From an uncultured Trueperaceae bacterium (GTDB lineage Bacteria > Deinococcota > Deinococci > Deinococcales > Trueperaceae): a stretch of DNA of 64,000 nucleotides. Under the pieces are notes generated by a model that was given only the letters and a program-made list of their open reading frames with translations, had not been told where the DNA came from and made no database searches. The stretch spans positions 192,001-256,000 of the forward strand of contig CAWFFU010000010.1 in assembly GCA_963815215.1 (NCBI GenBank), given 5' to 3'. This document shows, in pieces, positions 1 to 64,000 of this stretch; the first letter of the stretch is position 1, and the number at the start of each line of letters is the position of its first letter. Made by a program: the position numbers and the translations under genes.

Positions 1-589
1 GGATGCGGATCGACCCTCCGGTGTCGGTGCCGATGGCGAGCGTGGTCAGGCCGGCGGCGACCGCCGCCGCGCTCCCGCCCGACGAACCGCCGGCGGTACG
101 GCCGAGGTCGTGCGGATTGCGGGTGGGACCGACCTCCGGATGGACGGCGCCGTAGGCGTACTCCAGGAGGTTGGTCTTGCCGACCAGGATCGCTCCGGCC
201 TCGCGCAGGCGCGCGACCACGGTGGCGTCGCGCTCGGCGCGCTCGACGCGGCCCACGCGGGAGCCGAAACCGGTCGGGGCGCCCGCCACCGCCATCAGGT
301 CCTTGATCGCGACGGGCACGCCGTGCAGGGGACCGCGGTCGACGCCGGCCGCGAGCTCGCGCTGCGTCTGCTCGGCCTGGGCCAGCGCGCTGTCGGCCAG
401 CACCAGCGCGAAAGCGTTGAGGTCGGCATCGAGCTCGGCGATGCGCTGCAGGAGCGCCTCGGTGACGGCGGTCGGGGTGACTTCACCGGACCGGTAGGCG
501 GCGGCCAGGCGCCGTGCGGAGAGGAAGGGCGCGGTCACCGCCGGAACGCTTCGCCGACGGCGCGGGATCCGGACGGGGGAACTGGGCAT
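1..589 (-). CDS. Amidase signature family protein (GatA-like), runs off the left edge
   Basis: Manual minus-strand translation gives ...[26 protein letters not shown]...[11 protein letters not shown] (GGSS(G/S)GS amidase signature). Start is ATG 589 or GTG ~537. Not in the ORF track because it is open at the edge. Confidence 0.88.
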
Positions 590-758
590 GCGGGCATGGC
601 CACCTCCTGGTGTGACGTCATCCTTACGTCCCGGGGGGTCCCGTGCCAAGGGGGCACCGCTTGTACCGAGTGAAGGGCTCGGCGAGAATGGAGTAGCGAG
701 CGCGCAACCGCAACCCTTTCCGACGGGGCCCTTCGCGAAGGACCCGCAGGAGGACGTC

Positions 759-2063
<1,305 letters not shown>

Positions 2064-2346
2064 CGCACTGGCAGCCGAATGTCCCTTGGAGACGTGGGCT
2101 GCGGAGGTCTATGACTGGAGCGAGTACGTATGTCGAGGGGTACGAAGGAGGTGAGCGTCCTACCGGAGTCCCCGGGCGCGGCGCGATCGAGGGGGGTCAC
2201 GCTGCACGGGGTGGGGGGCTGTCACCGATGTGTCGAGGGGCGAGGGCCGCGCGTCATGGCCGTGACCCTTCGGCCGTTGACACGTGGTCGGCGCGGCGGG
2301 CCCTGCGCCCGCATGGCCGTGCCGCGAGTTCCGCAAGGAGAACCGC

Positions 2347-3591
2347 ATGGTACGCATCCGACTCGTACTGGCGTTGCTGGTCGCCGGGCTCATCGGCATG
2401 GCCGCCGCCCAGAACGTCACTCTCCGGGCACTGTTCATGCAACAGGCGGCCTACAGCGACGCCGACGTCCGTAGCATGACCGCCGCCTTCGAGCAGCAGC
2501 ACCCCGGCCTCAAGGTCGATATCGAGTTCGTGTCCTACGAGGCCCTGCACAACAAGATCATCACCGCGGCCGCGGCCGGTGCCGGCGGCTACGACGTGGT
2601 GCTCTTCGATGTCATCTGGCCCGCCGAGTTCGCGAAGAACAACGTCCTGGTGGACATCACGAACCGCCTTCCGCAGACGATGATCGATGCGGTCGTGCCG
2701 GGCGCCTGGACCACCGTCACCTACGACAAGCACTACTACGGCATCCCGTGGATCCTCGACACCAAGTACCTCTTCTACAACAAGGACATGCTCCAGAAGG
2801 CCGGCATCATGGCGCCGCCGACCACCTGGCAGGAGCTGCTCGATCAGGCCCAGAAGATCAAGGACGCGGGCATCGTCCAGTACCCCATCGTGTGGAGCTG
2901 GGGCCAGGCCGAGGCCATCATCTGCGACTACACCACCCTGCTGTCGGCGTTCGGCGGCAGCTTCTTCGACATGGGCCAGCCGACGTTCAACCAGGGCGGG
3001 GGCCTGCAGGCGCTGCAGTACATGAAGCAGTCACTCGACCAGGGTCTCTCCAACCCGGCCTCCACCGAGTCGCTCGAGGAGGACGTGCGTCGCATCTTCT
3101 CGTCGGGCCAGGCGGCCTTCGCGCTGAACTGGACCTACATGTACAACCTCGCCAACGACCCCAAGGAGTCGCAGGTGGCCGGCCAGGTCGACGTCGTCCC
3201 GGCACCCGGCGACGGCATCCACTCCCAGGTCTCGGCCATGAACGGCTCCATGGGCCTGGGCATCACCACCGGCTCGACGCACCCCAACGAGGCCTACCAG
3301 TACATCGAGTACCTGACCAGCCAGGCGGTGCAGGAGAAGTACGCCAAGCTGTCGCTGCCGATCTGGAAGGCGTCGTACGACGACCCGGCCGTCGCGCAGG
3401 GGCAGGAGTCGCTGATCGCCGCCGCCAAGCTGTCGCTGGCCGCCATGTATCCGCGCCCGTTGCTCATCCAGTACCCTCAGTTCAGCACCTGGCTGCAGAC
3501 CGACATCCACCGCGCACTCCTGAACCAGGCGTCGCCGCAGGACGCGCTCGACAACACCGCCAAGCAGGTCACGCAGAGCAAGCTCAACTGA
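2347..3591 (+). CDS. Carbohydrate ABC transporter substrate-binding protein
   Basis: Signal peptide MVRIRLVLALLVAGLIGMAAA; YDVVLFDVIW and LFYNKDML motifs of family-1 SBPs; AAGGAG RBS. Confidence 0.9.
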   Translation: MVRIRLVLALLVAGLIGMAAAQNVTLRALFMQQAAYSDADVRSMTAAFEQQHPGLKVDIEFVSYEALHNKIITAAAAGAGGYDVVLFDVIWPAEFAKNNVLVDITNRLPQTMIDAVVPGAWTTVTYDKHYYGIPWILDTKYLFYNKDMLQKAGIMAPPTTWQELLDQAQKIKDAGIVQYPIVWSWGQAEAIICDYTTLLSAFGGSFFDMGQPTFNQGGGLQALQYMKQSLDQGLSNPASTESLEEDVRRIFSSGQAAFALNWTYMYNLANDPKESQVAGQVDVVPAPGDGIHSQVSAMNGSMGLGITTGSTHPNEAYQYIEYLTSQAVQEKYAKLSLPIWKASYDDPAVAQGQESLIAAAKLSLAAMYPRPLLIQYPQFSTWLQTDIHRALLNQASPQDALDNTAKQVTQSKLN

Positions 3592-3642
3592 GGCCGCGCG
3601 TCTCGCCGACGCGTTTCGAGAGGACCCGGAGAGAACCCACCC

Positions 3643-4578
3643 GTGGCCGACGTCCCTGACCGCACGACCGGTCCCCGGCGCGCCCCGGCTCGTTGGAGCT
3701 GGGGCCTGCGCCGGGCGGCGTTGCCGTGGCTGATGCTCCTGCCCGCGCTGGCGGTGGTGGGCGGGGTCGTCGGCTACCCCTTCTTCCGCACCTTCTATCT
3801 GGGGTTCTTCGACGCTCCGCTTCTCGGCAAGACCCGCACCTTCGTGGGTCTTGCCAACTATCTTCATGCCTTCCGGACGGAGGAGTTCCGCGCCGCGGTG
3901 GAGCATACGCTGCACTTCACGGTGGGCTCGATCGGCTTGGAGCTGGTGCTGGGCGTGGCCGTGGCGCTGTTCCTCAATCGCCCGTTCCTGGGCCGGCGCT
4001 TGCTGCGCGCCCTGCTGATCCTCCCGCTGGCGCTGCCCACGGTGGTCAACGCGGTGATGTGGCGCTGGATCTACAACCCTGAGTACGGCGCGCTCAACGC
4101 GCTGCTCACGCAGTTGCACCTGCTGCCGGGCTACCGCACCTGGCTCGGCACGCCGGGACTGGCCATGAACATGATCATCGTGGCCGACGTGTGGAAGAAC
4201 TTCACCCTGGTGGCGCTGCTGGTGCTGGCCGCGCTGCAGACCATCCCGGCCGAGCTGCACGACGCCGCCCGGGTCGACGGTGCCAGCGCCACCCAGCGCA
4301 TGCGCTTCATCACGCTGCCCGGCATCCGGCCGGCGCTGTTGGTGGCGCTGGTGCTGCGCACGGTGGAGGCGCTCAAGGTGTTCGACATCATCTACGTCAT
4401 GACCGGCGGCGGGCCGGCGAGCTCCACCAAGACGCTATCGTTCATGGTCTACCAGGAGGCGTTCAGCTTCCTCAAGCTGGGCACCGCCGCGGCCGACGCG
4501 TTCCTGACCGTGGCGTTGATCATGGTGTTCGTCGGGGTCTACCTCCGGCTGCTGCAGTCGCGCGGGGTGGCGGGATGA
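3643..4578 (+). CDS. Carbohydrate ABC transporter permease (MalF-like)
   Basis: Multiple TM segments; EAA loop ELHDAARVDGA; FDIIYVMTGGGP. Confidence 0.92.
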   Translation: MADVPDRTTGPRRAPARWSWGLRRAALPWLMLLPALAVVGGVVGYPFFRTFYLGFFDAPLLGKTRTFVGLANYLHAFRTEEFRAAVEHTLHFTVGSIGLELVLGVAVALFLNRPFLGRRLLRALLILPLALPTVVNAVMWRWIYNPEYGALNALLTQLHLLPGYRTWLGTPGLAMNMIIVADVWKNFTLVALLVLAALQTIPAELHDAARVDGASATQRMRFITLPGIRPALLVALVLRTVEALKVFDIIYVMTGGGPASSTKTLSFMVYQEAFSFLKLGTAAADAFLTVALIMVFVGVYLRLLQSRGVAG

Positions 4579-5465
4579 GCCGGGCGAGCGCGAGCCCCTC
4601 CGCCGTGCGGGCGCACGACGTCCGCCGGCGACGCGCCTGGCTGGAGGCGGCGCTGACCTACGCCGGGGCGCTACTGTTGGCGGCGTTCATCCTGGCGCCG
4701 TTCGTGTGGCTGCTCATCTCCAGCGTCGCGCCGCTGGCCGACCTGTTGCAGCGGCCGCTGCGGTGGATCCCGCCGCACGCGACCTGGGAGCGCTACCACA
4801 CCATCTTCTTCGGCGCCGACGGCCGCGAGTTCCGCTACGCGCTGCGCAACAGCGCCGCGGTGGCCGGGATCGCCACCTCCATCAGCCTGGTGGCGGGGAT
4901 GCTCGGCGCCTACGCGCTGTCGCGTTTCCCCAGCCGCGGCCGCACGGGTCTGCTGTACCTGATGCTGGCGACCTACATGACGCCGCCGGTGGCGATCCTG
5001 CTGCCCGTCTATCTCATCCTCAGCCGCTTGGGCATGCTCAACACGGTGATCGGCCTGGCACTGGTCTACACCTCGTTCCTGACGCCCTTCCTGACCTGGA
5101 TCCTGAAGGGCTTCTTCGACTCCATCCCGGTGGAGCTGGAGGAGGCGGCGATGATCGACGGCGCCACCCGGGTGGGAGCGCTGCGGCGCGTCACCCTGAG
5201 GTTGTCGCTTCCCGGCGTGATCACTGCCGTGCTGTTCGGGGTGATCCTCGCCTGGGACGAGTTCCTCTACGCGCTGATCTTCACCTCGTCGGTGGCAGCC
5301 AAGACGCTGCCGGTGGCCATCAGCGAGTTCACCTCGCGCCACGCCGTCGATTACGGACTGATCGCGGCGGGCGGGATCGTCGCCGCGCTGCCGCCCCTCA
5401 TCCTGGCGTTCGCGTTGCAGCGCTACCTCGTCGCCGGGCTGACCGCCGGTAGCGTGAAGGGGTGA
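4575..5465 (+). CDS. Carbohydrate ABC transporter permease (MalG-like)
   Basis: ELEEAAMIDGA, AWDEFLYA, C-terminal GLTAGSVKG; ATGA overlap with the upstream permease. Confidence 0.92.
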   Translation: MSRASASPSAVRAHDVRRRRAWLEAALTYAGALLLAAFILAPFVWLLISSVAPLADLLQRPLRWIPPHATWERYHTIFFGADGREFRYALRNSAAVAGIATSISLVAGMLGAYALSRFPSRGRTGLLYLMLATYMTPPVAILLPVYLILSRLGMLNTVIGLALVYTSFLTPFLTWILKGFFDSIPVELEEAAMIDGATRVGALRRVTLRLSLPGVITAVLFGVILAWDEFLYALIFTSSVAAKTLPVAISEFTSRHAVDYGLIAAGGIVAALPPLILAFALQRYLVAGLTAGSVKG

Positions 5466-6547
5466 GCATGGACCGACGCTCGCGAGAGTTGGAGCTGAGC
5501 GCCGCGCTGCGGCGCGAGATCGCCGGCCAGGAGGAGGCCGTCTCCAGGACGTTGCGCGACGGCGCACTGTCCTGGAGCCTCGACGCGCTGGCCGCCGACG
5601 TGCGGGCGTCGGGCGAGTTGCTGGTGAGCGGCATGGGCGCGTCGCTCCATGCCGGCATGATCCTGACGCAGCTACTGAGGGAGAAGGGGGTTCGCGCCTG
5701 GGCGTTGCCGACGTCGGAGCTGCTGCACTTCGGCGAGGCGCTGGCGGTCCGTCCGCTGCTGCTGATCAGCCAGTCGGGTGCCTCGGTGGAGATCGAGAGG
5801 ATGCTCGCGCGCGCCCGCGAGGGCGTGTACGGCCTGACCCTCGATGGCGCCAGCCCGCTCGGCCGCTTCGGGGCGGCGGTCGTTCCCGGCGGCCCCGAGC
5901 GCGCCTACGCGGCCACGCGCTCGTTCACGACCACGGTGGCGGCCCTCTACGCGCTGGCCGGGCGCCTGGGGGTGCAGGTCGACGTGCCGGGCCTGTCGGA
6001 GTCGGTCGGGCCGGCGCTCGGCCCGCTGCCGGAGCTGGAGGCCGCCTGCGCGACGCTGGAGGGCGCCGACGCCATCTTCGTGACCGGACGCGGTCCGCTC
6101 CACGGCCTGGCCGAGTACGTCGCGCTGCTGCTCATGGAGCTGGCCCGCCTACCGTGCGCCGCGTTGGAGGCGGCGCAGTTCCGGCACGGCCCCAAGGAGG
6201 CCGCGGGGGGGCGACTGGGCGTCCTGGCCCTCGCCGCGCAGGGCGAGGCCGGCGACCTGGTGCGGCGCTTCGCGTCGGAGCTGGCCGAGGCGGGCAGCCC
6301 CACGGTGCTGCTCGACGCCGGTGCGGCGCCGGCCGTGAGCGGTGCTGTGAGCGGTGCTGTGAGCGGTGCTGTGCCAGGTGCTGTGGGCGGCGCCGTGACG
6401 ACGATGGCCCTGCCCGCGGCGGACGGACTCGGCGCCGTGTTGCCCATGGCGGTGGCGGCGCAGCGACTGGCGGTGGCGCTGGCCGAGTCGCGTGGCATCG
6501 AGCCGGGGGTGCCGCTTCGCTCGGAGAAGGTGACGCGGGAGGAGTGA
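5462..6547 (+). CDS. SIS-domain sugar isomerase/deglycase (GlmS C-terminal/FrlB-like)
   Basis: GMGAS, ISQSGAS, ATRSFT, QFRHGP and terminal EKVT motifs of double-SIS proteins. Confidence 0.85.
   Translation: MSMDRRSRELELSAALRREIAGQEEAVSRTLRDGALSWSLDALAADVRASGELLVSGMGASLHAGMILTQLLREKGVRAWALPTSELLHFGEALAVRPLLLISQSGASVEIERMLARAREGVYGLTLDGASPLGRFGAAVVPGGPERAYAATRSFTTTVAALYALAGRLGVQVDVPGLSESVGPALGPLPELEAACATLEGADAIFVTGRGPLHGLAEYVALLLMELARLPCAALEAAQFRHGPKEAAGGRLGVLALAAQGEAGDLVRRFASELAEAGSPTVLLDAGAAPAVSGAVSGAVSGAVPGAVGGAVTTMALPAADGLGAVLPMAVAAQRLAVALAESRGIEPGVPLRSEKVTREE
6335..6394 (+). repeat. 12-bp tandem repeat (GTGAGCGGTGCT x3 plus 2 degenerate units), encodes GAVS repeats
   Basis: Read directly from the sequence. 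Confidence 0.9.
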
Positions 6548-6550
6548 GCG

Positions 6551-7507
6551 GTGGGGCGTGAGTTCGAGCAGGGTTCCGCCGCTGCGCCCGGACCCGGAGG
6601 CGGCAGACGTGGGCCGCTCCCCATCCACCTGATCGGCAACGTCAACGTCGACATCGTGATGGGACCCGTGGAACCCTGGCCGGAGCCCGGCACCGAGAGC
6701 ATCGTGGACCGTCAGGAGGTCCGGGTCGGCGGTGCGGCGGGGGTGGCGGCGATGGCGCTGCAGGCGCTTGGCACGCACTTCCGGTTGCACGCACGCATCG
6801 GCGACGACGCGTTCGCGGCGTTCGTGCGCCGCGAGCTGGGGCCGGCCGGCGGGCAACTCGAGCGGGTACGGGCCGGGACGGCGGTCTCCGTGGGGCTGAG
6901 CCACCCGGACGGTGAACGTACCTTCGTCACCCACCTCGGGCACCTTGCCGAGCTCGACTTGGACGCGATCGCCGCAGCGCTTGAGCGCGCCGGGGCGGGG
7001 CTGGTGGTGGTGTGCGGCTACTTCCTGCTGCCGCCGCTGCGGCACGGTGGAGGGCTCGAGCTGATGCGGCGCGCCCGCGGGGCGGGGCACCGGGTCCTGT
7101 TCGATAGCGGCTGGCCGAGCGAGGGCTTCACGGAGCCGGTACGCCTCGAGCTGGATGCATTGTTGCCGTGGATCGACGTGCTCCTGCCGAACGAGGCCGA
7201 GGCTCGCGCCTGGTCGTCGAAGGGCGACCTGCTGGAGGCCCTGGACTGGCTTCAGCGGGACGGCGCCCGCGTGGTGGTCAAGCGCGGCGCACTGGGTGCA
7301 AGCTGGGTGCGCGACGGCGGGCTCGAGACGTGCCGGGCGCCGCGCGTGCCCGTCGCCGACAGCGTGGGCGCGGGTGACTGCTTCAACGCGGCGTACGTCG
7401 CCGCGCTCGCCCGCGGCGCGGCGAACGCGGCGGCCGTCGACTCCGCCGTGCGGTACGCCGCCGACGTCGTCGGGCGGCGACCCCGGCACTACGGGCGACC
7501 GGGCTAG
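6551..7507 (+). CDS. PfkB family carbohydrate kinase
   Basis: GGAAG N-terminal motif, PNEAEA, VVKRGALG and DSVGAGDCFNA signature. Confidence 0.92.
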   Translation: MGREFEQGSAAAPGPGGGRRGPLPIHLIGNVNVDIVMGPVEPWPEPGTESIVDRQEVRVGGAAGVAAMALQALGTHFRLHARIGDDAFAAFVRRELGPAGGQLERVRAGTAVSVGLSHPDGERTFVTHLGHLAELDLDAIAAALERAGAGLVVVCGYFLLPPLRHGGGLELMRRARGAGHRVLFDSGWPSEGFTEPVRLELDALLPWIDVLLPNEAEARAWSSKGDLLEALDWLQRDGARVVVKRGALGASWVRDGGLETCRAPRVPVADSVGAGDCFNAAYVAALARGAANAAAVDSAVRYAADVVGRRPRHYGRPG

Positions 7508-7583
7508 TCGCGCGCGCTCGCGAACGGCGCGGCTGAGGCGTGAACCGGGATCCGCGGCGCCGCCGATGAGGTGGTGGCGATCG

Positions 7584-8351
7584 TCATACCCGGTGACGTC
7601 GTCCGCCGGGTGCGCCGCCGGCTCGCGCAGCCAGCAGCGCCTCGCGCCGCTCCGGCGCCAGGTGCTTGGCCGCCTCGCGCAGGGTCAGGATCGAGGCGCG
7701 CGCCGCGCGCGGCAGCAGCCAGGCGTAGGCCTCGTCGGCGCGTCGCTTCGCGTACTCTCGCAGCGCCCAGCCGATCGCTTTGCCGATGAAGAACTCGCGC
7801 TCCTCCAGCATCACGTCGGCGTGGCGGGCGAAGGCCTCGAAGGCGGCCCGGTCGCCGGCGCGCAGGGGCAGCAGGAAGCTCAGCAGGGCCGCCCGCCGCA
7901 CCCAGAAGGCTTCGTCGACCGCCCAGCGGTCCAGTGTGGTGCGCCCCGACGCCTCGTCGCGTCGCGTCAGCGGCCCCGCCACCTGCACCGCGAGGGGGTC
8001 GACGAGCGCCCACGTTGCGGCCTCACGCAAGTACGTCTCCAGCCACTTCAGATCGGACGGCTCGAGCCGGTCGCGGAGCGCCACCAGCAGCTCGACGGCG
8101 GCCACTCGCAGCTCGTGCACGCCGCGCTCCCACAACGCGCCGGCCAGGGCGCGGACGCGTGCGCGGTCGAGATCGGTCCGGGCCTTCAGCATGGCGCGCA
8201 CGGCGCGCCGGATCTCCGGAACCGCGGTGCCGTAGTGTCGGAGAGAGCTCTTCAGGTAGCGCTTCTCACGCTCGGCCCGCTCCGGCGTGGCGGCTTCCCG
8301 CAGCCTCTCGTCCAGGCGCGCCACGAACGCATCGACATCGGGCGGAGGCAT
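7584..8351 (-). CDS. DNA alkylation repair protein (AlkD-like HEAT glycosylase)
   Basis: TWALVD, FWVRRAALL and EFFIGKAIGWALRE motifs. Confidence 0.85.
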   Translation of the reverse strand: MPPPDVDAFVARLDERLREAATPERAEREKRYLKSSLRHYGTAVPEIRRAVRAMLKARTDLDRARVRALAGALWERGVHELRVAAVELLVALRDRLEPSDLKWLETYLREAATWALVDPLAVQVAGPLTRRDEASGRTTLDRWAVDEAFWVRRAALLSFLLPLRAGDRAAFEAFARHADVMLEEREFFIGKAIGWALREYAKRRADEAYAWLLPRAARASILTLREAAKHLAPERREALLAARAGGAPGGRRHRV

Positions 8352-8414
8352 GGCCCAGTGTAGACGCGTGCGCTCGAGGGCCCGCCCGCCGGGCTCGCCG
8401 GGCTCTGGATCGCG

Positions 8415-8903
8415 TCAGACGAACTCGGGACGGTTCTCGACCTCGGGGGAGCCGTACAGCCGTTCGCGGGCGGCGCGCAACGCTTCTGCCGCCAGTCGGC
8501 AACCGCCGTGGGTCTGCTGCCACGCCTCCAGTCGATGCTGGATCGCGGCTTCGAGCTCGTCGGCGCGGCGGCGGTAGTGACCGCCGAACGAGAAGTGCTG
8601 GGTGGCTTTGAGATCGTCGCCGACCGACAGTGCGTCCTCGGCTACGCGGGTCTCCACCAGCGCGCGGTCGCGGAGTTGCATCATGCGGCGGTAGAGCGCG
8701 ACCAGCCGGTCGAAATCGGCGCCATGGGCGCCGCGCTCCGCCGTGCCGGCGCCGGTCCCAGCGCCGGTCCCAGCGCCGGTCCCAGCGCCGAGGTGGGCGT
8801 CGGACGCCGCGGGCCTGGGTCGGTGGAACCAGGGACGGGGACCGGGTCTCAAGAGGCGGCGCAGGCCTCGCGGCGGGTGGTTGAGTCGATCGAGATGCTT
8901 CAC
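8415..8903 (-). CDS. Hypothetical protein with AGTG repeat and helical C-terminal half
   Basis: GGAGG 5 nt before GTG 8903; near-consensus promoter upstream; no recognisable family. Confidence 0.55.
   Translation of the reverse strand: MKHLDRLNHPPRGLRRLLRPGPRPWFHRPRPAASDAHLGAGTGAGTGAGTGAGTAERGAHGADFDRLVALYRRMMQLRDRALVETRVAEDALSVGDDLKATQHFSFGGHYRRRADELEAAIQHRLEAWQQTHGGCRLAAEALRAARERLYGSPEVENRPEFV
8749..8790. repeat. 12-bp tandem repeat (GCGCCGGTCCCA x3.5)
   Basis: Read directly from the sequence. Confidence 0.9.
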
Positions 8904-9202
8904 GGGCACCTCCGGGTTGCGGTGCAGGCGACGCCGTTCGAGCCAGGGGGTCCACGGCCGCCTGGCGGCGGCGCGCGAAGGCGTCGGTGGCGTAAGGATC
9001 GTTGGGGAAAGCTCGTCGGATAGGGCGCGCGCACGAGGGCGCGCCGTCCCTGGCCGGAAGGGCCTAGCCGGACGAGGTATGGGTGTGAAGGCGTTGCGGT
9101 CGTTGCATCGGGGACCTCGCTTCGGAACGCGCCGGGGCGCGGGGGCTCGCAGTTCGTGGCGACCGGCGGGGCGTCCCTCCGCGGCCGCCCTCGGTCAGCC
9201 GG

Positions 9203-9231
9203 AGCATAGAGGAGAGGGTGTGGGGTGTCAA
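9203..9231 (-). promoter_or_regulatory. Sigma70-type promoter TTGACA-17-TATGCT
   Basis: Near-consensus -35/-10 with a 17-nt spacer, pointing towards the 9108 uORF and the 8903 gene. Confidence 0.7.
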
Positions 9232-9324
9232 GGCCGAGGTGGACGGATGCTCGCCTTCATGATGACGATGCGCGCACGGTCGCGGTGGACGCGTCGGAAT
9301 GTGAGGATGAGCGTTGCGTGCGAT

Positions 9325-12189
9325 TCACTCTCCTCTAACGTTCGGGCCGTCGGCGCCGTCGGCACCGACGGCCCGGTCGGGGGTCCCCTCGTCGAGCAAC
9401 TCGACGTAGCCCGCGTCGCCGTGCAGGCGGATGCGTTGCCCCGTCGCGATGATGGTGGTGGCGTTCTCCACCCCGACGACCGCGGGCAGCCCGTACTCGC
9501 GCGCCACCACCGAGCCGTGGGTCATGAGGCCGCCCACCTCCATCACCAGGCCTGCGGCCTGCGTGAACAGTGGGGTCCAGCCCGGGTCGGTGAAGGGGGC
9601 GACCAGGATCTCGCCGGGCTCGAGCCCGGCCTGGGCCGGATCGAGCACCACTCGCGCCCGCCCCTCCACCACGCCCGGCGACACGGCGCTGCCGACGAGC
9701 GCGCCGGCCGGTACGGTACCGGTCCGGTGGGCGAGCGCCGGGATGTAGCCCTCGCTGGTCATGAGCCTGGGGGGCGTCAGGCCCGCGAAGCGCTTCTGGT
9801 CCGCACGGCGGGCCGCCACGATGGCGCGCAGGTCGGGCTTCGCGCCGGCGGCCGCCCCGCTGCGCTCGTCGGCAGCCCGGTCACCGGCCTCGTGTTCGTC
9901 GGCGCCTCGTTCGTCTGTGCCTTGCTCGGCGACCGCGTGCGCCCCGGCCTCGTGCCCGCCGGCGGCCGCCAGGAGCTCCGGCCACGTCAGCCACCACACG
10001 TCCTCGCGCAGCTCCAGGCGACCCGCGGCCGCCAACTCGGCGCCGGCGTCCAGCACCAGCGGCCGGACCAGGTCGAGCGTCCGGACCAGCAGGTACTTGG
10101 GGTGCTCCCGCAGGACCGGAAGCGTGCGCGCCACGCGCGTCAGCCGTGCCACCAGCGGTCCGCGCAGCCAGCCCCAGGGCCCGCCACGAGCCGCACCGGC
10201 CAGGCGCTCGGCGGCGGCGGCGCCGGTCGCGGCCAGGGCGGCGTGGCGGGCCCGGTGTGCGCCCGCCGTCTCGTGCTGAAGATTGCTCGCGATCATGCCC
10301 AGGAGCGAGGTGGGGTCGTCGCGCCAGCGCGGTCGGGCGATGTCGATCTCGGCCGGCCCGCGCATGCCGTAGCGCTCCAGGAAGCCCTCCAATGCCTCCA
10401 GGAAGGCTGCGCCGCCGGCGCTCCGGCGGGCGTGCTCGAGGCGCTCCTGGGCGGTCCTCCGGCTGTCGGCGAGCCACGTCGCCAGCTCGGGGTACGGCCT
10501 GGCCGCATCGGCCACATCGCCCACCCGCAGGTCCATCTCGGTGGTGACGTTGCCGGAGAGCCCGCGGCTCACGGCGGCGACGTCCTCGTCGTGACCGGCC
10601 GGCGCCCAGCGCCTCAGCAGGTGGTAGCCGAGGATGCCGGCGGCGATGAAGGGCGGCAGCTTCCAGGCGCCCTCAAGGAAGACGTCCTCGAGTACGCGGT
10701 AGGCGGCGTGAAGACGCTGCGGGCCGGCGGCGGCGGCGAGATCGCGCCGGGCGCGGGCCAGGTAGCGCTCGACGGCGCGGTCGGCGGCGGGCGCAGCGCC
10801 GTTCAGGCGCCGGACCGTGAGCCAGGCCAGGCCGTGCAGGGCGACCGGCGCCATGCTACGGCGCAGCCCGGCCCAGCCGGCCCGTTCGCCGCGGCGCAGG
10901 AATTCCGGATCGGCAACCAGCTCTCGCAGCGCAGCCGGCGCCAGCGGATCGGCGTTGGCCAGGATGCCGGGGATGACGCGGCGCCCCAGCGGGTGGCGCA
11001 GCACCGGTGACAGGTCGAGGTACATGCGGCCCCCTGCCAGCGCCAGGTAGGGGTTCTCCTCGCCGTCGGGCCGGCCGAACGGCAGCAGCACGCGCCAGGT
11101 CGACAGCCCCAGCGGCGTCATGGGCTCGAGCACCCCCTGCGCGTGCGCGAAGCTGAAGTACAGGTGCAGGCCGCCGTCGGCGGGTCGCGGTTCGGGCAGC
11201 GGGTAGAGCGATGTGATGGGGCGGGCCTGCAGCGTCGTCAGCTCACCGCCGCGGTAGGCCCATTCGATGTCCTGCGGCAGGCCGAAATGCTCGGCGATGC
11301 GCGTTCCCAGCGCCGTGAGCTCCAGCACCTGGCGATCGGTCAGCGAGGCCGCGCGGCTACGCTCGTGCGGGAGCGCCACCCGCTCGACCCCGCCGTCGGC
11401 GGCCGCCACGATGCTCAGGCCCTTGTCGGCGATGTGACGCTCGACGATGGCGCCGTGGCGGCGGTCGACGCGGAAGCGATCGGCCGTCACCACGCCCGAG
11501 ACCAGCGCCTCCCCGAGACCGAACCCGGCGTCGATGACGGTGGTGAGGCGGTCGCCCGAGACCGGATCGGCGGTGAACAGGATGCCCGCCACGTCCGCGT
11601 CGACCATCCGCTGCACGACCACGGCCAGGGCCACCTCGCGATGGTCGAACCCGTTGCGCGCCCGGTAGAGGATGGCGCGCTCGGTGAACAAGGATGCCCA
11701 GCAGCAGCGCACCGCGTCCAGCAGGGCGCGCTCGCCGCGGACGTTGAGGTAGGTGTCCTGCTGGCCTGCGAAGGAGGCGCCCGGCAGGTCTTCGGCCGTG
11801 GCGCTGGAGCGCACTGCATAGGCGCGGTCGGCGCCGGCCCGCCGCCAGGCGCCCTCGATGTCGCGGGCCACCTCGTCCGGGATCGGCGCCGCCACCAGCA
11901 CGGTCCGCAGCCGTTCGCCGACGGCGCGGGCGCCGTCGGCGTCGTCGCGCGCCAGTGCTGCCAGCGCGTCGAGGAGCGGTGCGGCCTCGGAGGCGGAGGC
12001 CACGAAGGCGCGGTAGGCGTCGGTCGTCACGCAGAACCCCGGCGGAACCGGCAGCCCCGCGCGCGTCAGCTCGCCCAGGTTGGCCCCCTTGCCGCCGGCG
12101 CGCGCCACGTCCTCGGCGCCGAGATCGCCGAGCGCGATGACCCGGGGCGCCGGGGCGGGGGCGCTGTCCCGTCGGGGCTGCCGGCGCAC
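9325..12189 (-). CDS. PEP-synthase-like swivelling phosphotransferase, rifamycin phosphotransferase (Rph)-like
   Basis: GGKGANL, RSSATAEDLPGASFAGQQDTYLNV and QARPIT (ATP-grasp); central YGMRGPAEIDI..PRW and REHPK; C-terminal phospho-His domain GGLMTHGSVVAREYGLPAV. Confidence 0.82.
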   Translation of the reverse strand: MRRQPRRDSAPAPAPRVIALGDLGAEDVARAGGKGANLGELTRAGLPVPPGFCVTTDAYRAFVASASEAAPLLDALAALARDDADGARAVGERLRTVLVAAPIPDEVARDIEGAWRRAGADRAYAVRSSATAEDLPGASFAGQQDTYLNVRGERALLDAVRCCWASLFTERAILYRARNGFDHREVALAVVVQRMVDADVAGILFTADPVSGDRLTTVIDAGFGLGEALVSGVVTADRFRVDRRHGAIVERHIADKGLSIVAAADGGVERVALPHERSRAASLTDRQVLELTALGTRIAEHFGLPQDIEWAYRGGELTTLQARPITSLYPLPEPRPADGGLHLYFSFAHAQGVLEPMTPLGLSTWRVLLPFGRPDGEENPYLALAGGRMYLDLSPVLRHPLGRRVIPGILANADPLAPAALRELVADPEFLRRGERAGWAGLRRSMAPVALHGLAWLTVRRLNGAAPAADRAVERYLARARRDLAAAAGPQRLHAAYRVLEDVFLEGAWKLPPFIAAGILGYHLLRRWAPAGHDEDVAAVSRGLSGNVTTEMDLRVGDVADAARPYPELATWLADSRRTAQERLEHARRSAGGAAFLEALEGFLERYGMRGPAEIDIARPRWRDDPTSLLGMIASNLQHETAGAHRARHAALAATGAAAAERLAGAARGGPWGWLRGPLVARLTRVARTLPVLREHPKYLLVRTLDLVRPLVLDAGAELAAAGRLELREDVWWLTWPELLAAAGGHEAGAHAVAEQGTDERGADEHEAGDRAADERSGAAAGAKPDLRAIVAARRADQKRFAGLTPPRLMTSEGYIPALAHRTGTVPAGALVGSAVSPGVVEGRARVVLDPAQAGLEPGEILVAPFTDPGWTPLFTQAAGLVMEVGGLMTHGSVVAREYGLPAVVGVENATTIIATGQRIRLHGDAGYVELLDEGTPDRAVGADGADGPNVRGE

Positions 12190-12190
12190 G

Positions 12191-12991
12191 CTAGCTCGCC
12201 GCCCCGTCGAGGAACAGGCGTACGGCGAGCCTCGCCAGGGCGTCCGGATCGTCCATCGCCATGTCGTAGTGCTCAGGGCCGATCACGGCGAACGCCAGCA
12301 GCGTGCCGACGAACGCGAGTGCGAGGTGCCGGGGTGGCCCGGTCCGGGCCAGCCGCCCCGCCCCCGCTTCGCGCTCGAACAGTGTAGCCAGCCGGTCGAG
12401 CGTCCGTTCGGAGGAGCCCTTCAGGACGCGCAGCACCTCGAGTTCGTCCGGCGTACCGGCCAGCACGATCCTCATCAGATCGCGGTTGTCGCCGAACAGC
12501 GTCAGCGCCTCGCGGGCGATGGCGGTCAGATCGGTCGGGAGGTCGCCGCTCGAGCGCTCGACCCGGTCGTGCACCCGAGCCCGGCCGGCGGCGGCCCTCA
12601 CGAACGCCTCGAGCAGCCCCTCGCGACCGCCGAAGTGGCGGTAGACGGTGGCGACGCCGACGCCCGCCCGCTCGGCCACACGTTCGATGGTGGTTCCCGT
12701 CACGCCGCGTTCGGCCACCACCCGCCGCGCCGCGGCCAGGATGCGCGTGTGCGGGTCCTCTCGATCGGGGAGGCGCTCGCCGCGTGCGGCGAGCTGCGCC
12801 AGTACCGCTCTCTTGCTGCCGACACGGCGGTAGAGCGTGGCCCGTGACAGCCCGGTGCGGCGCTCGAGCTGCTCCATGGTGAAGGCGGCGCCGTGGCTGC
12901 GGCTGAGGGCCGCGGCGGCGCGGAGGATCGCCTCGGTGCGGCTATCGTCGTCCGTGCCGGCCGGAGGTGGGGCCGCATCGGGGGCTGACAT
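12191..12991 (-). CDS. TetR family regulator with two tandem HTH domains
   Basis: Two HTH motifs, TMEQLERRTGLSRATLYRRVGSK and TIERVAERAGVGVATVYRHFGGR, then a TetR C-terminal domain. Confidence 0.85.
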   Translation of the reverse strand: MSAPDAAPPPAGTDDDSRTEAILRAAAALSRSHGAAFTMEQLERRTGLSRATLYRRVGSKRAVLAQLAARGERLPDREDPHTRILAAARRVVAERGVTGTTIERVAERAGVGVATVYRHFGGREGLLEAFVRAAAGRARVHDRVERSSGDLPTDLTAIAREALTLFGDNRDLMRIVLAGTPDELEVLRVLKGSSERTLDRLATLFEREAGAGRLARTGPPRHLALAFVGTLLAFAVIGPEHYDMAMDDPDALARLAVRLFLDGAAS

Positions 12992-12994
12992 GGT

Positions 12995-13027
12995 TGATAG
13001 CCTAAGCTCTCACGACGTATCAGTCAA
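12995..13027 (-). promoter_or_regulatory. Leaderless promoter TTGACT-17-TAGGCT with overlapping imperfect palindrome TGAGAG-N6-CTATCA
   Basis: -10 lies 7 nt before ATG 12991; the palindrome straddles the -10, as expected for a TetR autorepression operator. Confidence 0.65.
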
Positions 13028-13128
13028 CGGTCCCCGGCCCGATCCCTGCTGAAGTGTCGGCCCGACCGGCCGAGTTCGGTGCCTATTCTCCGGTGGCCGC
13101 CGCGGCGCGGCGCGAGTAGAGTGCGGCC

Positions 13129-14244
13129 ATGACCCAACCGGTGCTGGATCTGCCCGTCGCTGCGGTCCCGGGCCGGCGCTCACCCGAGCTGCCACCGCGC
13201 GACGCGATGTTGAGGGCCACGCTCGAGCGTGACGCCACCCTCGACGGCGTGTTCTTCGTGGCCGTGCGCACCACCGGCATCTTCTGCCGTCCCTCGTGCC
13301 CGGCCCGCAAGCCCAAGCCCGAGAACGTCGAGTTCTTCGGCACTGCCAAGGAAGCGCTCTCCAGCGGCTACCGCCCTTGCCAGCGCTGTCACCCGCTGGA
13401 GCCGGCTGGCACCACCCCGGGCGCCATAAGGCAGCTGCTCGACGAGCTGGAGGCCGACCCCGGCCGCCGCCTGCGCGACGGCGACCTGCGTCAGCGTGGG
13501 CTCGATCCGGGTTGGGTGCGGCGCTGGTTCAAGAAGCACCACGGCATGACCTTCCACGCCTACCAGCGCGGGCGCAGGCTGGCCAAGGCCATCCATCAGC
13601 TGGCGGACGGCGCGCCCGTCGTCCACGCCGCGTTCGACAACGGTTACGACTCGCTCAGCGGCTTCCAGGACGCGCTGCGCGCCATCACCGGCCGCACCGC
13701 GTCGCAGAGTCGCGACGCGCGGCTCGTCCACGTCTCGCGGCTGGCCACGCCGCTGGGGCCGATGCTGGTCGCCGCCACCGACGACGCCGTGTGCCTGCTG
13801 GAGTTCACCGACCGTCCCATGCTGGAGACCCAGCTCAAGCGGCTCGCGAAGCGTCTAGAAGGCGCCTTCGTGCCGGGCCTGAACCCGGTCGGGCGGGCGC
13901 TCGAGCGTGAGCTCGCGGCGTACTTCCGTGGGGAGCTGCGAGCCTTCGAGACACCCCTGCTCACGGTCGGTACGGAGTTCCAGGAACGCGTCTGGCGCGA
14001 GCTCCGCTCTATCCCCTACGGGTCCACCCGGAGCTACGCCGAGCAGGCGTCCGGCATCGGCTCGCCCAAGGCGGTGCGCGCCGTCGCCCGGGCCAACGGG
14101 GACAACCGCCTGGCCATCGTCGTCCCCTGTCACCGTGTCATCGGGAGCGACGGGAAGCTGGTGGGGTACGGCGGGGGCCTGTGGCGCAAGCGCTACCTGC
14201 TGGAGTTGGAGCGGCGGGCGCGCGGCGCTCCGACGGCGGGCTGA
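13129..14244 (+). CDS. ada: Bifunctional transcriptional activator / O6-methylguanine-DNA methyltransferase
   Basis: Ada-N Zn motifs FCRPSC and PCQRC, AraC HTH, and MGMT active site VPCHRV. Confidence 0.93.
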   Translation: MTQPVLDLPVAAVPGRRSPELPPRDAMLRATLERDATLDGVFFVAVRTTGIFCRPSCPARKPKPENVEFFGTAKEALSSGYRPCQRCHPLEPAGTTPGAIRQLLDELEADPGRRLRDGDLRQRGLDPGWVRRWFKKHHGMTFHAYQRGRRLAKAIHQLADGAPVVHAAFDNGYDSLSGFQDALRAITGRTASQSRDARLVHVSRLATPLGPMLVAATDDAVCLLEFTDRPMLETQLKRLAKRLEGAFVPGLNPVGRALERELAAYFRGELRAFETPLLTVGTEFQERVWRELRSIPYGSTRSYAEQASGIGSPKAVRAVARANGDNRLAIVVPCHRVIGSDGKLVGYGGGLWRKRYLLELERRARGAPTAG

Positions 14245-14271
14245 CCGAACGCGGGCCCGAGGGCCGAGTCT

Positions 14272-15207
14272 CTAGCTCCGCAGCACGCTGAGCGGCAGGT
14301 AGCACGACACGATCCAGTTGGGCGCGTCGACCACCTCGCTGATCTTCAGGTCCGCCGCCACGCTGCACAGTACGTACGCCTTCTCGCGCGTCAGGCCGTG
14401 GTTGGCCGCCAGCCAGGCCACCATGTCGCGGACCGCGGTGCGGGCGTTCTGGTAGAGGTCGGGTCCGTGCGCGGTGGTGGCGAAGTAGCCGGCGCTGTCG
14501 GTGCGGGTGAGGGGGCTGGGCGTGGTGAACTGCAGCTCCCGTACGGTCAGGTCCTTGCGTACGCGGAAGCGCAAGGTCACCGTCATCGGCGCCTCGATGC
14601 CGGTGCCGCACACCTCGCCGTCGCCCTGCGCGGCGTGGCAGTCGCCGGTGGAGAAGAGCGCGCCCGGCGCCAGCACCGGGAAGTAGCCGGTGGCGCCGAC
14701 GGTGAGCCCGCGGATGTCGATGTTGCCGGCGTTGGCGCGCGGGGGTGCGGTGATCAGCCGGCCGGCCTCGGCCGGCGCCACGCCCATCACCCCGCAGAAC
14801 GGTTCGAAGGGGACCCTCACCGCGTCGGAGTCGCGGAAGCGGCAGGTGTCGCCGTCCAGCGTCCAGTGTTGCAGGTAGGGGGCGTCGAACTCGTCGGGGA
14901 TGAGTCCGATGCCGCGGGGCTTGAACGCGGTCCAGCCCCAGCCGTGATGCTCGAGCTCTAGGATCTCGACCTCGAGCGTGTCGCCCGGACGGGCGCCTTC
15001 CACGAACACCGGTCCGGTCAGCGCGTGGGCGCGGGACGCGTCGAAGGTCGCGTAGGCGTCCGCGTCCGATGCCGGCGTCACCTGGGCGTCGCTGGCGTCT
15101 TTGCACTCGAAGGTGACGGTGTCCCCCGAGTCGATCGTCAGGCGGGCGGGGTAGTCGCGGTCCCAGAAGGCATGGACCACGCTGTCGTCGAGGTGGTGCT
15201 CGGCCAC
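14272..15207 (-). CDS. Acetamidase/formamidase family protein
   Basis: HALTGPVFVEGARPGD, GNIDIR, GDCHAAQGDGEVCGTGIE and AYVLCSVAADL motifs. Confidence 0.9.
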   Translation of the reverse strand: MAEHHLDDSVVHAFWDRDYPARLTIDSGDTVTFECKDASDAQVTPASDADAYATFDASRAHALTGPVFVEGARPGDTLEVEILELEHHGWGWTAFKPRGIGLIPDEFDAPYLQHWTLDGDTCRFRDSDAVRVPFEPFCGVMGVAPAEAGRLITAPPRANAGNIDIRGLTVGATGYFPVLAPGALFSTGDCHAAQGDGEVCGTGIEAPMTVTLRFRVRKDLTVRELQFTTPSPLTRTDSAGYFATTAHGPDLYQNARTAVRDMVAWLAANHGLTREKAYVLCSVAADLKISEVVDAPNWIVSCYLPLSVLRS

Positions 15208-15301
15208 GGTGAGGCTCCTATTCGTCCGGACGCGTCTTCGGGCGCTCCGGAGGGGACGGCGCCCGCGGGACGCCGTGGCTCACGATACCGACCGACCAGG
15301 C

Positions 15302-16027
15302 TCAGCGCAGCCGCTTGCCCATCCACACGGCGCGACCGTCCTGTCCCTCGCCGAGAGGGATGAAGCCGAGGTGCTCGTAGAAGCCGATGGCGCGCGCGTT
15401 GGCCTCCGCCACCCCCAGGTGCACGCCGGCGGAGCCGTCCCGCCGCAGGGCCTCGAGTAGGCGTTCCATCAGCGCCCTGCCATGGCCGCGACCCTGGGAA
15501 GTGGGGAGCAGATCGATGTGCAGATGCGACGGATAGGACCGGAACGCCTCGGGCAGGATGCGGGGGAAAGCCTCGTCGGGATGGTGAAGCAGGTGCATCA
15601 GGCGCTGATCGGGCGTCCAGCGCTCCGGGTCGCCGCCCGGATCGGGGTAGCGATGTTGCAGTGGCGGCAACCAGTGCGCGCGGACGTGGGCGTGGAAGGC
15701 GACCGTGTCGAGCGCGCCGACGGCGTAGCCGGCCACACGGGAAAGGACGCTGGCAGGCAGGTTCGCAGCCACGCTGCCGACCCCGGCGCCGCCGTCCACG
15801 ACGCCCCCGACCGCCATCGGGCCAGCCGCCTCCTCGAGCACCAGCACGTGCTCCGGCTCGAGCGCGGCGTACGGGCCCACGTACAGGTGGCCGAGCAGCT
15901 CCGGGTCGTCGTGGAGTGTGCTGGCGTCCGCGCCTGCGTCGCCCGTCGCCAGGCACACCCGGTAGAGGCCGACGACGTCGTCCGGCCGGAAGGCGCGGAT
16001 GTAGCGGGCCCGCGCCGCCACGCTCAT
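15302..16027 (-). CDS. GNAT family acetyltransferase (OGA HAT-like-domain related)
   Basis: YVGPY, YPSHLHIDLLP..QGRGHG and GVHLGV..NARAIGFYEHLGF motifs; ATGA overlap with the GH84 gene. Confidence 0.88.
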   Translation of the reverse strand: MSVAARARYIRAFRPDDVVGLYRVCLATGDAGADASTLHDDPELLGHLYVGPYAALEPEHVLVLEEAAGPMAVGGVVDGGAGVGSVAANLPASVLSRVAGYAVGALDTVAFHAHVRAHWLPPLQHRYPDPGGDPERWTPDQRLMHLLHHPDEAFPRILPEAFRSYPSHLHIDLLPTSQGRGHGRALMERLLEALRRDGSAGVHLGVAEANARAIGFYEHLGFIPLGEGQDGRAVWMGKRLR

Positions 16028-17382
16028 CGGTGGACCTCCCGGCGACTCGCCGCGCCGCGGATGCGCGGTTCCGGCTCGGGCAGCATGCGCCGCAGCGTGC
16101 CGGCGAATCCGCGCCCGTAGGTGTTGTCGACGCCATCGCGCGGAGGCTCGGGCGCCCGTCCGTCGCGGCGCGCCGCCAGCTGCCGAACGGCGCGCGCGGC
16201 CTCGATCAGCACGTCCTGCACGTACGGGCGGAGGCTCACCACCAGTTCCCGATCGCGCAACTGCGACAGCCGTTCGGCGAGGTCGGCGAGTCGCGCCACG
16301 GTCCCCGCCACGGCGTCGAAGGTGGCGCCCCAGGCGGCGGGCGGGGTTGCCAGCAGAGTACCCACGTCGTCGAGGAACGCGCGCGCGGCCGGACCGTGCT
16401 CGAACGGCAGGTACAGGAAGTCGGCCAGGAAGGCCAGGTCGTCGGGGGTGGGGGGTTCGAGGCCGACCGGCTCGAGCGCGCTCGCCCAGTCACGGATGGC
16501 CTCCAGGAAGGCGGCGCGGGGTTCGAAGGCGTCGTCGTGCAGGTAGGCGGCCAGGGTCGCGAGCGGGACGGTGTCGGCGGCGAGCTCGCCGTTGGGATTG
16601 AGGAGGATGCCCGCGACCGCGTCGCGCAGGGCCGCGGGGCGTCCCTGGTAGGGACCGAGGTAGACGCGTCCCAGGTCGTAGTCGTTGGCGTGGAGGTTGT
16701 CCCACAGCAGCGGCTTGCGTCGCAGCGCGCGTGCCACCTCGCGCACGCCTTCGACGTCGATCGTCTCGGAAACGACGTCCGGACCGGTCCAGAAGACCTC
16801 GATGTCGGGGTCGAGGCGCTCGCCGAGCTCGCCCAGGTAGGGGCTCTCGCCCACGCCGGGGCGCGCCATGGCGCCGCAGTAGTCGGTGGGGCAGAAGAGC
16901 AACGTCCCGCCGCCCGCCGCCTGGAGCTGCGCATGAAGCCGGTTGGCGGCGTCGGCCTGGGCGGCGGCCAGGCTGCCGAAGCGGGCGGTGTCCTCGTCCG
17001 AGAGCGTGCGCGGCACGTCGTCGAACAGCAGCGCAACGGTGCGCACCCCCAGGGCGAGCGCCTGCGCCACCTTGCCCTGCAGCGCCGCCGCGTCCGCGTC
17101 GTCGGCGAAGCGCAGGTCGAGGCCGGGAGCCAGGGCGTAGGCGAAGGTCACACCCTCAGCGGCGGCTCCCTCCACCAACCTCGCCAGCTCCGTGCGCTCG
17201 GTGGCGTCGTACGGTTCGCGCCAGAGCAGGCGGTGCTTGAGGTCGTCCTTGGGCGCGAAGAGGTAGGTGCCGAGTCGCCACGCGCGCATCCGCGCGAACA
17301 GCGCCAGGCGCTGAGCCTCGCTCCAGGGGCGGCCGTAGAAGCCCTCGATCACGCCACCGCGGAAGACCGCATCGTCGCTCAT
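16024..17382 (-). CDS. GH84 O-GlcNAcase / beta-N-acetylglucosaminidase, cytoplasmic
   Basis: GVIEGFYGRPW, APKDD, FDD (catalytic DD), CPTDY, WTG and WDNLHANDY motifs; no signal peptide; GGAGG before ATG 17382. Confidence 0.92.
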   Translation of the reverse strand: MSDDAVFRGGVIEGFYGRPWSEAQRLALFARMRAWRLGTYLFAPKDDLKHRLLWREPYDATERTELARLVEGAAAEGVTFAYALAPGLDLRFADDADAAALQGKVAQALALGVRTVALLFDDVPRTLSDEDTARFGSLAAAQADAANRLHAQLQAAGGGTLLFCPTDYCGAMARPGVGESPYLGELGERLDPDIEVFWTGPDVVSETIDVEGVREVARALRRKPLLWDNLHANDYDLGRVYLGPYQGRPAALRDAVAGILLNPNGELAADTVPLATLAAYLHDDAFEPRAAFLEAIRDWASALEPVGLEPPTPDDLAFLADFLYLPFEHGPAARAFLDDVGTLLATPPAAWGATFDAVAGTVARLADLAERLSQLRDRELVVSLRPYVQDVLIEAARAVRQLAARRDGRAPEPPRDGVDNTYGRGFAGTLRRMLPEPEPRIRGAASRREVHR

Positions 17383-17484
17383 GTCCGCCTCCCTCGCCGC
17401 GTGCCGCGGCCCGGCTCCCAGGATAGGGGCCGCACGCCGGGCGCGCGGGGGCGCGGTGCGCGCGAGGGGCAGGTGGGCCGTAAC

Positions 17485-17667
17485 GGCGGCCAAGAACGGG
17501 CCGCGCGTCGCGACCTCGCCCTCACCTGGTTCGAGCAGGTGAAGGCTCCCATCAAGCGCCTGTACACCTTCGAGGATGCCGGTCACTCCGTCGCCTTCGA
17601 GCACTTCCAGGACCTGCACCGCATCCTGCTGGAGACGGTGCTGCCCGAGACCTACGCGCAGCGCTGA
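17485..17667 (+). pseudogene. C-terminal remnant of an alpha/beta hydrolase
   Basis: ...WFEQVKAPIKRLYTFEDAGHSVAFE... resembles the catalytic-His end of alpha/beta hydrolases; the N-terminal part and an RBS-supported start are missing. Confidence 0.65.
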
Positions 17668-17766
17668 GCGTCGCAGGGGCTGCGCTCGTCTCAGCGCACC
17701 GGCGGCAGTGGGTATCCCGCGCCCGTCCGACCGAGCCGCCGGCGCAGCTGGACGGGCGCGGTCGGC

Positions 17767-18570
17767 TCAGCTCCGCTGCGCGTTCGCGCGCACGGCCGCG
17801 GCCACGTAGACCGCCAGGCCCGGCGCGCGATCGTCGTAGTGCCTGGCGAAGCGCGGGTCCGCCTCGTACAGATCGGCCAGACCGGCGTGCATCTCCGTGC
17901 TGCAGTCGTAGAACCAGCGGCCGATGTGCTGCCGGTGCTCCTCGGCGGCGTCCATGGCCTCGGGAGCGTCCGCCGGCACGCCGGCGGCGTACGCCCGGGC
18001 GAGGCGACGTTCGATCCGCTCCGCTTCCTGCTGCATGCGCGTCCAGTCCTCCTTGCCGTAGCGCCGGGTGCGCTCCCGGCTCTGCCGGTAGGCGTCGGTG
18101 TCCCCCCAGCGTTCCTCGGCTTCGACGGCGTGTTCGGTCGGGTCGACGTCGCCGAAGACCTCCAACATCTCCTTGGGGTCGAGGTCGATTCCCATCTGGT
18201 AGGCCTCCATCGTCTTGTGCAGGGTGGCGCGCATCGCGGCGATGCGCTCCATGCGCGCCTCGAGCTGCGCCGCCTGGCGCCTGAGATGCTCGAGGCGATC
18301 GGTGGCGGGGTCGTCGAGCAGGTCGCGGATAGCGCTGAGCTCGAAGCCGAGCTCGCGATACGCGAGGATGCGTTGCAGCCGCTCGAGGTCGCCGGGGCTG
18401 TAGCGGCGGTAGCCGTTGGCGGCGCGCTCCGTCGGGCACAGCAAGCCGATGGCGTCGTAGTGGTGGAGCGTGCGGACGCTCACGGCCGCGATCGCCGCGA
18501 CGTCGCTCACGGCGTAGCGCCGTTGCGCCCGTCGGCCGGCCGACGGGCCGTGCTCCGGGGTACGGGTCAT
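17767..18570 (-). CDS. tipA: MerR family regulator with TipAS antibiotic-recognition domain
   Basis: VSVRTLHHYDAIGLL..ANGYRRY HTH; EAEERWGDTDAYRQS, WFYDC and YEADPRF TipAS motifs; GGAGG RBS. Confidence 0.88.
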   Translation of the reverse strand: MTRTPEHGPSAGRRAQRRYAVSDVAAIAAVSVRTLHHYDAIGLLCPTERAANGYRRYSPGDLERLQRILAYRELGFELSAIRDLLDDPATDRLEHLRRQAAQLEARMERIAAMRATLHKTMEAYQMGIDLDPKEMLEVFGDVDPTEHAVEAEERWGDTDAYRQSRERTRRYGKEDWTRMQQEAERIERRLARAYAAGVPADAPEAMDAAEEHRQHIGRWFYDCSTEMHAGLADLYEADPRFARHYDDRAPGLAVYVAAAVRANAQRS

Positions 18571-18596
18571 GCCCTGGTACCTCCTTCCCGGAGCGT

Positions 18597-18627
18597 AGCC
18601 TAGAGCCTCACGTACCGTGAGGGTCAA
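18597..18627 (-). promoter_or_regulatory. MerR-type promoter TTGACC-19-TAGGCT with operator CCTCACG-GTA-CGTGAGG
   Basis: 19-bp spacer containing a perfect 7-bp inverted repeat (18606-18622). Confidence 0.88.
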
Positions 18628-18800
18628 GGCCCTCGCGCGATCGCCGGGCGCGGCGCCGGACCCGCGTCCTCCCGGTACCATGCGAGTTATGGAGGTCGTC
18701 GCACGGTGACGGTGAATGGCGGCAGCGGGGAGGGCGCCCGCCGGCCCGGCCCGGCCCTCGCAGCAGCCGCCGGCCTGTCCCGGAGTCCGGAGCCCGCGCC

Positions 18801-19862
18801 GTGACGTTCGCCTGGCTGCTGCTGCTGGTGCCGGTGTCGGTGGCGGCGAAGCTCGTGCTCCACCTGCCCGATCTGGCGGTGTTCGGGCTCGCCATCGTGG
18901 CGATCGTGCCGCTGGCCGAGTGGATCCGCCGCGCAACCGAACAGCTCGCGCGCCTGACGGGGCCCGCCGTGGGGGGGCTGCTCAACGTGACCTTCGGCAA
19001 CACCGCGGAGCTGGTGCTGGCGCTGTTCGTACTCCAGGCAGGTCACACCGACGTGGTGAAGGCGCAGATCACCGGGTCTATCATCGGCAACTGTCTGCTG
19101 GGCTTCGGCGTAGCGGTCCTGGTCGGGAGCTGGGGGCGGGAGCGGCAGACCTTCAGCCGCGAGCGGGCGGGACTGTTGTCGAGCCTGCTGGTGATGGCCG
19201 TGCTGGGCCTGCTGGTGCCGGCCCTGTTCGACATCACCGAGCGCGCGGCGGGCGTGCCGAACGTCGCCGCCCTCGACGAGCGACTGAGCCTGGGCGTGTC
19301 GGTGGTGCTGGTGCTCGTCTACCTGGGGAACCTGGCCTACACGCTGGTCACCCACCGCGACGTGTTCGCGCGGCACCAGCCGGAGGCGGTGGCGAGCTGG
19401 CCGTTGTGGGCGGCGCTGGGCGTGCTGCTCGGCGCGACCGCCCTGACGGCGCTCGAGGCCGAGCTGGTGTCGGGCGCGCTGGACGCCACGGCGGCCGGCC
19501 TCCACCTGACCCCCTTCTTCCTGGGCATCACCGTGCTGGCCGTGGTGGGCAACGCCGCCGAGTACATCTCGGCGGCCTACTTCGCGCGGCAGGACCGGAT
19601 GGGGCTGGTGCTGTCCATCACCGTCGGCTCGAGCATCCAGGTGGCCCTGCTGGTGGCGCCGCTGCTGGTGCTGGTGTCGTTCCTGATGGGCCGGCCGATG
19701 GACCTGGTGTTCGCCAATCCCCTCGAGCTCATCGCCATCGCCGGGGTCAGCTTCGTCGTCAATGCCATCGCCAGCGACGGCGAGACCACCTGGTTCGAGG
19801 GCATGCTGCTGGTGGCGGTGTACGTGGTGCTGGGCCTGGCGTTCCTGTTCGCCGCACCCTGA
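18801..19862 (+). CDS. Calcium/proton antiporter (CaCA family, ChaA/CAX)
   Basis: Alpha-repeat motifs TFGNTAEL and [15 protein letters not shown]; many TM helices. Confidence 0.93.
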
Positions 19863-20033
19863 CCCGGCGCTGCCCGGGCGGCGCCGGTCCTGAGGGCCGT
19901 ACCGGGCGCGGTGCGCGGGGTGTGCCTCGCGCCCACGACGGTGCCCGCGAGTACCGCTACACTGGCGTCAGGTCCCCGTCACAACCTTTCACGTCGTCCC
20001 GCAGTCTCGTGAGGGACCGGAAGGAGCGCCGGT

Positions 20034-20402
20034 ATGCGCTTCACACGACGTTGGCTGGTAGCGGTGAGTCTGGCGGCGGGGGCGTGGCTCTTCTTCTCGC
20101 CGTGGCTGCTGGGATACACCGCGGTAGCGGTCGCAACCTGGATGTCGTATCTCCTCGGGGCCGCGATCTTCGTGGCCGCCCTGTGGGCGATGATGGCGAG
20201 AGAGCCGAGGAACCCGGAGCTGATCACGGCCATCCTGGGCGCGTTGGTGTTCGCGTCGCCCTGGATGCTCGGCTTCATGTCTGAATCGGCTGCCCGCGTC
20301 GACGCCTGGTTCGTCGGTGCGGTGGTGGTCGTGGCGGCGTTGCGTGCCGCGACGATGGAGTATGCCGGCCACCGTCCGGAACGGCGGCATCCGGTGGCCT
20401 GA
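20034..20402 (+). CDS. SPW repeat membrane protein
   Basis: Two SPW motifs (WLFFSPWLLGY, FASPWMLGF). Confidence 0.85.
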   Translation: MRFTRRWLVAVSLAAGAWLFFSPWLLGYTAVAVATWMSYLLGAAIFVAALWAMMAREPRNPELITAILGALVFASPWMLGFMSESAARVDAWFVGAVVVVAALRAATMEYAGHRPERRHPVA

Positions 20403-20482
20403 TCGAGGCACCGGTCGCGACCTCGAGCGATGTACTCCGGTCGCCGCACCACATGGTGCGGCGACCGGCTCCGCTGGGGCCT

Positions 20483-21049
20483 TCAGCGGGACGTCGTGGT
20501 CGTCGCGTGGGTGTGGCTCAGTCGTCGCGGCGGCGGCCCTGAGCTGCCGCGAACCAGCAGCCGGGCGGGGAAGACGCGGCGCACCGGCTCGTCGCCGTTC
20601 GTTCTGCTCTCCACCAGATCGAGCAGGATGTCGATCGAGGCCTGCGCCATGGCTTCGATCGGCTGCTCGATGACGTCGATCCGCGGCTCGACGAGCTGCG
20701 TCCAGGAGTAGTTGTCGAAGGTCACGAGGGAGACGTCGCGGGGCACGCGCAGGCCCGCTTCGCGGATGGCGCGGTAGGCGCCGGCCCCCTGGCCGCCCGT
20801 GAGAGCGAGCAGGGCGGTCGGCGGTTCGGGCAGGGCCAGCAGCTCGCGCGCGAAGGCATAGGCTTCGCTCTCGGTGAGGGCGATGACCCGGCGGTACTGC
20901 GGTCGCGCCCGCAGGCCGACGTCGGCGAGAGCGCGCTCGAAGCCTAGCGAGCGGTCCTCGGGGTTGCGTTCGGGGTCGAACGCGCCGAGTGCCGCGATGC
21001 GCCGGTGTCCGAGCGCGGCCAGGTGGCGCACGCCCAGCTCGACGGCGCC
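20483..21049 (-). pseudogene. LacI family regulator, C-terminal part only (HTH absent)
   Basis: HLAALGHRRIA, PPTALL, GLRVPRDVSLVTFD and IEQP motifs; similarity stops at ~21049, where a + strand permease fragment begins. Confidence 0.78.
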
Positions 21050-21343
21050 AACACCGCCCAGGTGATGGCGCGCGTGGTGTTGCCCGTCGCCATCCCCGGC
21101 CTCGCTTCGACCTGCCTGCTGGCCGTCATCCTGGCGTGGAACGAGGCCTTCTGGAGCATCAACCTCACCAACACCTCGGCCGCCACGCTGCCGGTGTTCA
21201 TCGCCGGCTTCAAGACCGCCGAGGGCTTGTTCTGGGCGAAGATGTCGGCAGCGTCGGCGCTGGCCGTGGCGCCGATCCTGGTGTTCGGCTGGATGGCGCA
21301 GCGGCAGCTCGTCCGCGGCCTCACCTTCGGTGCCGTCAAGTAA
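21032..21343 (+). pseudogene. Polyol (SmoG/MtlG-like) ABC permease, C-terminal fragment
   Basis: AQLDGA..WNEAFWSINLT..EGLFWAKMSAAS..QRQLVRGLTFGAVK; starts inside the EAA loop with no N-terminal TMs. Confidence 0.8.
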
Positions 21344-21420
21344 CGCGGCCCAGCGCACCCCTCGCCCGCGCCCGGCTGCCCCGTCCGCTCGTCCACCCTC
21401 GTTCTCTACGGGAGGTTTCC

Positions 21421-22194
21421 ATGGCTGAGTCCAATCCCTTCGATCTCTCCGGTCGCGTCGCAGTCGTGACCGGCGCCGGCCGCGGTATCGGCCGAGCCAT
21501 CGCATCCGCGCTGGGCGCCGCCGGCGCGTCCGTCGGGGTGGCCGAGTACCTGGAGGAGAACGGTCGGCGCGCCGCCGAGGAGCTCGTCCACGAAGGCGTC
21601 GATTGCGCCTACCTGCCGGTCGACGTGCGCGATCCCGACAGCGTCCGGGCCATGGTCGGGGCCGCGCTGGAACGCTTCGGGCGCATCGACATATTGGTGA
21701 ACAACGCCGGTGTGGCCACCAACACGCCCTCCGAGGACGTCAGCGACGACGAGTGGATGCAGGTGATGAACGTCAACCTCAACGGCACCTTCTGGTGCTG
21801 TCGCGAGGTAGGCCGCCACATGCTGGAGCGCGGCTCGGGCGCGATCGTCAACATGGCCTCCATGTCCGGCGTGATCGCCAACGCGCCGCAGCCGCAGAGC
21901 CACTACAATGCCTCCAAGGCCGGCGTCATCCTGCTCACCAAGTCGCTGGCCGGCGAGTGGGCGAAACGCGGGGTGCGGGTCAACGCGGTGTCGCCCGGCT
22001 ACATCGGGACCGAGATGACCAAGCGCGGGATGAGCCACGCCGAGTGGTACCGGATGTGGTTGGACATGACGCCGATGGGCCGCGTGGGGGAACCGGACGA
22101 GGTCGCCCGGGCGGTGTGGTTCCTGGCCTCCGACGCCGCCAGCTTCGCGACCGGCACCAACCTGCTGATCGACGGCGGCTACACCTCCTGGTGA
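21421..22194 (+). CDS. SDR oxidoreductase (polyol/ketose dehydrogenase-like)
   Basis: TGAGRGIG, NNAG and PQPQSHYNASK (YxxxK) motifs; GGAGG RBS. Confidence 0.92.
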   Translation: MAESNPFDLSGRVAVVTGAGRGIGRAIASALGAAGASVGVAEYLEENGRRAAEELVHEGVDCAYLPVDVRDPDSVRAMVGAALERFGRIDILVNNAGVATNTPSEDVSDDEWMQVMNVNLNGTFWCCREVGRHMLERGSGAIVNMASMSGVIANAPQPQSHYNASKAGVILLTKSLAGEWAKRGVRVNAVSPGYIGTEMTKRGMSHAEWYRMWLDMTPMGRVGEPDEVARAVWFLASDAASFATGTNLLIDGGYTSW

Positions 22195-22261
22195 ACCAAC
22201 CGGGACGGTGCCCGGCGCAGTGGCGAGCGGGCGCCGCCCCGTCGCGAGAGGACGGTGCAGG

Positions 22262-23242
22262 GTGCTGCAAGTCGAGATCCCAGGCGTAGGCGAGGTCCGC
22301 GTGGTCGAGGTCGAGCCCTCGACGCCGGCTGCTGAGCAGGCCCTCGTGAGGGTCGAGGCCATCGGCATCTGCGGCTCCGATCTCCATACCCTCCACGGGG
22401 AGCACCCGTTCGTGAGCTATCCGGTGTGGCCGGGTCACGAGCTGGTGGGTGTGGTCGAGTCCGTGGGGGCGGCCGTGGACCGGTCGCTGATCGGCGTGCG
22501 CGTGGCTCTGGAGCCCTCGCTGCCCTGTGGTCGCTGCCGGACCTGTCGAGAGGGCCGTTACAACATCTGCGAGAACCTGCGCGTGCTGGGCTTCCAGGCT
22601 CCCGGCGGCATGGCCGAGACGTTCGTGGTGAACGCCGAGCGCCTGCACCCACTGCCCGACACGCTGTCGGTCGACGGTGGCGCGCTGGTGGAGCCGATGG
22701 CGGTGGCGGTGCATGCCGCACGCCTGCCGGGGCCGCTGGCGGCTCTGCGTGTCGGGGTGGTCGGCGCCGGCACCATCGGACTGCTCACCGGCGTGGCGGC
22801 GGGCGCCTACGGCGCAGCCGAGGTCACCGTGGCCGACCCGCTCGAGCCTCGACGCGACGTAGCCGCGGCGCTGGGCCTCCGAGCGGTGCCGTTGCTGCCG
22901 GCGGCGAGCTGCGACGTGGTGTTCGAATGCGTCGGGAACGAGTCGGCGCTGCGTGCATCGGTGGACGCCGTCGCCAAGGGCGGGACGGTGGTGGTGGCAG
23001 GCGTCTACGGCACCGATCCTCAGGTGCAGGCCGGCCTGGTCCAGGACCGTGAATTGCGGCTGCAAGGGAGCTTGATGTACGTGGCGTCGGACGTTCGGGA
23101 CGCCATCCGCCTGCTGGCTGAGGGGCGAGTGGACCCGCAGCGGGTGATCACGCACCGGTTCGCCCTGGCGCAGGCCGCGGAGGCGTTCCGCGTGGCCGGC
23201 GCCCGCGGGGAGGCGCTCAAGGTCCTGCTGATCCCGTCGTAG
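22262..23242 (+). CDS. Zn-dependent alcohol/polyol dehydrogenase (MDR)
   Basis: GICGSD, GHE, CGRCRTC..C and GAGTIG motifs; start estimated at GTG 22262. Confidence 0.9.
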   Translation: MLQVEIPGVGEVRVVEVEPSTPAAEQALVRVEAIGICGSDLHTLHGEHPFVSYPVWPGHELVGVVESVGAAVDRSLIGVRVALEPSLPCGRCRTCREGRYNICENLRVLGFQAPGGMAETFVVNAERLHPLPDTLSVDGGALVEPMAVAVHAARLPGPLAALRVGVVGAGTIGLLTGVAAGAYGAAEVTVADPLEPRRDVAAALGLRAVPLLPAASCDVVFECVGNESALRASVDAVAKGGTVVVAGVYGTDPQVQAGLVQDRELRLQGSLMYVASDVRDAIRLLAEGRVDPQRVITHRFALAQAAEAFRVAGARGEALKVLLIPS

Positions 23243-23251
23243 GACGAGCGC

Positions 23252-25309
23252 TCAGCCGGCGAGGAACGGCACCTGCCAGTACACCAGGAAAGGCAGGAAC
23301 AGCGCCGCCGCGATCGCCACCACCACCGCCACCACGGTGCGCGGCGCGCGCGTGCTACGGCGCACCAGCAAGGTCAGGACCGCAAGGGCGACGGCCAGGA
23401 CGCCGCTCAGTGCCGAGAGCGCCCTCAGACCGGCTGCGAGCGGCGGCAGCGACAGGCCGTGGGGGTGGTAGAGCCCGAGTAGGAAGCCGATCGCCACCGC
23501 CATGCCCGCTAGCAGCGCCAGGTCCACCAGACTGACGAGCGCCTGGGTGACGCGGAGCAATGAGGCGGCGCGGCTCGCCGGCGCGTCGCTCGCTTCCGGG
23601 CGCGTGGCCGCTGTTCGGAGTGCGCTTGCTCCTCGGCGCGTGTCCGGCTCGCGCCGGCCGCCGATCGCGTCGGGCCGCCGGCGACGAGGCAGCACGCTCA
23701 ACAGCAGACCCTCGCCGAACGCGATCAGGAAGAACACGGCGGCGCCGAGCTGCACCCAGGGGCTGGCGTACCAGGGGGGCGGCCGGTCGCTGCTGGTGGG
23801 CAGCAACAGCGACCGGTCCGCGGCGGGACCGCGCGCCGTGCTCGAGAGCGGGCTCGCCCCGGCAGCGGCCGGCAGGGGCGCTGCCGGCGCCGTCGGAGCG
23901 GTCGTCCCGGCGGTCGTTGCGGTCGTCGCCGCCACCAGCGCCAGGGGGGAGGGCGCTGTGCCGACCGCTGTGCCTACCGCTGTGCCGCCCGCGCTGGCGA
24001 GGAGCGCGCCGCCTGGAGCCGCCGGGGCCAGGCTGCGGACCACGGTCGTGGTCCACCCCACCACCAGCGAGCGGTAGGTGGGGTCGGCGGCCCGGCGGGC
24101 GTTGGCGAGTGCGCTAGCGGAATCGCCGCCGACGCCTGCGCCGTCATGCCCCTGGTTCTGGCGCCCCAGCACGCCGACGTGATCCAGGGGCTGGTCGCGG
24201 TGCTGCGCGGCCTGCAGCAGCGCCACCGTGGGTTTGACGCCGGGGGCGTTGGGGTCGAGGTCGTCGTACACCAGCAGGGTCGGCGCCCTGGCGCGCTTCA
24301 GAGCGTCGGCCGGTGTGTTGTAGGGGTCGTCCTTCAGGAATCCGAGCTGGCTATGCGGCAACAGCGCGGCCAGCACCGGACGGGCGCCCACCAGCAGCCG
24401 CACTCCGCGCATGGCGGCGTCCGCGGCAGCCGAGGAGAAGCCCCTGGCGCGCACGACGTCGCCGGTGCGCCAGATCTCCTCCTGGCCCAACGGAGCGGCC
24501 GAGGTGTTGAGCAGGATCAGGAAGGCGACGTCGGCGTGCTCTCCCACGAAGGGAGCCAGCCAGGCTCCCTGGCCGACGCCCCAGACGCCCACCCGCGAGG
24601 GGTCGACGTCCGCCTGCCGACGCACCGCCGCGACGGCCGCCACCGCGTCGCCGACCTCGTCGTTGAGGTCCAGGGTGCTGCGCCAGTCGCCGGTCGAGGC
24701 GCCCGTCCCGCGCTTGTCGTAGGCGAAGGCGGCGACGCCGTGGGACGCGAACAGTCGGGCGTCGGCGGCGGCCTGGTCCCGGCCCGCGGCGCCGCGTCCC
24801 GGCAGGAGCACCACCGCGGGGAAGGGGCCCGTACCGGCGGGCAGCAGCAGCGTTCCGGCGAGCGTGACGGCGCCGTTGTGCACGGACAGGTCCCGCGCCA
24901 CGGGGGGACCGACCGGCACCGCGGCGGGAGACGCAACGGCGGGAGACGCTACGGCGGGGGCGGAGCGCGCTGAGGGGTCGTTGGCGGCCCCGCCGCTCGT
25001 GAGCGCCGGGACGTCCACCGCGGCGAAGGGGTCGGAGGCCGGGAGCCGATCCAGTCCCGTCCGGCCCGCGGCAGCCCGGAGCGGTAGGTTCGCGCCCAGG
25101 GCCCAGCCGAGTCCCAGCGCGATCGTCAGGACGGCGGCGGCGGCACGCCGACGTCTTGACGGGGCACGTCGGCGTGGGAGCGGGTTCCGAGAGTTGGCAA
25201 GACGCAAGGTGGGCCTCCCGCGGAAGTCGGTTCTCCGAGCATAGAACGGAGGGCCGGCGGCGGACCGCTGGGCAGTCACGCCGTCCTCGCGCGCCGCCGC
25301 CTGCACCAC
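23252..25309 (-). CDS. Membrane-anchored alpha/beta-hydrolase-fold protein with degenerate nucleophile
   Basis: LAGTLLLP..PAVVLL, YDKRGTGASTG, VDPSRVGVWGVGQGAW; N-terminal hydrophobic segment and about 4 C-terminal TMs; start uncertain. Confidence 0.75.
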   Translation of the reverse strand: MVQAAAREDGVTAQRSAAGPPFYARRTDFRGRPTLRLANSRNPLPRRRAPSRRRRAAAAVLTIALGLGWALGANLPLRAAAGRTGLDRLPASDPFAAVDVPALTSGGAANDPSARSAPAVASPAVASPAAVPVGPPVARDLSVHNGAVTLAGTLLLPAGTGPFPAVVLLPGRGAAGRDQAAADARLFASHGVAAFAYDKRGTGASTGDWRSTLDLNDEVGDAVAAVAAVRRQADVDPSRVGVWGVGQGAWLAPFVGEHADVAFLILLNTSAAPLGQEEIWRTGDVVRARGFSSAAADAAMRGVRLLVGARPVLAALLPHSQLGFLKDDPYNTPADALKRARAPTLLVYDDLDPNAPGVKPTVALLQAAQHRDQPLDHVGVLGRQNQGHDGAGVGGDSASALANARRAADPTYRSLVVGWTTTVVRSLAPAAPGGALLASAGGTAVGTAVGTAPSPLALVAATTATTAGTTAPTAPAAPLPAAAGASPLSSTARGPAADRSLLLPTSSDRPPPWYASPWVQLGAAVFFLIAFGEGLLLSVLPRRRRPDAIGGRREPDTRRGASALRTAATRPEASDAPASRAASLLRVTQALVSLVDLALLAGMAVAIGFLLGLYHPHGLSLPPLAAGLRALSALSGVLAVALAVLTLLVRRSTRAPRTVVAVVVAIAAALFLPFLVYWQVPFLAG

Positions 25310-25356
25310 CCCGCGGAGGATCCCGCCTCTCGTTCGCGTCGACGTGGCGCAGCCGC

Positions 25357-25417
25357 TTGACAGGTCCCGCCCGTCGTTGCATTATTTAACCAACTGGTCA
25401 GGAAAAGACCTGACCAG
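25357..25417 (+). promoter_or_regulatory. Promoter TTGACA-17-CATTAT followed by 9-bp inverted repeat CTGGTCAGG-N6-CCTGACCAG
   Basis: Read directly; lies upstream of the second SPW gene and a TetR gene. Confidence 0.7.
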
Positions 25418-25449
25418 ACGTACATCTCGGAACCGGAAGGAGGTTCCTC

Positions 25450-25809
25450 ATGCGTGCATGGACTCGCGGGCAAGACTGGATCAACCTACTGGCAGGCGTC
25501 TGGCTGTTCTTCTCGCCCTGGATCCTGGCCTTCACGGGCGCCTCGGCCGGCGCTTGGAACGCATGGATCCTCGGCGCGCTGGTGGTCATCGTGGCGTTGT
25601 GGTCGCTCGGGAACCCGGAGTCCCGCGGCGTGCTGTGGCTGCAGGTCATCTTCGGGGCGTGGACGTTCATCGCGCCCTGGGTGCTCGGCTTCGCGGTGGC
25701 GGCCGTCGCCGCCTGGAACGCCTGGATCCTGGGCGCCATCATCTTCATCCTCGCTCTCTCGGCGATGGGCTCCGCGGGCGAGCCGCGCGGCGCGCCGCAG
25801 CGAGCCTGA
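25450..25809 (+). CDS. SPW repeat membrane protein
   Basis: QDWINLLAGVWLFFSPWILAF, FIAPWVLGF and AWNAWILG x2. Confidence 0.9.
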   Translation: MRAWTRGQDWINLLAGVWLFFSPWILAFTGASAGAWNAWILGALVVIVALWSLGNPESRGVLWLQVIFGAWTFIAPWVLGFAVAAVAAWNAWILGAIIFILALSAMGSAGEPRGAPQRA

Positions 25810-25986
25810 GCGAGCGTCCGCCACGTAGCGTACAGACGAGAGCGAACCGACGACGGTCGGAACATCCGGGCGGGCCCGAACGAGGGCTCGCCCGGACTCG
25901 TACACTGGACGGGAAGTCATGGAACACGAACTGCGAACGCCACGGGATTCCCGCGTTGCGGCGCGGCGGTCGAGTCGAGGCGTGCC

Positions 25987-26652
25987 ATGAGCCCGCCGGC
26001 CCCACCGTTCGGCACGAACGGGGGCGACGCCTCGACCGACGCCCCCTCCGCGGACGGCGCCGGGCGCAAGAGCAAGAGCGTGGGACGGCCGAGGGTGGAT
26101 CGGCAACAGGCGGAGGCGCGGTGCAAGATCTTGGACGCGGCCGAGGCGCTCTTCGCCGAGAACGGTTTCGACGCCACCCCTACCAGTGCCGTCGCCGCCC
26201 GCGCCGGCGTGACCAGCGCGCTGATCTTCTACTACTTCCAGACCAAGCGCGGCCTGCTGCAGGCGCTCATCGACGAGCGCCCGTTCTTGCCGCGCTTCGC
26301 CGAGCTGGTGGCGGACGTCGATGCCGGCGACCGTCGCACCCTGCTGCGCATCGCCGGTGAGCGGCTCTACGATCTCGCCCACCGCAGCGGGCCGATGGTG
26401 CGCATCGTGGTGCGTGAGATCCTGCAACGCGACGAGTTGCGGCGTCACTGGGAAGATGTCTTGGAGCGCGCCGTCACGGCCCTGGCCGAACGGGTCCGTG
26501 CGACCGACGGTCCCGTGCTGGACGGGGAGCGGGCCGATGCCGTGGCGCGCCTGTTCTTCAACGCCGTGGCCTTCCAGGCGCTCTTCGGACCCGATATCGA
26601 CAAGGAGCGCACCGTTGCCGAGGCAGTCGAAGTGGTGCTCGCGGGCGCCTGA
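25987..26652 (+). CDS. TetR/AcrR family regulator
   Basis: GRPR..ILDAAEALFAENGF..VAARAGVTSALIFYYFQTK. Confidence 0.9.
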   Translation: MSPPAPPFGTNGGDASTDAPSADGAGRKSKSVGRPRVDRQQAEARCKILDAAEALFAENGFDATPTSAVAARAGVTSALIFYYFQTKRGLLQALIDERPFLPRFAELVADVDAGDRRTLLRIAGERLYDLAHRSGPMVRIVVREILQRDELRRHWEDVLERAVTALAERVRATDGPVLDGERADAVARLFFNAVAFQALFGPDIDKERTVAEAVEVVLAGA

Positions 26653-26868
26653 ACGCCCGCTGGCGTACGTCCGACTCGGGTCCTCCGTGCCGCCGCTCGC
26701 CCGCGCATGTGGGGCTCCGAGGGGTTCGATCGCCGGTGGTAGGTTGGGTCTGCCGGCGGCCACCGGTCCGTACCGGAGCGGCCGCGCCGACGTCACGATC
26801 GAGGGCCGTTCGCGTTGGCGGCGGGCGTATTGCTCGAGCGGCCCACCCCTCGAAGGGAGCTGGAGAGC

Positions 26869-28437
26869 GTGAGTGACGCCTCGCAGTCCTGGAACGCAGC
26901 TTCGAATCCGACCGGCGACGCCCTGTCTTCTGCGCCTCCCGGCGTGCCGCTGCGCCCGTTGCAACGGATCGGCGGGCGGAGCGTGCCCGCGGCAGGGGGC
27001 GGCCTGCGCGAGATCCTGGAGCCGTCCCTGGGAGGGGTGCTGGCGGTGGTCCCGGAGGGCACCTCCGAGGACGTCGACGCCGCCGTTGCCGCCGCCCGTA
27101 GCGCCTTCGACGACGGCCCCTGGCCGCGTCTGCGCGTTCAGGAGCGTGCCCGCGTGCTTCACCGCGCTGCCGACCTGATCGAGGCGCATGCCGAGGAGCT
27201 GGCGCGCCTGGAGACCTGGGACACCGGCAAGACGCTCCCCGAGAGTCGTGACGACATGGCTCAGGTGGCCGAGGCGTTCCGCTACTTCGGTTCGCTGGTC
27301 GCCACCCGCGGTGACGAGGTGAACCCAGTGCCGGCGGAGGCGCTCAGCCTGACGCTGCACGAGCCGATCGGGGTGGCGGCGCTGGTCACCCCCTGGAACT
27401 ACCCGCTGCTGCAGGCGTCGTGGAAGCTCGCGCCGGCGCTGGCTGCCGGATGCACCCTGGTGATCAAGCCCAGCGAGCTGACGCCGCTCAGCACCGTGCG
27501 CGCGGTCGAGCTGCTGCACGAGGCGGGTGTTCCGGGGGACGCCGCCAACGTAGTCCTGGGCTCCGGTCCGGGCGTTGGCGCACCGCTGGTGGCGCACCCG
27601 GACGTCGACATGGTGTCGTTCACCGGCGGCATCGTGACCGGTCGCGCCATCGCCGCGGCGGCGGCGGACACGGCCAAGCGGGTGGCGCTGGAGCTGGGGG
27701 GCAAGAATCCCAACATCGTTTTCGACGACGCCGACATCGACGCCGCGCTCGACCACGCCCTCAACGCGGTCTTCTACCACGCCGGCCAGGTGTGCTCGGC
27801 AGGCTCGCGCCTGCTGGTCCAGGAAGGTCTCCACGACCGCTTCGTGGACGCCATCCTGGAGCGCGCGGCCGCCATCCGTCTGGGGTATGGCTGGGAGCCC
27901 GGGACCGAGATGGGCCCGCTGGTATCCGAAGCGCACCGCGCCAAGGTGGAGGGCCTCGTGGCGTTGGCGCTGGACGAGGGCGCCACCCTGCGCTTGGGCG
28001 GCCAGCGACCGGGAGATGAACGCTTCGGGCAGGGCAGCTTCCTGCTGCCCACCGTCCTGACCGACGTCCAACGGGGCATGCGTATCGCCCACGAGGAGAT
28101 CTTCGGGCCGGTGCTCACCATCGAGCGCTTCCGCGACGAGGACGACGCGATCGCCGCAGCCAACGGCACCCGGAGCGGGCTGGCGGCCGCGGTGTGGACG
28201 CGCGACGTGGTGCGGGGGTTGCGCGTCGGCCGTGCACTGCGCTTCGGCACGGTGTGGCTCAATGACTTCCATCCGTACTACCCGCAGGCTCCGTGGGGCG
28301 GCATGAAGGAGTCCGGTGTCGGCCGCGAGCTCGGGCTCAGTGGGTTGCGCGAGTACCAGGAGGAGAAGCACCTATACCTGAACCTCGACGTCCATCCGGT
28401 GGGATGGTTCGGCCGTCACGGAGTGAAGCGGGGCTGA
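26869..28437 (+). CDS. Aldehyde dehydrogenase (betaine-aldehyde dehydrogenase-like)
   Basis: PWNYP, KPSE, FTGG, LELGGKNP, GQVCSAG and EEIFGPV motifs. Confidence 0.93.
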   Translation: MSDASQSWNAASNPTGDALSSAPPGVPLRPLQRIGGRSVPAAGGGLREILEPSLGGVLAVVPEGTSEDVDAAVAAARSAFDDGPWPRLRVQERARVLHRAADLIEAHAEELARLETWDTGKTLPESRDDMAQVAEAFRYFGSLVATRGDEVNPVPAEALSLTLHEPIGVAALVTPWNYPLLQASWKLAPALAAGCTLVIKPSELTPLSTVRAVELLHEAGVPGDAANVVLGSGPGVGAPLVAHPDVDMVSFTGGIVTGRAIAAAAADTAKRVALELGGKNPNIVFDDADIDAALDHALNAVFYHAGQVCSAGSRLLVQEGLHDRFVDAILERAAAIRLGYGWEPGTEMGPLVSEAHRAKVEGLVALALDEGATLRLGGQRPGDERFGQGSFLLPTVLTDVQRGMRIAHEEIFGPVLTIERFRDEDDAIAAANGTRSGLAAAVWTRDVVRGLRVGRALRFGTVWLNDFHPYYPQAPWGGMKESGVGRELGLSGLREYQEEKHLYLNLDVHPVGWFGRHGVKRG

Positions 28438-28546
28438 TCGGGCGCTCCCTCCCGTCGCCTGAAGGGTTGCGGCCCGTGTACGCCTGGCACCACCATGGGG
28501 TTGCGGGCTAGCGGCGCCGATGCCCTGCCCGGAGCGGAGGCTCGCG

Positions 28547-29278
28547 GTGAGCGATCGCCCGAAGCGGAAGCGGCCCCGGCGGCCAGGGTGGACCCTGCTC
28601 GGCGGGTGCCTGCTCGGTCTGGTCGTGATGGTGTCGGGTTGCGGACCGCGGTTGCCGGGCGGCTCGACCGCGACGTCACGCACGTCGGTCGCCTCGAGGC
28701 CGACGTCGATCGGCAGCAACTCGCCGGTGGGGTCCGGCGCGTCGGATGGCGTGGTGGCCGTGGCGGGCGCGCCGCCGCCGTGGCCCTGCAGCGGCTGGGC
28801 GAATGCCGGCGTCACCGCGTACGACCGGGCATCGACGGCGGCTCGGGTGTTCGGAACGTTGCAACCGGGCGAGCCTGTGGCGGTGGTGGCCCGTGACGTG
28901 AAGGGTTGGCTGGCCTTCTCGCCGGGCACCGCGCAGGCAGCCAACGTCGGCCCGTTCCGCCTGCGCTGGCTGCCCCCGGGCGCCCCCGTCCGGCTCCAAG
29001 GATCGTGCACGGATCTGCCCGTCCGGGTCTCACCGCCGCCTGGCGTGTGCTTCGAGATGGCGATGGGCGCGACGCCGATCCTCACGGCTCCCGATGCGAG
29101 CGCGTCGACGCTGGTCGTCCTCGCGGCCGACGGCTACGTGGCGGTGACCGGGAGCGGTCCGTCCGGCTGGCTGCGCGTCGATGCCGGTAGCGGCAGCGTG
29201 CCGGCCTCGGGCACGGGCTGGATCGCACCCGAGGCGGTGAACGTCAACGGACCGTGTGACCCCTTCCTGATGCGGTGA
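28547..29278 (+). CDS. Putative lipoprotein with two SH3-like domains
   Basis: Basic N-terminus, hydrophobic stretch and VSGC lipobox; GW..(V/L) SH3b-like patterns; paired Cys. Confidence 0.6.
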   Translation: MSDRPKRKRPRRPGWTLLGGCLLGLVVMVSGCGPRLPGGSTATSRTSVASRPTSIGSNSPVGSGASDGVVAVAGAPPPWPCSGWANAGVTAYDRASTAARVFGTLQPGEPVAVVARDVKGWLAFSPGTAQAANVGPFRLRWLPPGAPVRLQGSCTDLPVRVSPPPGVCFEMAMGATPILTAPDASASTLVVLAADGYVAVTGSGPSGWLRVDAGSGSVPASGTGWIAPEAVNVNGPCDPFLMR

Positions 29279-29306
29279 GGGGCTCCGTGAGCTGCGCGGC
29301 CGCGGC

Positions 29307-31835
29307 TCAGGCGCGGCCCGGCGCCCGCACCACGTCGTTGGCGCAGGTCAGGACGGGCGCGCACGTCAGCCGCTCGGCGTCGAGGTCCGCGGGGCAGCGA
29401 ACGGTGAACGTGTGGCTCTCGCCGGGTAGCAAGGTCACCAGCGCGTCGTCGACGGTGGCGTCGGGGTGCAGCCGATCCGGGAGCACGGTGAGATCGCGCA
29501 CGAGCGAGTCGGCGTCGACGCGCAGCCGCAGGCCGCCTGTGAATCGCTCGACCTCCGTGTGCAGGCGGGCGGCCGGGTAGCGCAGATCCTTGTCGCGTGC
29601 GAAGAAGTGCAACGCCCGCAGCCCGCCGGCTTCGGCCACGAGCAGCTCCGCGGCCGCGTCGCCGGGCGTGGCGAGCGCGTCCGGGAGCAGCGCCGCGACC
29701 GCGGGGCCGCGCGCTGTGGTCCGCAGCGCAAGCCTCGCCGACGCCAGCTCGCCACCGTCGAAGCGTAGCCGCCGGACCCGCACCTCTCCCTCCCATGGCA
29801 TGTCGCTGTCGTTATGGAGGGACAGCATGAGTCCCTCGGGCCCCGGTTCGAACGTCAGCAGACGTGGTGCGAAGACACGCCGCAGCGCGAACCACGAAGG
29901 CTTGAGGCGCCCGTCGACGTCGACCGCGGCCCAGCTCGTCGACGGCCAGCAGTCGTTGAGTTGCCACACCAGCGCCCCCATGCAGTGGGGGGCCAACGTA
30001 CGGAAGTGGCGGATGCCGAGGTCGAGCGCCCGTGCCTGGTTGAGCTGCGTAGCGAAGTGCCAGGCGTCGAAGTCGCGCGGGATCGGGAAGTGCTCGGCCA
30101 GGCGGGCCTCGAGCTTGTCGTTGCCGCCGATGGCCTTCTGGTGATGGAGCATGGCGGGGCCGGCGGGCGTCAGCGGCCGGTCGGAGATCGCCCGCCGCAA
30201 GGTGGCGTAGGTCGGCGGCGCCTGGTGCCCGAACTCGGCCACGAAGCGCGGCCGGTACGACCGGTAGACGGTGTAGTCCTTCTCGTTCCAGGCATCCCAG
30301 ATGTGCTTGCAGCCGGCGCCGTCGGCGTTCGGATGGAGGTCCTCGCGCCCCGACCATGGGCTGCCGGGCCAGTAGGGGCGGGTGGGGTCGAGCTCCGCCA
30401 CGAGGCGAGGCAGGGTGTCGAGGTAGAAGCCGCGGCCCCAGCTGAGATCGCCCAGCGCCGCCTGCCAGTTCCAGTCCTCGTGCCCCCACAGGTTCTCGTT
30501 GTTGCCGTTCCATAGCACCAGGCTGGGGTGGGCCGCGAGACGCACGATGTTGGCGCGGGCCTCGTCCGCCACCTCGGAGGCGAATGGCTCCTCCTCCGGG
30601 TAGGCCGCACAGGCGAAGGCGAAGTCCTGCCACACCATCAGGCCGAGCTCGTCGCACACGTCATAGAAGGTGTCGCTCTCGTAGAGGCCGCCCCCCCAGA
30701 CGCGCAGCAGGTTCATGTTGGCGTCGACGGCCTGTTGCAGGCGAGTGCGCAGGCGCTTCTCGGTGAGCCGCGACGGGAAGGGATCGTCGGGGATCCAGTC
30801 GGCACCCTTGGCGAAGACCTCCCGCTCGTTGACGACCAGCGTGAACGCCGCGCCCGCCTCGTCGGGGTGGGTGTCGAGCGTGACGCTCCGGAAGCCGATG
30901 CGCAGCCGGCGCTCCTCGAGGACCGGGCCGTCCTGCCCCTGCAGCGTCACCCGGAGGTCGTACAGCGGGTGATCCCCGTAGCCGCGGGGCCACCAGCGGC
31001 GCACCGAGCGGGCGTCGAGGCGCAGTGTGGCGTCGGTGTCGTCCGGGCCGAGGGCCAGCGTGGCCCTGGCGTCACCTCCCTCGCCCTCCGGACGCGCGAG
31101 TCGCAGGGTCAGCAGCAGCGGTTGCGGCCGCCCGGTGCGCGCCAGCTCGACCCGCAACTCGACGCTTCCGTCGACGGGCGCCGCGGGATCGACCGGCGGC
31201 GCGTCGGCGGCATCGGTGACACGCGCGAGCGCGCGGAGCTCGCGGATGCGCGCGCCCGACCAGCCCTCGAGCCGGATCGGCTTCCAGATCCCGGCCGTGA
31301 CCAGCGTCGGACCCCAATCCCAGCCGAAGTTGCACGCCATCTTGCGGATGAAGTTGAACGGCAACGGGTAGGCGCGGGGCCGCTCGCCCAGCCGCTCGGC
31401 CTGCGATCGCGCGTAGGCGAGCGCCGAGGTGAAGGTCACGCTCACCTCGTTGTCGCCCGGTCGCAGCGCGGCCGCGACGTCGAAACGGTGGGGCCGGTGC
31501 ATGTTCTGGGCACGCCCCACCGACCGGCCGTTGACCTCCACCGTCGCCACCGTGTCGAGCCCTTCGCAGTGCAGCTCCACGCGCTCGTGCGCCAGGAGCT
31601 CGGGCGGCGCGGTGAAGCGGCAGCGGTAGCGCCAGTCGCCTTCGCCGATCCACTGCACGAGGTCCTCGTTGCGTTCGACCAGGGGGTCCGGGATGACGCC
31701 TTGCGCCAGCAGATCGGTATGCACGCAGCCGGGCACGCTGGCGGGTAGCACGCGTCCCGCCAGCTCCGTGGGGGTGCCGTCACCGGCGCGCACCAGCTCC
31801 AGCGTCCAGCCGGAGGAGAGGGTCAGGGTCGTCAC
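29307..31835 (-). CDS. GH2 beta-mannosidase
   Basis: FGWDWGP, KGADWIP, RVWGGG, WQDFAFAC, WNGNNE, AEFG and WQLNDCWP motifs; GTG start at 31835. Confidence 0.92.
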   Translation of the reverse strand: MTTLTLSSGWTLELVRAGDGTPTELAGRVLPASVPGCVHTDLLAQGVIPDPLVERNEDLVQWIGEGDWRYRCRFTAPPELLAHERVELHCEGLDTVATVEVNGRSVGRAQNMHRPHRFDVAAALRPGDNEVSVTFTSALAYARSQAERLGERPRAYPLPFNFIRKMACNFGWDWGPTLVTAGIWKPIRLEGWSGARIRELRALARVTDAADAPPVDPAAPVDGSVELRVELARTGRPQPLLLTLRLARPEGEGGDARATLALGPDDTDATLRLDARSVRRWWPRGYGDHPLYDLRVTLQGQDGPVLEERRLRIGFRSVTLDTHPDEAGAAFTLVVNEREVFAKGADWIPDDPFPSRLTEKRLRTRLQQAVDANMNLLRVWGGGLYESDTFYDVCDELGLMVWQDFAFACAAYPEEEPFASEVADEARANIVRLAAHPSLVLWNGNNENLWGHEDWNWQAALGDLSWGRGFYLDTLPRLVAELDPTRPYWPGSPWSGREDLHPNADGAGCKHIWDAWNEKDYTVYRSYRPRFVAEFGHQAPPTYATLRRAISDRPLTPAGPAMLHHQKAIGGNDKLEARLAEHFPIPRDFDAWHFATQLNQARALDLGIRHFRTLAPHCMGALVWQLNDCWPSTSWAAVDVDGRLKPSWFALRRVFAPRLLTFEPGPEGLMLSLHNDSDMPWEGEVRVRRLRFDGGELASARLALRTTARGPAVAALLPDALATPGDAAAELLVAEAGGLRALHFFARDKDLRYPAARLHTEVERFTGGLRLRVDADSLVRDLTVLPDRLHPDATVDDALVTLLPGESHTFTVRCPADLDAERLTCAPVLTCANDVVRAPGRA

Positions 31836-32051
31836 GTGGGGGCCCCCTTCACCGCCGCCATGCCGCCGACGGCGGTTGCCGCCAGCATCTACCACGCACG
31901 CCCCGGGGGTCAACGGACGTTTGCCCGGTGCAGGCGCGCCCAGCCGCGAGTCCCTGCGCGCATCGGGTGGCGCCGCCGCTCGGTCGTCCCTCGTAGCATG
32001 AGAGCAGCCCGGTTCCCGCCCGCTCGGCGTGCTCCCGGCGTTGGAGGAGCG

Positions 32052-32477
32052 ATGCCCGGCCGTGGCCGTACTGAACCTCACGCCCCGCAACAGGCGGCGC
32101 CCTCTCCACGGGGAGGCTCCCCGCAGAGGGAGCGCGCCGCCTTGGCCGTGAAGATGGTGCACAGCGCGCTGGTGTTCGTCATGGCGGCCGCCGCCATCAC
32201 CGTGCTGGTCGACGGTCTCACCGGTCGGCGCGATACGTGGCTGGTGATGGCGCTGGCGGTCATCGGGGTCGAAGGGCTGATCTACGCCGGCAGCGGTCTG
32301 CGCTGCCCGCTCACCCTGCTGGCCCGCAGGCTCGGCGACGCCACGGGTCACGATTGGCTGTTCGAGCGGCTCTTGCCGGAGGCCTACGTGCTCCGAGTAG
32401 CGCCGTTCTTCGCATGGGTGACGCTTCTCGGGCTGCTCGCCATGGGGTTCCGATGGCTCCTGCGGCTGCCGGCGTGA
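32052..32477 (+). CDS. Small membrane protein (DUF2784-like, CPLT motif)
   Basis: KMVH, RCPLT and 3 TM segments; GGAGGAG before ATG 32052. Confidence 0.65.
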   Translation: MPGRGRTEPHAPQQAAPSPRGGSPQRERAALAVKMVHSALVFVMAAAAITVLVDGLTGRRDTWLVMALAVIGVEGLIYAGSGLRCPLTLLARRLGDATGHDWLFERLLPEAYVLRVAPFFAWVTLLGLLAMGFRWLLRLPA

Positions 32478-32519
32478 CGACCGGCCGCGGCCGGGCCCGT
32501 TCGGCCGGGGCCTGCGAAG

Positions 32520-32557
32520 GTTTCATGGTCGGAAAGCATGTTTATTGAAGAGAAACA
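32520..32557. promoter_or_regulatory. AT-rich paired palindromes (TTTC-N7-GAAA; TGTTT-N9-AAACA), candidate IclR operators
   Basis: AT-rich patch in a very GC-rich background immediately upstream of the iclR -10 (TAGACT). Confidence 0.45.
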
Positions 32558-32578
32558 AGCGATGACGTAGACTGTGGC

Positions 32579-33499
32579 ATGCGGACGCTCCCAGACGACG
32601 ATACTGGCGGGGTCGCCGGTTCCGACCCGGACCGCGAGGGTGGTGCCGATCGACAGGCCTCGGGGGATGGCGCCGCCGGCCGCTACCGCATCCAGGCGCT
32701 GGACCGCGCTCTCGGCATCCTGGCCCTGGTCGGACGGCGGCCGGACCTGGGGTTGCAGGCGCTGGCCGAGCGCTCGGGTACCAGCGTCAGCCAGGTGCTG
32801 AAGATCCTGGCCACCCTCGAAGGGCACGGCCTGGTGGCCAAGGGCGCGGACAAGACCTACCGGTTGGGGTACGGAGCGATGCGACTGGGCCACCTGGCGG
32901 CGCGACTGCAACCGGTGGTCGGGGTTGCGGCGCTGGTGCTCGACGAGCTGCGCGAGGAGACCGGTGAGAGCATCCACCTGGTGGTGCGCGACGGGCTCGA
33001 CGCGGTGATCGCCGACGTGCGCGAGTCCTCGAAGACGGTGCGTGTGGTGTCGCCGGTGGGGGAGCGAACCCGCCTGAATGCCGGCAGCGCCGGCAAGCTC
33101 TTCCTGGCCCACGGCTCGCGCGAGCTGATGGCTTGGCTGGTGAGCGAGCCGATGCCCGCCTACACCGAGCTCAGCGAGACCGATCCCGAGTTGCTCCGCA
33201 TCGACGTCGATCGCGCGAGGCGGCAGGGCGTGTGCGTAGCGATCGGCGACTTCGAGGACGGCGCGTTCTCGGTAGCGGCGCCGGTGTTCGAGGAACCCGG
33301 CCGCATGGTGGCCGCGATCGCGCTGGCCGGACCGCTCAGCCGCTTCGACAGTGGCATCGAACGACGCTACCGCGCGGCCGTCAAGCGTGCGGCCTCGACC
33401 GTGGGGGCGCGCCTGGGCGCGCCGGCGGCCGACACTGCGGCCGCCGAGGCCGCCGAGGCCGCCGGCGTCGCCCCCGTCCCGACCGCTAGCTCGACCTAG
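32579..33499 (+). CDS. IclR family regulator
   Basis: IQALDRALGIL HTH; TGESIHL, AGSAGKLFLA and SVAAPV effector-domain motifs. Confidence 0.92.
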   Translation: MRTLPDDDTGGVAGSDPDREGGADRQASGDGAAGRYRIQALDRALGILALVGRRPDLGLQALAERSGTSVSQVLKILATLEGHGLVAKGADKTYRLGYGAMRLGHLAARLQPVVGVAALVLDELREETGESIHLVVRDGLDAVIADVRESSKTVRVVSPVGERTRLNAGSAGKLFLAHGSRELMAWLVSEPMPAYTELSETDPELLRIDVDRARRQGVCVAIGDFEDGAFSVAAPVFEEPGRMVAAIALAGPLSRFDSGIERRYRAAVKRAASTVGARLGAPAADTAAAEAAEAAGVAPVPTASST

Positions 33500-33531
33500 C
33501 CGTGCGCGCGCCGCAGCGCGCGCACGCTCCG

Positions 33532-34212
33532 CTAGCGCAACGTGCTTGGCAGGTAGACCATGTCCACGGGGATGAGCACACCGTTGCCGAGCACCACCGA
33601 CTGCCCGACCAGGTAGGGCTCCCAGGCGGGTTGCATGGTGGTCGGGCCGACCCTGACCTTGACGCGGCCCGGTCCCGTCGTGAAGCGCCCGAACGTGAGC
33701 TCGAGCTCCGTTCCGGCGAGGGTGGGAAGGCTCAGGCGACCGGTCGCCGGGACGGAGCGAGCCTGCAGGTCCGCGCTGGTGTAGCGCCCCTCCACCATCA
33801 CGTTGTGGAGGAGCTCGGTCAGCTTGGCGGGCTGGGTCATGAGCACCCGGAACGCCGTGCTGCCCATCAATTTGGCGAGCTCGGCGAAGCCGGCGTCGTT
33901 GGGCGCGAACAGCGTGACCGGGCCGCCTTCCCGGAGGGACTTGTCGATTCCGGTGGCGAGCAGAGCGACCTTGAGGCAGTTGTAGCTCTCGGTGCGCTGG
34001 GCGCTGCTGTGGTAGCAGGTCGGGTTCAGCGTGCGTGCCGAGTGATCGACGATGTACTGCCACAGGGTGCCGGTGGTGGTGGTGAACTCCGACGGCAGGA
34101 TGGTGCTGGCTGCCAGGGCGGCGCCGCCGCTCACGAGCACGAGCGCGGTGACGAGGCGGGCCATGCCTTGGCGCCAGGACGCGGCGCGCGTACGGTGGGG
34201 GACATGGTTCAT
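33532..34212 (-). CDS. Secreted fasciclin (FAS1) domain protein
   Basis: Signal peptide; GPVTLFAPNDAGF (H1) and NGVLIPVDMV (H2-like) motifs. Confidence 0.8.
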   Translation of the reverse strand: MNHVPHRTRAASWRQGMARLVTALVLVSGGAALAASTILPSEFTTTTGTLWQYIVDHSARTLNPTCYHSSAQRTESYNCLKVALLATGIDKSLREGGPVTLFAPNDAGFAELAKLMGSTAFRVLMTQPAKLTELLHNVMVEGRYTSADLQARSVPATGRLSLPTLAGTELELTFGRFTTGPGRVKVRVGPTTMQPAWEPYLVGQSVVLGNGVLIPVDMVYLPSTLR

Positions 34213-34800
34213 GCGGTCAACCTCTCCTGGATGAAGCGTCGCCCAAGCGCGGGCGCGAAGGTTACGTCGAGTCGATGGGGTGCTCGGGCGGGGAGAGCCC
34301 GGCAGGAGCGAACGCGTGCAGTCTTGCCCAGACTCTACGAACAACAGATGAGTCCAGCCTAAACCTTCCGTGCCGGAGCCTTCACGACCCGGCGCCGTGC
34401 GCCTGCCCGGCACGGATAGGCCCGTGGCCGGGGGCCACGGGCCGGGACAGGGGGACGGCCTCGACGGCGCGGATCGGAGGGCGCCGAAGGCCTCTTCGAA
34501 CGCGGGAGCTCGGGGCGCCGCCGCTCGAGAGGGATGCCGGGGAACGGCGTCGGCGCCGCGGGGAATCGCGGCGCACCCTCGTTGCGGCGCAGGTGCGGCC
34601 CGAGGCCGCGACCCCGGCAGGATAGGGCGACGCCATGAGAGGCGTCTCCCGAGCGGCATGAGAAGTGCGCGGTTCCACGGGAGCCCCGGCAGGGTGAGAA
34701 TTCCTCTGCGCGGCAACGGGCGACCTGCTACCGTTGGGGTGCGGACAAGGCTCGTGGCGCGCCACCACGGTGGCGCCGTTCGAGGGATGCGGGAGGTCCC

Positions 34801-35991
34801 GTGCGCCTGCTCCATCTCGCCGACCTGCACCTAGGCTGGCGGCCGTCCGGTTGGCCCGCAGAGCGGGCGGCCGAGCGTCGTCGGCGCAGGGACGGTGTGC
34901 TCGAACGTGCTGTGGATGTGGCGTTGGCCGAGGGCGCGCACCTCGTCATCGTGGCCGGTGACCTGTTCGACACCTTCGACCCCGACCCTGACTGCGTCGA
35001 GGCGGCGCTGGGACAGTTGCGCCGGCTCGAGGACCACGGCGTGCTCGTGGTCACCGTGCCGGGCAACCACGACGAGATCACCTACGGCGCCAGCGTCTAC
35101 CGGCGCCAACGCGACGGCTGGCCGGGGCTGCTGGTCGCGGAGCCCGCGCCCGCCCATCTCGCTACGGTGGAGCTGGCGGGCGAGACCGTGCACCTGTACG
35201 GCATGGCGTACAGCGGCGGGGCCGCGGTCGGGGGTCCGCCGGTCCGCGACTTCCCGCGGCTCGAGCAACCGGGCGTGCACATCGCAGCGTTCCACGGCGC
35301 GCTCGGCGTTGCCGGCGGCGGGGTCCGCACGCTCTCGCTCGACGAGGAGGGCCTCGCCGCCGCGCGCTACCACTACGTAGCCATGGGCTCGCTCCACGAC
35401 CCGCTGCAACACCGCTTCCCGGCCGGGCCCGCCGTCTACCCGGGATCGCCCGAGGCCATGGGCTTCGGCGACGGGGGGTGCGGGGCCGTCACGCTGGCGG
35501 GATGGACCGGCGAGGGTATGCAGGTACAGGGCGTGGCCGTGCCGGTGCAGCCGGTCCGGGACGCCCGGCTCGACCTCACCCCGGTCGACGACATCGCCGA
35601 GGTGGATGCCTTCATCGCCGAGCGGGCCGACCCCGACGCGGTGCAGCGGGTGCGCCTCGGGGGCACGCTGTGGCTGCCGGACCTCGACGCCGCCGCGCTC
35701 GAGGAGCGCCATGCCGAGGACTTCTTCCACCTCGAAGTGCGCGACGAGGTCGACGGTCTGGCGCCTGAGCTACTGCAGCGCTGGGCACAGGAGGCCAGCG
35801 TGCGCGGCGCCTTCGTGGCGCGCATGCTCGAGCGCACGGAGGCAGCCGGTGAGGGCGGACGCGAGCGCCTGGCTCGCAGCGTGCGCTGGGGGATCGCCGC
35901 TCTGGGCGACGGGCCCCCGCCCGGCGGGGAGCGCAGGCCGCCGGCGCCCGAGCGTTCGCTCGACGGCGGTTCCGCGGGAGGACCGGTGTGA
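34801..35991 (+). CDS. SbcD/Mre11-like DNA repair metallophosphoesterase (YhaO-like)
   Basis: LHLADLHLG, AGDLFD, PGNHD, AFHG and YPGSPE motifs; motif V reads GSLH. Confidence 0.85.
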   Translation: MRLLHLADLHLGWRPSGWPAERAAERRRRRDGVLERAVDVALAEGAHLVIVAGDLFDTFDPDPDCVEAALGQLRRLEDHGVLVVTVPGNHDEITYGASVYRRQRDGWPGLLVAEPAPAHLATVELAGETVHLYGMAYSGGAAVGGPPVRDFPRLEQPGVHIAAFHGALGVAGGGVRTLSLDEEGLAAARYHYVAMGSLHDPLQHRFPAGPAVYPGSPEAMGFGDGGCGAVTLAGWTGEGMQVQGVAVPVQPVRDARLDLTPVDDIAEVDAFIAERADPDAVQRVRLGGTLWLPDLDAAALEERHAEDFFHLEVRDEVDGLAPELLQRWAQEASVRGAFVARMLERTEAAGEGGRERLARSVRWGIAALGDGPPPGGERRPPAPERSLDGGSAGGPV

Positions 35992-38900
35992 GCCGGCGCG
36001 GCCGTTCCCGTGCGGGCTCGGGCCGCACCGACCCGACCCGGCCCGGGCGGCACGCGGTCGGGGTGCTGTGGGAGCGCCTCGAGCTCCCCGCGACCTGGAC
36101 GCTGGAGGCACGGTCGCTGCGCTTCCCCGAAGGGCTGGCCACACTGGTGCGTCCCAACGAGTGGGGCAAGTCCAGCGTGGTGCGCGGCCTGACCGACGTG
36201 CTGTTCGGACCTGTCGCCGATGAGGCGGATCGGTCCGGCGGCAGCGGACGGCTCACCTTCGTGGGCGTCGACGGGGTCCGCTACCGCTTGGAGCGCGATC
36301 TGGCGGGGGGTGCTGCCGAGCTGCTGAGCGAATCCGGCGAAGTGGACGGCACCGCGGCGGAGGCCGGCCCGGAAGAGGAACCGGAGGCGACCTCCTGGCA
36401 ACCGGTCGACGGCGCCGAGGGGGAGGGACTCCGGGAGACGCTGGCGCGCGTGCTCGGGCTGCCGGAGCGCGATGCCTTCGTCCAGAGCTTCTGCGTGACC
36501 CAGCCGCTGCCCCGTCCCGAGCGCCTCAGCGCCGAGGTGCAGCGGCTGTTGGTCGGCTCGGGGAGAGGCAGCGTCGAACGCGCGTTGTCCCGGCTGGAGG
36601 AGGAGGTCGCCGCCCGGACCAGCAACGCCCGTTCCTGGGGCCTGACCGACGGTATCGAGGACGGTATCGAGGACGGTGAGCTGGAGCGCTGTGACGCCCG
36701 CCTGGCCGCCGTCGAGCGCAGCATCGAGGACGGCCGAGAGGCGGTCGACGGAGCTCAGGAGACGGCGCGCGCGCTGGCCGATGCCGAGGCCCGGCGCGGC
36801 CTGCATCAGGAGGAGGCAGTGCGCCTGGAAGGCGAGGTCGAGCGACTGCGGAGCTACCTGGTGCGGCGGCGCGCTCACGATGAGCGCGCCGAGGCGGGCC
36901 GCGCCGCGGCGCAGACGCTGGCCCGGGCGGAGGCCCTGCAGGCCGACGCGAGCCGCGCTCACGCGCGCGTGAGCGCGGTGTGGCCGGAGCTGGCCGACGC
37001 TCCGGACGACGGCGAGGCCCGGCTGGCGGCGCTCATGGTCGCCGAACGGACCTACCTCGAGGCCAGGGCGGCGTCGCAGAACGCCGAGCGGACGCGCGAG
37101 TCGGTGCAGCGCGCCGCCGCCGAGCGCTCTCGCGAGCTCGAGCGGCACGTCGCTCGCGCGCCCTTCCATGACGACGACGAGGGACTCACGATCGCGGCCG
37201 TGCGGGAGCTGCGCGCCGCCGCCGAGCAGGCGGTCACCGACTGGCGCGCCTTCCTGCGGCGTGAGACGGGGGTTTCGGAGGCGCGCTCCGGCCTGCGCCC
37301 CTACGCCCTGCTGGCGCTGGCGCCCGAGCAAGACCGGGCGTTGCTGCGGCGCTACGACTACGAGGCGGAGGCGCGTGTCCGCGCCGTGGAGGGGCTGGAG
37401 GTCGCCGTGCGCGAGGCACGGGCGGAGCGTCGCCGGCTGCTCGTCCCCGACCCGGAGCTGCCCAACGAACTGGAGGCCGACGCCCTGCGCAGCGCGCTGG
37501 CGTCGCGGTCCCGCCGCGGGCGCGCGGTCCTGGCGCAGCTGGGCTCCGCGTCGCTGCTGGGGTTGGCGGTCTACTGGGTGGCCAGCCAGGGCCTGACGGA
37601 CGGGCTCTCCGGCGGCCTCGCGTTGCTGGTGGCCGTCGGCGTCGGCGTACTTCTGCGGCCGCCCGGCATCGCGGGCTCGAGCGGCCGACGCTTCCGGGGT
37701 CGCAACCGGGCCGAGCTCGAGTTGTTGCTGTCGCGCTACGACGCCTGGCAGAAGCAGCCTGCGCCCACGCGGCGCGACGTGCTACGGCTGGAGAACGAGA
37801 TGGAGGCGGCAAGGGACCAGCTCCGTGCCTTCCAGCGCCGGATGCAGCCCTACCAGGAGGCGTACCCCGAGCCGGGGTCGGCCTTCGACGCCTTCCGGGA
37901 CGCCCAACGCACGCTGCTTCAGCGCGAGGAGGTGCACCGTGAACTCGGCATCCGAACCTTCGGGGTGGCGCCCGAAGCGGTGAAAGCGCGCTCGCCGCTG
38001 GAGATGCCCGCGCCCTGGCCGCGGCTGGCGGCGTTCGCCGCGGCGCGCGGCGGGCGCGCGCAGAGCGTGGCCGAGTTGTGTGGCTTCCTGGAGGACGCCG
38101 CCGGCGCGTCCTGGGATGACGTGCTGCAGGCGGCCGAGGGACGCGACCGGGCGCGGCGCGCCTTCCGGGCCGAACGCGAGCGGCTGCGGCACGACGTGGC
38201 GGTGGCCGAGACGGTGCTGGAGGAGCGAGAGGCGACCGCGACCCGGCTCCGGGTCGAGCTCCAGGCGGCTGAGGCGTCCCGTGAGGAGCACATGGCTCCG
38301 ATGGCGATGCTGTTGGACCGCACTGGCGGCGACGCCGACGAGCTGCTGCGCCGCTGGCGCGAGCGTGATCAGGCGGTCCAGGAAGCCGAGAGGTCCTTCG
38401 ACGCGCTGGCGTCGTTGCTCGATGCCGCTGACTGCGAGTCGCTCGAGGCCCTGAAGGAGCGCGTGGCGCACCGTGAGGCCGAGGCGGCGGAGGAGTGGCG
38501 GGCGCTCCAGGCGCTGGTCGCCGGTGAGCCCGCGCTGCCGGCGGCGGGCGAGCCGATCGACCGCTCGCACCTGCTCGACCGGCTCGAGGCGCTCGAGGAC
38601 AGGGTGGGCTTCGAACGCTCCGCGCGGCAGGCGGTGGAGGCCGAGGTGTACGAGCGCACGCGCGAGCTGGCTGCGCTGCAGGCGAAGCCGGTGGTCAACC
38701 TGGCGAAGGCGTGGGCCGAGCGTGCGGCGCTGTCGAGGACGCGTCGGGCGCTGGCAGCCGAGATCGAGGCGCTCGTCACCGCGCACACCGAGTTGCGGGC
38801 CTCGGTTCGCGATTTCCAGGGAAGCTACCGGGAGCGCCTGGAGCGCCTGGCGTCGCGACATCTCGCGGCCCTGACCGAGCAAGAGGGTCGTGGCGTGCGC

Positions 38901-39200
38901 CTTCTCGACGATTTCGGCGTACGTGTGGTCGAGGCCGACGGGCGTGTGCTGGCGCCCGAGCGCTTGAGTCAGGGCACGCAGGACCAGCTCGCGCTGGCGC
39001 TGCGGATCGCCATCGCCGACCACGTGACCGACGACGTCCGTCTGCCCCTCGTGCTCGACGATCCGTTCCTGCACTGGGATGCGGCGCGGCGCGAGCGAGC
39101 CCGGGTGGCGCTCGCGCGTGTGGCGCGGGAGCGCCAGGTCGTCCTGCTGAGCCACGACGCCGCGTTCGAGACGTGGGGCCAGGCGGTCACCGTCGAGTAG
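35988..39200 (+). CDS. SbcC/Rad50-like SMC ATPase (YhaN-like) with central TM hairpin
   Basis: Walker A RPNEWGKSS, long coiled coils, signature LSQGTQDQL, Walker B VLDDPF, LLSH; GTGA overlap with the nuclease gene. Confidence 0.85.
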   Translation: MSRRGRSRAGSGRTDPTRPGRHAVGVLWERLELPATWTLEARSLRFPEGLATLVRPNEWGKSSVVRGLTDVLFGPVADEADRSGGSGRLTFVGVDGVRYRLERDLAGGAAELLSESGEVDGTAAEAGPEEEPEATSWQPVDGAEGEGLRETLARVLGLPERDAFVQSFCVTQPLPRPERLSAEVQRLLVGSGRGSVERALSRLEEEVAARTSNARSWGLTDGIEDGIEDGELERCDARLAAVERSIEDGREAVDGAQETARALADAEARRGLHQEEAVRLEGEVERLRSYLVRRRAHDERAEAGRAAAQTLARAEALQADASRAHARVSAVWPELADAPDDGEARLAALMVAERTYLEARAASQNAERTRESVQRAAAERSRELERHVARAPFHDDDEGLTIAAVRELRAAAEQAVTDWRAFLRRETGVSEARSGLRPYALLALAPEQDRALLRRYDYEAEARVRAVEGLEVAVREARAERRRLLVPDPELPNELEADALRSALASRSRRGRAVLAQLGSASLLGLAVYWVASQGLTDGLSGGLALLVAVGVGVLLRPPGIAGSSGRRFRGRNRAELELLLSRYDAWQKQPAPTRRDVLRLENEMEAARDQLRAFQRRMQPYQEAYPEPGSAFDAFRDAQRTLLQREEVHRELGIRTFGVAPEAVKARSPLEMPAPWPRLAAFAAARGGRAQSVAELCGFLEDAAGASWDDVLQAAEGRDRARRAFRAERERLRHDVAVAETVLEEREATATRLRVELQAAEASREEHMAPMAMLLDRTGGDADELLRRWRERDQAVQEAERSFDALASLLDAADCESLEALKERVAHREAEAAEEWRALQALVAGEPALPAAGEPIDRSHLLDRLEALEDRVGFERSARQAVEAEVYERTRELAALQAKPVVNLAKAWAERAALSRTRRALAAEIEALVTAHTELRASVRDFQGSYRERLERLASRHLAALTEQEGRGVRLLDDFGVRVVEADGRVLAPERLSQGTQDQLALALRIAIADHVTDDVRLPLVLDDPFLHWDAARRERARVALARVARERQVVLLSHDAAFETWGQAVTVE

Positions 39201-39329
39201 CGGTACCCTCGGCGACGCCCTATACCGTGGTGCGTGGTGGTATCAGCAACCCTGACCTCGACCGTTCCGCGAGCGCTTGGGCCGCAACCCAGGGCATTTC
39301 CGGGAGATCGAGACGGTGTGCGCGATTCC

Positions 39330-39358
39330 TTGTGAAGCGCCGCACGGTTCGCTAGACT
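39330..39358 (+). promoter_or_regulatory. Promoter TTGTGA-17-TAGACT
   Basis: Correct spacing; lies upstream of the AGGAG RBS and ATG 39420. Confidence 0.55.
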
Positions 39359-39419
39359 TGTACCGGTCCACTCCCCCCAAGCACAACACCCAAGACACCG
39401 TGGATCTAGGAGACGTTGG

Positions 39420-39797
39420 ATGTCCCAGTCAGAAGTGAAAGTTCTGGTACCCCAGGAGCGTGTCGCAGAGTTCTACCGCATGGTGGGGGTGTGGTTGGAC
39501 CGCGACCGCGGCGGCCAGCGGGCCGAGCCGAGTCTCTCGCCGAAGAGTCGCTACGCCCCCTTGCAGGAGCATCTCGAGGGCGTCGGCCGGGAGCGCAAGA
39601 AGGTCGGTCTGCGCTTCGACGAGATCAGCAAGGTGCTCGGCAAGCCGCTGCCCAGATCGGCCTTCGCTCACCGCGCATGGTGGGCGAACACCCGCTCGCA
39701 CGCCCAGGCACTCGCCTGGTTGTCGGCGGGGTGGAAGGTCGAGCACGTCGACCTGACCGGCAAGGCGGTCGATTTCGTGCGCCCCGGCAAGGCGTGA
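39420..39797 (+). CDS. Small protein with a conserved domain of unknown function (DUF7662-like)
   Basis: Pattern YAPLQEHL..LRFDEI..LGKPLPRSA..RAWWAN..AWLSAGW..VD; family name from memory, not verified. Confidence 0.7.
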   Translation: MSQSEVKVLVPQERVAEFYRMVGVWLDRDRGGQRAEPSLSPKSRYAPLQEHLEGVGRERKKVGLRFDEISKVLGKPLPRSAFAHRAWWANTRSHAQALAWLSAGWKVEHVDLTGKAVDFVRPGKA

Positions 39798-39978
39798 GCG
39801 GCAGGTACGAGCGCCGCCGCTAGGCGGCACCACTCGAGCGGGCTCCTGTCGAGCGAGCCCCGGAGCATGGCGGCCACCGGCCGCACCGCATGGAGGAGAT
39901 GGAGACCCCCGAGGAGGAACCCTCCGCGGGGGTCTCGTGGTCGGGGGTGGCGCACTCCGCGCGCCCGGGAAGGGGCCC

Positions 39979-42720
39979 TCAGGCCACGCGTCCCAACCCC
40001 ACGGCCTTGCCCACCTGTCCGACCAACGTTGGAGCCAGGCTGGCGGACGCCACCAGTCCCCAGGCGGAGGCGTCGAGGGGGGTGAGCTCCAGCACCAGCC
40101 GAGCGCCGGGTATCGCCATGGCCGCCAGCAGCAGGCCGCTGCACAGTGCCAGCGCGCCCCACACCCACGGGTTGCGGGTGATCTCGTTCGCCAGCAGCGG
40201 GCTCCCCGGCTCACGCATGTCGAACACATGCCAGAGTTGAGCGAAGGCCAGCGTGAGGAACGACACCGTCACCGCCTCGGCCGGGCCCAGGCCGAGCGGG
40301 CCCAGCGCCAATGCGAACGCCGCCAGCACCGCCAGCGTGATCAGCAGGGCGTAGCCGGTGAGGCTGCGCCAGTGGCGGGCGGCCAGCACCGGCTCCGCCG
40401 GGTCGCGCGGGCGCCGCGCGAGGACGTCGGGGGCGCCCTCACCGGCCCCCAGCGCGAGTGCCGGGAACACGTCGGTGACCAGGTTGAGGAACAGGATCTG
40501 GAGCGGTGGAAGCAGGGGCATCGACGCCCCCAGGGCCGACGCCGTGCCGATGACCAGGATCTCGCTCAGGTTGCACGACAGCAGGTAGAGCACGAAGACG
40601 CGGATGGTGTCGAAGATGATGCGCCCCTGCTTGACGGCCTCGACGATGGTGCCGAAGGCGTCGTCCTTGAGGACCATGTCGGCCGCCTCGCGGGCCACCT
40701 CGGTGCCGTGGAGTCCCATCGCCACCCCGATATCGGCCTTCTTCAGGGCGGGGGCGTCGTTGACGCCGTCGCCCGTCATGGCGACGATGGCGCCGCGCGC
40801 CTGGTAGAGGCGGATGAGTTCGAGCTTCTGCTCCGGGGTGACGCGCGCCAGGATGTCGGCGCCGACCAGCGCGTCGTCCCCGTCGGCGCTGCGGTTCGCC
40901 AGCAGGCGGGCCATGTCGCTTCCCGCCACGACCTTCGCCGGGCCGGCCGTCAGGCCAACCGCCCGCCCGATGCTGGCGGCCGTCACCGCCTGATCGCCGG
41001 TCACCATCACCACCCGGATGCCCGCCTGATGGCAGCCCTCGATGGCGCTCGCGACGCCCTGCCGCGGCGGATCCTCGAGCCCGACCAGCGCCAGCAGGGT
41101 GAGGTCGCCGTAGAGCTCGGCCTGCTCCCGCTCCTCAGCGCGCGAGGCGAGGGCCAGCACGCGTAGACCGCGGCCCGCCAGCTCGCGGTTGCGCTCTTCC
41201 CAGAGCGCCCGTTCACGCGACTCCAGGTGGTGGCTGCCGTCGGCATGGGCGACCCGGGTGCAGGCTTGCAGGACGCTCTCCGGAGCGCCCTTCACGGCGA
41301 CGCGGTAGCGTCCGCCGGCGCCGCCGGCGCCGGCCTCGTGGAGCGTGCCCATCATCTTGTTGTCCGGATCGAACGCCACCTCCCGCACCTCGGGGTGACG
41401 GTCCAGGAGCGCCTCGCGCGTCACGCCGGCCGCTGCCGCCGCCCGCAGCAGGGCCACCTCGAGCGGATCGCCGACGCCGTGGCCGGACGCGCCGCCGAGC
41501 GCGGCGTTGTTGCACAGCGCTGCCACCTCGAGCGCGGCGCGCAGGTTCGGGAGCCGCTCGAGCGCGGCCGGCGCGCCGTCGAGCGTCAGGCCACCGCCCT
41601 GCCCGGACGGTTCGGCCCGCCCCTCGGCCAGCCACAGGCCTGCGACACTCAGGCGGTTCTCCGTGAGCGTGCCGGTCTTGTCCGTGAAGATGACGCTGGT
41701 GGCCCCCAACGTCTCGACGGCCGACAAGCGATTGACGAGGGCGTTGCGATCGGCCATGCGGCGCATGCCGCGGGCCAGCGTGATGGTGGCGATGATCGGC
41801 AACCCTTCGGGCACCGTCGCGACCGCCAGCGCGATGGCGGTCTCCAGGATCAGCAGCCACGGTTTGCCGGCGAGGAGACCGGTGACGCCGATGACGGCGG
41901 CGACGACCAGCGTGACCCACACCAGGCGCTGGCCGAGACGGTCGAGGCGGTGTTCCAACGGCGTGGCCTCGTCCTCGGCCTCGGCCACGAGCTGCGAGAT
42001 GCGTCCCAGCTCGGTCCCCATGCCGGTGGCGATCACCACGCCCTCGCCCGATCCGCGACTGATCGAGGTTCCCTTGTAGAGCATGCAGGCGCGCTCGGCC
42101 AGCGGGGCGTCGGCGGCGACCGCCCGGGCGCGCTTGCCGACGGGCAGCGACTCGCCGGTGAGTGCCGACTCGTCGGCCTGAAGCTTCGACGCCTGCAGCA
42201 GCCGCACGTCGGCGGTGACGACGTCGCCGCCCTCCACCAGCACGATGTCGCCCGGAACCAGCGCGTCGGCCTCGACGGTGTCGAGCCGGCCCTCTCGGCG
42301 GACGGTGGCGTGCACCCGGCCGAGACTGCGCAGCGCCTCCATCGACCGCACCGCGCGCAGCTCGGTCATGAAACCGATGGCGGCGTTCACCGCCAGCACC
42401 ACCATCACCGCCAGCGCTTCCGCCCACTGTCCGAACAGTGCCGACAACAGCGCCGCAGCGGCCAACAGGGCCGCCAGCATGCTTCGGAACTGCGCCACCA
42501 GGATCTGCCCGCGGCTGCGCCGCAGTGCCTCGCGCAACGCGTTCGGGCCGTAACGCTCGAGCCGGCGCGCGACTTCGTGCGGGTCGAGGCCCGAGCGGGG
42601 ATCGGCGTCGAGGGCGGACAGGACCGCCTCGGATGGCAGGGCCCAGGGCGCGGCCACGGCTCCGCCCACCGATCCGGGGTCGGAGGCGTCCCGGTCGGGA
42701 GGGATGCGGGTCGCGCTCAT
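39979..42720 (-). CDS. Cation-transporting P-type ATPase (type II, Ca2+-like)
   Basis: LTGES, PEGLP, DKTGTLT, KGAPE, MVTGD, TGDGVNDAPALK and NLVTD motifs. Confidence 0.95.
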   Translation of the reverse strand: MSATRIPPDRDASDPGSVGGAVAAPWALPSEAVLSALDADPRSGLDPHEVARRLERYGPNALREALRRSRGQILVAQFRSMLAALLAAAALLSALFGQWAEALAVMVVLAVNAAIGFMTELRAVRSMEALRSLGRVHATVRREGRLDTVEADALVPGDIVLVEGGDVVTADVRLLQASKLQADESALTGESLPVGKRARAVAADAPLAERACMLYKGTSISRGSGEGVVIATGMGTELGRISQLVAEAEDEATPLEHRLDRLGQRLVWVTLVVAAVIGVTGLLAGKPWLLILETAIALAVATVPEGLPIIATITLARGMRRMADRNALVNRLSAVETLGATSVIFTDKTGTLTENRLSVAGLWLAEGRAEPSGQGGGLTLDGAPAALERLPNLRAALEVAALCNNAALGGASGHGVGDPLEVALLRAAAAAGVTREALLDRHPEVREVAFDPDNKMMGTLHEAGAGGAGGRYRVAVKGAPESVLQACTRVAHADGSHHLESRERALWEERNRELAGRGLRVLALASRAEEREQAELYGDLTLLALVGLEDPPRQGVASAIEGCHQAGIRVVMVTGDQAVTAASIGRAVGLTAGPAKVVAGSDMARLLANRSADGDDALVGADILARVTPEQKLELIRLYQARGAIVAMTGDGVNDAPALKKADIGVAMGLHGTEVAREAADMVLKDDAFGTIVEAVKQGRIIFDTIRVFVLYLLSCNLSEILVIGTASALGASMPLLPPLQILFLNLVTDVFPALALGAGEGAPDVLARRPRDPAEPVLAARHWRSLTGYALLITLAVLAAFALALGPLGLGPAEAVTVSFLTLAFAQLWHVFDMREPGSPLLANEITRNPWVWGALALCSGLLLAAMAIPGARLVLELTPLDASAWGLVASASLAPTLVGQVGKAVGLGRVA

Positions 42721-42962
42721 GACACCAGCCTAACGGCGCGGCGCCGGAGCCGGCCGGGACGCCCGCATTGCCGGGACGGCGCCCGGGCGGACCGGTTCCG
42801 CTGCCCCCCGACCGCCGCGAGCGGCCGCGCACTGCCGGGCCCCGCAGGCGTGTCGTCCGGGAGGCAGGCCCGGGCGCGCTCGCTCGGGTAGGCTCTACAG
42901 CGCCGGCATCGCGTCACGAACGACCCGTCCGCGGCCGTTGCCATCGAAGGAGGCGGTTGTCC

Positions 42963-43961
42963 ATGCAGTATCGCTCTCTCGGTTCCTCCGGACTGCGCGT
43001 ATCGGCCCTGTCGTTCGGCGCCTGGGTCACCTTCGGTGACCAGATCGGCGAGGACACGGCCTACGACATGATGAAGGCCGCCATCGACGCCGGCGTGAAC
43101 TTCTTCGACAACGCCGAAGCCTACTCGGCCGGCAAGGCCGAGACGATGATGGGCAACGTCATCAAGCGGGCCGGCTGGAAGCGCTCCGACCTGGTGCTGT
43201 CCACCAAGATCTTCTGGGGCGGGCCCGGCCCGAACGACCGGGGCCTGAGCCGCAAGCACATCATCGAGGGCACCAGCGCCGCCCTGAAGCGCCTGCAGAC
43301 CGACTACGTCGATCTGATCTTCTGTCACCGTCCCGACCGCTCCACCCCCATCGAGGAGACGGTGCGGGCCATGAACTACCTGATCGACCAGGGCATGGCG
43401 TTCTACTGGGGCACCAGCGAGTGGACCGCCGAGGAGATCCGCGAGGCGCACGAAGTGGCGCGCCGCGAGCATCTGGTCGGGCCCACCATGGAGCAGCCGC
43501 AGTACAACATGCTCCACCGTGAACGCGTCGAGCGCGAGTACGCGCGCCTCTACGACGCGTTCCAGCTCGGTCTGACGGTCTGGAGTCCGCTGGCCAGTGG
43601 GATCCTCACCGGCAAGTACGATGAGGGCTTCCAGGAGGGCACGCGCTTCGGGCTCGAGGGCTACGAGTGGCTGCGCCAGCGGCTGGAGTCCGAGCAGGGG
43701 ATGCGCGAGCGCGAGAGTGTCAGGAACCTCAAGCCGATCGCCGACGATCTCGGCATCAGCCGCGCGCAGCTGGCGTTGGCCTGGGCGCTGAAGAACCCCA
43801 ATGTGAGCACCGTCATCACCGGCGCGTCGCGCGCCGAGCAGGTCACCGAGAACATGAAGGCCGTCGACGCGGCCGACAAGATCACGCCCGACGTGATGGC
43901 GACCATCGACGAGGTGCTGGGCAACAAGCCGGCCGCGCTGGAGGCTTTCGGGCGCGATTGA
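42963..43961 (+). CDS. Aldo/keto reductase (Kv-beta-like subfamily)
   Basis: [32 protein letters not shown] and WSPLASG motifs. Confidence 0.93.
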
Positions 43962-43999
43962 TCCCGCCTTCGCCGCCCGCGCCAGGCGGTCTCGATACG

Positions 44000-44045
44000 C
44001 ACCATCCGGGCCCGTCCGCACCTTCGCGGACGGGCCCGGATGGTG
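44000..44045. terminator. 20-bp perfect hairpin between convergent genes (likely bidirectional terminator)
   Basis: CACCATCCGGGCCCGTCCGC-accttc-GCGGACGGGCCCGGATGGTG. Confidence 0.75.
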
Positions 44046-44143
44046 GACGCCGGCGGGACCGCTCCGTCCGATCCGCGCCTCGGTACGTCGCGCCGGCCCG
44101 CGCCGTGGGGTCGGCCAGGTGCGCCCCGCGCGCTACCCGTGGT

Positions 44144-45490
44144 TCAGGGAGCGGTCGTGAACGTCGACTCCTTGGACGAGGTGGACCAGCTCGGCATGTC
44201 CGGCCCTGCGATCGAGATCGGCCCGGACCCTCCGGCGAACATCCCTTCGAGCTCCAGCAAGGGACCCACCATCCCGGCCGGACCGGCCGCGGCGTCCATC
44301 GACGCGAAGGGCCCTACGGCCTGGACCGAGAAGGCGTAACCCGCGCCATTCGGGAGCGCCCTGTTGATGGCGGTGAGATCCGGGAGGGTCGTCGAGGTAT
44401 CGGTCGTGACGATGTAGAGCTGGGTCCCGGTCCCGGTCGGCTGGAGCGCCACCAGGTAGACCGATCCCGCCAGCGCCGTCCAGCTGAAGGTGGTGCCGGG
44501 AGCCACGTTCGTGGCTCCGGAGGCGGGCGCGGTGGGCATGGCGACGTCGGGCAGGATGAGGGAGGCCGACGGGTTCGGCGCCGTCACGGCGTCCCACGCT
44601 GCGGTGGAGTCGCCCGCACCGTCGCTCGCCGCCGCGGCCAGTCCGTGACTGATGCCGCTGGCGATCGGCACCATGGTGTTCGAGAACGAGCCGGGCGGGG
44701 TGGCGTTCGCAAGCGGGAGCCCCACGAGGGCGCCGGCCGAGGCCGGTCCGAACCGGATCACCGCACGGCCGTCGTTGAGCGTGTAGCCCGATGGCGCCGT
44801 CAGGCTCCCACTCAGGGCCCCTGTCGAGACGGAGCCGGCGGGGATGGTGACGCCCGTGAGCGCGTCACCGTCATGCAAGGTGACGTCGGTCGAGCCGTAG
44901 CCCGTGTAGCTGGTCGGGTTGCCACTGCCGTCGACGATGGCGCGGATGCCGTAGAGCGTGATGTGCAGTGGATCGGTCGTGCTCCACCGGACCGTGCCGG
45001 GCCCGATGGTCGAGCTGCCGGAGGCGCCGCCCGCGCCACCGAACGCGATCGCGGAGCCGCCTGGGAACATGGCACCGACCTCGGTCGGCTGGAACGGAGC
45101 GGTGCCGATCGTGCCGGCGACGGTCGCCTGGTGGCCGGGCGAGACCCCCAAGACCTGGACGGTCGGGTCGGTCCTCGTCAGGCCCTGGTAGACCCAGACC
45201 TCGGAGTTGCCCGGGAAGCTCAGGGTGACGTCGTAGGGCGTGTGGACGTCCGCTACCGTGAAGGTCCCGTCGGTTGCGGTGCTCGTGACCTTGCCGTCGA
45301 CGAGGACGTTGGCGTTGGCGATGGGGCTGAAGGTGTCGATCACCCGCCCTTGCACGGTGATGACCGACGGCGCCGTTGGTCCGGCGCAGCCCGTCAGGAG
45401 CGTCAGGGTCGCGAGGACTGCGAAGCTCGCGATCGCCAGTGGCGAGCGGATGACTCTGGGGGAGCAAGACGAGCGTGGCTGGTCGGGCAT
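44144..45490 (-). CDS. Putative lipoprotein, Thr/Gly-rich beta-sandwich (carboxypeptidase-regulatory-like N domain)
   Basis: LLTGC lipobox; VQGRVID..PIANANV..TATDGTFTV..PYDV..VYQGLTRTDPT; GGAGG RBS. Confidence 0.75.
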   Translation of the reverse strand: MPDQPRSSCSPRVIRSPLAIASFAVLATLTLLTGCAGPTAPSVITVQGRVIDTFSPIANANVLVDGKVTSTATDGTFTVADVHTPYDVTLSFPGNSEVWVYQGLTRTDPTVQVLGVSPGHQATVAGTIGTAPFQPTEVGAMFPGGSAIAFGGAGGASGSSTIGPGTVRWSTTDPLHITLYGIRAIVDGSGNPTSYTGYGSTDVTLHDGDALTGVTIPAGSVSTGALSGSLTAPSGYTLNDGRAVIRFGPASAGALVGLPLANATPPGSFSNTMVPIASGISHGLAAAASDGAGDSTAAWDAVTAPNPSASLILPDVAMPTAPASGATNVAPGTTFSWTALAGSVYLVALQPTGTGTQLYIVTTDTSTTLPDLTAINRALPNGAGYAFSVQAVGPFASMDAAAGPAGMVGPLLELEGMFAGGSGPISIAGPDMPSWSTSSKESTFTTAP

Positions 45491-45574
45491 GCGCACCTCC
45501 GGAGGGGTGGTCGGCGGCACCGCTCGAACCGGTCGGGGCACGAGGCAGGACGCGGGCACGACCCCCACCTAACC

Positions 45575-45622
45575 AGGATGGCAGGGCACCGTCTAGCCTG
45601 CGTCTAGCTTGCGTCTAGCCTG
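45575..45622 (-). promoter_or_regulatory. SARP-type promoter: 3 x CTAGACG at 11-bp period, 9 nt, -10 CATCCT
   Basis: + strand CGTCTAG at 45590, 45601 and 45612; AGGATG at 45575-45580. Confidence 0.75.
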
Positions 45623-45631
45623 CGCCCGACG

Positions 45632-47137
45632 TCACCAGTTCCGCAGCGTCTCGACCAGCAGGCGCACCCCGAAGCCGGTCGCCCCCGCCGGGCGGTAGCC
45701 GTCGGCGCGGTCGCGCAGCACCATGCCGGCGATGTCCAGGTGGGCCCAGGGGTAGGCCACGAACTCTTTCAGGAAGGCGGCCGAGGTGCCGACCCCGCCG
45801 TTGCGGGCGCCGGCGTTCTGGATGTCGGCGATCTTCGAGTCGATGGACTCGCGGTAATCGTCGTAGAGCGGCAGCGGCCACACGCGCTCGTGCGTCGCCG
45901 TGCCCGCGCGCTCGAGCCGTCGGCCGAGCGCCTCGTCGTTGGAGAACACCCCCGCCGCGACCCCCTTGCCGAGTGCCACCACGCACGAGCCGGTGAGGGT
46001 GGCGAGGTCGATGACGGCGTCGGGCCGGAAGCTCTGGGCGTGGGCCAGGGCGTCGGCGAGCGCCAGGCGCCCCTCCGCATCGGTGCTGAGGACCTCGATG
46101 CTGACGCCGTTGCTCGCCACCAGCACGTCCGAGGGGCGGTAGGCGGCGCCGTCGGGCATGTTCTCGACGCAGGGGCAGATGCCGACCAGATGCAGCGGCA
46201 GCTCGAGCGCAGCGGCGGCCTGCATGGCGCCGAGCACGGCCGCTGCGCCGCCCATGTCGCTCTTCATGGGGATCATGCCTTCGTGCGTCTTCAGGGACAG
46301 GCCGCCGGAGTCGAACGTCACGCCCTTGCCCACCAGCACCACGGTGGGCAGGTCGGAGGCCTCGGGGTTGTGCTCGAGCACGATGAAGGCCGGCTCGTTG
46401 CGGCTCCCCTGGGCCACCGCCAGGAAGGCGCCCATCGAGCGCTGCTGGGCCCAGGCTCGGTCGCCGACCTCGATACGAAGGCCGTGGCGCTCGGCGACGG
46501 CACGCGCGGTGTCGGCCAGGTGGGCGGGACCGGCGACGTTCGGGGGGCGGTTGACGAGGTCGCGGGCCAGCGCCACGCCCCCGGCGACGGCCTCGGCGAC
46601 CGCTGCGCCCCGTCGCAGGGCATCCAGCCGGTCGGCGTCCCGCTCCACCAGCACGATCGCGCTCAGCTCGCTGGGAGACTTCTGGGGGTGCTTCCAACCC
46701 GCGAAGCGGTACGCGGCCAGCAGGCTGCCCTCGGCGGTAGCCTGAGCGGCCGCCTCGGCATCGATCCCGCCGGCCCCAGCGCCGTGGACCACCGTCGCCA
46801 GGCTGCCGCCGCCGAGCTCCAGCGCGCGCTGCACGGCCGCAGCCGCAGCGTGGCGAGCGGCCTCCGCATCGAACGTCGCCTCGGGTCCCAGGCCGGTCAC
46901 GATCACGCGCTTGGCCGGCATGGACCCACGAGGATAGAGCACCGTGGTCTCGCCACGGGCGCCGCTGGCATCGCCGGCGGCGAGGAGCTCCCGGAGCGCT
47001 CCCTGGAGGGCGGCGTCGACGGCGCCGGTGGCGCCGGTGGGCTCGCGTGTGCCCTCGAACAGGTTGACGACGACGGTGTCGGCTTCGACGTTCCGGATGT
47101 CGGCTTGGCGGATCTCCACTCGCATGACGGCCTCCAC
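45632..47137 (-). CDS. pepA: Leucyl aminopeptidase (M17)
   Basis: VGKGVTFDSGG, MKSDMGG, STDAEGRL, ATLTG and WAHLDIAG motifs. Confidence 0.93.
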   Translation of the reverse strand: MEAVMRVEIRQADIRNVEADTVVVNLFEGTREPTGATGAVDAALQGALRELLAAGDASGARGETTVLYPRGSMPAKRVIVTGLGPEATFDAEAARHAAAAAVQRALELGGGSLATVVHGAGAGGIDAEAAAQATAEGSLLAAYRFAGWKHPQKSPSELSAIVLVERDADRLDALRRGAAVAEAVAGGVALARDLVNRPPNVAGPAHLADTARAVAERHGLRIEVGDRAWAQQRSMGAFLAVAQGSRNEPAFIVLEHNPEASDLPTVVLVGKGVTFDSGGLSLKTHEGMIPMKSDMGGAAAVLGAMQAAAALELPLHLVGICPCVENMPDGAAYRPSDVLVASNGVSIEVLSTDAEGRLALADALAHAQSFRPDAVIDLATLTGSCVVALGKGVAAGVFSNDEALGRRLERAGTATHERVWPLPLYDDYRESIDSKIADIQNAGARNGGVGTSAAFLKEFVAYPWAHLDIAGMVLRDRADGYRPAGATGFGVRLLVETLRNW

Positions 47138-47227
47138 AGGCGGACGATACCGCGCGCCGGCCCGGGCGGCGGGCGGCGTCGCGCGGGTGCTTCCGCGGCG
47201 TGGGGCCGTCCCCTATCCTGGAGCCCG

Positions 47228-48295
47228 ATGCTCATACGCCCCGACGAGCTCTATCCGGAAGGCGCAGGCGCGGCGGAACGGACGCTGATCGACGTGCGCT
47301 CGCCCAGGGAGGTGGCGCGTGGCGCCATGCCCGGCAGCCACGCCCTGCCGCTGATGAGCGACCGCGAGAGGCACGAGGTCGGCATCCGCTACAAGGAGGC
47401 CGGCCAGGAAGCCGCCATCGCGCTGGGGTACGAGCTGGCCGGGCCGCATCTGCCCGGCCGCATCGAGGCGTGGCGCGGAGCGTGCGCGGGTGGCCCGGCC
47501 GCGGTGGCGTGCTGGCGCGGTGGCCTACGCAGCGAGCTGGCGCTGTCGTTCATCGATCGGGGCGACGTGGCGCGGGTGGCGGGCGGGTACAAGGCGCTGC
47601 GCCGTCACGTGATGGAGGCGCTGCCCCGTTCGTTGGGCCGCAAGCGCCTGGTGGTCCTGACGGGGCTCACCGGCTCCGGCAAGACGCGCCTGCTGCGTGC
47701 CCTGCCGGCCGACGGCGGCCTGCAGGTGCTCGATCTGGAGGGTGCGGCGCGCCACCGCGGCAGCGCCTTCGGGGCCGAGGACGTCCCGCAGCCCAGCCAG
47801 CAGACCTTCGAGAACGCGCTCGCGACCGAGCTGCTGCTCAGCCCGGCCGAGCGTCTGGTGGTGGAGGACGAGTCTCGCTACGTCGGACGTCGAACGCTAC
47901 CCGACGGACTGATGGAGGCCATGCGCGTGGCACCGCTGGTGGTGCTCGAGACGCCCATGGCGGAGCGCGTCACCCACATCGTCGAGGAGTACGTGCTGGC
48001 GATGGCGCGGCGCCACGGTGTGCGGGCCGCGCGCGAGCGGCTCGAGCACGACACCCGGCGCATCCGCAAGCGCCTCGGCGGTGGCCGCACCGACGGCGTG
48101 GTGGCGGCGCTGCACGCCGCCGAGCAGGCGGACGCCTGGTTCGAGCCCTGCGTCCATCGCTGGTGGGTGCAGACGTTGCTCGAGCACTACTACGACCGCC
48201 TCTACCGCAAGGCGATCGAACGGCACGACCGGCCCGTCGCCATCCGCGGCGACGCCGACGCGGTGACCGACTACCTGCGGAGCGGTCCTGCGTGA
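47228..48295 (+). CDS. mnmH: tRNA 2-selenouridine(34) synthase
   Basis: Rhodanese IDVRSP, CWRGGLRS, GGYKA, P-loop GLTGSGKT, DLEG.A.HRGSAFG, QPSQ..FEN and VEDES motifs. Confidence 0.92.
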   Translation: MLIRPDELYPEGAGAAERTLIDVRSPREVARGAMPGSHALPLMSDRERHEVGIRYKEAGQEAAIALGYELAGPHLPGRIEAWRGACAGGPAAVACWRGGLRSELALSFIDRGDVARVAGGYKALRRHVMEALPRSLGRKRLVVLTGLTGSGKTRLLRALPADGGLQVLDLEGAARHRGSAFGAEDVPQPSQQTFENALATELLLSPAERLVVEDESRYVGRRTLPDGLMEAMRVAPLVVLETPMAERVTHIVEEYVLAMARRHGVRAARERLEHDTRRIRKRLGGGRTDGVVAALHAAEQADAWFEPCVHRWWVQTLLEHYYDRLYRKAIERHDRPVAIRGDADAVTDYLRSGPA

Positions 48296-48321
48296 GCCGT
48301 ATCCGCCTCCGAGGAGCGAGC

Positions 48322-49377
48322 ATGGAACCAGAACCGGCCGTCGCGCCGATCCGCCTGACGCACACGGTGAAGAAGGGTGGTTGTGCCGCCAAGATCGCCG
48401 CGGGGACCCTGAGCGACCTGCTGCGTTCGCTGCCGCGCCAGAGCCACCCGGACCTGCTGGTGGGCAACGACATGCTCGACGACGCGGCAGTGTGGCGCGT
48501 CTCGAACGACGTTGCGATGATCCAGACGCTGGATTTCTTCACCCCGATCCTCGACGACCCCAGCGACTTCGGTGCGGTGGCGGCGGCCAACGCACTCTCC
48601 GACGTGTTCGCCATGGGGGGTACGCCGACCACGGCCCTCACGATCCTGGCCTACCCCCTCGGCATCCTGCCCGATGAGGTCCTGGGCAGCCTGATGGCCG
48701 GGGCGGTGGCCGCCATCAACGACGCCGGCGCCTTCCTGGTGGGCGGCCACTCCATCGAGGACGACACCCTCAAGCTGGGCTTCAGCGTGACCGGACTCGT
48801 CCACCCGGACCGGCTCTGGAGCAACACCGGCGCGCGCCCCGGCGACGTGCTGATCCTCACCAAGGCCGTCGGCACCGGCACGCTCGCGGGCGCGCTCAAG
48901 AACGATGAGATCGCACCCGAGGTCATGGCGCCGGCCATCGCCTCGATGCGACAGGTCAACCGTCTCGACCTGGACGACGGTCTCCACGCCGCTGTCCACG
49001 CCGCCACCGATGTGACCGGCTTCGGCGTGCTGGGGCATGCGCTTCACGTGGCTGAAGGCTCGGGCGTGACGCTGCGCATCGACACCGGCGCGTTGCCATT
49101 GCTGCCCGGCGCCGAGGACACGCTCAGGCGCGGAATCGTCACCAAGGCGCATACCAGCAATGACCGTTATGTGCGGGAGCGGGTGAGCGGTCGCGAGCGC
49201 GTGGACGGGGTGCGCTGGCTGACTGCGGTGGATCCGCAGACGAGCGGAGGCCTGTTGCTCAGCGTTGCCCCGGAGCGCGCTGCGGAGCTGCTGGCAGTCG
49301 TGGGCGAGCGGTTCCCGGCGGCGCGGGTGATGGGTGAGGTGACGGTGCGAGGCGCGCGGCCGCTCGAGGTGGTCTGA
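48322..49377 (+). CDS. selD: Selenide, water dikinase (Cys form)
   Basis: GGCAAK, DDAAV, QTLDFFTP, ANALSDV.AMGG, GGHS, TDVTGFG and DPQTSGGLL motifs. Confidence 0.94.
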   Translation: MEPEPAVAPIRLTHTVKKGGCAAKIAAGTLSDLLRSLPRQSHPDLLVGNDMLDDAAVWRVSNDVAMIQTLDFFTPILDDPSDFGAVAAANALSDVFAMGGTPTTALTILAYPLGILPDEVLGSLMAGAVAAINDAGAFLVGGHSIEDDTLKLGFSVTGLVHPDRLWSNTGARPGDVLILTKAVGTGTLAGALKNDEIAPEVMAPAIASMRQVNRLDLDDGLHAAVHAATDVTGFGVLGHALHVAEGSGVTLRIDTGALPLLPGAEDTLRRGIVTKAHTSNDRYVRERVSGRERVDGVRWLTAVDPQTSGGLLLSVAPERAAELLAVVGERFPAARVMGEVTVRGARPLEVV

Positions 49378-49389
49378 CCGGGCGCGCGC

Positions 49390-49590
49390 TCACGGCTCGC
49401 CCCCCTCGTCGGTGACGATGCCGCGCAGGGCGATGAAGTCGGCCAGATCCTTGGCGGACGTGAAGTACGCAGCGGCACCGCTGGCGACGTCGCGCACCGA
49501 GCCGCGCAGGGCGGGCGGGCCGGACGAGGCGGGCTCGTGCCACACGCGCACGACGAACACCCACTGCTTGCGTCTGCCGGCATCGTCCAC
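49390..49590 (-). CDS. Conserved-looking 66-aa hypothetical protein
   Basis: GGGAGG RBS before GTG; compact FVVRVW..LRGSV.DV.SG...YF....L..F pattern; own promoter upstream. Confidence 0.75.
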   Translation of the reverse strand: MDDAGRRKQWVFVVRVWHEPASSGPPALRGSVRDVASGAAAYFTSAKDLADFIALRGIVTDEGGEP

Positions 49591-49622
49591 GTCCGCCCTC
49601 CCAGCGTTCGACTCCCGCGCCC

Positions 49623-49659
49623 ACTATGGCGGGGCGGCGTCTAGGCAGCGTCTAGCGCC
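49623..49659 (-). promoter_or_regulatory. SARP-type promoter: 2 x CTAGACG at 11-bp period, 9 nt, -10 CATAGT
   Basis: + strand CGTCTAG at 49638 and 49649; ACTATG at 49623-49628. Confidence 0.75.
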
Positions 49660-49682
49660 GCACCCGGCACGCCCTGCGGCCG

Positions 49683-52600
49683 TCACGGCCAGGGAGCGCC
49701 GTCGACGGCCGCCGCGATCTCACGGTTGAACTCCATAGCCAGGAACGCAGCGTGCGCGGGCGCGTCGTCGATCGCCTCGGCCATCGTGCGCAGGCGCTCG
49801 CCGGCGCGTCGCGCCAGCGCCCGCGCGGCCGCCTCCTCGCCCTGGGCGTGACGGACGCGCGCCGCGACCCACGCGACCTGTTGCGGGTGGAGCAGCTCGT
49901 CGTCGCGCTTCTCCAGCAGCTCCAGGAGCTCGTCGGCAGCGGCCGACGCCTGCTCCAGGTGACCCTCCCCGAGGTAGGCCAGCGCAAGCTCGCACAGCGC
50001 GTTGGCGGAGCTCGCGTCACGTCCCAGGCGCCGCTCGATGGCCAGCGCCTGGCACAGGTGCTCGATGGCGTCGGCGCGTGCCCCCAGGTGGCGCTCGGCG
50101 TCGCCGAGATTGCTGAGGGCGGAGGCCGCCAGCAGATCGTTGCCGGACTCCCGCGCCAGCGCCAGTGCGCGCAGCGCCGCGCGGCGTGCGTCCTCGTGGC
50201 GGTGCCCGTATAGCAGAGCCGATGAGCCGTTCAGCACGCACAGCGTCTCGCCACGTCGGTCGCCGAGCCGCGCGAACAAGCGCTCGGCGCGCTCCAGTCG
50301 CTCGGCCGCGGCGGCGTGATCGCCCAGCCGCAGGTCGAGCACGCCGCGGTTGAGCGAGACCGCGGCCAGGCCCTGGGGCCTCTCGAGTTCCCGGTAGAGT
50401 CTCTCGGCGACGCGGTAGTGCGCCTTCGCCTCCGCCAGGCGCGTCAGGCGGGCGGCGCTCACCGCGCGGTACTGGTGGGCGTCGGCCTCCAGGCTGCGGT
50501 CGCCTGTGTCGAGGGCGAGACGGAGCATGCGGGCGGCGAGGTCGAAAGCGTCCTCATAGGCTTCCTCGCCGATGGCGGCCTGCAGGGCGGCGCGCACGGC
50601 CTCCGCCACGAGCTCGGGCTCGTCGGCTGCGCCTGCCTGCTGGGCCGCGTCGAGCCGCTGCCGGACCTGTTCGGGCCGGCCGGCCGCGAGCGCTACGTGG
50701 ACCCCGAGACAGGCTGTGGCGAGGCTCAGGCGCCGGTCGTGGACCCGCTCGGCCAGCGCCGTGGCTTCGCTCAGGCGCTGTTCGGCGGCCGATGGGTTGC
50801 CCAGTGCCAGATCGTAGCGGGCGCGCAGCAGCGCCGAGCGCGCCAGCCACGCTGGACGGCCGTCGGCGGTTGCGCGGTGCGCCAGGCGCTCCAGGACCTC
50901 CGCTTCGGCGGCGCGTTGGCCCAACTCGCGCAGCAGCGCTACCCGCCGGTCATCGGCATCGAAGGACGCCTGTTCGTCGCCAAGCGCTTCTGCCAGGGCG
51001 CTCATGGCGTCGAGCTGGAGGCGCTGCTGCTCGCGGTCCCCGCGCCGGCGTGCGGCGTCCTCGGCCAGCCGGTGCAGCTCGATGCGCAGCCGCGGATCGT
51101 GCGCCAGCGTCAACGACCAGGAGGCCAGGCTGCGCGCCTCTTCGCCGGCGCCCGCCTCCAGAGCCTCGCGGGCCGCCCGTAGCCCGTGCCGGGCGGCCCG
51201 ATCGGGCTCACCCCCGCGGTCGAAGTGCCTGGCCAGCGTGGCGGCGCTCGCGTCCGACGTGCCGGCGCGCTCCAGCGCCTGCGCGGCGCGGCGATGGTAG
51301 CGGGCGCGGGCCGAGGGGTCGACGCTCCGGTAGATGGCCTCGCGCATGAGCTGATGGCCGAAGGTGAAGGAACCGGCGCGCCGTTCGCGCACCAGGCGGG
51401 CGTCGAGCAAGAGGTCCAGGGCGTCGAGGGTCTCGCGCTCGTTCCAGGCCAGTACGTCGCGCACCGTTTCGAGGCGGAAGCTCTCGCCCACCACGGCCGC
51501 CGCCCCCGCGAAGGTGCGCGCTTCGGGGGCGAGGCGCTCCAGGCGCGCGGTGACCCGGCGGCGCACGCCGTCTGGGACCACTTCCGACCAGCCCGATCCG
51601 GTGCGCGGCTGCATCGGGGCGCCGGGCGCGGCGGTGGCGTCGTCTCCGCCGGTGTCGGCGGCCGCCTCGTGGAGCAGCTCCGAGATCAGCAGCGGATTGC
51701 CGGCGCTGGCTGCTTCCAGCGCCGCCACCACCTCGGGCGCGACCGGCGCCGGCTCGAGCCGCGCCAGGAGTGTCGCGATGACCGCCGTGTCGAGCCCGGC
51801 GAGCGCGATCGCATCGAGGGAGCCGGCCTCCTCCAGCCGGCGTCGCAGGGCGCGCAGCGGATGGTCCGGTCCGAGGTGATCGTCGCGGTAGGTCGCGACG
51901 ATCAACAGCGGGGCGCCACCGGCGCGCCGCGCGAGGTGCTCGAGCAGGGCCGTGCTCGCTTCACCGGCGCCGTGCAGATCCTCCAGCACCAGCAGTAGGG
52001 GACGTGTGCCCGCCAGGTCGAGCAGCGCACGGCCGACGGCATGGAAGAGGCGGGCGCGCTCCCGGTCGGGCGGCAGCTCCGGGAGCGGCGGTCCGGCAGG
52101 CGACGCCGGTGCCGCTGCCGGCAGCGCCCAGGCGAGCACCCGTCGCCACGGAGCGCTCCTGTCGCCGGCGCTGACCAACAGGTCGAAGACCGGACGCAGC
52201 GCCTCGGCTATCGCCTGGTACGGGCTCGCCTCCGGCTCGGAAGTGCCCCCCACCAGGACCCTGCCTTCGTCCGTCTCCGCCCGCTGCGCGAGCCGCCGTA
52301 GCAGCCTGCTCTTGCCGATCCCGGCGGGCCCTGCCAGCAGCACCAGGCCGCCGCGGCCGGCACGGGCGCGGTCCCAGCGTTCGCTCAGCGCCGCGAGCTC
52401 GCGCGCGCGTCCGGCGAAGGGGAGTAGCGGCGGAGCGCCGGCGCGGGCGGGTGGCGCCGCGCGTGGTGGGTCCAGCTCGCGCACCAGCGCCTCGAACAGC
52501 GCGCGCGTCTGCTCCATGGGCTCCACGCGGAGCTCGTTGGCCAGCAGCTCGGAGAACCGTTCGTAGACGGCCAGCGCCCCCGCCCGGTCGCCGGCCCCGT

Positions 52601-53177
52601 GACGGACGCGCATCGCCAGCCGCACGGCGTCCTCGCGCAGGGGATCCTCCCGGAGCAGCCGGTCCAGCACCGCCAGCGCTTCCGGACCGCGGCCGGTCTC
52701 GAGGTGGCGTTCGGCCAGCTCCAGCAGCACGCCGAGCAGCACGGCACGCAGGCGTTCGCGTTCGACGAGCAGCCACTCGTCGTCGTGGCCCACCAGGAGA
52801 TGTCCGGTGTAGAGGGCGGCGGCGCGCTCGACGTCTCCGCGGGCGGCCGCCTTTTCGAACGCGCATGCGTCGACCCACAGGTCGGCGTCGCGGTCGAGTC
52901 CGACGCGGGAGCCGTCGGTGAGCACCCACGTGCCGGCTTCAGGATCGGGCAGCGCCTGCTTGAGGTAGTGGAGGTGCCGTCGGAGGTTGGTGCGCGCCTC
53001 GTCGGGGTCGCTGTCGGGCCACAGCGCCTCGGCGACCGTGCGCCGGTCCTGCGGCGTCGGGTGCAGCGCCAGGTAGGCCAGCAACGGACCGGTGCGGGGG
53101 GGAGCGGAGAGTGGGAGGGGCCGGTTGTCGACAGCGACCCTGAGCGGGCCGAACAGATACACCCGTATCCTTCCCAC
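49683..53177 (-). CDS. SARP/AfsR-like regulator: wHTH + BTAD + STAND/AAA ATPase + TPR
   Basis: LFGPL..LLAYLAL..LWPD..NLRRHL..VD..FE..LYTG.LL..W...RERL..DPLRE (BTAD); Walker A GPAGIGKS; Walker B LVLEDLH; C-terminal TPR-like helices; GTG 53177 with GGAGG. Confidence 0.9.
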   Translation of the reverse strand: MGRIRVYLFGPLRVAVDNRPLPLSAPPRTGPLLAYLALHPTPQDRRTVAEALWPDSDPDEARTNLRRHLHYLKQALPDPEAGTWVLTDGSRVGLDRDADLWVDACAFEKAAARGDVERAAALYTGHLLVGHDDEWLLVERERLRAVLLGVLLELAERHLETGRGPEALAVLDRLLREDPLREDAVRLAMRVRHGAGDRAGALAVYERFSELLANELRVEPMEQTRALFEALVRELDPPRAAPPARAGAPPLLPFAGRARELAALSERWDRARAGRGGLVLLAGPAGIGKSRLLRRLAQRAETDEGRVLVGGTSEPEASPYQAIAEALRPVFDLLVSAGDRSAPWRRVLAWALPAAAPASPAGPPLPELPPDRERARLFHAVGRALLDLAGTRPLLLVLEDLHGAGEASTALLEHLARRAGGAPLLIVATYRDDHLGPDHPLRALRRRLEEAGSLDAIALAGLDTAVIATLLARLEPAPVAPEVVAALEAASAGNPLLISELLHEAAADTGGDDATAAPGAPMQPRTGSGWSEVVPDGVRRRVTARLERLAPEARTFAGAAAVVGESFRLETVRDVLAWNERETLDALDLLLDARLVRERRAGSFTFGHQLMREAIYRSVDPSARARYHRRAAQALERAGTSDASAATLARHFDRGGEPDRAARHGLRAAREALEAGAGEEARSLASWSLTLAHDPRLRIELHRLAEDAARRRGDREQQRLQLDAMSALAEALGDEQASFDADDRRVALLRELGQRAAEAEVLERLAHRATADGRPAWLARSALLRARYDLALGNPSAAEQRLSEATALAERVHDRRLSLATACLGVHVALAAGRPEQVRQRLDAAQQAGAADEPELVAEAVRAALQAAIGEEAYEDAFDLAARMLRLALDTGDRSLEADAHQYRAVSAARLTRLAEAKAHYRVAERLYRELERPQGLAAVSLNRGVLDLRLGDHAAAAERLERAERLFARLGDRRGETLCVLNGSSALLYGHRHEDARRAALRALALARESGNDLLAASALSNLGDAERHLGARADAIEHLCQALAIERRLGRDASSANALCELALAYLGEGHLEQASAAADELLELLEKRDDELLHPQQVAWVAARVRHAQGEEAAARALARRAGERLRTMAEAIDDAPAHAAFLAMEFNREIAAAVDGAPWP

Positions 53178-53276
53178 CCCCCTCCGATGTGGATGGCGAC
53201 ACCCTAGCACCGCCGCGTGCAGCACGGCGGGGCGGATGTCGCATCGGTTCGGAGGGCGCTCAGGCGGGCGGGTGGG

Positions 53277-53600
53277 TCAGTTCTTGGAAGGGTGGGCGCG
53301 CTCGAGCAGCATCGCCACCGACACCGGCTCGCGCGGCTGGAGCCCGTCGATGAGGCCGTCACGGGCGACGAAGGCGGCCACCTTCTCGTACGCCTGCTGC
53401 GCTTCCTCGGCGCTCTCGCTGTCGAACAGCACGGCCTCGCGGCCTGACGGCAGGACGGCGACCAGCTCCAGGTAGTCGGGCTCGAGCGCGTCGTCCTCGA
53501 CGCCGTCGAGATCGGTGCCTTCGGGGAAGACCTCCAGCAACTCGATGCTCTCCACCAGCGCGAGGTTGATGAGCTTGGCGTCCAGCGTCCACATCCACAC
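53277..53600 (-). CDS. Acidic hypothetical protein
   Basis: AAGGAG RBS before GTG 53600; typical codon usage; no family recognised. Confidence 0.7.
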   Translation of the reverse strand: MWMWTLDAKLINLALVESIELLEVFPEGTDLDGVEDDALEPDYLELVAVLPSGREAVLFDSESAEEAQQAYEKVAAFVARDGLIDGLQPREPVSVAMLLERAHPSKN

Positions 53601-53721
53601 GGTTCCGTCTCCTTGGGCCGCCGCCGGGCCACGGCCGACGCGGATCATCCGCGAGCCGTTGCGGCGCGTCCGCGCCAGAGCATAGCGCACCGCAGGGAAG
53701 CTCCGCACGGGGCAGGCGCTC

Positions 53722-54543
53722 TCACGAGATCGGTCCCAGCCGCTCGATCTCCAGGGCGCGCCCGCCGCGCACCCGCACCAGCACCGCGCCGAGCTCCGCC
53801 GGTCCCTGCGCGAAGCCGCCGCGCCCGCGCACCGGACGGCGGTGCCGAAGGGCGTCCACGAAGACCTCCGGAGCGTAGCCCTGCATGCCGCCGCTCGGCC
53901 CCGTCATGCCGACGTCGCTGACGAAGGCGGTGCCGCCCGGCAGGACCCGCTCGTCACGCGTGGCCACGTGCGTGTGCGTGCCCAGCACGGCGGCGACCCG
54001 CCCGGCCACCGACCAGGCGAAGATCTGCTTCTCGCTGACCGACTCGCCGTGGAAGTCGACCAGCACAACGTCGACCGGGTCCTCGCTCCAGCGCTCGAGC
54101 AGCCGCACGAGCGCCTCGAAGGGGGGCCCGACCCCGGGCATGGCGGTCGCGCTGAGCAGGCTGACCACGCCCAGCCGGATCCCCGCGCGTTGAACGACCA
54201 CCGCGCCGCGCCCGGGCGCCTCGCCGGCGACGTTGAGCGGCCGCGCCACCTCGGGCTCGGCCAGGGCCGCCACCGTCTCGGCGCTGTCCCAGGAGTGGTT
54301 GCCGCCGGTGATGGCGTCGACACCGAGGGCGCGCAGGCGCTCCACGTCGTGCCGCGTCATGCCGGCGCCCGCCACCGGGTTCTCCCCCGTGAGCGAGGCG
54401 TTCTCGGCGTTGGCGACCACGAAGTCGGGGTGCAGCCGGCACCGCAGATCGGGGAGCATCTCGGCCAGCAGATCGAGGCCGGCGTCACCGACGATATCGC
54501 CGATGAACAGCAGGCGGGTGTCGCGTTCGGCGGGTACGGCCAT
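53722..54543 (-). CDS. YmdB-like metallophosphoesterase (2',3'-cyclic nucleotide phosphodiesterase family)
   Basis: LFIGDIVG, ANAEN, TGGNH.WD, DFHGE..SEK, GTHTHV and SDVGMTG motifs. Confidence 0.9.
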   Translation of the reverse strand: MAVPAERDTRLLFIGDIVGDAGLDLLAEMLPDLRCRLHPDFVVANAENASLTGENPVAGAGMTRHDVERLRALGVDAITGGNHSWDSAETVAALAEPEVARPLNVAGEAPGRGAVVVQRAGIRLGVVSLLSATAMPGVGPPFEALVRLLERWSEDPVDVVLVDFHGESVSEKQIFAWSVAGRVAAVLGTHTHVATRDERVLPGGTAFVSDVGMTGPSGGMQGYAPEVFVDALRHRRPVRGRGGFAQGPAELGAVLVRVRGGRALEIERLGPIS

Positions 54544-54615
54544 GCTCGAGGCCAGTGTCGCACGTCCCGACGCGTAAGAGTTTCGTGAACGCCGGCTCCT
54601 TACACTCCGGACACG

Positions 54616-56325
54616 ATGCGACGCCTGCTCTTCCTGGTCGCTCCCCCGATCTTCTGGTGTGCCTACGTGGTGGATTTCCCGTTTCTCTACGGCCACTTCG
54701 GTGACCACACGCGGCTGGTGGGGCTGATGCTGGTCGGGGTCACCGCATGGCTGTGGGGGACCCCCGGCGGACTGCTCAACGGCCTCATCGGGTTGGTGTT
54801 GAGCGAGGGCCTGGTGTCGGTGATGCACGGCGGCGCCTTCAACCTGCCCTCGATCACGGGCAACGACGACCTGTTCAAGGCGCTCGCCTTCGGCGGGGCG
54901 GGCCTGGGCTTCGGCTTCCTGCGCAGTGCACGCGACCAGATAGCGCACCATCGCAGCACCTTCGAGCTGGCTCAGCTCGACCCGTTGACCGGCCTGCTCA
55001 ACCGGGCGGGCTTCCAGGAGAAGCTCACCGAGGTGCTGGACGAGGCCCGCGAGGAAGGCACCCTGGTGGCCTTCCTGTTCGTCGACCTCGACCGCTTCAA
55101 GTTCGTCAACGACACCTACGGCCACGAGGTCGGGGACGCGCTCCTCATGGAGGTCGGCCGGGCGCTCCGCGACAACGTGCGCGAGGTGGACCTGGTGGGG
55201 CGGCTCGGTGGGGACGAGTTCACCGTGGCCCTGCTCCACCTCCACGACGCCAAGGACGCCAGCCTGGTAGCGCGCAACCTGGTGCGCGTGCTGAGCGCGC
55301 CGTTGTCGATCGACGACCGCGAGCTGCGCATCTCCGCCAGCGTCGGCGTCAGCCTCTTCCCGCGCGACGGCGACACCGTCGAGGCGCTGACCCGAAGCGC
55401 CGACACGGCCATGTATGAGGTCAAGGACGGCGGCAAGAACTCCTTCCACTTCTCCTCGATCGAGATGCGTACGCGCGTCAGCCGCAGGCTCGAGCTGGAG
55501 CGCGAGCTGCGCGACGCCATCACCAACCAGGAGTTCGAGCTGGTCTACCAGCCGCAGGTGGAGCTGGAATCGGGTCGGCTGGTGGCGTTCGAGGCGCTCT
55601 TACGTTGGACCAACCCGCAACTCGGCCGGGTCTCGCCCGGCGAGTTCATCCCGGTCGCGGAAGAGGCGGGTTCCATCGGCAAGCTCGGTCACTGGATCCT
55701 GCGCGAGGCCTGCTTCCAGTCGCGGGCCTGGCAGAAGGCGGGCCTGAGGCCGGTACGCATGGCGGTGAACGTGTCCACGCTGCAGTTCCGCCAATTCGGC
55801 TTCCTCGCCACCATCCAGGGCGCCCTGGCCGACAGCGGCATCGACCCGTCGCTCCTCGAGATCGAGATCACCGAGAGCGTGCTCGCCAAGGAGTACGAGC
55901 TGGCCATGAACACCGTCACGCGGCTCGGGCGCATGGGGGTCCGCACGGCGCTCGACGATTTCGGCACCGGGTACTCGTCGCTGGCGTACCTGCAGCACCT
56001 GCCCATCGCCAGCCTGAAGATCGACCAGTCGTTCGTGATGGCGCTCCACAACGGTCCCGGGATCGATCACGTCAGCGCCGCCCCGATCGTCGAGGCGATC
56101 GTTGCGATGGCCCACAAGCTGCGCAAGAAGATCGTCGCGGAGGGAGTCGAGACCGACGCCCAACGCCGCTTCCTGCTGAAGCTCGGGGTGGACTACGCCC
56201 AGGGTTTCCACTTCGCCAAGCCCCTGACGCGGCAGCGCGCCGAGCGCCTCCTCGAACGCAACGAGCGCGACCGCGTGCCGATCTTAGACGCCCAGGACGC
56301 CACCCCCCTGTTGCTGCTCGATTGA
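54616..56325 (+). CDS. Membrane-anchored GGDEF-EAL protein
   Basis: N-terminal TMs; DPLTGLLNR, REVD I-site, RLGGDEF; FEALLRW, DDFGTGYSSL, KIDQSF and EGVET. Confidence 0.94.
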   Translation: MRRLLFLVAPPIFWCAYVVDFPFLYGHFGDHTRLVGLMLVGVTAWLWGTPGGLLNGLIGLVLSEGLVSVMHGGAFNLPSITGNDDLFKALAFGGAGLGFGFLRSARDQIAHHRSTFELAQLDPLTGLLNRAGFQEKLTEVLDEAREEGTLVAFLFVDLDRFKFVNDTYGHEVGDALLMEVGRALRDNVREVDLVGRLGGDEFTVALLHLHDAKDASLVARNLVRVLSAPLSIDDRELRISASVGVSLFPRDGDTVEALTRSADTAMYEVKDGGKNSFHFSSIEMRTRVSRRLELERELRDAITNQEFELVYQPQVELESGRLVAFEALLRWTNPQLGRVSPGEFIPVAEEAGSIGKLGHWILREACFQSRAWQKAGLRPVRMAVNVSTLQFRQFGFLATIQGALADSGIDPSLLEIEITESVLAKEYELAMNTVTRLGRMGVRTALDDFGTGYSSLAYLQHLPIASLKIDQSFVMALHNGPGIDHVSAAPIVEAIVAMAHKLRKKIVAEGVETDAQRRFLLKLGVDYAQGFHFAKPLTRQRAERLLERNERDRVPILDAQDATPLLLLD

Positions 56326-56409
56326 GGCCGAACGGAATCCGGTCGCGCACACTCGGTAGGATGGGACGCGGGTGCCGTCGGGCGGCGCTCCGCGAAAGGC
56401 AGGCGCACC

Positions 56410-57861
56410 ATGACCGACCAAGCTGCCGATATCGGCCTCATCGGCCTCGCCGTGATGGGGCAGAACCTCGTCCTCAACATGGAGGAGCACGGGTTCCGCG
56501 TGGCCGTGTACAACCGCACGCAACAGAAGACCGAAGCCTTCCTGGCGGGCCCCGCCCGCGGTCGCGCCATCCGCGGCGCGGGCAGCCTGGAGGCGCTGGT
56601 GGGCGCCCTCGAGCGGCCGCGCCGCGTCATGTTGATGGTGCAGGCGGGTCGCGCGGTGGACGCCGTGCTCGACGAGCTGGTCCCCTTGCTGGAGGAGGGC
56701 GACATCGTCATCGACGGCGGTAACTCCTTCTTCGAGGACACCATCCGTCGAGAGCGCGCGCTGCGCGAGCGGGGGCTGCACTACCTCGGCGCCGGCGTGT
56801 CCGGCGGCGAGGAGGGCGCCCGGCACGGCCCCTCGATCATGCCGGGCGGCCCTGCCGCGGCATGGGAGCCGGTGCGGCCCATCCTGCAGGCCATCGCCGC
56901 GCAGGTCGACGGCGAGCCCTGCTGCGACTGGCTGGGCGAGGACGGCGCCGGCCACTTCGTGAAGATGGTGCATAACGGCATCGAGTACGGCGACATGCAG
57001 CTCATCGCCGAGGCGTACGACCTGCTCCGGCACGGTGTCGGGCTGACACCTGCGGAGCTTCAGAAGGTGTTCGCGGGCTGGAACGAGGGCGACCTCGACT
57101 CCTACCTCATCGAGATCACCCGCGACATCCTGGGGACGTACGATGACGACGGGAAACTCGTTCTCGACGTCATCCTCGACGCGGCTGGGCAGAAGGGCAC
57201 CGGCCGCTGGACGGCGGTGACCGCACTGCACCAGGGGATCCCGGTGACGCTGGTCACCGAAGCGGTGTTCGCACGCTCGCTGTCGGCGCTGAAGGAGGAG
57301 CGGGTGGCGGCCGCCGAGCACCTGAGCGGGCCGGACGCGCGCTTCGAGGGGGATCGCGAGGCGTTCGTGGAGGACGTGGGCCGCGCGCTCTACGCGGCCA
57401 AGATCGCCAGCTACGCGCAGGGCTTCATGCTGCTCTCCGCCGCCGCCGCGGAGCACGGCTGGACGCTCGATCTGGGCAAGGTCGCGATGCTGTGGCGGGG
57501 CGGCTGCATCATCCGTTCCCGCTTCCTGCGCGACATCCGCGACGCCTACGCCGACGACCCGGCGCTCTCCAACCTGCTGCTCGCTCCCTACTTCCGCGAC
57601 GCCGTGGTCGGTGCTCAGGACGCCTGGAGGCGCGTGGTGGCACAGGGCGTTGCGCTGGGTATCGCGATGCCGGCGTTCTCGGCGGCGCTCGCGTTCTACG
57701 ACGGCTACCGGCGCGGCCGGCTGCCCGCCAACCTGATCCAGGCGCAGCGCGACTACTTCGGGGCGCATACCTTCGAGCGCGTCGACCGGCCGCGCGGCGA
57801 GTACACTCACTTCGACTGGACCGGGCACGGCATCGCCACCTCGGGGAGCTACCAGGCGTGA
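56410..57861 (+). CDS. gndA: NADP-dependent 6-phosphogluconate dehydrogenase, decarboxylating
   Basis: GLAVMG, VSGGEEGA, KMVHNGIEY, QKGTG, WRGGCII and QAQRDYFGAH motifs. Confidence 0.96.
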   Translation: MTDQAADIGLIGLAVMGQNLVLNMEEHGFRVAVYNRTQQKTEAFLAGPARGRAIRGAGSLEALVGALERPRRVMLMVQAGRAVDAVLDELVPLLEEGDIVIDGGNSFFEDTIRRERALRERGLHYLGAGVSGGEEGARHGPSIMPGGPAAAWEPVRPILQAIAAQVDGEPCCDWLGEDGAGHFVKMVHNGIEYGDMQLIAEAYDLLRHGVGLTPAELQKVFAGWNEGDLDSYLIEITRDILGTYDDDGKLVLDVILDAAGQKGTGRWTAVTALHQGIPVTLVTEAVFARSLSALKEERVAAAEHLSGPDARFEGDREAFVEDVGRALYAAKIASYAQGFMLLSAAAAEHGWTLDLGKVAMLWRGGCIIRSRFLRDIRDAYADDPALSNLLLAPYFRDAVVGAQDAWRRVVAQGVALGIAMPAFSAALAFYDGYRRGRLPANLIQAQRDYFGAHTFERVDRPRGEYTHFDWTGHGIATSGSYQA

Positions 57862-57993
57862 GGGTCCGCGCCCTGCGTGGGGCGCGTCGTCCGGCGTAGG
57901 AAGAACGTGCGGGGGGGCGTGCTACACTAGCTCCTTGCGGGTCGCGCGCCATGCCGCGCGCGGGGGCGCAGCCGGCGTTCCGGATGACCGGTC

Positions 57994-58056
57994 CCAGGAC
58001 ACTTACCAGGTCATCACCTACCAGGACACCACCTACCAGGACACCACCTACCAGGA
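57994..58056 (+). repeat. 15-bp tandem repeat (CACCACCTACCAGGA-like) in the rpoD leader
   Basis: CCAGG(A/T) at 57994, 58006, 58021, 58036 and 58051. Confidence 0.9.
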
Positions 58057-58073
58057 CCAAACGGGGAGGGACG

Positions 58074-59834
<1,761 letters not shown>

Positions 59835-59851
59835 CGCGCGTCGCGCGCTGC

Positions 59852-59887
59852 GCGAAGGGCCCCGGTCGATCGACCGGGGCCCTTCGC
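59852..59887. terminator. 36-bp perfect palindrome between convergent rpoD and dedA
   Basis: GCGAAGGGCCCCGGTCGA/TCGACCGGGGCCCTTCGC. Confidence 0.78.
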
Positions 59888-59907
59888 ATGCTTGACGTCG
59901 CCCTAGG

Positions 59908-60504
59908 TCACGAGCGCACGTGTCGGTAGACGTACCAGCCCGCAGCGGCCACGATCAGCGCGACGATGACCACGTCGAACCGGTGGAACCAGCCACCGAT
60001 CGCGTGCCAGTGCTCCCCCAGGACCTCGCCGATCCAGGCGAGCCCGAGCGACCACACGAACGAGCCGATGAACGTGTAGGCGTTGAAGCGCCACAGGTTC
60101 ATGCGGGTCATGCCGCCCGGGAAACCGATGTAGGTGCGCACCACGGGGAGCACCCGGCCGACCAGGACGGTGAGGTCACCGTGCCGCTCGAACCAGCGGT
60201 CCGCGCGATCCAGGTCATTCATCGAGACCAGCACGTACGGTCCGTAGCGCTCCAGCAGGGGCCGGCCGCCCCACGCGCCCAGGGCGTAGGCGACCATCGA
60301 GCCCACCACCGACCCCGTGGCGCCGGCCAGCGCCACGAGCCACACGGAGAAGCGGCCGGTAGCAACGAGGTACCCGGAGAACGGCAGGATCACCTCGGAA
60401 GGGAGCGGGATGCAGGCGCTCTCGATGGCCATGAGCCCCGCGACGCCGAGGTAGCCGAGGCTGGAGATGGTGTGGGTGATGAAGGATGCGATGTTCGCGA
60501 GCAT
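59908..60504 (-). CDS. DedA family membrane protein
   Basis: ESACIPLPSEVILPFSG, YALGAWGGR, GRVLPVVRTYI and F..YT..GS motifs. Confidence 0.92.
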   Translation of the reverse strand: MLANIASFITHTISSLGYLGVAGLMAIESACIPLPSEVILPFSGYLVATGRFSVWLVALAGATGSVVGSMVAYALGAWGGRPLLERYGPYVLVSMNDLDRADRWFERHGDLTVLVGRVLPVVRTYIGFPGGMTRMNLWRFNAYTFIGSFVWSLGLAWIGEVLGEHWHAIGGWFHRFDVVIVALIVAAAGWYVYRHVRS

Positions 60505-60665
60505 GGTCGACTCGACTCCTTGAAGCCGGCGGCGTCCCGTTGCCGGGCCGCCGGCGGGGGCTCGAGGCGACGCCCGCGGGCGAGGATACCCGGTTCCGGG
60601 CGCCGGGTCGGTGCCGCCGAAGCCCGAGCCGGTAGACTGAGCGGGATGCAGTCCGAGGGGTGACG

Positions 60666-61586
60666 ATGCGCGTCCTACGAGTAGGGATCGTGATCGTGGT
60701 GGTGCTGGCCGCCGTCTACGGCGTGCTGGCGCTGGTCGTGAAGCCGCGCCCGCGTGCGGCCTATCTGGACGCCCTGCCCAAGGGCGTGACGGTGCTGGCG
60801 CACCAGGGGGGTGACGGGCTGTGGCCGGGGGACACCCTGTACGCCTTCCGACACGCCGCGGCGCTCGGGGCGGACGTGCTCGAGCTCGACATCCACGAGA
60901 GCGCCGACCACCGTATCGTCGTCATCCACGACGACACCGTCGATCGCACCACCGAGGGGCACGGCGACGTCAAGCTCATGACCCTGGCCGAGCTGCAGGC
61001 GCTCGATGCCGGGTACCGCTGGTCGCCGGACCGCCAGGGGAAGACCTTCCCCTACCGCGGCCAGGGCATCCGCATCCCGACCCTGCAGGCGGTTTTCGAC
61101 GCCTTCCCCGGCAAGCCCGTCAACATCGAGATCAAGCCCGACGACGTGCAGGTGGCGGCCGACCTGTGCCGGCTGATCCGCGCGAACGATCGCCAGAAGA
61201 CCGTCATGGTGGTGTCGTTCCACGCCACTGCCATCCGGGCCTTCCGGAAGGATTGCCCGACGGTGGCCACCGCCGGAGACCCCACCGAGATCGAGGTCTT
61301 CTACGCGCTGGCGCGCGCCCGCCTGGCGCACGCCTTCACGCCGCCGACCGACGCGCTGCAGGTTCCGGAGAGCCAGGGCGGGTTGACCGTGGTGACGCCG
61401 CACTTCGTGAGCGCCGCGCACGACCGCGGGGTGCTCGTTCACGTGTGGACCATCGACGATCGCGTCGACATGCAGCGCCTCATCGCCATGGGCGTAGACG
61501 GCCTCATCACCGACCGGCCCGACCGGCTGCTCGCCGTGCTGGGGCGCGCCCACCAGGTGGCGCTGGCTCCGGGAGTGTCCCCCTAA
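60666..61586 (+). CDS. Glycerophosphodiester phosphodiesterase, N-terminally anchored
   Basis: AHQGG, ELDIH, IHDDTVDRTT, NIEIK, WTID and GVDGLITDRP motifs. Confidence 0.9.
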   Translation: MRVLRVGIVIVVVLAAVYGVLALVVKPRPRAAYLDALPKGVTVLAHQGGDGLWPGDTLYAFRHAAALGADVLELDIHESADHRIVVIHDDTVDRTTEGHGDVKLMTLAELQALDAGYRWSPDRQGKTFPYRGQGIRIPTLQAVFDAFPGKPVNIEIKPDDVQVAADLCRLIRANDRQKTVMVVSFHATAIRAFRKDCPTVATAGDPTEIEVFYALARARLAHAFTPPTDALQVPESQGGLTVVTPHFVSAAHDRGVLVHVWTIDDRVDMQRLIAMGVDGLITDRPDRLLAVLGRAHQVALAPGVSP

Positions 61587-61708
61587 GGTTTCCCATCGCG
61601 CTCTTATCCAACCCATCGCTTCCGGACCTACGGTTACGGCGAATCCGTCAAGCCGGCGGCCGGGCGCACCCGCCCCGCGGGAGCTCGCCGGGCCCCGGAA
61701 AGGGGACG

Positions 61709-62122
61709 ATGATGGCGTTGGAATCGGGCACGACGGCGAAGAACGGTGCGGCGCGTTCGGACGGTTTCATCGGCGAGGCCCGCCTGGTCGGTCATCCGGG
61801 CGTTGGCGTGCTGCAGGTGTGGCGAGATCGGCACGGCCAGGCGTTGGAGTACGCCGGCACCTGGCGCCACGACCTCCAGGACCCGGCCGGCGCCGAGGAG
61901 CGCGGGGAGCTCGAGCGCGCCATGCGAGAGGGTAGGGCGATCCCCTTCGAGGGGACGCTGTACGACGCCGGCCAGCCGGGCCAGGAGATCATCCGGACCC
62001 GTGTGCGCATCAGCTCGATGGGTGAGTACGACTACCGGATCGACCCGGACGACCCACAGTCTGTGACGGTCCAAGTGATGCTGGTGAACTTCCGGCCGGT
62101 CGACGGAGTCGAAGCGGCCTGA
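61709..62122 (+). CDS. Hypothetical protein
   Basis: AAAGGGG RBS; plausible composition; fills the intergenic gap. Confidence 0.6.
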   Translation: MMALESGTTAKNGAARSDGFIGEARLVGHPGVGVLQVWRDRHGQALEYAGTWRHDLQDPAGAEERGELERAMREGRAIPFEGTLYDAGQPGQEIIRTRVRISSMGEYDYRIDPDDPQSVTVQVMLVNFRPVDGVEAA

Positions 62123-62195
62123 GCCGGCGCGTCGTTGTCGCGCCGCCGCCGGGCGCCAGGCGGTCGCCCGCGGGGGCGGGATAGACTGCCTCACG

Positions 62196-63425
62196 GTGCT
62201 CGATGGTCTCTTCGTGCTCGATCTCAGCCGCGTTCTGGCGGGTCCCTACTGCACCCAGCTCCTCGCTGATCTGGGCGCGCGTGTGGTCAAGGTGGAGTCG
62301 CCCAGCGGGGACGACACCCGCGGCTGGGGACCGCCCTTCGTGGGGGAGGAGAGCGCCTATTTCCTATCGGTCAACCGCGGCAAGGAGAGCGTTGCGGTCG
62401 ACCTGAAGGACTCCCGCGGTCGCGACGCGGTGCGGCGCCTGGCGTCACGCGCCGACGTGCTGGTGGAGAACTTCAAGGTGGGCGATCTCGCCCGCTACGG
62501 CCTCGACTACCGCTCGCTCGTCGGCGACAACCCCGGCCTGGTCTACGCCTCGATCACCGGCTTCGGCCAGGACGGCCCGCGGGCGCCCGAGCCGGGGTAC
62601 GACGCCGCCCTGCAGGCGCTGAGCGGCCTGATGGAGCTGACGGGTGAAGCCGCCCGCCCGCCGGTCAAGCTCGGCGTGGCCTGGATCGATGTGCTCACCG
62701 GCTCGCACGCCGCCACCGCGGTGCTGGCGGCGCTGGTCGCACGGGGCCGGAGCGGGCGCGGCGCTCATCTCGACATCGCGCTGTTCGACGTGGCGCTGGC
62801 GAGCCTGGTCAACCAGGCCCAGAGCGCGCTGGTCACCGGCGACGCTCCCAGGCGCCTGGGAAGCGCCCACCCCAGCATCGTCCCCTACCAGGCGTTCGAG
62901 GCCGCCGACGGCGCGCTCATGATCGCGGTCGGCAACGACGCGCAGTTCAGGCGGCTGTGTGAGGTGCTCGGGCTTCCCGAGCTGGGGAGCGACGCACGGT
63001 ACGCCACCAACGCCGGCCGCGTGCAGGCACGCGATGGGCTGGTGCCCGTTCTGTCCGCACGGCTGAAGGAACGCCGCCGCGACGACTGGCTGGAGGGGAT
63101 GCGCCGGGCCGGCGTGCCCGCCACCCGGGTGGCGACGCTGCCGGAGGCGCTGGCCGACCCGCAGACGGTCGCCCGCGGCCTGGTGGTGCATGGAGAGCAC
63201 CCCGGCATCGGGCCGCTGCGCATGGTGGGGAGCCCGCTGTGGCACGCCCGCGGGCCGGACGGCGAGCCGGTCGGCCGGACGCCGGAGGCTGGCGCCAGCC
63301 CGGTCCCGCCGCGTCTGGGTGAGCACAGCCGCGCCGTGTTGGAGGGCGACCTGGGCATGAGCGCCGGAGAGATCGACGCGCTGGTGAGCGCCGGCGTGGT
63401 CCGCGCCGGGCCTTCGGACGGCTGA
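62196..63425 (+). CDS. Class III CoA transferase (CaiB/BaiF)
   Basis: DLSRVLAGP, GDDTR.WGPP, NRGKES, VENF, ITGFG and GYD motifs. Confidence 0.93.
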   Translation: MLDGLFVLDLSRVLAGPYCTQLLADLGARVVKVESPSGDDTRGWGPPFVGEESAYFLSVNRGKESVAVDLKDSRGRDAVRRLASRADVLVENFKVGDLARYGLDYRSLVGDNPGLVYASITGFGQDGPRAPEPGYDAALQALSGLMELTGEAARPPVKLGVAWIDVLTGSHAATAVLAALVARGRSGRGAHLDIALFDVALASLVNQAQSALVTGDAPRRLGSAHPSIVPYQAFEAADGALMIAVGNDAQFRRLCEVLGLPELGSDARYATNAGRVQARDGLVPVLSARLKERRRDDWLEGMRRAGVPATRVATLPEALADPQTVARGLVVHGEHPGIGPLRMVGSPLWHARGPDGEPVGRTPEAGASPVPPRLGEHSRAVLEGDLGMSAGEIDALVSAGVVRAGPSDG

Positions 63426-63465
63426 CCCGGACGTCGCGGTCGCTGTTGGGCCCGACGGTAGCGGC

Positions 63466-64000
63466 TCAGCGCACCCGGCTCGCGCCGTCGGCGGCGCGGC
63501 ACACGTAGACGGCGGACCGGCGCTCGGGCGTGTCGTAGCAGTCGGTGACGGCGTGCAGGAAGTCGTCTACCCCGTCCTCCTCGACCAGCGCCACGGCGCA
63601 GCCGCCGAAGCCCCCGCCGGTCATGCGGGCCCCGCGGCACCCGGGGTGCGCCTGCGCGCATGCCACGATGGCGTCGAGCGCTCCCGACGACACCTCGAAG
63701 TCCTCCTTCAGGCTGGCGTGGGAGGCGTTCATGAGGCGGCCCAGCTCGGCCGCGTCGCCGCGCCGCATGGCGTCGGCGGCCTGGAGGGTGCGGGCGTTCT
63801 CGCCGATGACGTGGCGTGCGCGCTTGCGAGGGAGCTCCGCCAATCCCGCAGCACCGGCTTCGAACACCTCTGGCGCGACGTCGCGCAGTGCGGGCACGCC
63901 GTAGTGGACGGCGGCCTCCTCACATTGTCGGCGCCGTTCGTTGTAGGCCGAGCCCACCAGGCCGCGCCTCGTGCCGGTGTCGAGGACGACCACCACGTGC
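63466..64000 (-). CDS. galK: Galactokinase, C-terminal part (runs off the right edge)
   Basis: YNERRRQCE, RARHV..EN.R, SHASL.EDFEVS and GARMTGGGFGGC motifs. Confidence 0.9.
   Translation of the reverse strand, partial: HVVVVLDTGTRRGLVGSAYNERRRQCEEAAVHYGVPALRDVAPEVFEAGAAGLAELPRKRARHVIGENARTLQAADAMRRGDAAELGRLMNASHASLKEDFEVSSGALDAIVACAQAHPGCRGARMTGGGFGGCAVALVEEDGVDDFLHAVTDCYDTPERRSAVYVCRAADGASRVR

Follow-up and report, generated by a model that had tools for sequence, protein, structure and literature searches.

An AfsR-type regulator encoded by an uncultured bacterium of the Trueperaceae is very probably the activator of genes for a tiny conserved protein and for two or three lipoproteins, acting through direct repeats spaced by 11 bp, as judged from sequence comparison. 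Two arrays of these repeats lie in the window, that is, the whole stretch of 64,000 nucleotides analysed here (Table 1), and a third lies elsewhere in the genome. We consider it likely that the repeats are the activator boxes of SARP-dependent promoters, with the adjacent large regulator as the activator.

Table 1. Features of the locus, in window coordinates
Feature	Position	Strand	Basis or remarks
Putative target lipoprotein gene, 448 aa	44144..45490, including stop codon	minus	ATG at 45490 after GGAGG; LTGC lipobox; all-beta
-10-like hexamer of box 1 with extended-10-like TGn (TGC + CATCCT)	45575..45583	minus	sequence; CATCCT at 45580-45575
Box 1, three CTAGACG, 11-bp period	45590-45618 (copies 45618-45612, 45607-45601, 45596-45590)	minus	sequence
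M17 leucyl aminopeptidase gene (pepA), context	45632..47137	minus	Pfam Peptidase_M17 2e-117; ends just before box 1
AIR-synthase-related (ThiL-like) gene, context	48478..49377 (start is that of the Pfam match)	plus	AIRS 7e-21, AIRS_C 3.7e-15; convergent with the microprotein gene
Microprotein gene, 66 aa	49390..49590, including stop codon	minus	GTG start; GGGAGGG 5 nt upstream
-10-like hexamer of box 2 (CATAGT)	49623..49628	minus	9 nt past box 2
Box 2, two CTAGACG, 11-bp period	49638-49655 (copies 49655-49649, 49644-49638)	minus	sequence
AfsR-type large SARP regulator gene, 1164 aa	49683..53177, including stop codon	minus	GTG at 53177; wHTH + BTAD, P-loop NOD, TPR

Both arrays had been picked out in an earlier note on this DNA, which described three and two copies of CTAGACG at an 11-bp period on the minus strand, each array followed by 9 nt, a CATnnT hexamer and no obvious -35. 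The repeats and hexamers are exactly where that note placed them, and a sigma-70 consensus scan of positions 42500-50000 returned no -35/-10 promoter. Box 1 begins 13 nt past the pepA stop codon and is separated from its hexamer by the spacer GTGCCCTGC. Box 2, with the spacer CCGCCCCGC, lies 27 nt after the stop codon of the regulator gene (49685-49683) and, as the note also had it, precedes a 66-aa open reading frame, which proves to be conserved; the gene following box 1 does have the start and lipobox of a lipoprotein gene. When the repeat is read as TAGACGC, it stands 8 nt from the hexamer, and the sites resemble SARP-type promoters in having direct repeats at 11 bp, in the distance of about 8 bp between the 3' copy and the -10, and in lacking a proper -35. 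Transcription would be expected to start at about 45568 for the lipoprotein gene and about 49616 for the microprotein gene. A search of sequencing runs found the locus in 20 DNA metagenome runs, and in no RNA run, among the matches listed; the organism occurs in soil, sediment and salt-marsh habitats.

The bare heptamer CTAGACG shows no enrichment in the window, with 6 copies against 4.55 expected from shuffles, and there are 57 copies on both strands of the 3.32-Mb genome. The exact pair CTAGACG-N4-CTAGACG occurs four times, at three loci, in that whole genome, against a chance expectation of about 5e-4 phased pairs obtained by simple arithmetic from the 57 heptamers; at each of these loci, 9 nt and an nAnnnT hexamer follow, with no -35. 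The third locus, on contig C8, lies before a lipoprotein gene and after a peptide-ABC permease gene. All three sites directly follow the stop codon of an upstream gene. Allowing up to two mismatches in the pair adds seven matches, all CTCGACG-like and all without a -10-like hexamer behind them. CTRGACG pairs at N3 and N5 spacing yielded zero and one match, respectively, none of the relaxed pairs (CTRGACG, TRGACG, RGACGC) in the genome has a -10-like hexamer at the right distance, and the pair pattern read backwards has no match in 10 genomes of the genus.

These counts bear on the possibility that the repeats have no regulatory role at all, being chance occurrences, selfish short repeats or remnants of terminator regions, and that the 66-aa frame is spurious. 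The position right behind upstream stop codons would fit such an origin, and spurious open frames are abundant in GC-rich genomes. This reading is nevertheless close to refuted and, in our estimate, highly improbable: the phased pairs far exceed the chance expectation; the repeats are direct and a scan for terminator-like structures flagged nothing at the sites; the spacers vary, whereas the heptamers, the C that follows and the A and T of the hexamer are fixed in seven genomes; and the frame is conserved as a protein across 619 clusters, with a confidently predicted fold.

The regulatory reading gains from comparison within the genus. The exact box pattern is present in 7 of the 10 genus genomes, the same seven that encode the regulator (at least 62% identity), and conservation of the motif at orthologous loci, whose absence the earlier note had listed among the refutations of its proposal, is observed in these genomes; the two sites given in that note were an incomplete set, however, given the site on C8. 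The other three genomes have no match; their completeness is 70, 81 and 89%, and they could belong to a single subclade, so that the pattern of presence and absence is weak on its own. Box 1 is retained before the orthologous lipoprotein gene in all six other regulator-bearing genomes, with one A-to-G change in genome G007 (CTAGACG-N4-CTGGACG-N9-CAGGCT). The exact pair of box 2 occupies the same place in five of six orthologous loci and is found at the 3' end of the regulator gene in six of the seven genomes; in G005, the microprotein frame overlaps the regulator's stop codon and there is no box. Across 15 genus sites, the invariance of the heptamers is by construction because the sites were found by the exact pattern, and the independent signals are the flanking C and the hexamer only. 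The flanks vary, the C follows the first heptamer in 15/15 sites, and the A and the T of the hexamer, which were not part of the search pattern, are each kept at a fixed distance in 14/15. The 9-nt spacer ends in TGC in 6/6 class-1 sites and in the G007 site.

The candidate activator has the domains of a large SARP: an OmpR-type winged helix with a BTAD, a NOD/NB-ARC-like P-loop ATPase and C-terminal TPR, in agreement with the wHTH-BTAD-STAND ATPase-TPR architecture assigned to it from the letters alone. Pfam matches are BTAD (2.6e-20), AAA_16 (5.1e-29) and TPR_12 (4e-8, residues 1033-1106). End-to-end alignments were obtained for residues 17-253 of the long frame with the SARP domain of AfsR (8hvr_I, 8.5e-10) and with EmbR (2fez_A, 3e-9), one with full-length AfsR (8k60_I) covers residues 17-407, and PDB sequence matches to the TPR of Pins/LGN span residues 934-1109. 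The start at 53177 is preceded by GGAGGGGG and agrees with the starts of the orthologues, and the Walker A (GPAGIGKS) and Walker B (LLLVLED) motifs are invariant in seven orthologues. The host was correctly taken to be non-actinobacterial: it belongs to the Deinococci, and the relatives are Deinococcales or Deinococci bacteria.

The 66-aa frame downstream of box 2 is a genuine gene and belongs to a large family, for which neither Pfam nor NCBIfam has a model. It is conserved in 6/6 orthologous loci, with an excess of changes at third codon positions, and a profile search collected 619 clusters at E<=1e-3, of which the named relatives are all 'hypothetical protein'; some of these bear names from Chloroflexota and Eremiobacterota. 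Family members are 60-90 aa long and share the consensus hF[IV]VR[IVM]WxEP..WRGS..V.SG...YF.S..DL.DFI. The AF2 model consists of three strands and a helix (pLDDT 83), for which Foldseek found nothing in the PDB at E<=1e-3 and a wide VIA-align search gave a best Z of 5.1, inside the tool's stated noise. No internal repeats were seen in the 66 residues by inspection.

Homologues of the microprotein in metagenomes extend the association. Where at least 3.5 kb of flanking sequence is available, 29/36 loci have a SARP-domain match (E 1e-19 to 1e-52), marking a close homologue of the window's regulator, beside the microprotein homologue. The pattern GACR-N7-GACR, with its 11-bp period, occurs in 43/61 non-redundant upstream regions of the microprotein against 0-2/61 at periods of 8-10 and 12-15, and exact 7-mers recur at offset 11 in 24/61 of these regions against 0-5 at other offsets; the number of independent lineages is lower than 61 because these promoters still include related pairs. 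In 36 of the 43 promoters with the pattern, TAnnnT follows 13 nt after the second GAC, the same distance as at the sites in the window. In other phyla, the small gene is often upstream, in an operon with the regulator, and divergent arrangements also occur. Among Deinococcota outside the genus, 23/40 microprotein loci have a SARP-domain match within 7 kb, compared with 2.2% of the window's genome lying that close to one; clear 11-bp repeats were found at only 3 of these 40 loci, where offset 11 is not enriched (0-3 elsewhere). These associations suggest that the microprotein is an ancestral companion of this regulator subfamily across phyla.

A fixed distance to the -10 also informs on the mode of action, given that it implies an activation geometry in which the box occupies the place of the -35. 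The regulator might instead bind the boxes as a repressor, or it might control read-through out of the regulator gene, pepA and the permease gene, by roadblock or by anti-termination. No terminator separates the upstream stop codons from the boxes, AfsR represses some of its targets in S. avermitilis according to the available text of PMC10832544, and the microprotein frame that overlaps the regulator's stop codon in G005 without a box could be read in the same way. We rate this alternative as quite improbable: the -10-like hexamer keeps its distance at 14/15 genus and 36/43 metagenome sites, and the divergent and operon-first arrangements have no upstream gene from which read-through could come.

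Whether the adjacent regulator is the binder is a separate question. PhoB and PhoP, of the OmpR family, place winged helices head-to-tail on heptamer direct repeats phased by 11 bp, which replace the -35. The boxes might be operators of another winged-helix regulator, either of this OmpR/PhoB type, with its identical repeat geometry upstream of the -10, or a second SARP of the same genome, the adjacent regulator being a mere neighbour. Such a paralogue is encoded at C8:60199-62745, 18 kb from the C8 site; its SARP domain is 38% identical, its recognition helix (NLRRELHHL) is similar, and it could bind some of the sites, for example, the one on C8, which comes after a peptide-ABC permease gene. 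Sharing of the afsS site by PhoP and AfsR in Streptomyces, reported in the accessible part of a review (PMC10972967), offers a precedent. On the other side, box 2 is tied to the 3' end of the regulator gene in 6/7 genomes, the regulator and microprotein are syntenic at 29/36 metagenome loci, and no response-regulator or kinase gene was seen in the open frames scanned around the sites. Moreover, the recognition helix and the box type co-vary across phyla in the sequences compared: the helix ARxNLRRHLHxL is common to the window's regulator and to microprotein-linked metagenome SARPs with GACG boxes, whereas other Deinococcota SARPs have the helix NLRQxLxRL and lie near different repeats (GTCACGC, GGTCACA, GCAAACGC). 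Binding by another regulator is, in our view, unlikely.

Apart from the microprotein gene, every putative target of the box promoters is a lipoprotein gene. The lipoprotein in the window has only a weak CarboxypepD_reg-like match in Pfam, below the cut-off. Its AF2 model is all-beta (pLDDT 84), and Foldseek matches it to chains with Ig/FN3-like domains (adhesins and pilins; E down to 1.5e-6, with low TM). The surface location that the earlier note gave this lipoprotein is an inference, as is the part of a partner that it gave the microprotein. BLASTP between the two target lipoproteins gave E 0.064, at which homology is not detectable. A minus-strand frame at 42717-44021, which might have been second in an operon with the lipoprotein gene, was rejected as the antisense frame of a plus-strand aldo/keto reductase gene. 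The AIRS matches of the ThiL-like gene lie in the frame 47200-49377. No PKS, NRPS or other biosynthetic cluster was found in the window, as the earlier note had also reported.

We propose a mechanism modelled on the transcription initiation complex of AfsR: the adjacent regulator, combining a SARP domain, a NOD ATPase and a TPR sensor, would be activated by some signal, and its SARP domains would then dock head-to-tail, one per (C)TAGACGC repeat. With the -10 at -12 to -7, the two 11-bp units would fall at about -40 to -19, where the bound SARP units could take over from the absent -35 in recruiting RNA polymerase. In this genome, the regulon would comprise three promoters: those of the microprotein, of the Ig-like lipoprotein 4 kb away and of the second lipoprotein on contig C8. 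As for the microprotein itself, the role that we would put first, tentatively and by analogy, is feedback on the regulator, of the kind that AfsS exerts on AfsR. Somewhat more doubtful is the stronger version, whereby an ancient AfsR-like STAND subfamily (Deinococcota, Chloroflexota and others) has the microprotein as its indispensable small subunit or feedback factor, the regulator driving it via GACGC boxes and the microprotein gating the regulator. A complex prediction for regulator residues 246-1164 with the microprotein scored 0.14 and 0.05, below the mark of 0.32, and speaks neither for nor against a complex. If the microprotein is such a gating subunit, the AfsR/AfsS logic would be a general bacterial sensor-amplifier circuit older than antibiotic regulation, in control of cell-envelope lipoproteins in this case.

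SARPs have been treated in the literature as regulators of actinobacterial antibiotic clusters, and a 2024 review, in its accessible part, calls them 'exclusively found in actinobacteria' (PMC10972967); work on the design discussed here has so far been confined to actinomycetes that make antibiotics. A SARP circuit that is complete, compact and conserved can now be made out in Deinococcota sequence, with regulator, operator, -10, targets and small companion gene, and the trio of regulator, box and microprotein recurs in metagenome contigs. A regulator class without known targets in Deinococcota thereby acquires a candidate operator, (C)TAGACGC in two or three copies, and three promoters, and a large unannotated microprotein family gains a concrete functional hypothesis. 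Being a three-promoter system without an antibiotic cluster, it could serve as a model for the signal of AfsR-type NOD-TPR proteins and the role of their small partner, questions that are open for AfsR/AfsS too. In our literature search, outside which most subscription journals lie, no paper turned up that describes, for Deinococcota or Chloroflexota, the operator or regulon of a SARP or a microprotein that accompanies one. The SARP-domain regulator Deide_19260 of Deinococcus deserti differs in architecture, consisting of a CheY receiver and a SARP domain; its targets are unknown and, in contrast to the window's regulator, no operator, regulon or small partner is described for it in the available text (PMC3564903).

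With the pathway-specific SARPs ActII-ORF4, DnrI, RedD and PimR, the sites share heptamers at an 11-bp period, with some 8 bp between the 3' copy and the -10, as the available text of PMC10936776 describes them (PMC5930380, as far as its available text goes, is relevant too). Those regulators are small or SARP-LAL proteins encoded in biosynthetic clusters, whereas our regulator is of NOD-TPR architecture, has no such cluster around it in the window and would act on genes for envelope proteins. From the binders of pho boxes, PhoB and PhoP, the candidate binder is set apart by the lack of a receiver domain and by its BTAD, NOD ATPase and TPR.

The closest parallel is AfsR/afsS, and the regulon design, which the earlier note had called undescribed, matches it: in the parts of PMC10936776 and PMC10832544 available, a small gene in that system directly follows the gene of a large SARP, and a box of direct repeats overlaps the -35. 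The general SARP rule given in the same text of PMC10936776 is that the direct repeats are 11 or 22 bp apart and that 8 bp separate the 3' one from the -10; the afsS promoter has CACTGT as its -10 and the afs box at -40 to -19. As far as these sources go, our regulator and AfsR of S. coelicolor and S. avermitilis are both large proteins with SARP, NOD and TPR; the small gene (63-87 aa) is immediately downstream in both systems; in both promoters, two 11-bp units lie over the -35 (-40 to -19) and the -10 is of a weak CAnnnT type; and in both boxes the first 8 bp of the unit are conserved and the last 3 free. The putative box of the regulator in the promoter of the downstream small gene is likewise a feature of the AfsR/AfsS module. 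The differences are the host, a member of the Deinococci; the box, (C)TAGACGC rather than CGTT(T/C)ATCG; the other targets, lipoprotein genes rather than regulators of antibiotic clusters; and the frequent position of the microprotein gene upstream, in an operon with the regulator, in other phyla. AfsS is described, in the available text of PMC10832544, as carrying a short motif repeated two to five times, and the microprotein, predicted to be folded (three strands and a helix) and devoid of such repeats, is set apart by that description. The design itself is that of AfsR/afsS, and the novelty lies in its occurrence in this phylum, in a microprotein family that is unrelated and in lipoprotein genes as targets.

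The window holds two minus-strand sites at which CTAGACG recurs at an exact 11-bp period, the last copy being followed by a 9-nt spacer and a CATnnT hexamer, all as the earlier note had described them from the sequence. The bare heptamer is not enriched (six occurrences in the window against 4.55 expected from shuffles), and it is the phased arrangement that departs strongly from chance. In total, the assembly (14 contigs, 3.32 Mb, ~70% G+C) contains 57 heptamers, from which ~5e-4 phased pairs are expected, and exact CTAGACG-N4-CTAGACG at only three loci: besides sites 1 and 2, the genome scan that the note had suggested revealed a third site on contig C8 of the same genome. This site directly follows a peptide-ABC permease stop codon and lies ~150 nt 5' of a lipoprotein-type gene, whose product begins with a lipoprotein signal (LLAGC). 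Allowing up to two mismatches in the pair adds seven CTCGACG-like matches across the assembly, none with a -10-like hexamer behind it; relaxed cores and off-phase spacings gained nothing convincing.

Features of the locus, with related loci elsewhere in the genome (window coordinates unless a contig or locus is named)
Feature	Position	Strand	Description
Site 1	45618-45612, 45607-45601, 45596-45590	minus	three CTAGACG; 9 nt GTGCCCTGC; CATCCT at 45580-45575
Site 2	49655-49649, 49644-49638	minus	two CTAGACG; 9 nt CCGCCCCGC; CATAGT at 49628-49623
Third site	C8, 42130-42113	minus	two CTAGACG; 9 nt; GATGCT
Regulator gene	stop at 49683, start GTG 53177	minus	1164 aa; BTAD, AAA_16 and TPR_12 in long frame
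Microprotein gene	49590-49390	minus	66 aa; GGGAGGG 5 nt 5' of GTG
ThiL-like gene	end at 49377		convergent with microprotein gene
YmdB-like phosphoesterase gene	within 53722-56322	minus	adjoins 5' side of regulator
GGDEF-EAL gene	54589-56322	plus	adjoins 5' side of regulator, within 53722-56322
Primary sigma-70 gene	57900-59831	plus	
Candidate gene	35853-39197	plus	long open frame, 1115 aa; no Pfam match at thresholds used
Candidate gene	47200-48400	plus	long open frame between pepA and ThiL-like gene; no Pfam match at thresholds used
Microprotein paralogue	C4:44735-44896 (L038:8721-8897)	plus	second, divergent copy
beta-helix/DUF1565 protein gene	L038:6776-8563		directly 5' of C4 microprotein paralogue
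C8 regulator paralogue	C8:60199-62745	plus	SARP-NOD protein

The genes around these sites largely bear out their initial annotation. Residues 17-253 of the regulator align with the SARP domain of AfsR (8hvr_I, 8.5e-10) and with EmbR (3e-9), and full-length AfsR gives a longer alignment, over residues 17-407. Together with the domain matches, this agrees with the proposed wHTH-BTAD-ATPase-TPR architecture; the true start codon of the regulator, preceded by GGAGGGGG, is also used by the orthologues. Site 1 sits between an M17 aminopeptidase gene, whose stop codon it follows, and a gene for a protein of 448 aa bearing an LTGC lipobox, in keeping with the lipoprotein assignment. The predicted model of this protein is all-beta (pLDDT 84), and its matches, at low TM, are Ig/FN3-like domain strings from adhesins and pilins; homology between it and the lipoprotein behind the third site was not detectable. 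The remaining window genes have housekeeping and signalling functions, and include those for a thiolase, ABC transport, Ada, a TipAS-type MerR regulator, a P-type ATPase, a GGDEF-EAL protein, 6-phosphogluconate dehydrogenase and the primary sigma factor. The 111 open frames of at least 260 aa in the window include no PKS, NRPS or similar cluster, as the note had supposed, and the relatives are Deinococcales or "Deinococci bacterium", so that the host is, as claimed, not an actinobacterium.

We compared the window's genome with those of nine other species of the genus. Six of these encode an orthologue of the regulator (62-93% identity); in the remaining three the best match has at most 34% identity. 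The exact box pattern occurs in seven of the ten genomes, exactly those with the regulator, and a backwards-pattern control has no match in any of them. This co-occurrence is supportive, not decisive, because the three box-less genomes are 70, 81 and 89% complete and may represent one subclade. One of them, G009, encodes a 42%-identical lipoprotein homologue with no such box in the 330 nt upstream.

The sites in the genus form three classes, and at orthologous loci, where the note had asked for conservation, the box is kept with the lipoprotein gene in 7/7 genomes and with the microprotein gene in 6/7. Class 1, before the orthologous Ig-like lipoprotein gene, has the exact pattern in six genomes and CTAGACG-N4-CTGGACG-N9-CAGGCT in the seventh (G007); its 9-nt spacer always ends in TGC, resembling an extended -10. 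Class 2 lies between the regulator stop codon and the microprotein gene. In the exception, G005 (locus L006), the box 2 interval has been lost by deletion, and the regulator stop codon shares bases with the microprotein ATG (TGATG), which would imply translational coupling to the regulator in place of a separate promoter. Class 3 precedes a further lipoprotein gene, encoding a beta-helix/DUF1565 lipoprotein in G006 and G008. Across the 15 genus sites, heptamer identity was imposed by the search and only unsearched positions are independently informative: the base 3' of the first heptamer is C in 15/15, and hexamer bases 2 and 6 are A and T, respectively, in 14/15 each, the exception being shifted by one base, with variable flanks. 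A role of the sites in repression or read-through control is less likely, given that the -10 is fixed in place.

Two genomes display additional repeats. In G007 (L192), a pair CTGGACG-N4-CTGGACC lies ~60 nt 5' of the lipoprotein box, which may give this promoter two groups of repeats, four in all, the proximal CTAGACG-N4-CTGGACG being functional-looking. In G006 (L007/L027), a single CTAGACG follows the regulator stop codon 112 nt 5' of the box 2 pair, the stretch between them being masked (N).

The microprotein is a genuine and widely distributed protein. It is kept in 6/6 orthologous loci, with 207, 153 and 307 nucleotide changes at codon positions 1, 2 and 3, the third changing most; chance or a non-coding artefact can for practical purposes be discarded as an account of the locus. 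Among 1.84 billion representatives, a profile search matched 619 clusters at E<=1e-3, almost all 57-110 aa long; where sources supply a name, it is always "hypothetical protein", the entries coming from Chloroflexota, Anaerolineae, Herpetosiphon, Eremiobacteraceae and Deinococcales, and no Pfam or NCBIfam model matches. The AlphaFold model (pLDDT 83) consists of three strands and a C-terminal helix, and structure searches found no clear structural relative. The family is represented in 100 of 301 sampled Deinococcota genomes (a tally that includes the unpublished genome G257, which enters into none of the other results), often in multiple copies. The C4 paralogue has no SARP-domain match in its 18-kb locus (~8.7 kb upstream, ~9.1 kb downstream); the beta-helix/DUF1565 and microprotein themes recur together, since beta-helix/DUF1565 lipoproteins also make up the additional box-controlled targets of G006 and G008. 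G004 and G009, both lacking the regulator, have one weaker microprotein-profile match each.

Regulator, box and microprotein travel together beyond the genus. Among 40 microprotein homologues from other genera of Deinococcota, each taken with 7 kb on either side, 23 have a SARP-domain match nearby and two more a NOD match at the locus edge; as background, the 7-kb surroundings of the five SARP domains in the window's genome make up only 2.2% of it. Of 80 metagenome loci found with the Chloroflexota-like subset of the family, 36 extend for 3.5 kb or more on one side, and 29 of these contain a SARP domain. With E-values down to 1e-52 (SARP domain) and 1e-78 (NOD), these neighbours are far closer to the regulator than its own paralogues. 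The microprotein gene lies immediately 3' of the regulator, as in the window, immediately 5' on the same strand, or divergently.

The metagenome promoters share the geometry. In 61 non-redundant upstream regions, some still related and hence representing fewer independent lineages, an exact 7-mer is repeated at offset 11 in 24, against 0-5 at any other offset from 8 to 25, and GACR-N7-GACR occurs in 43, where periods 8-10 and 12-15 give 0-2. At 13 nt past the second GAC, just as in the window, these 43 show TAnnnT (T in 36, A in 32 and T in 36 of the 43). The box consensus reads (T/G)(G/A)GACGC, and the window core TAGACGC is also present among the metagenome boxes (L108, L117, L174). The recognition-helix region ARxNLRRHLHxL is common to the regulator and the microprotein-linked metagenome SARPs; those beside the more distant homologues in other Deinococcota have NLRQxLxRL instead, and the visible repeats there differ (GTCACGC, GGTCACA, GCAAACGC), clear 11-bp repeats being found in only 3/40 loci with no enrichment of offset 11. 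Another winged-helix protein could use the boxes, as the same repeat geometry would suit OmpR/PhoB-type response regulators or the C8 paralogue, which has 38% identity in the SARP domain and a similar helix (NLRRELHHL) and lies 18 kb from the third box; synteny and the co-variation of recognition helix and box favour the adjacent regulator.

Many metagenome microprotein leaders, from -10 to start (L131, L134, L127, L128, L112, L162), contain a hairpin rich in G+C with a T-run behind it, for example GACCCTCT-AAAG-AAGAGGGTC-GTTTTGTTT, which looks like an intrinsic terminator or attenuator. The 26-nt leader in the window has no such hairpin.

SARP sites are described as direct repeats spaced by 11 or 22 bp, the 3' one lying 8 bp from the -10; the afs box occupies -40 to -19, an AfsR protomer contacts the first 8 bp of each 11-bp unit, the -10 of afsS is a weak CACTGT, and the SARP dimer substitutes for -35 recognition, touching sigma region 4, the beta flap, beta' and the alpha CTD (PMC10936776). 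The geometry of AfsR at afsS equals that of our sites: with the hexamers set at -12 to -7, the CTAGACGCnnn units fall within one base of -40 to -19, their first 8 bp conserved and the last 3 free. From this equality we read the sites as putative activator-dependent promoters served by the adjacent regulator, whose NOD-TPR part would gate it in response to a signal.

The gene pairing has a parallel as well. afsS, immediately 3' of afsR and activated by AfsR, encodes a product of 63-87 aa, which binds AfsR with a Kd of 4.7 uM and makes it bind DNA more tightly (PMC10832544). Here too, a small gene lies downstream of a large SARP gene, but the microprotein is folded and lacks the repeats of AfsS. 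By this comparison, it is best called an analogue of AfsS, not an established homologue; that it acts on the regulator is a tentative hypothesis, to which we give slightly less than an even chance. A 2024 review treats SARPs as exclusive to actinobacteria (PMC10972967), and a Deinococcus CheY-SARP protein is noted with targets unknown (PMC3564903). We found no such operator, regulon or microprotein outside actinomycetes in the literature searched, which did not cover most subscription journals. The earlier note had called the regulon undescribed, and this holds for the phylum, the conserved unnamed microprotein family and the lipoprotein regulon, all of which are new; the regulator class and the promoter logic are already known from AfsR/afsS.
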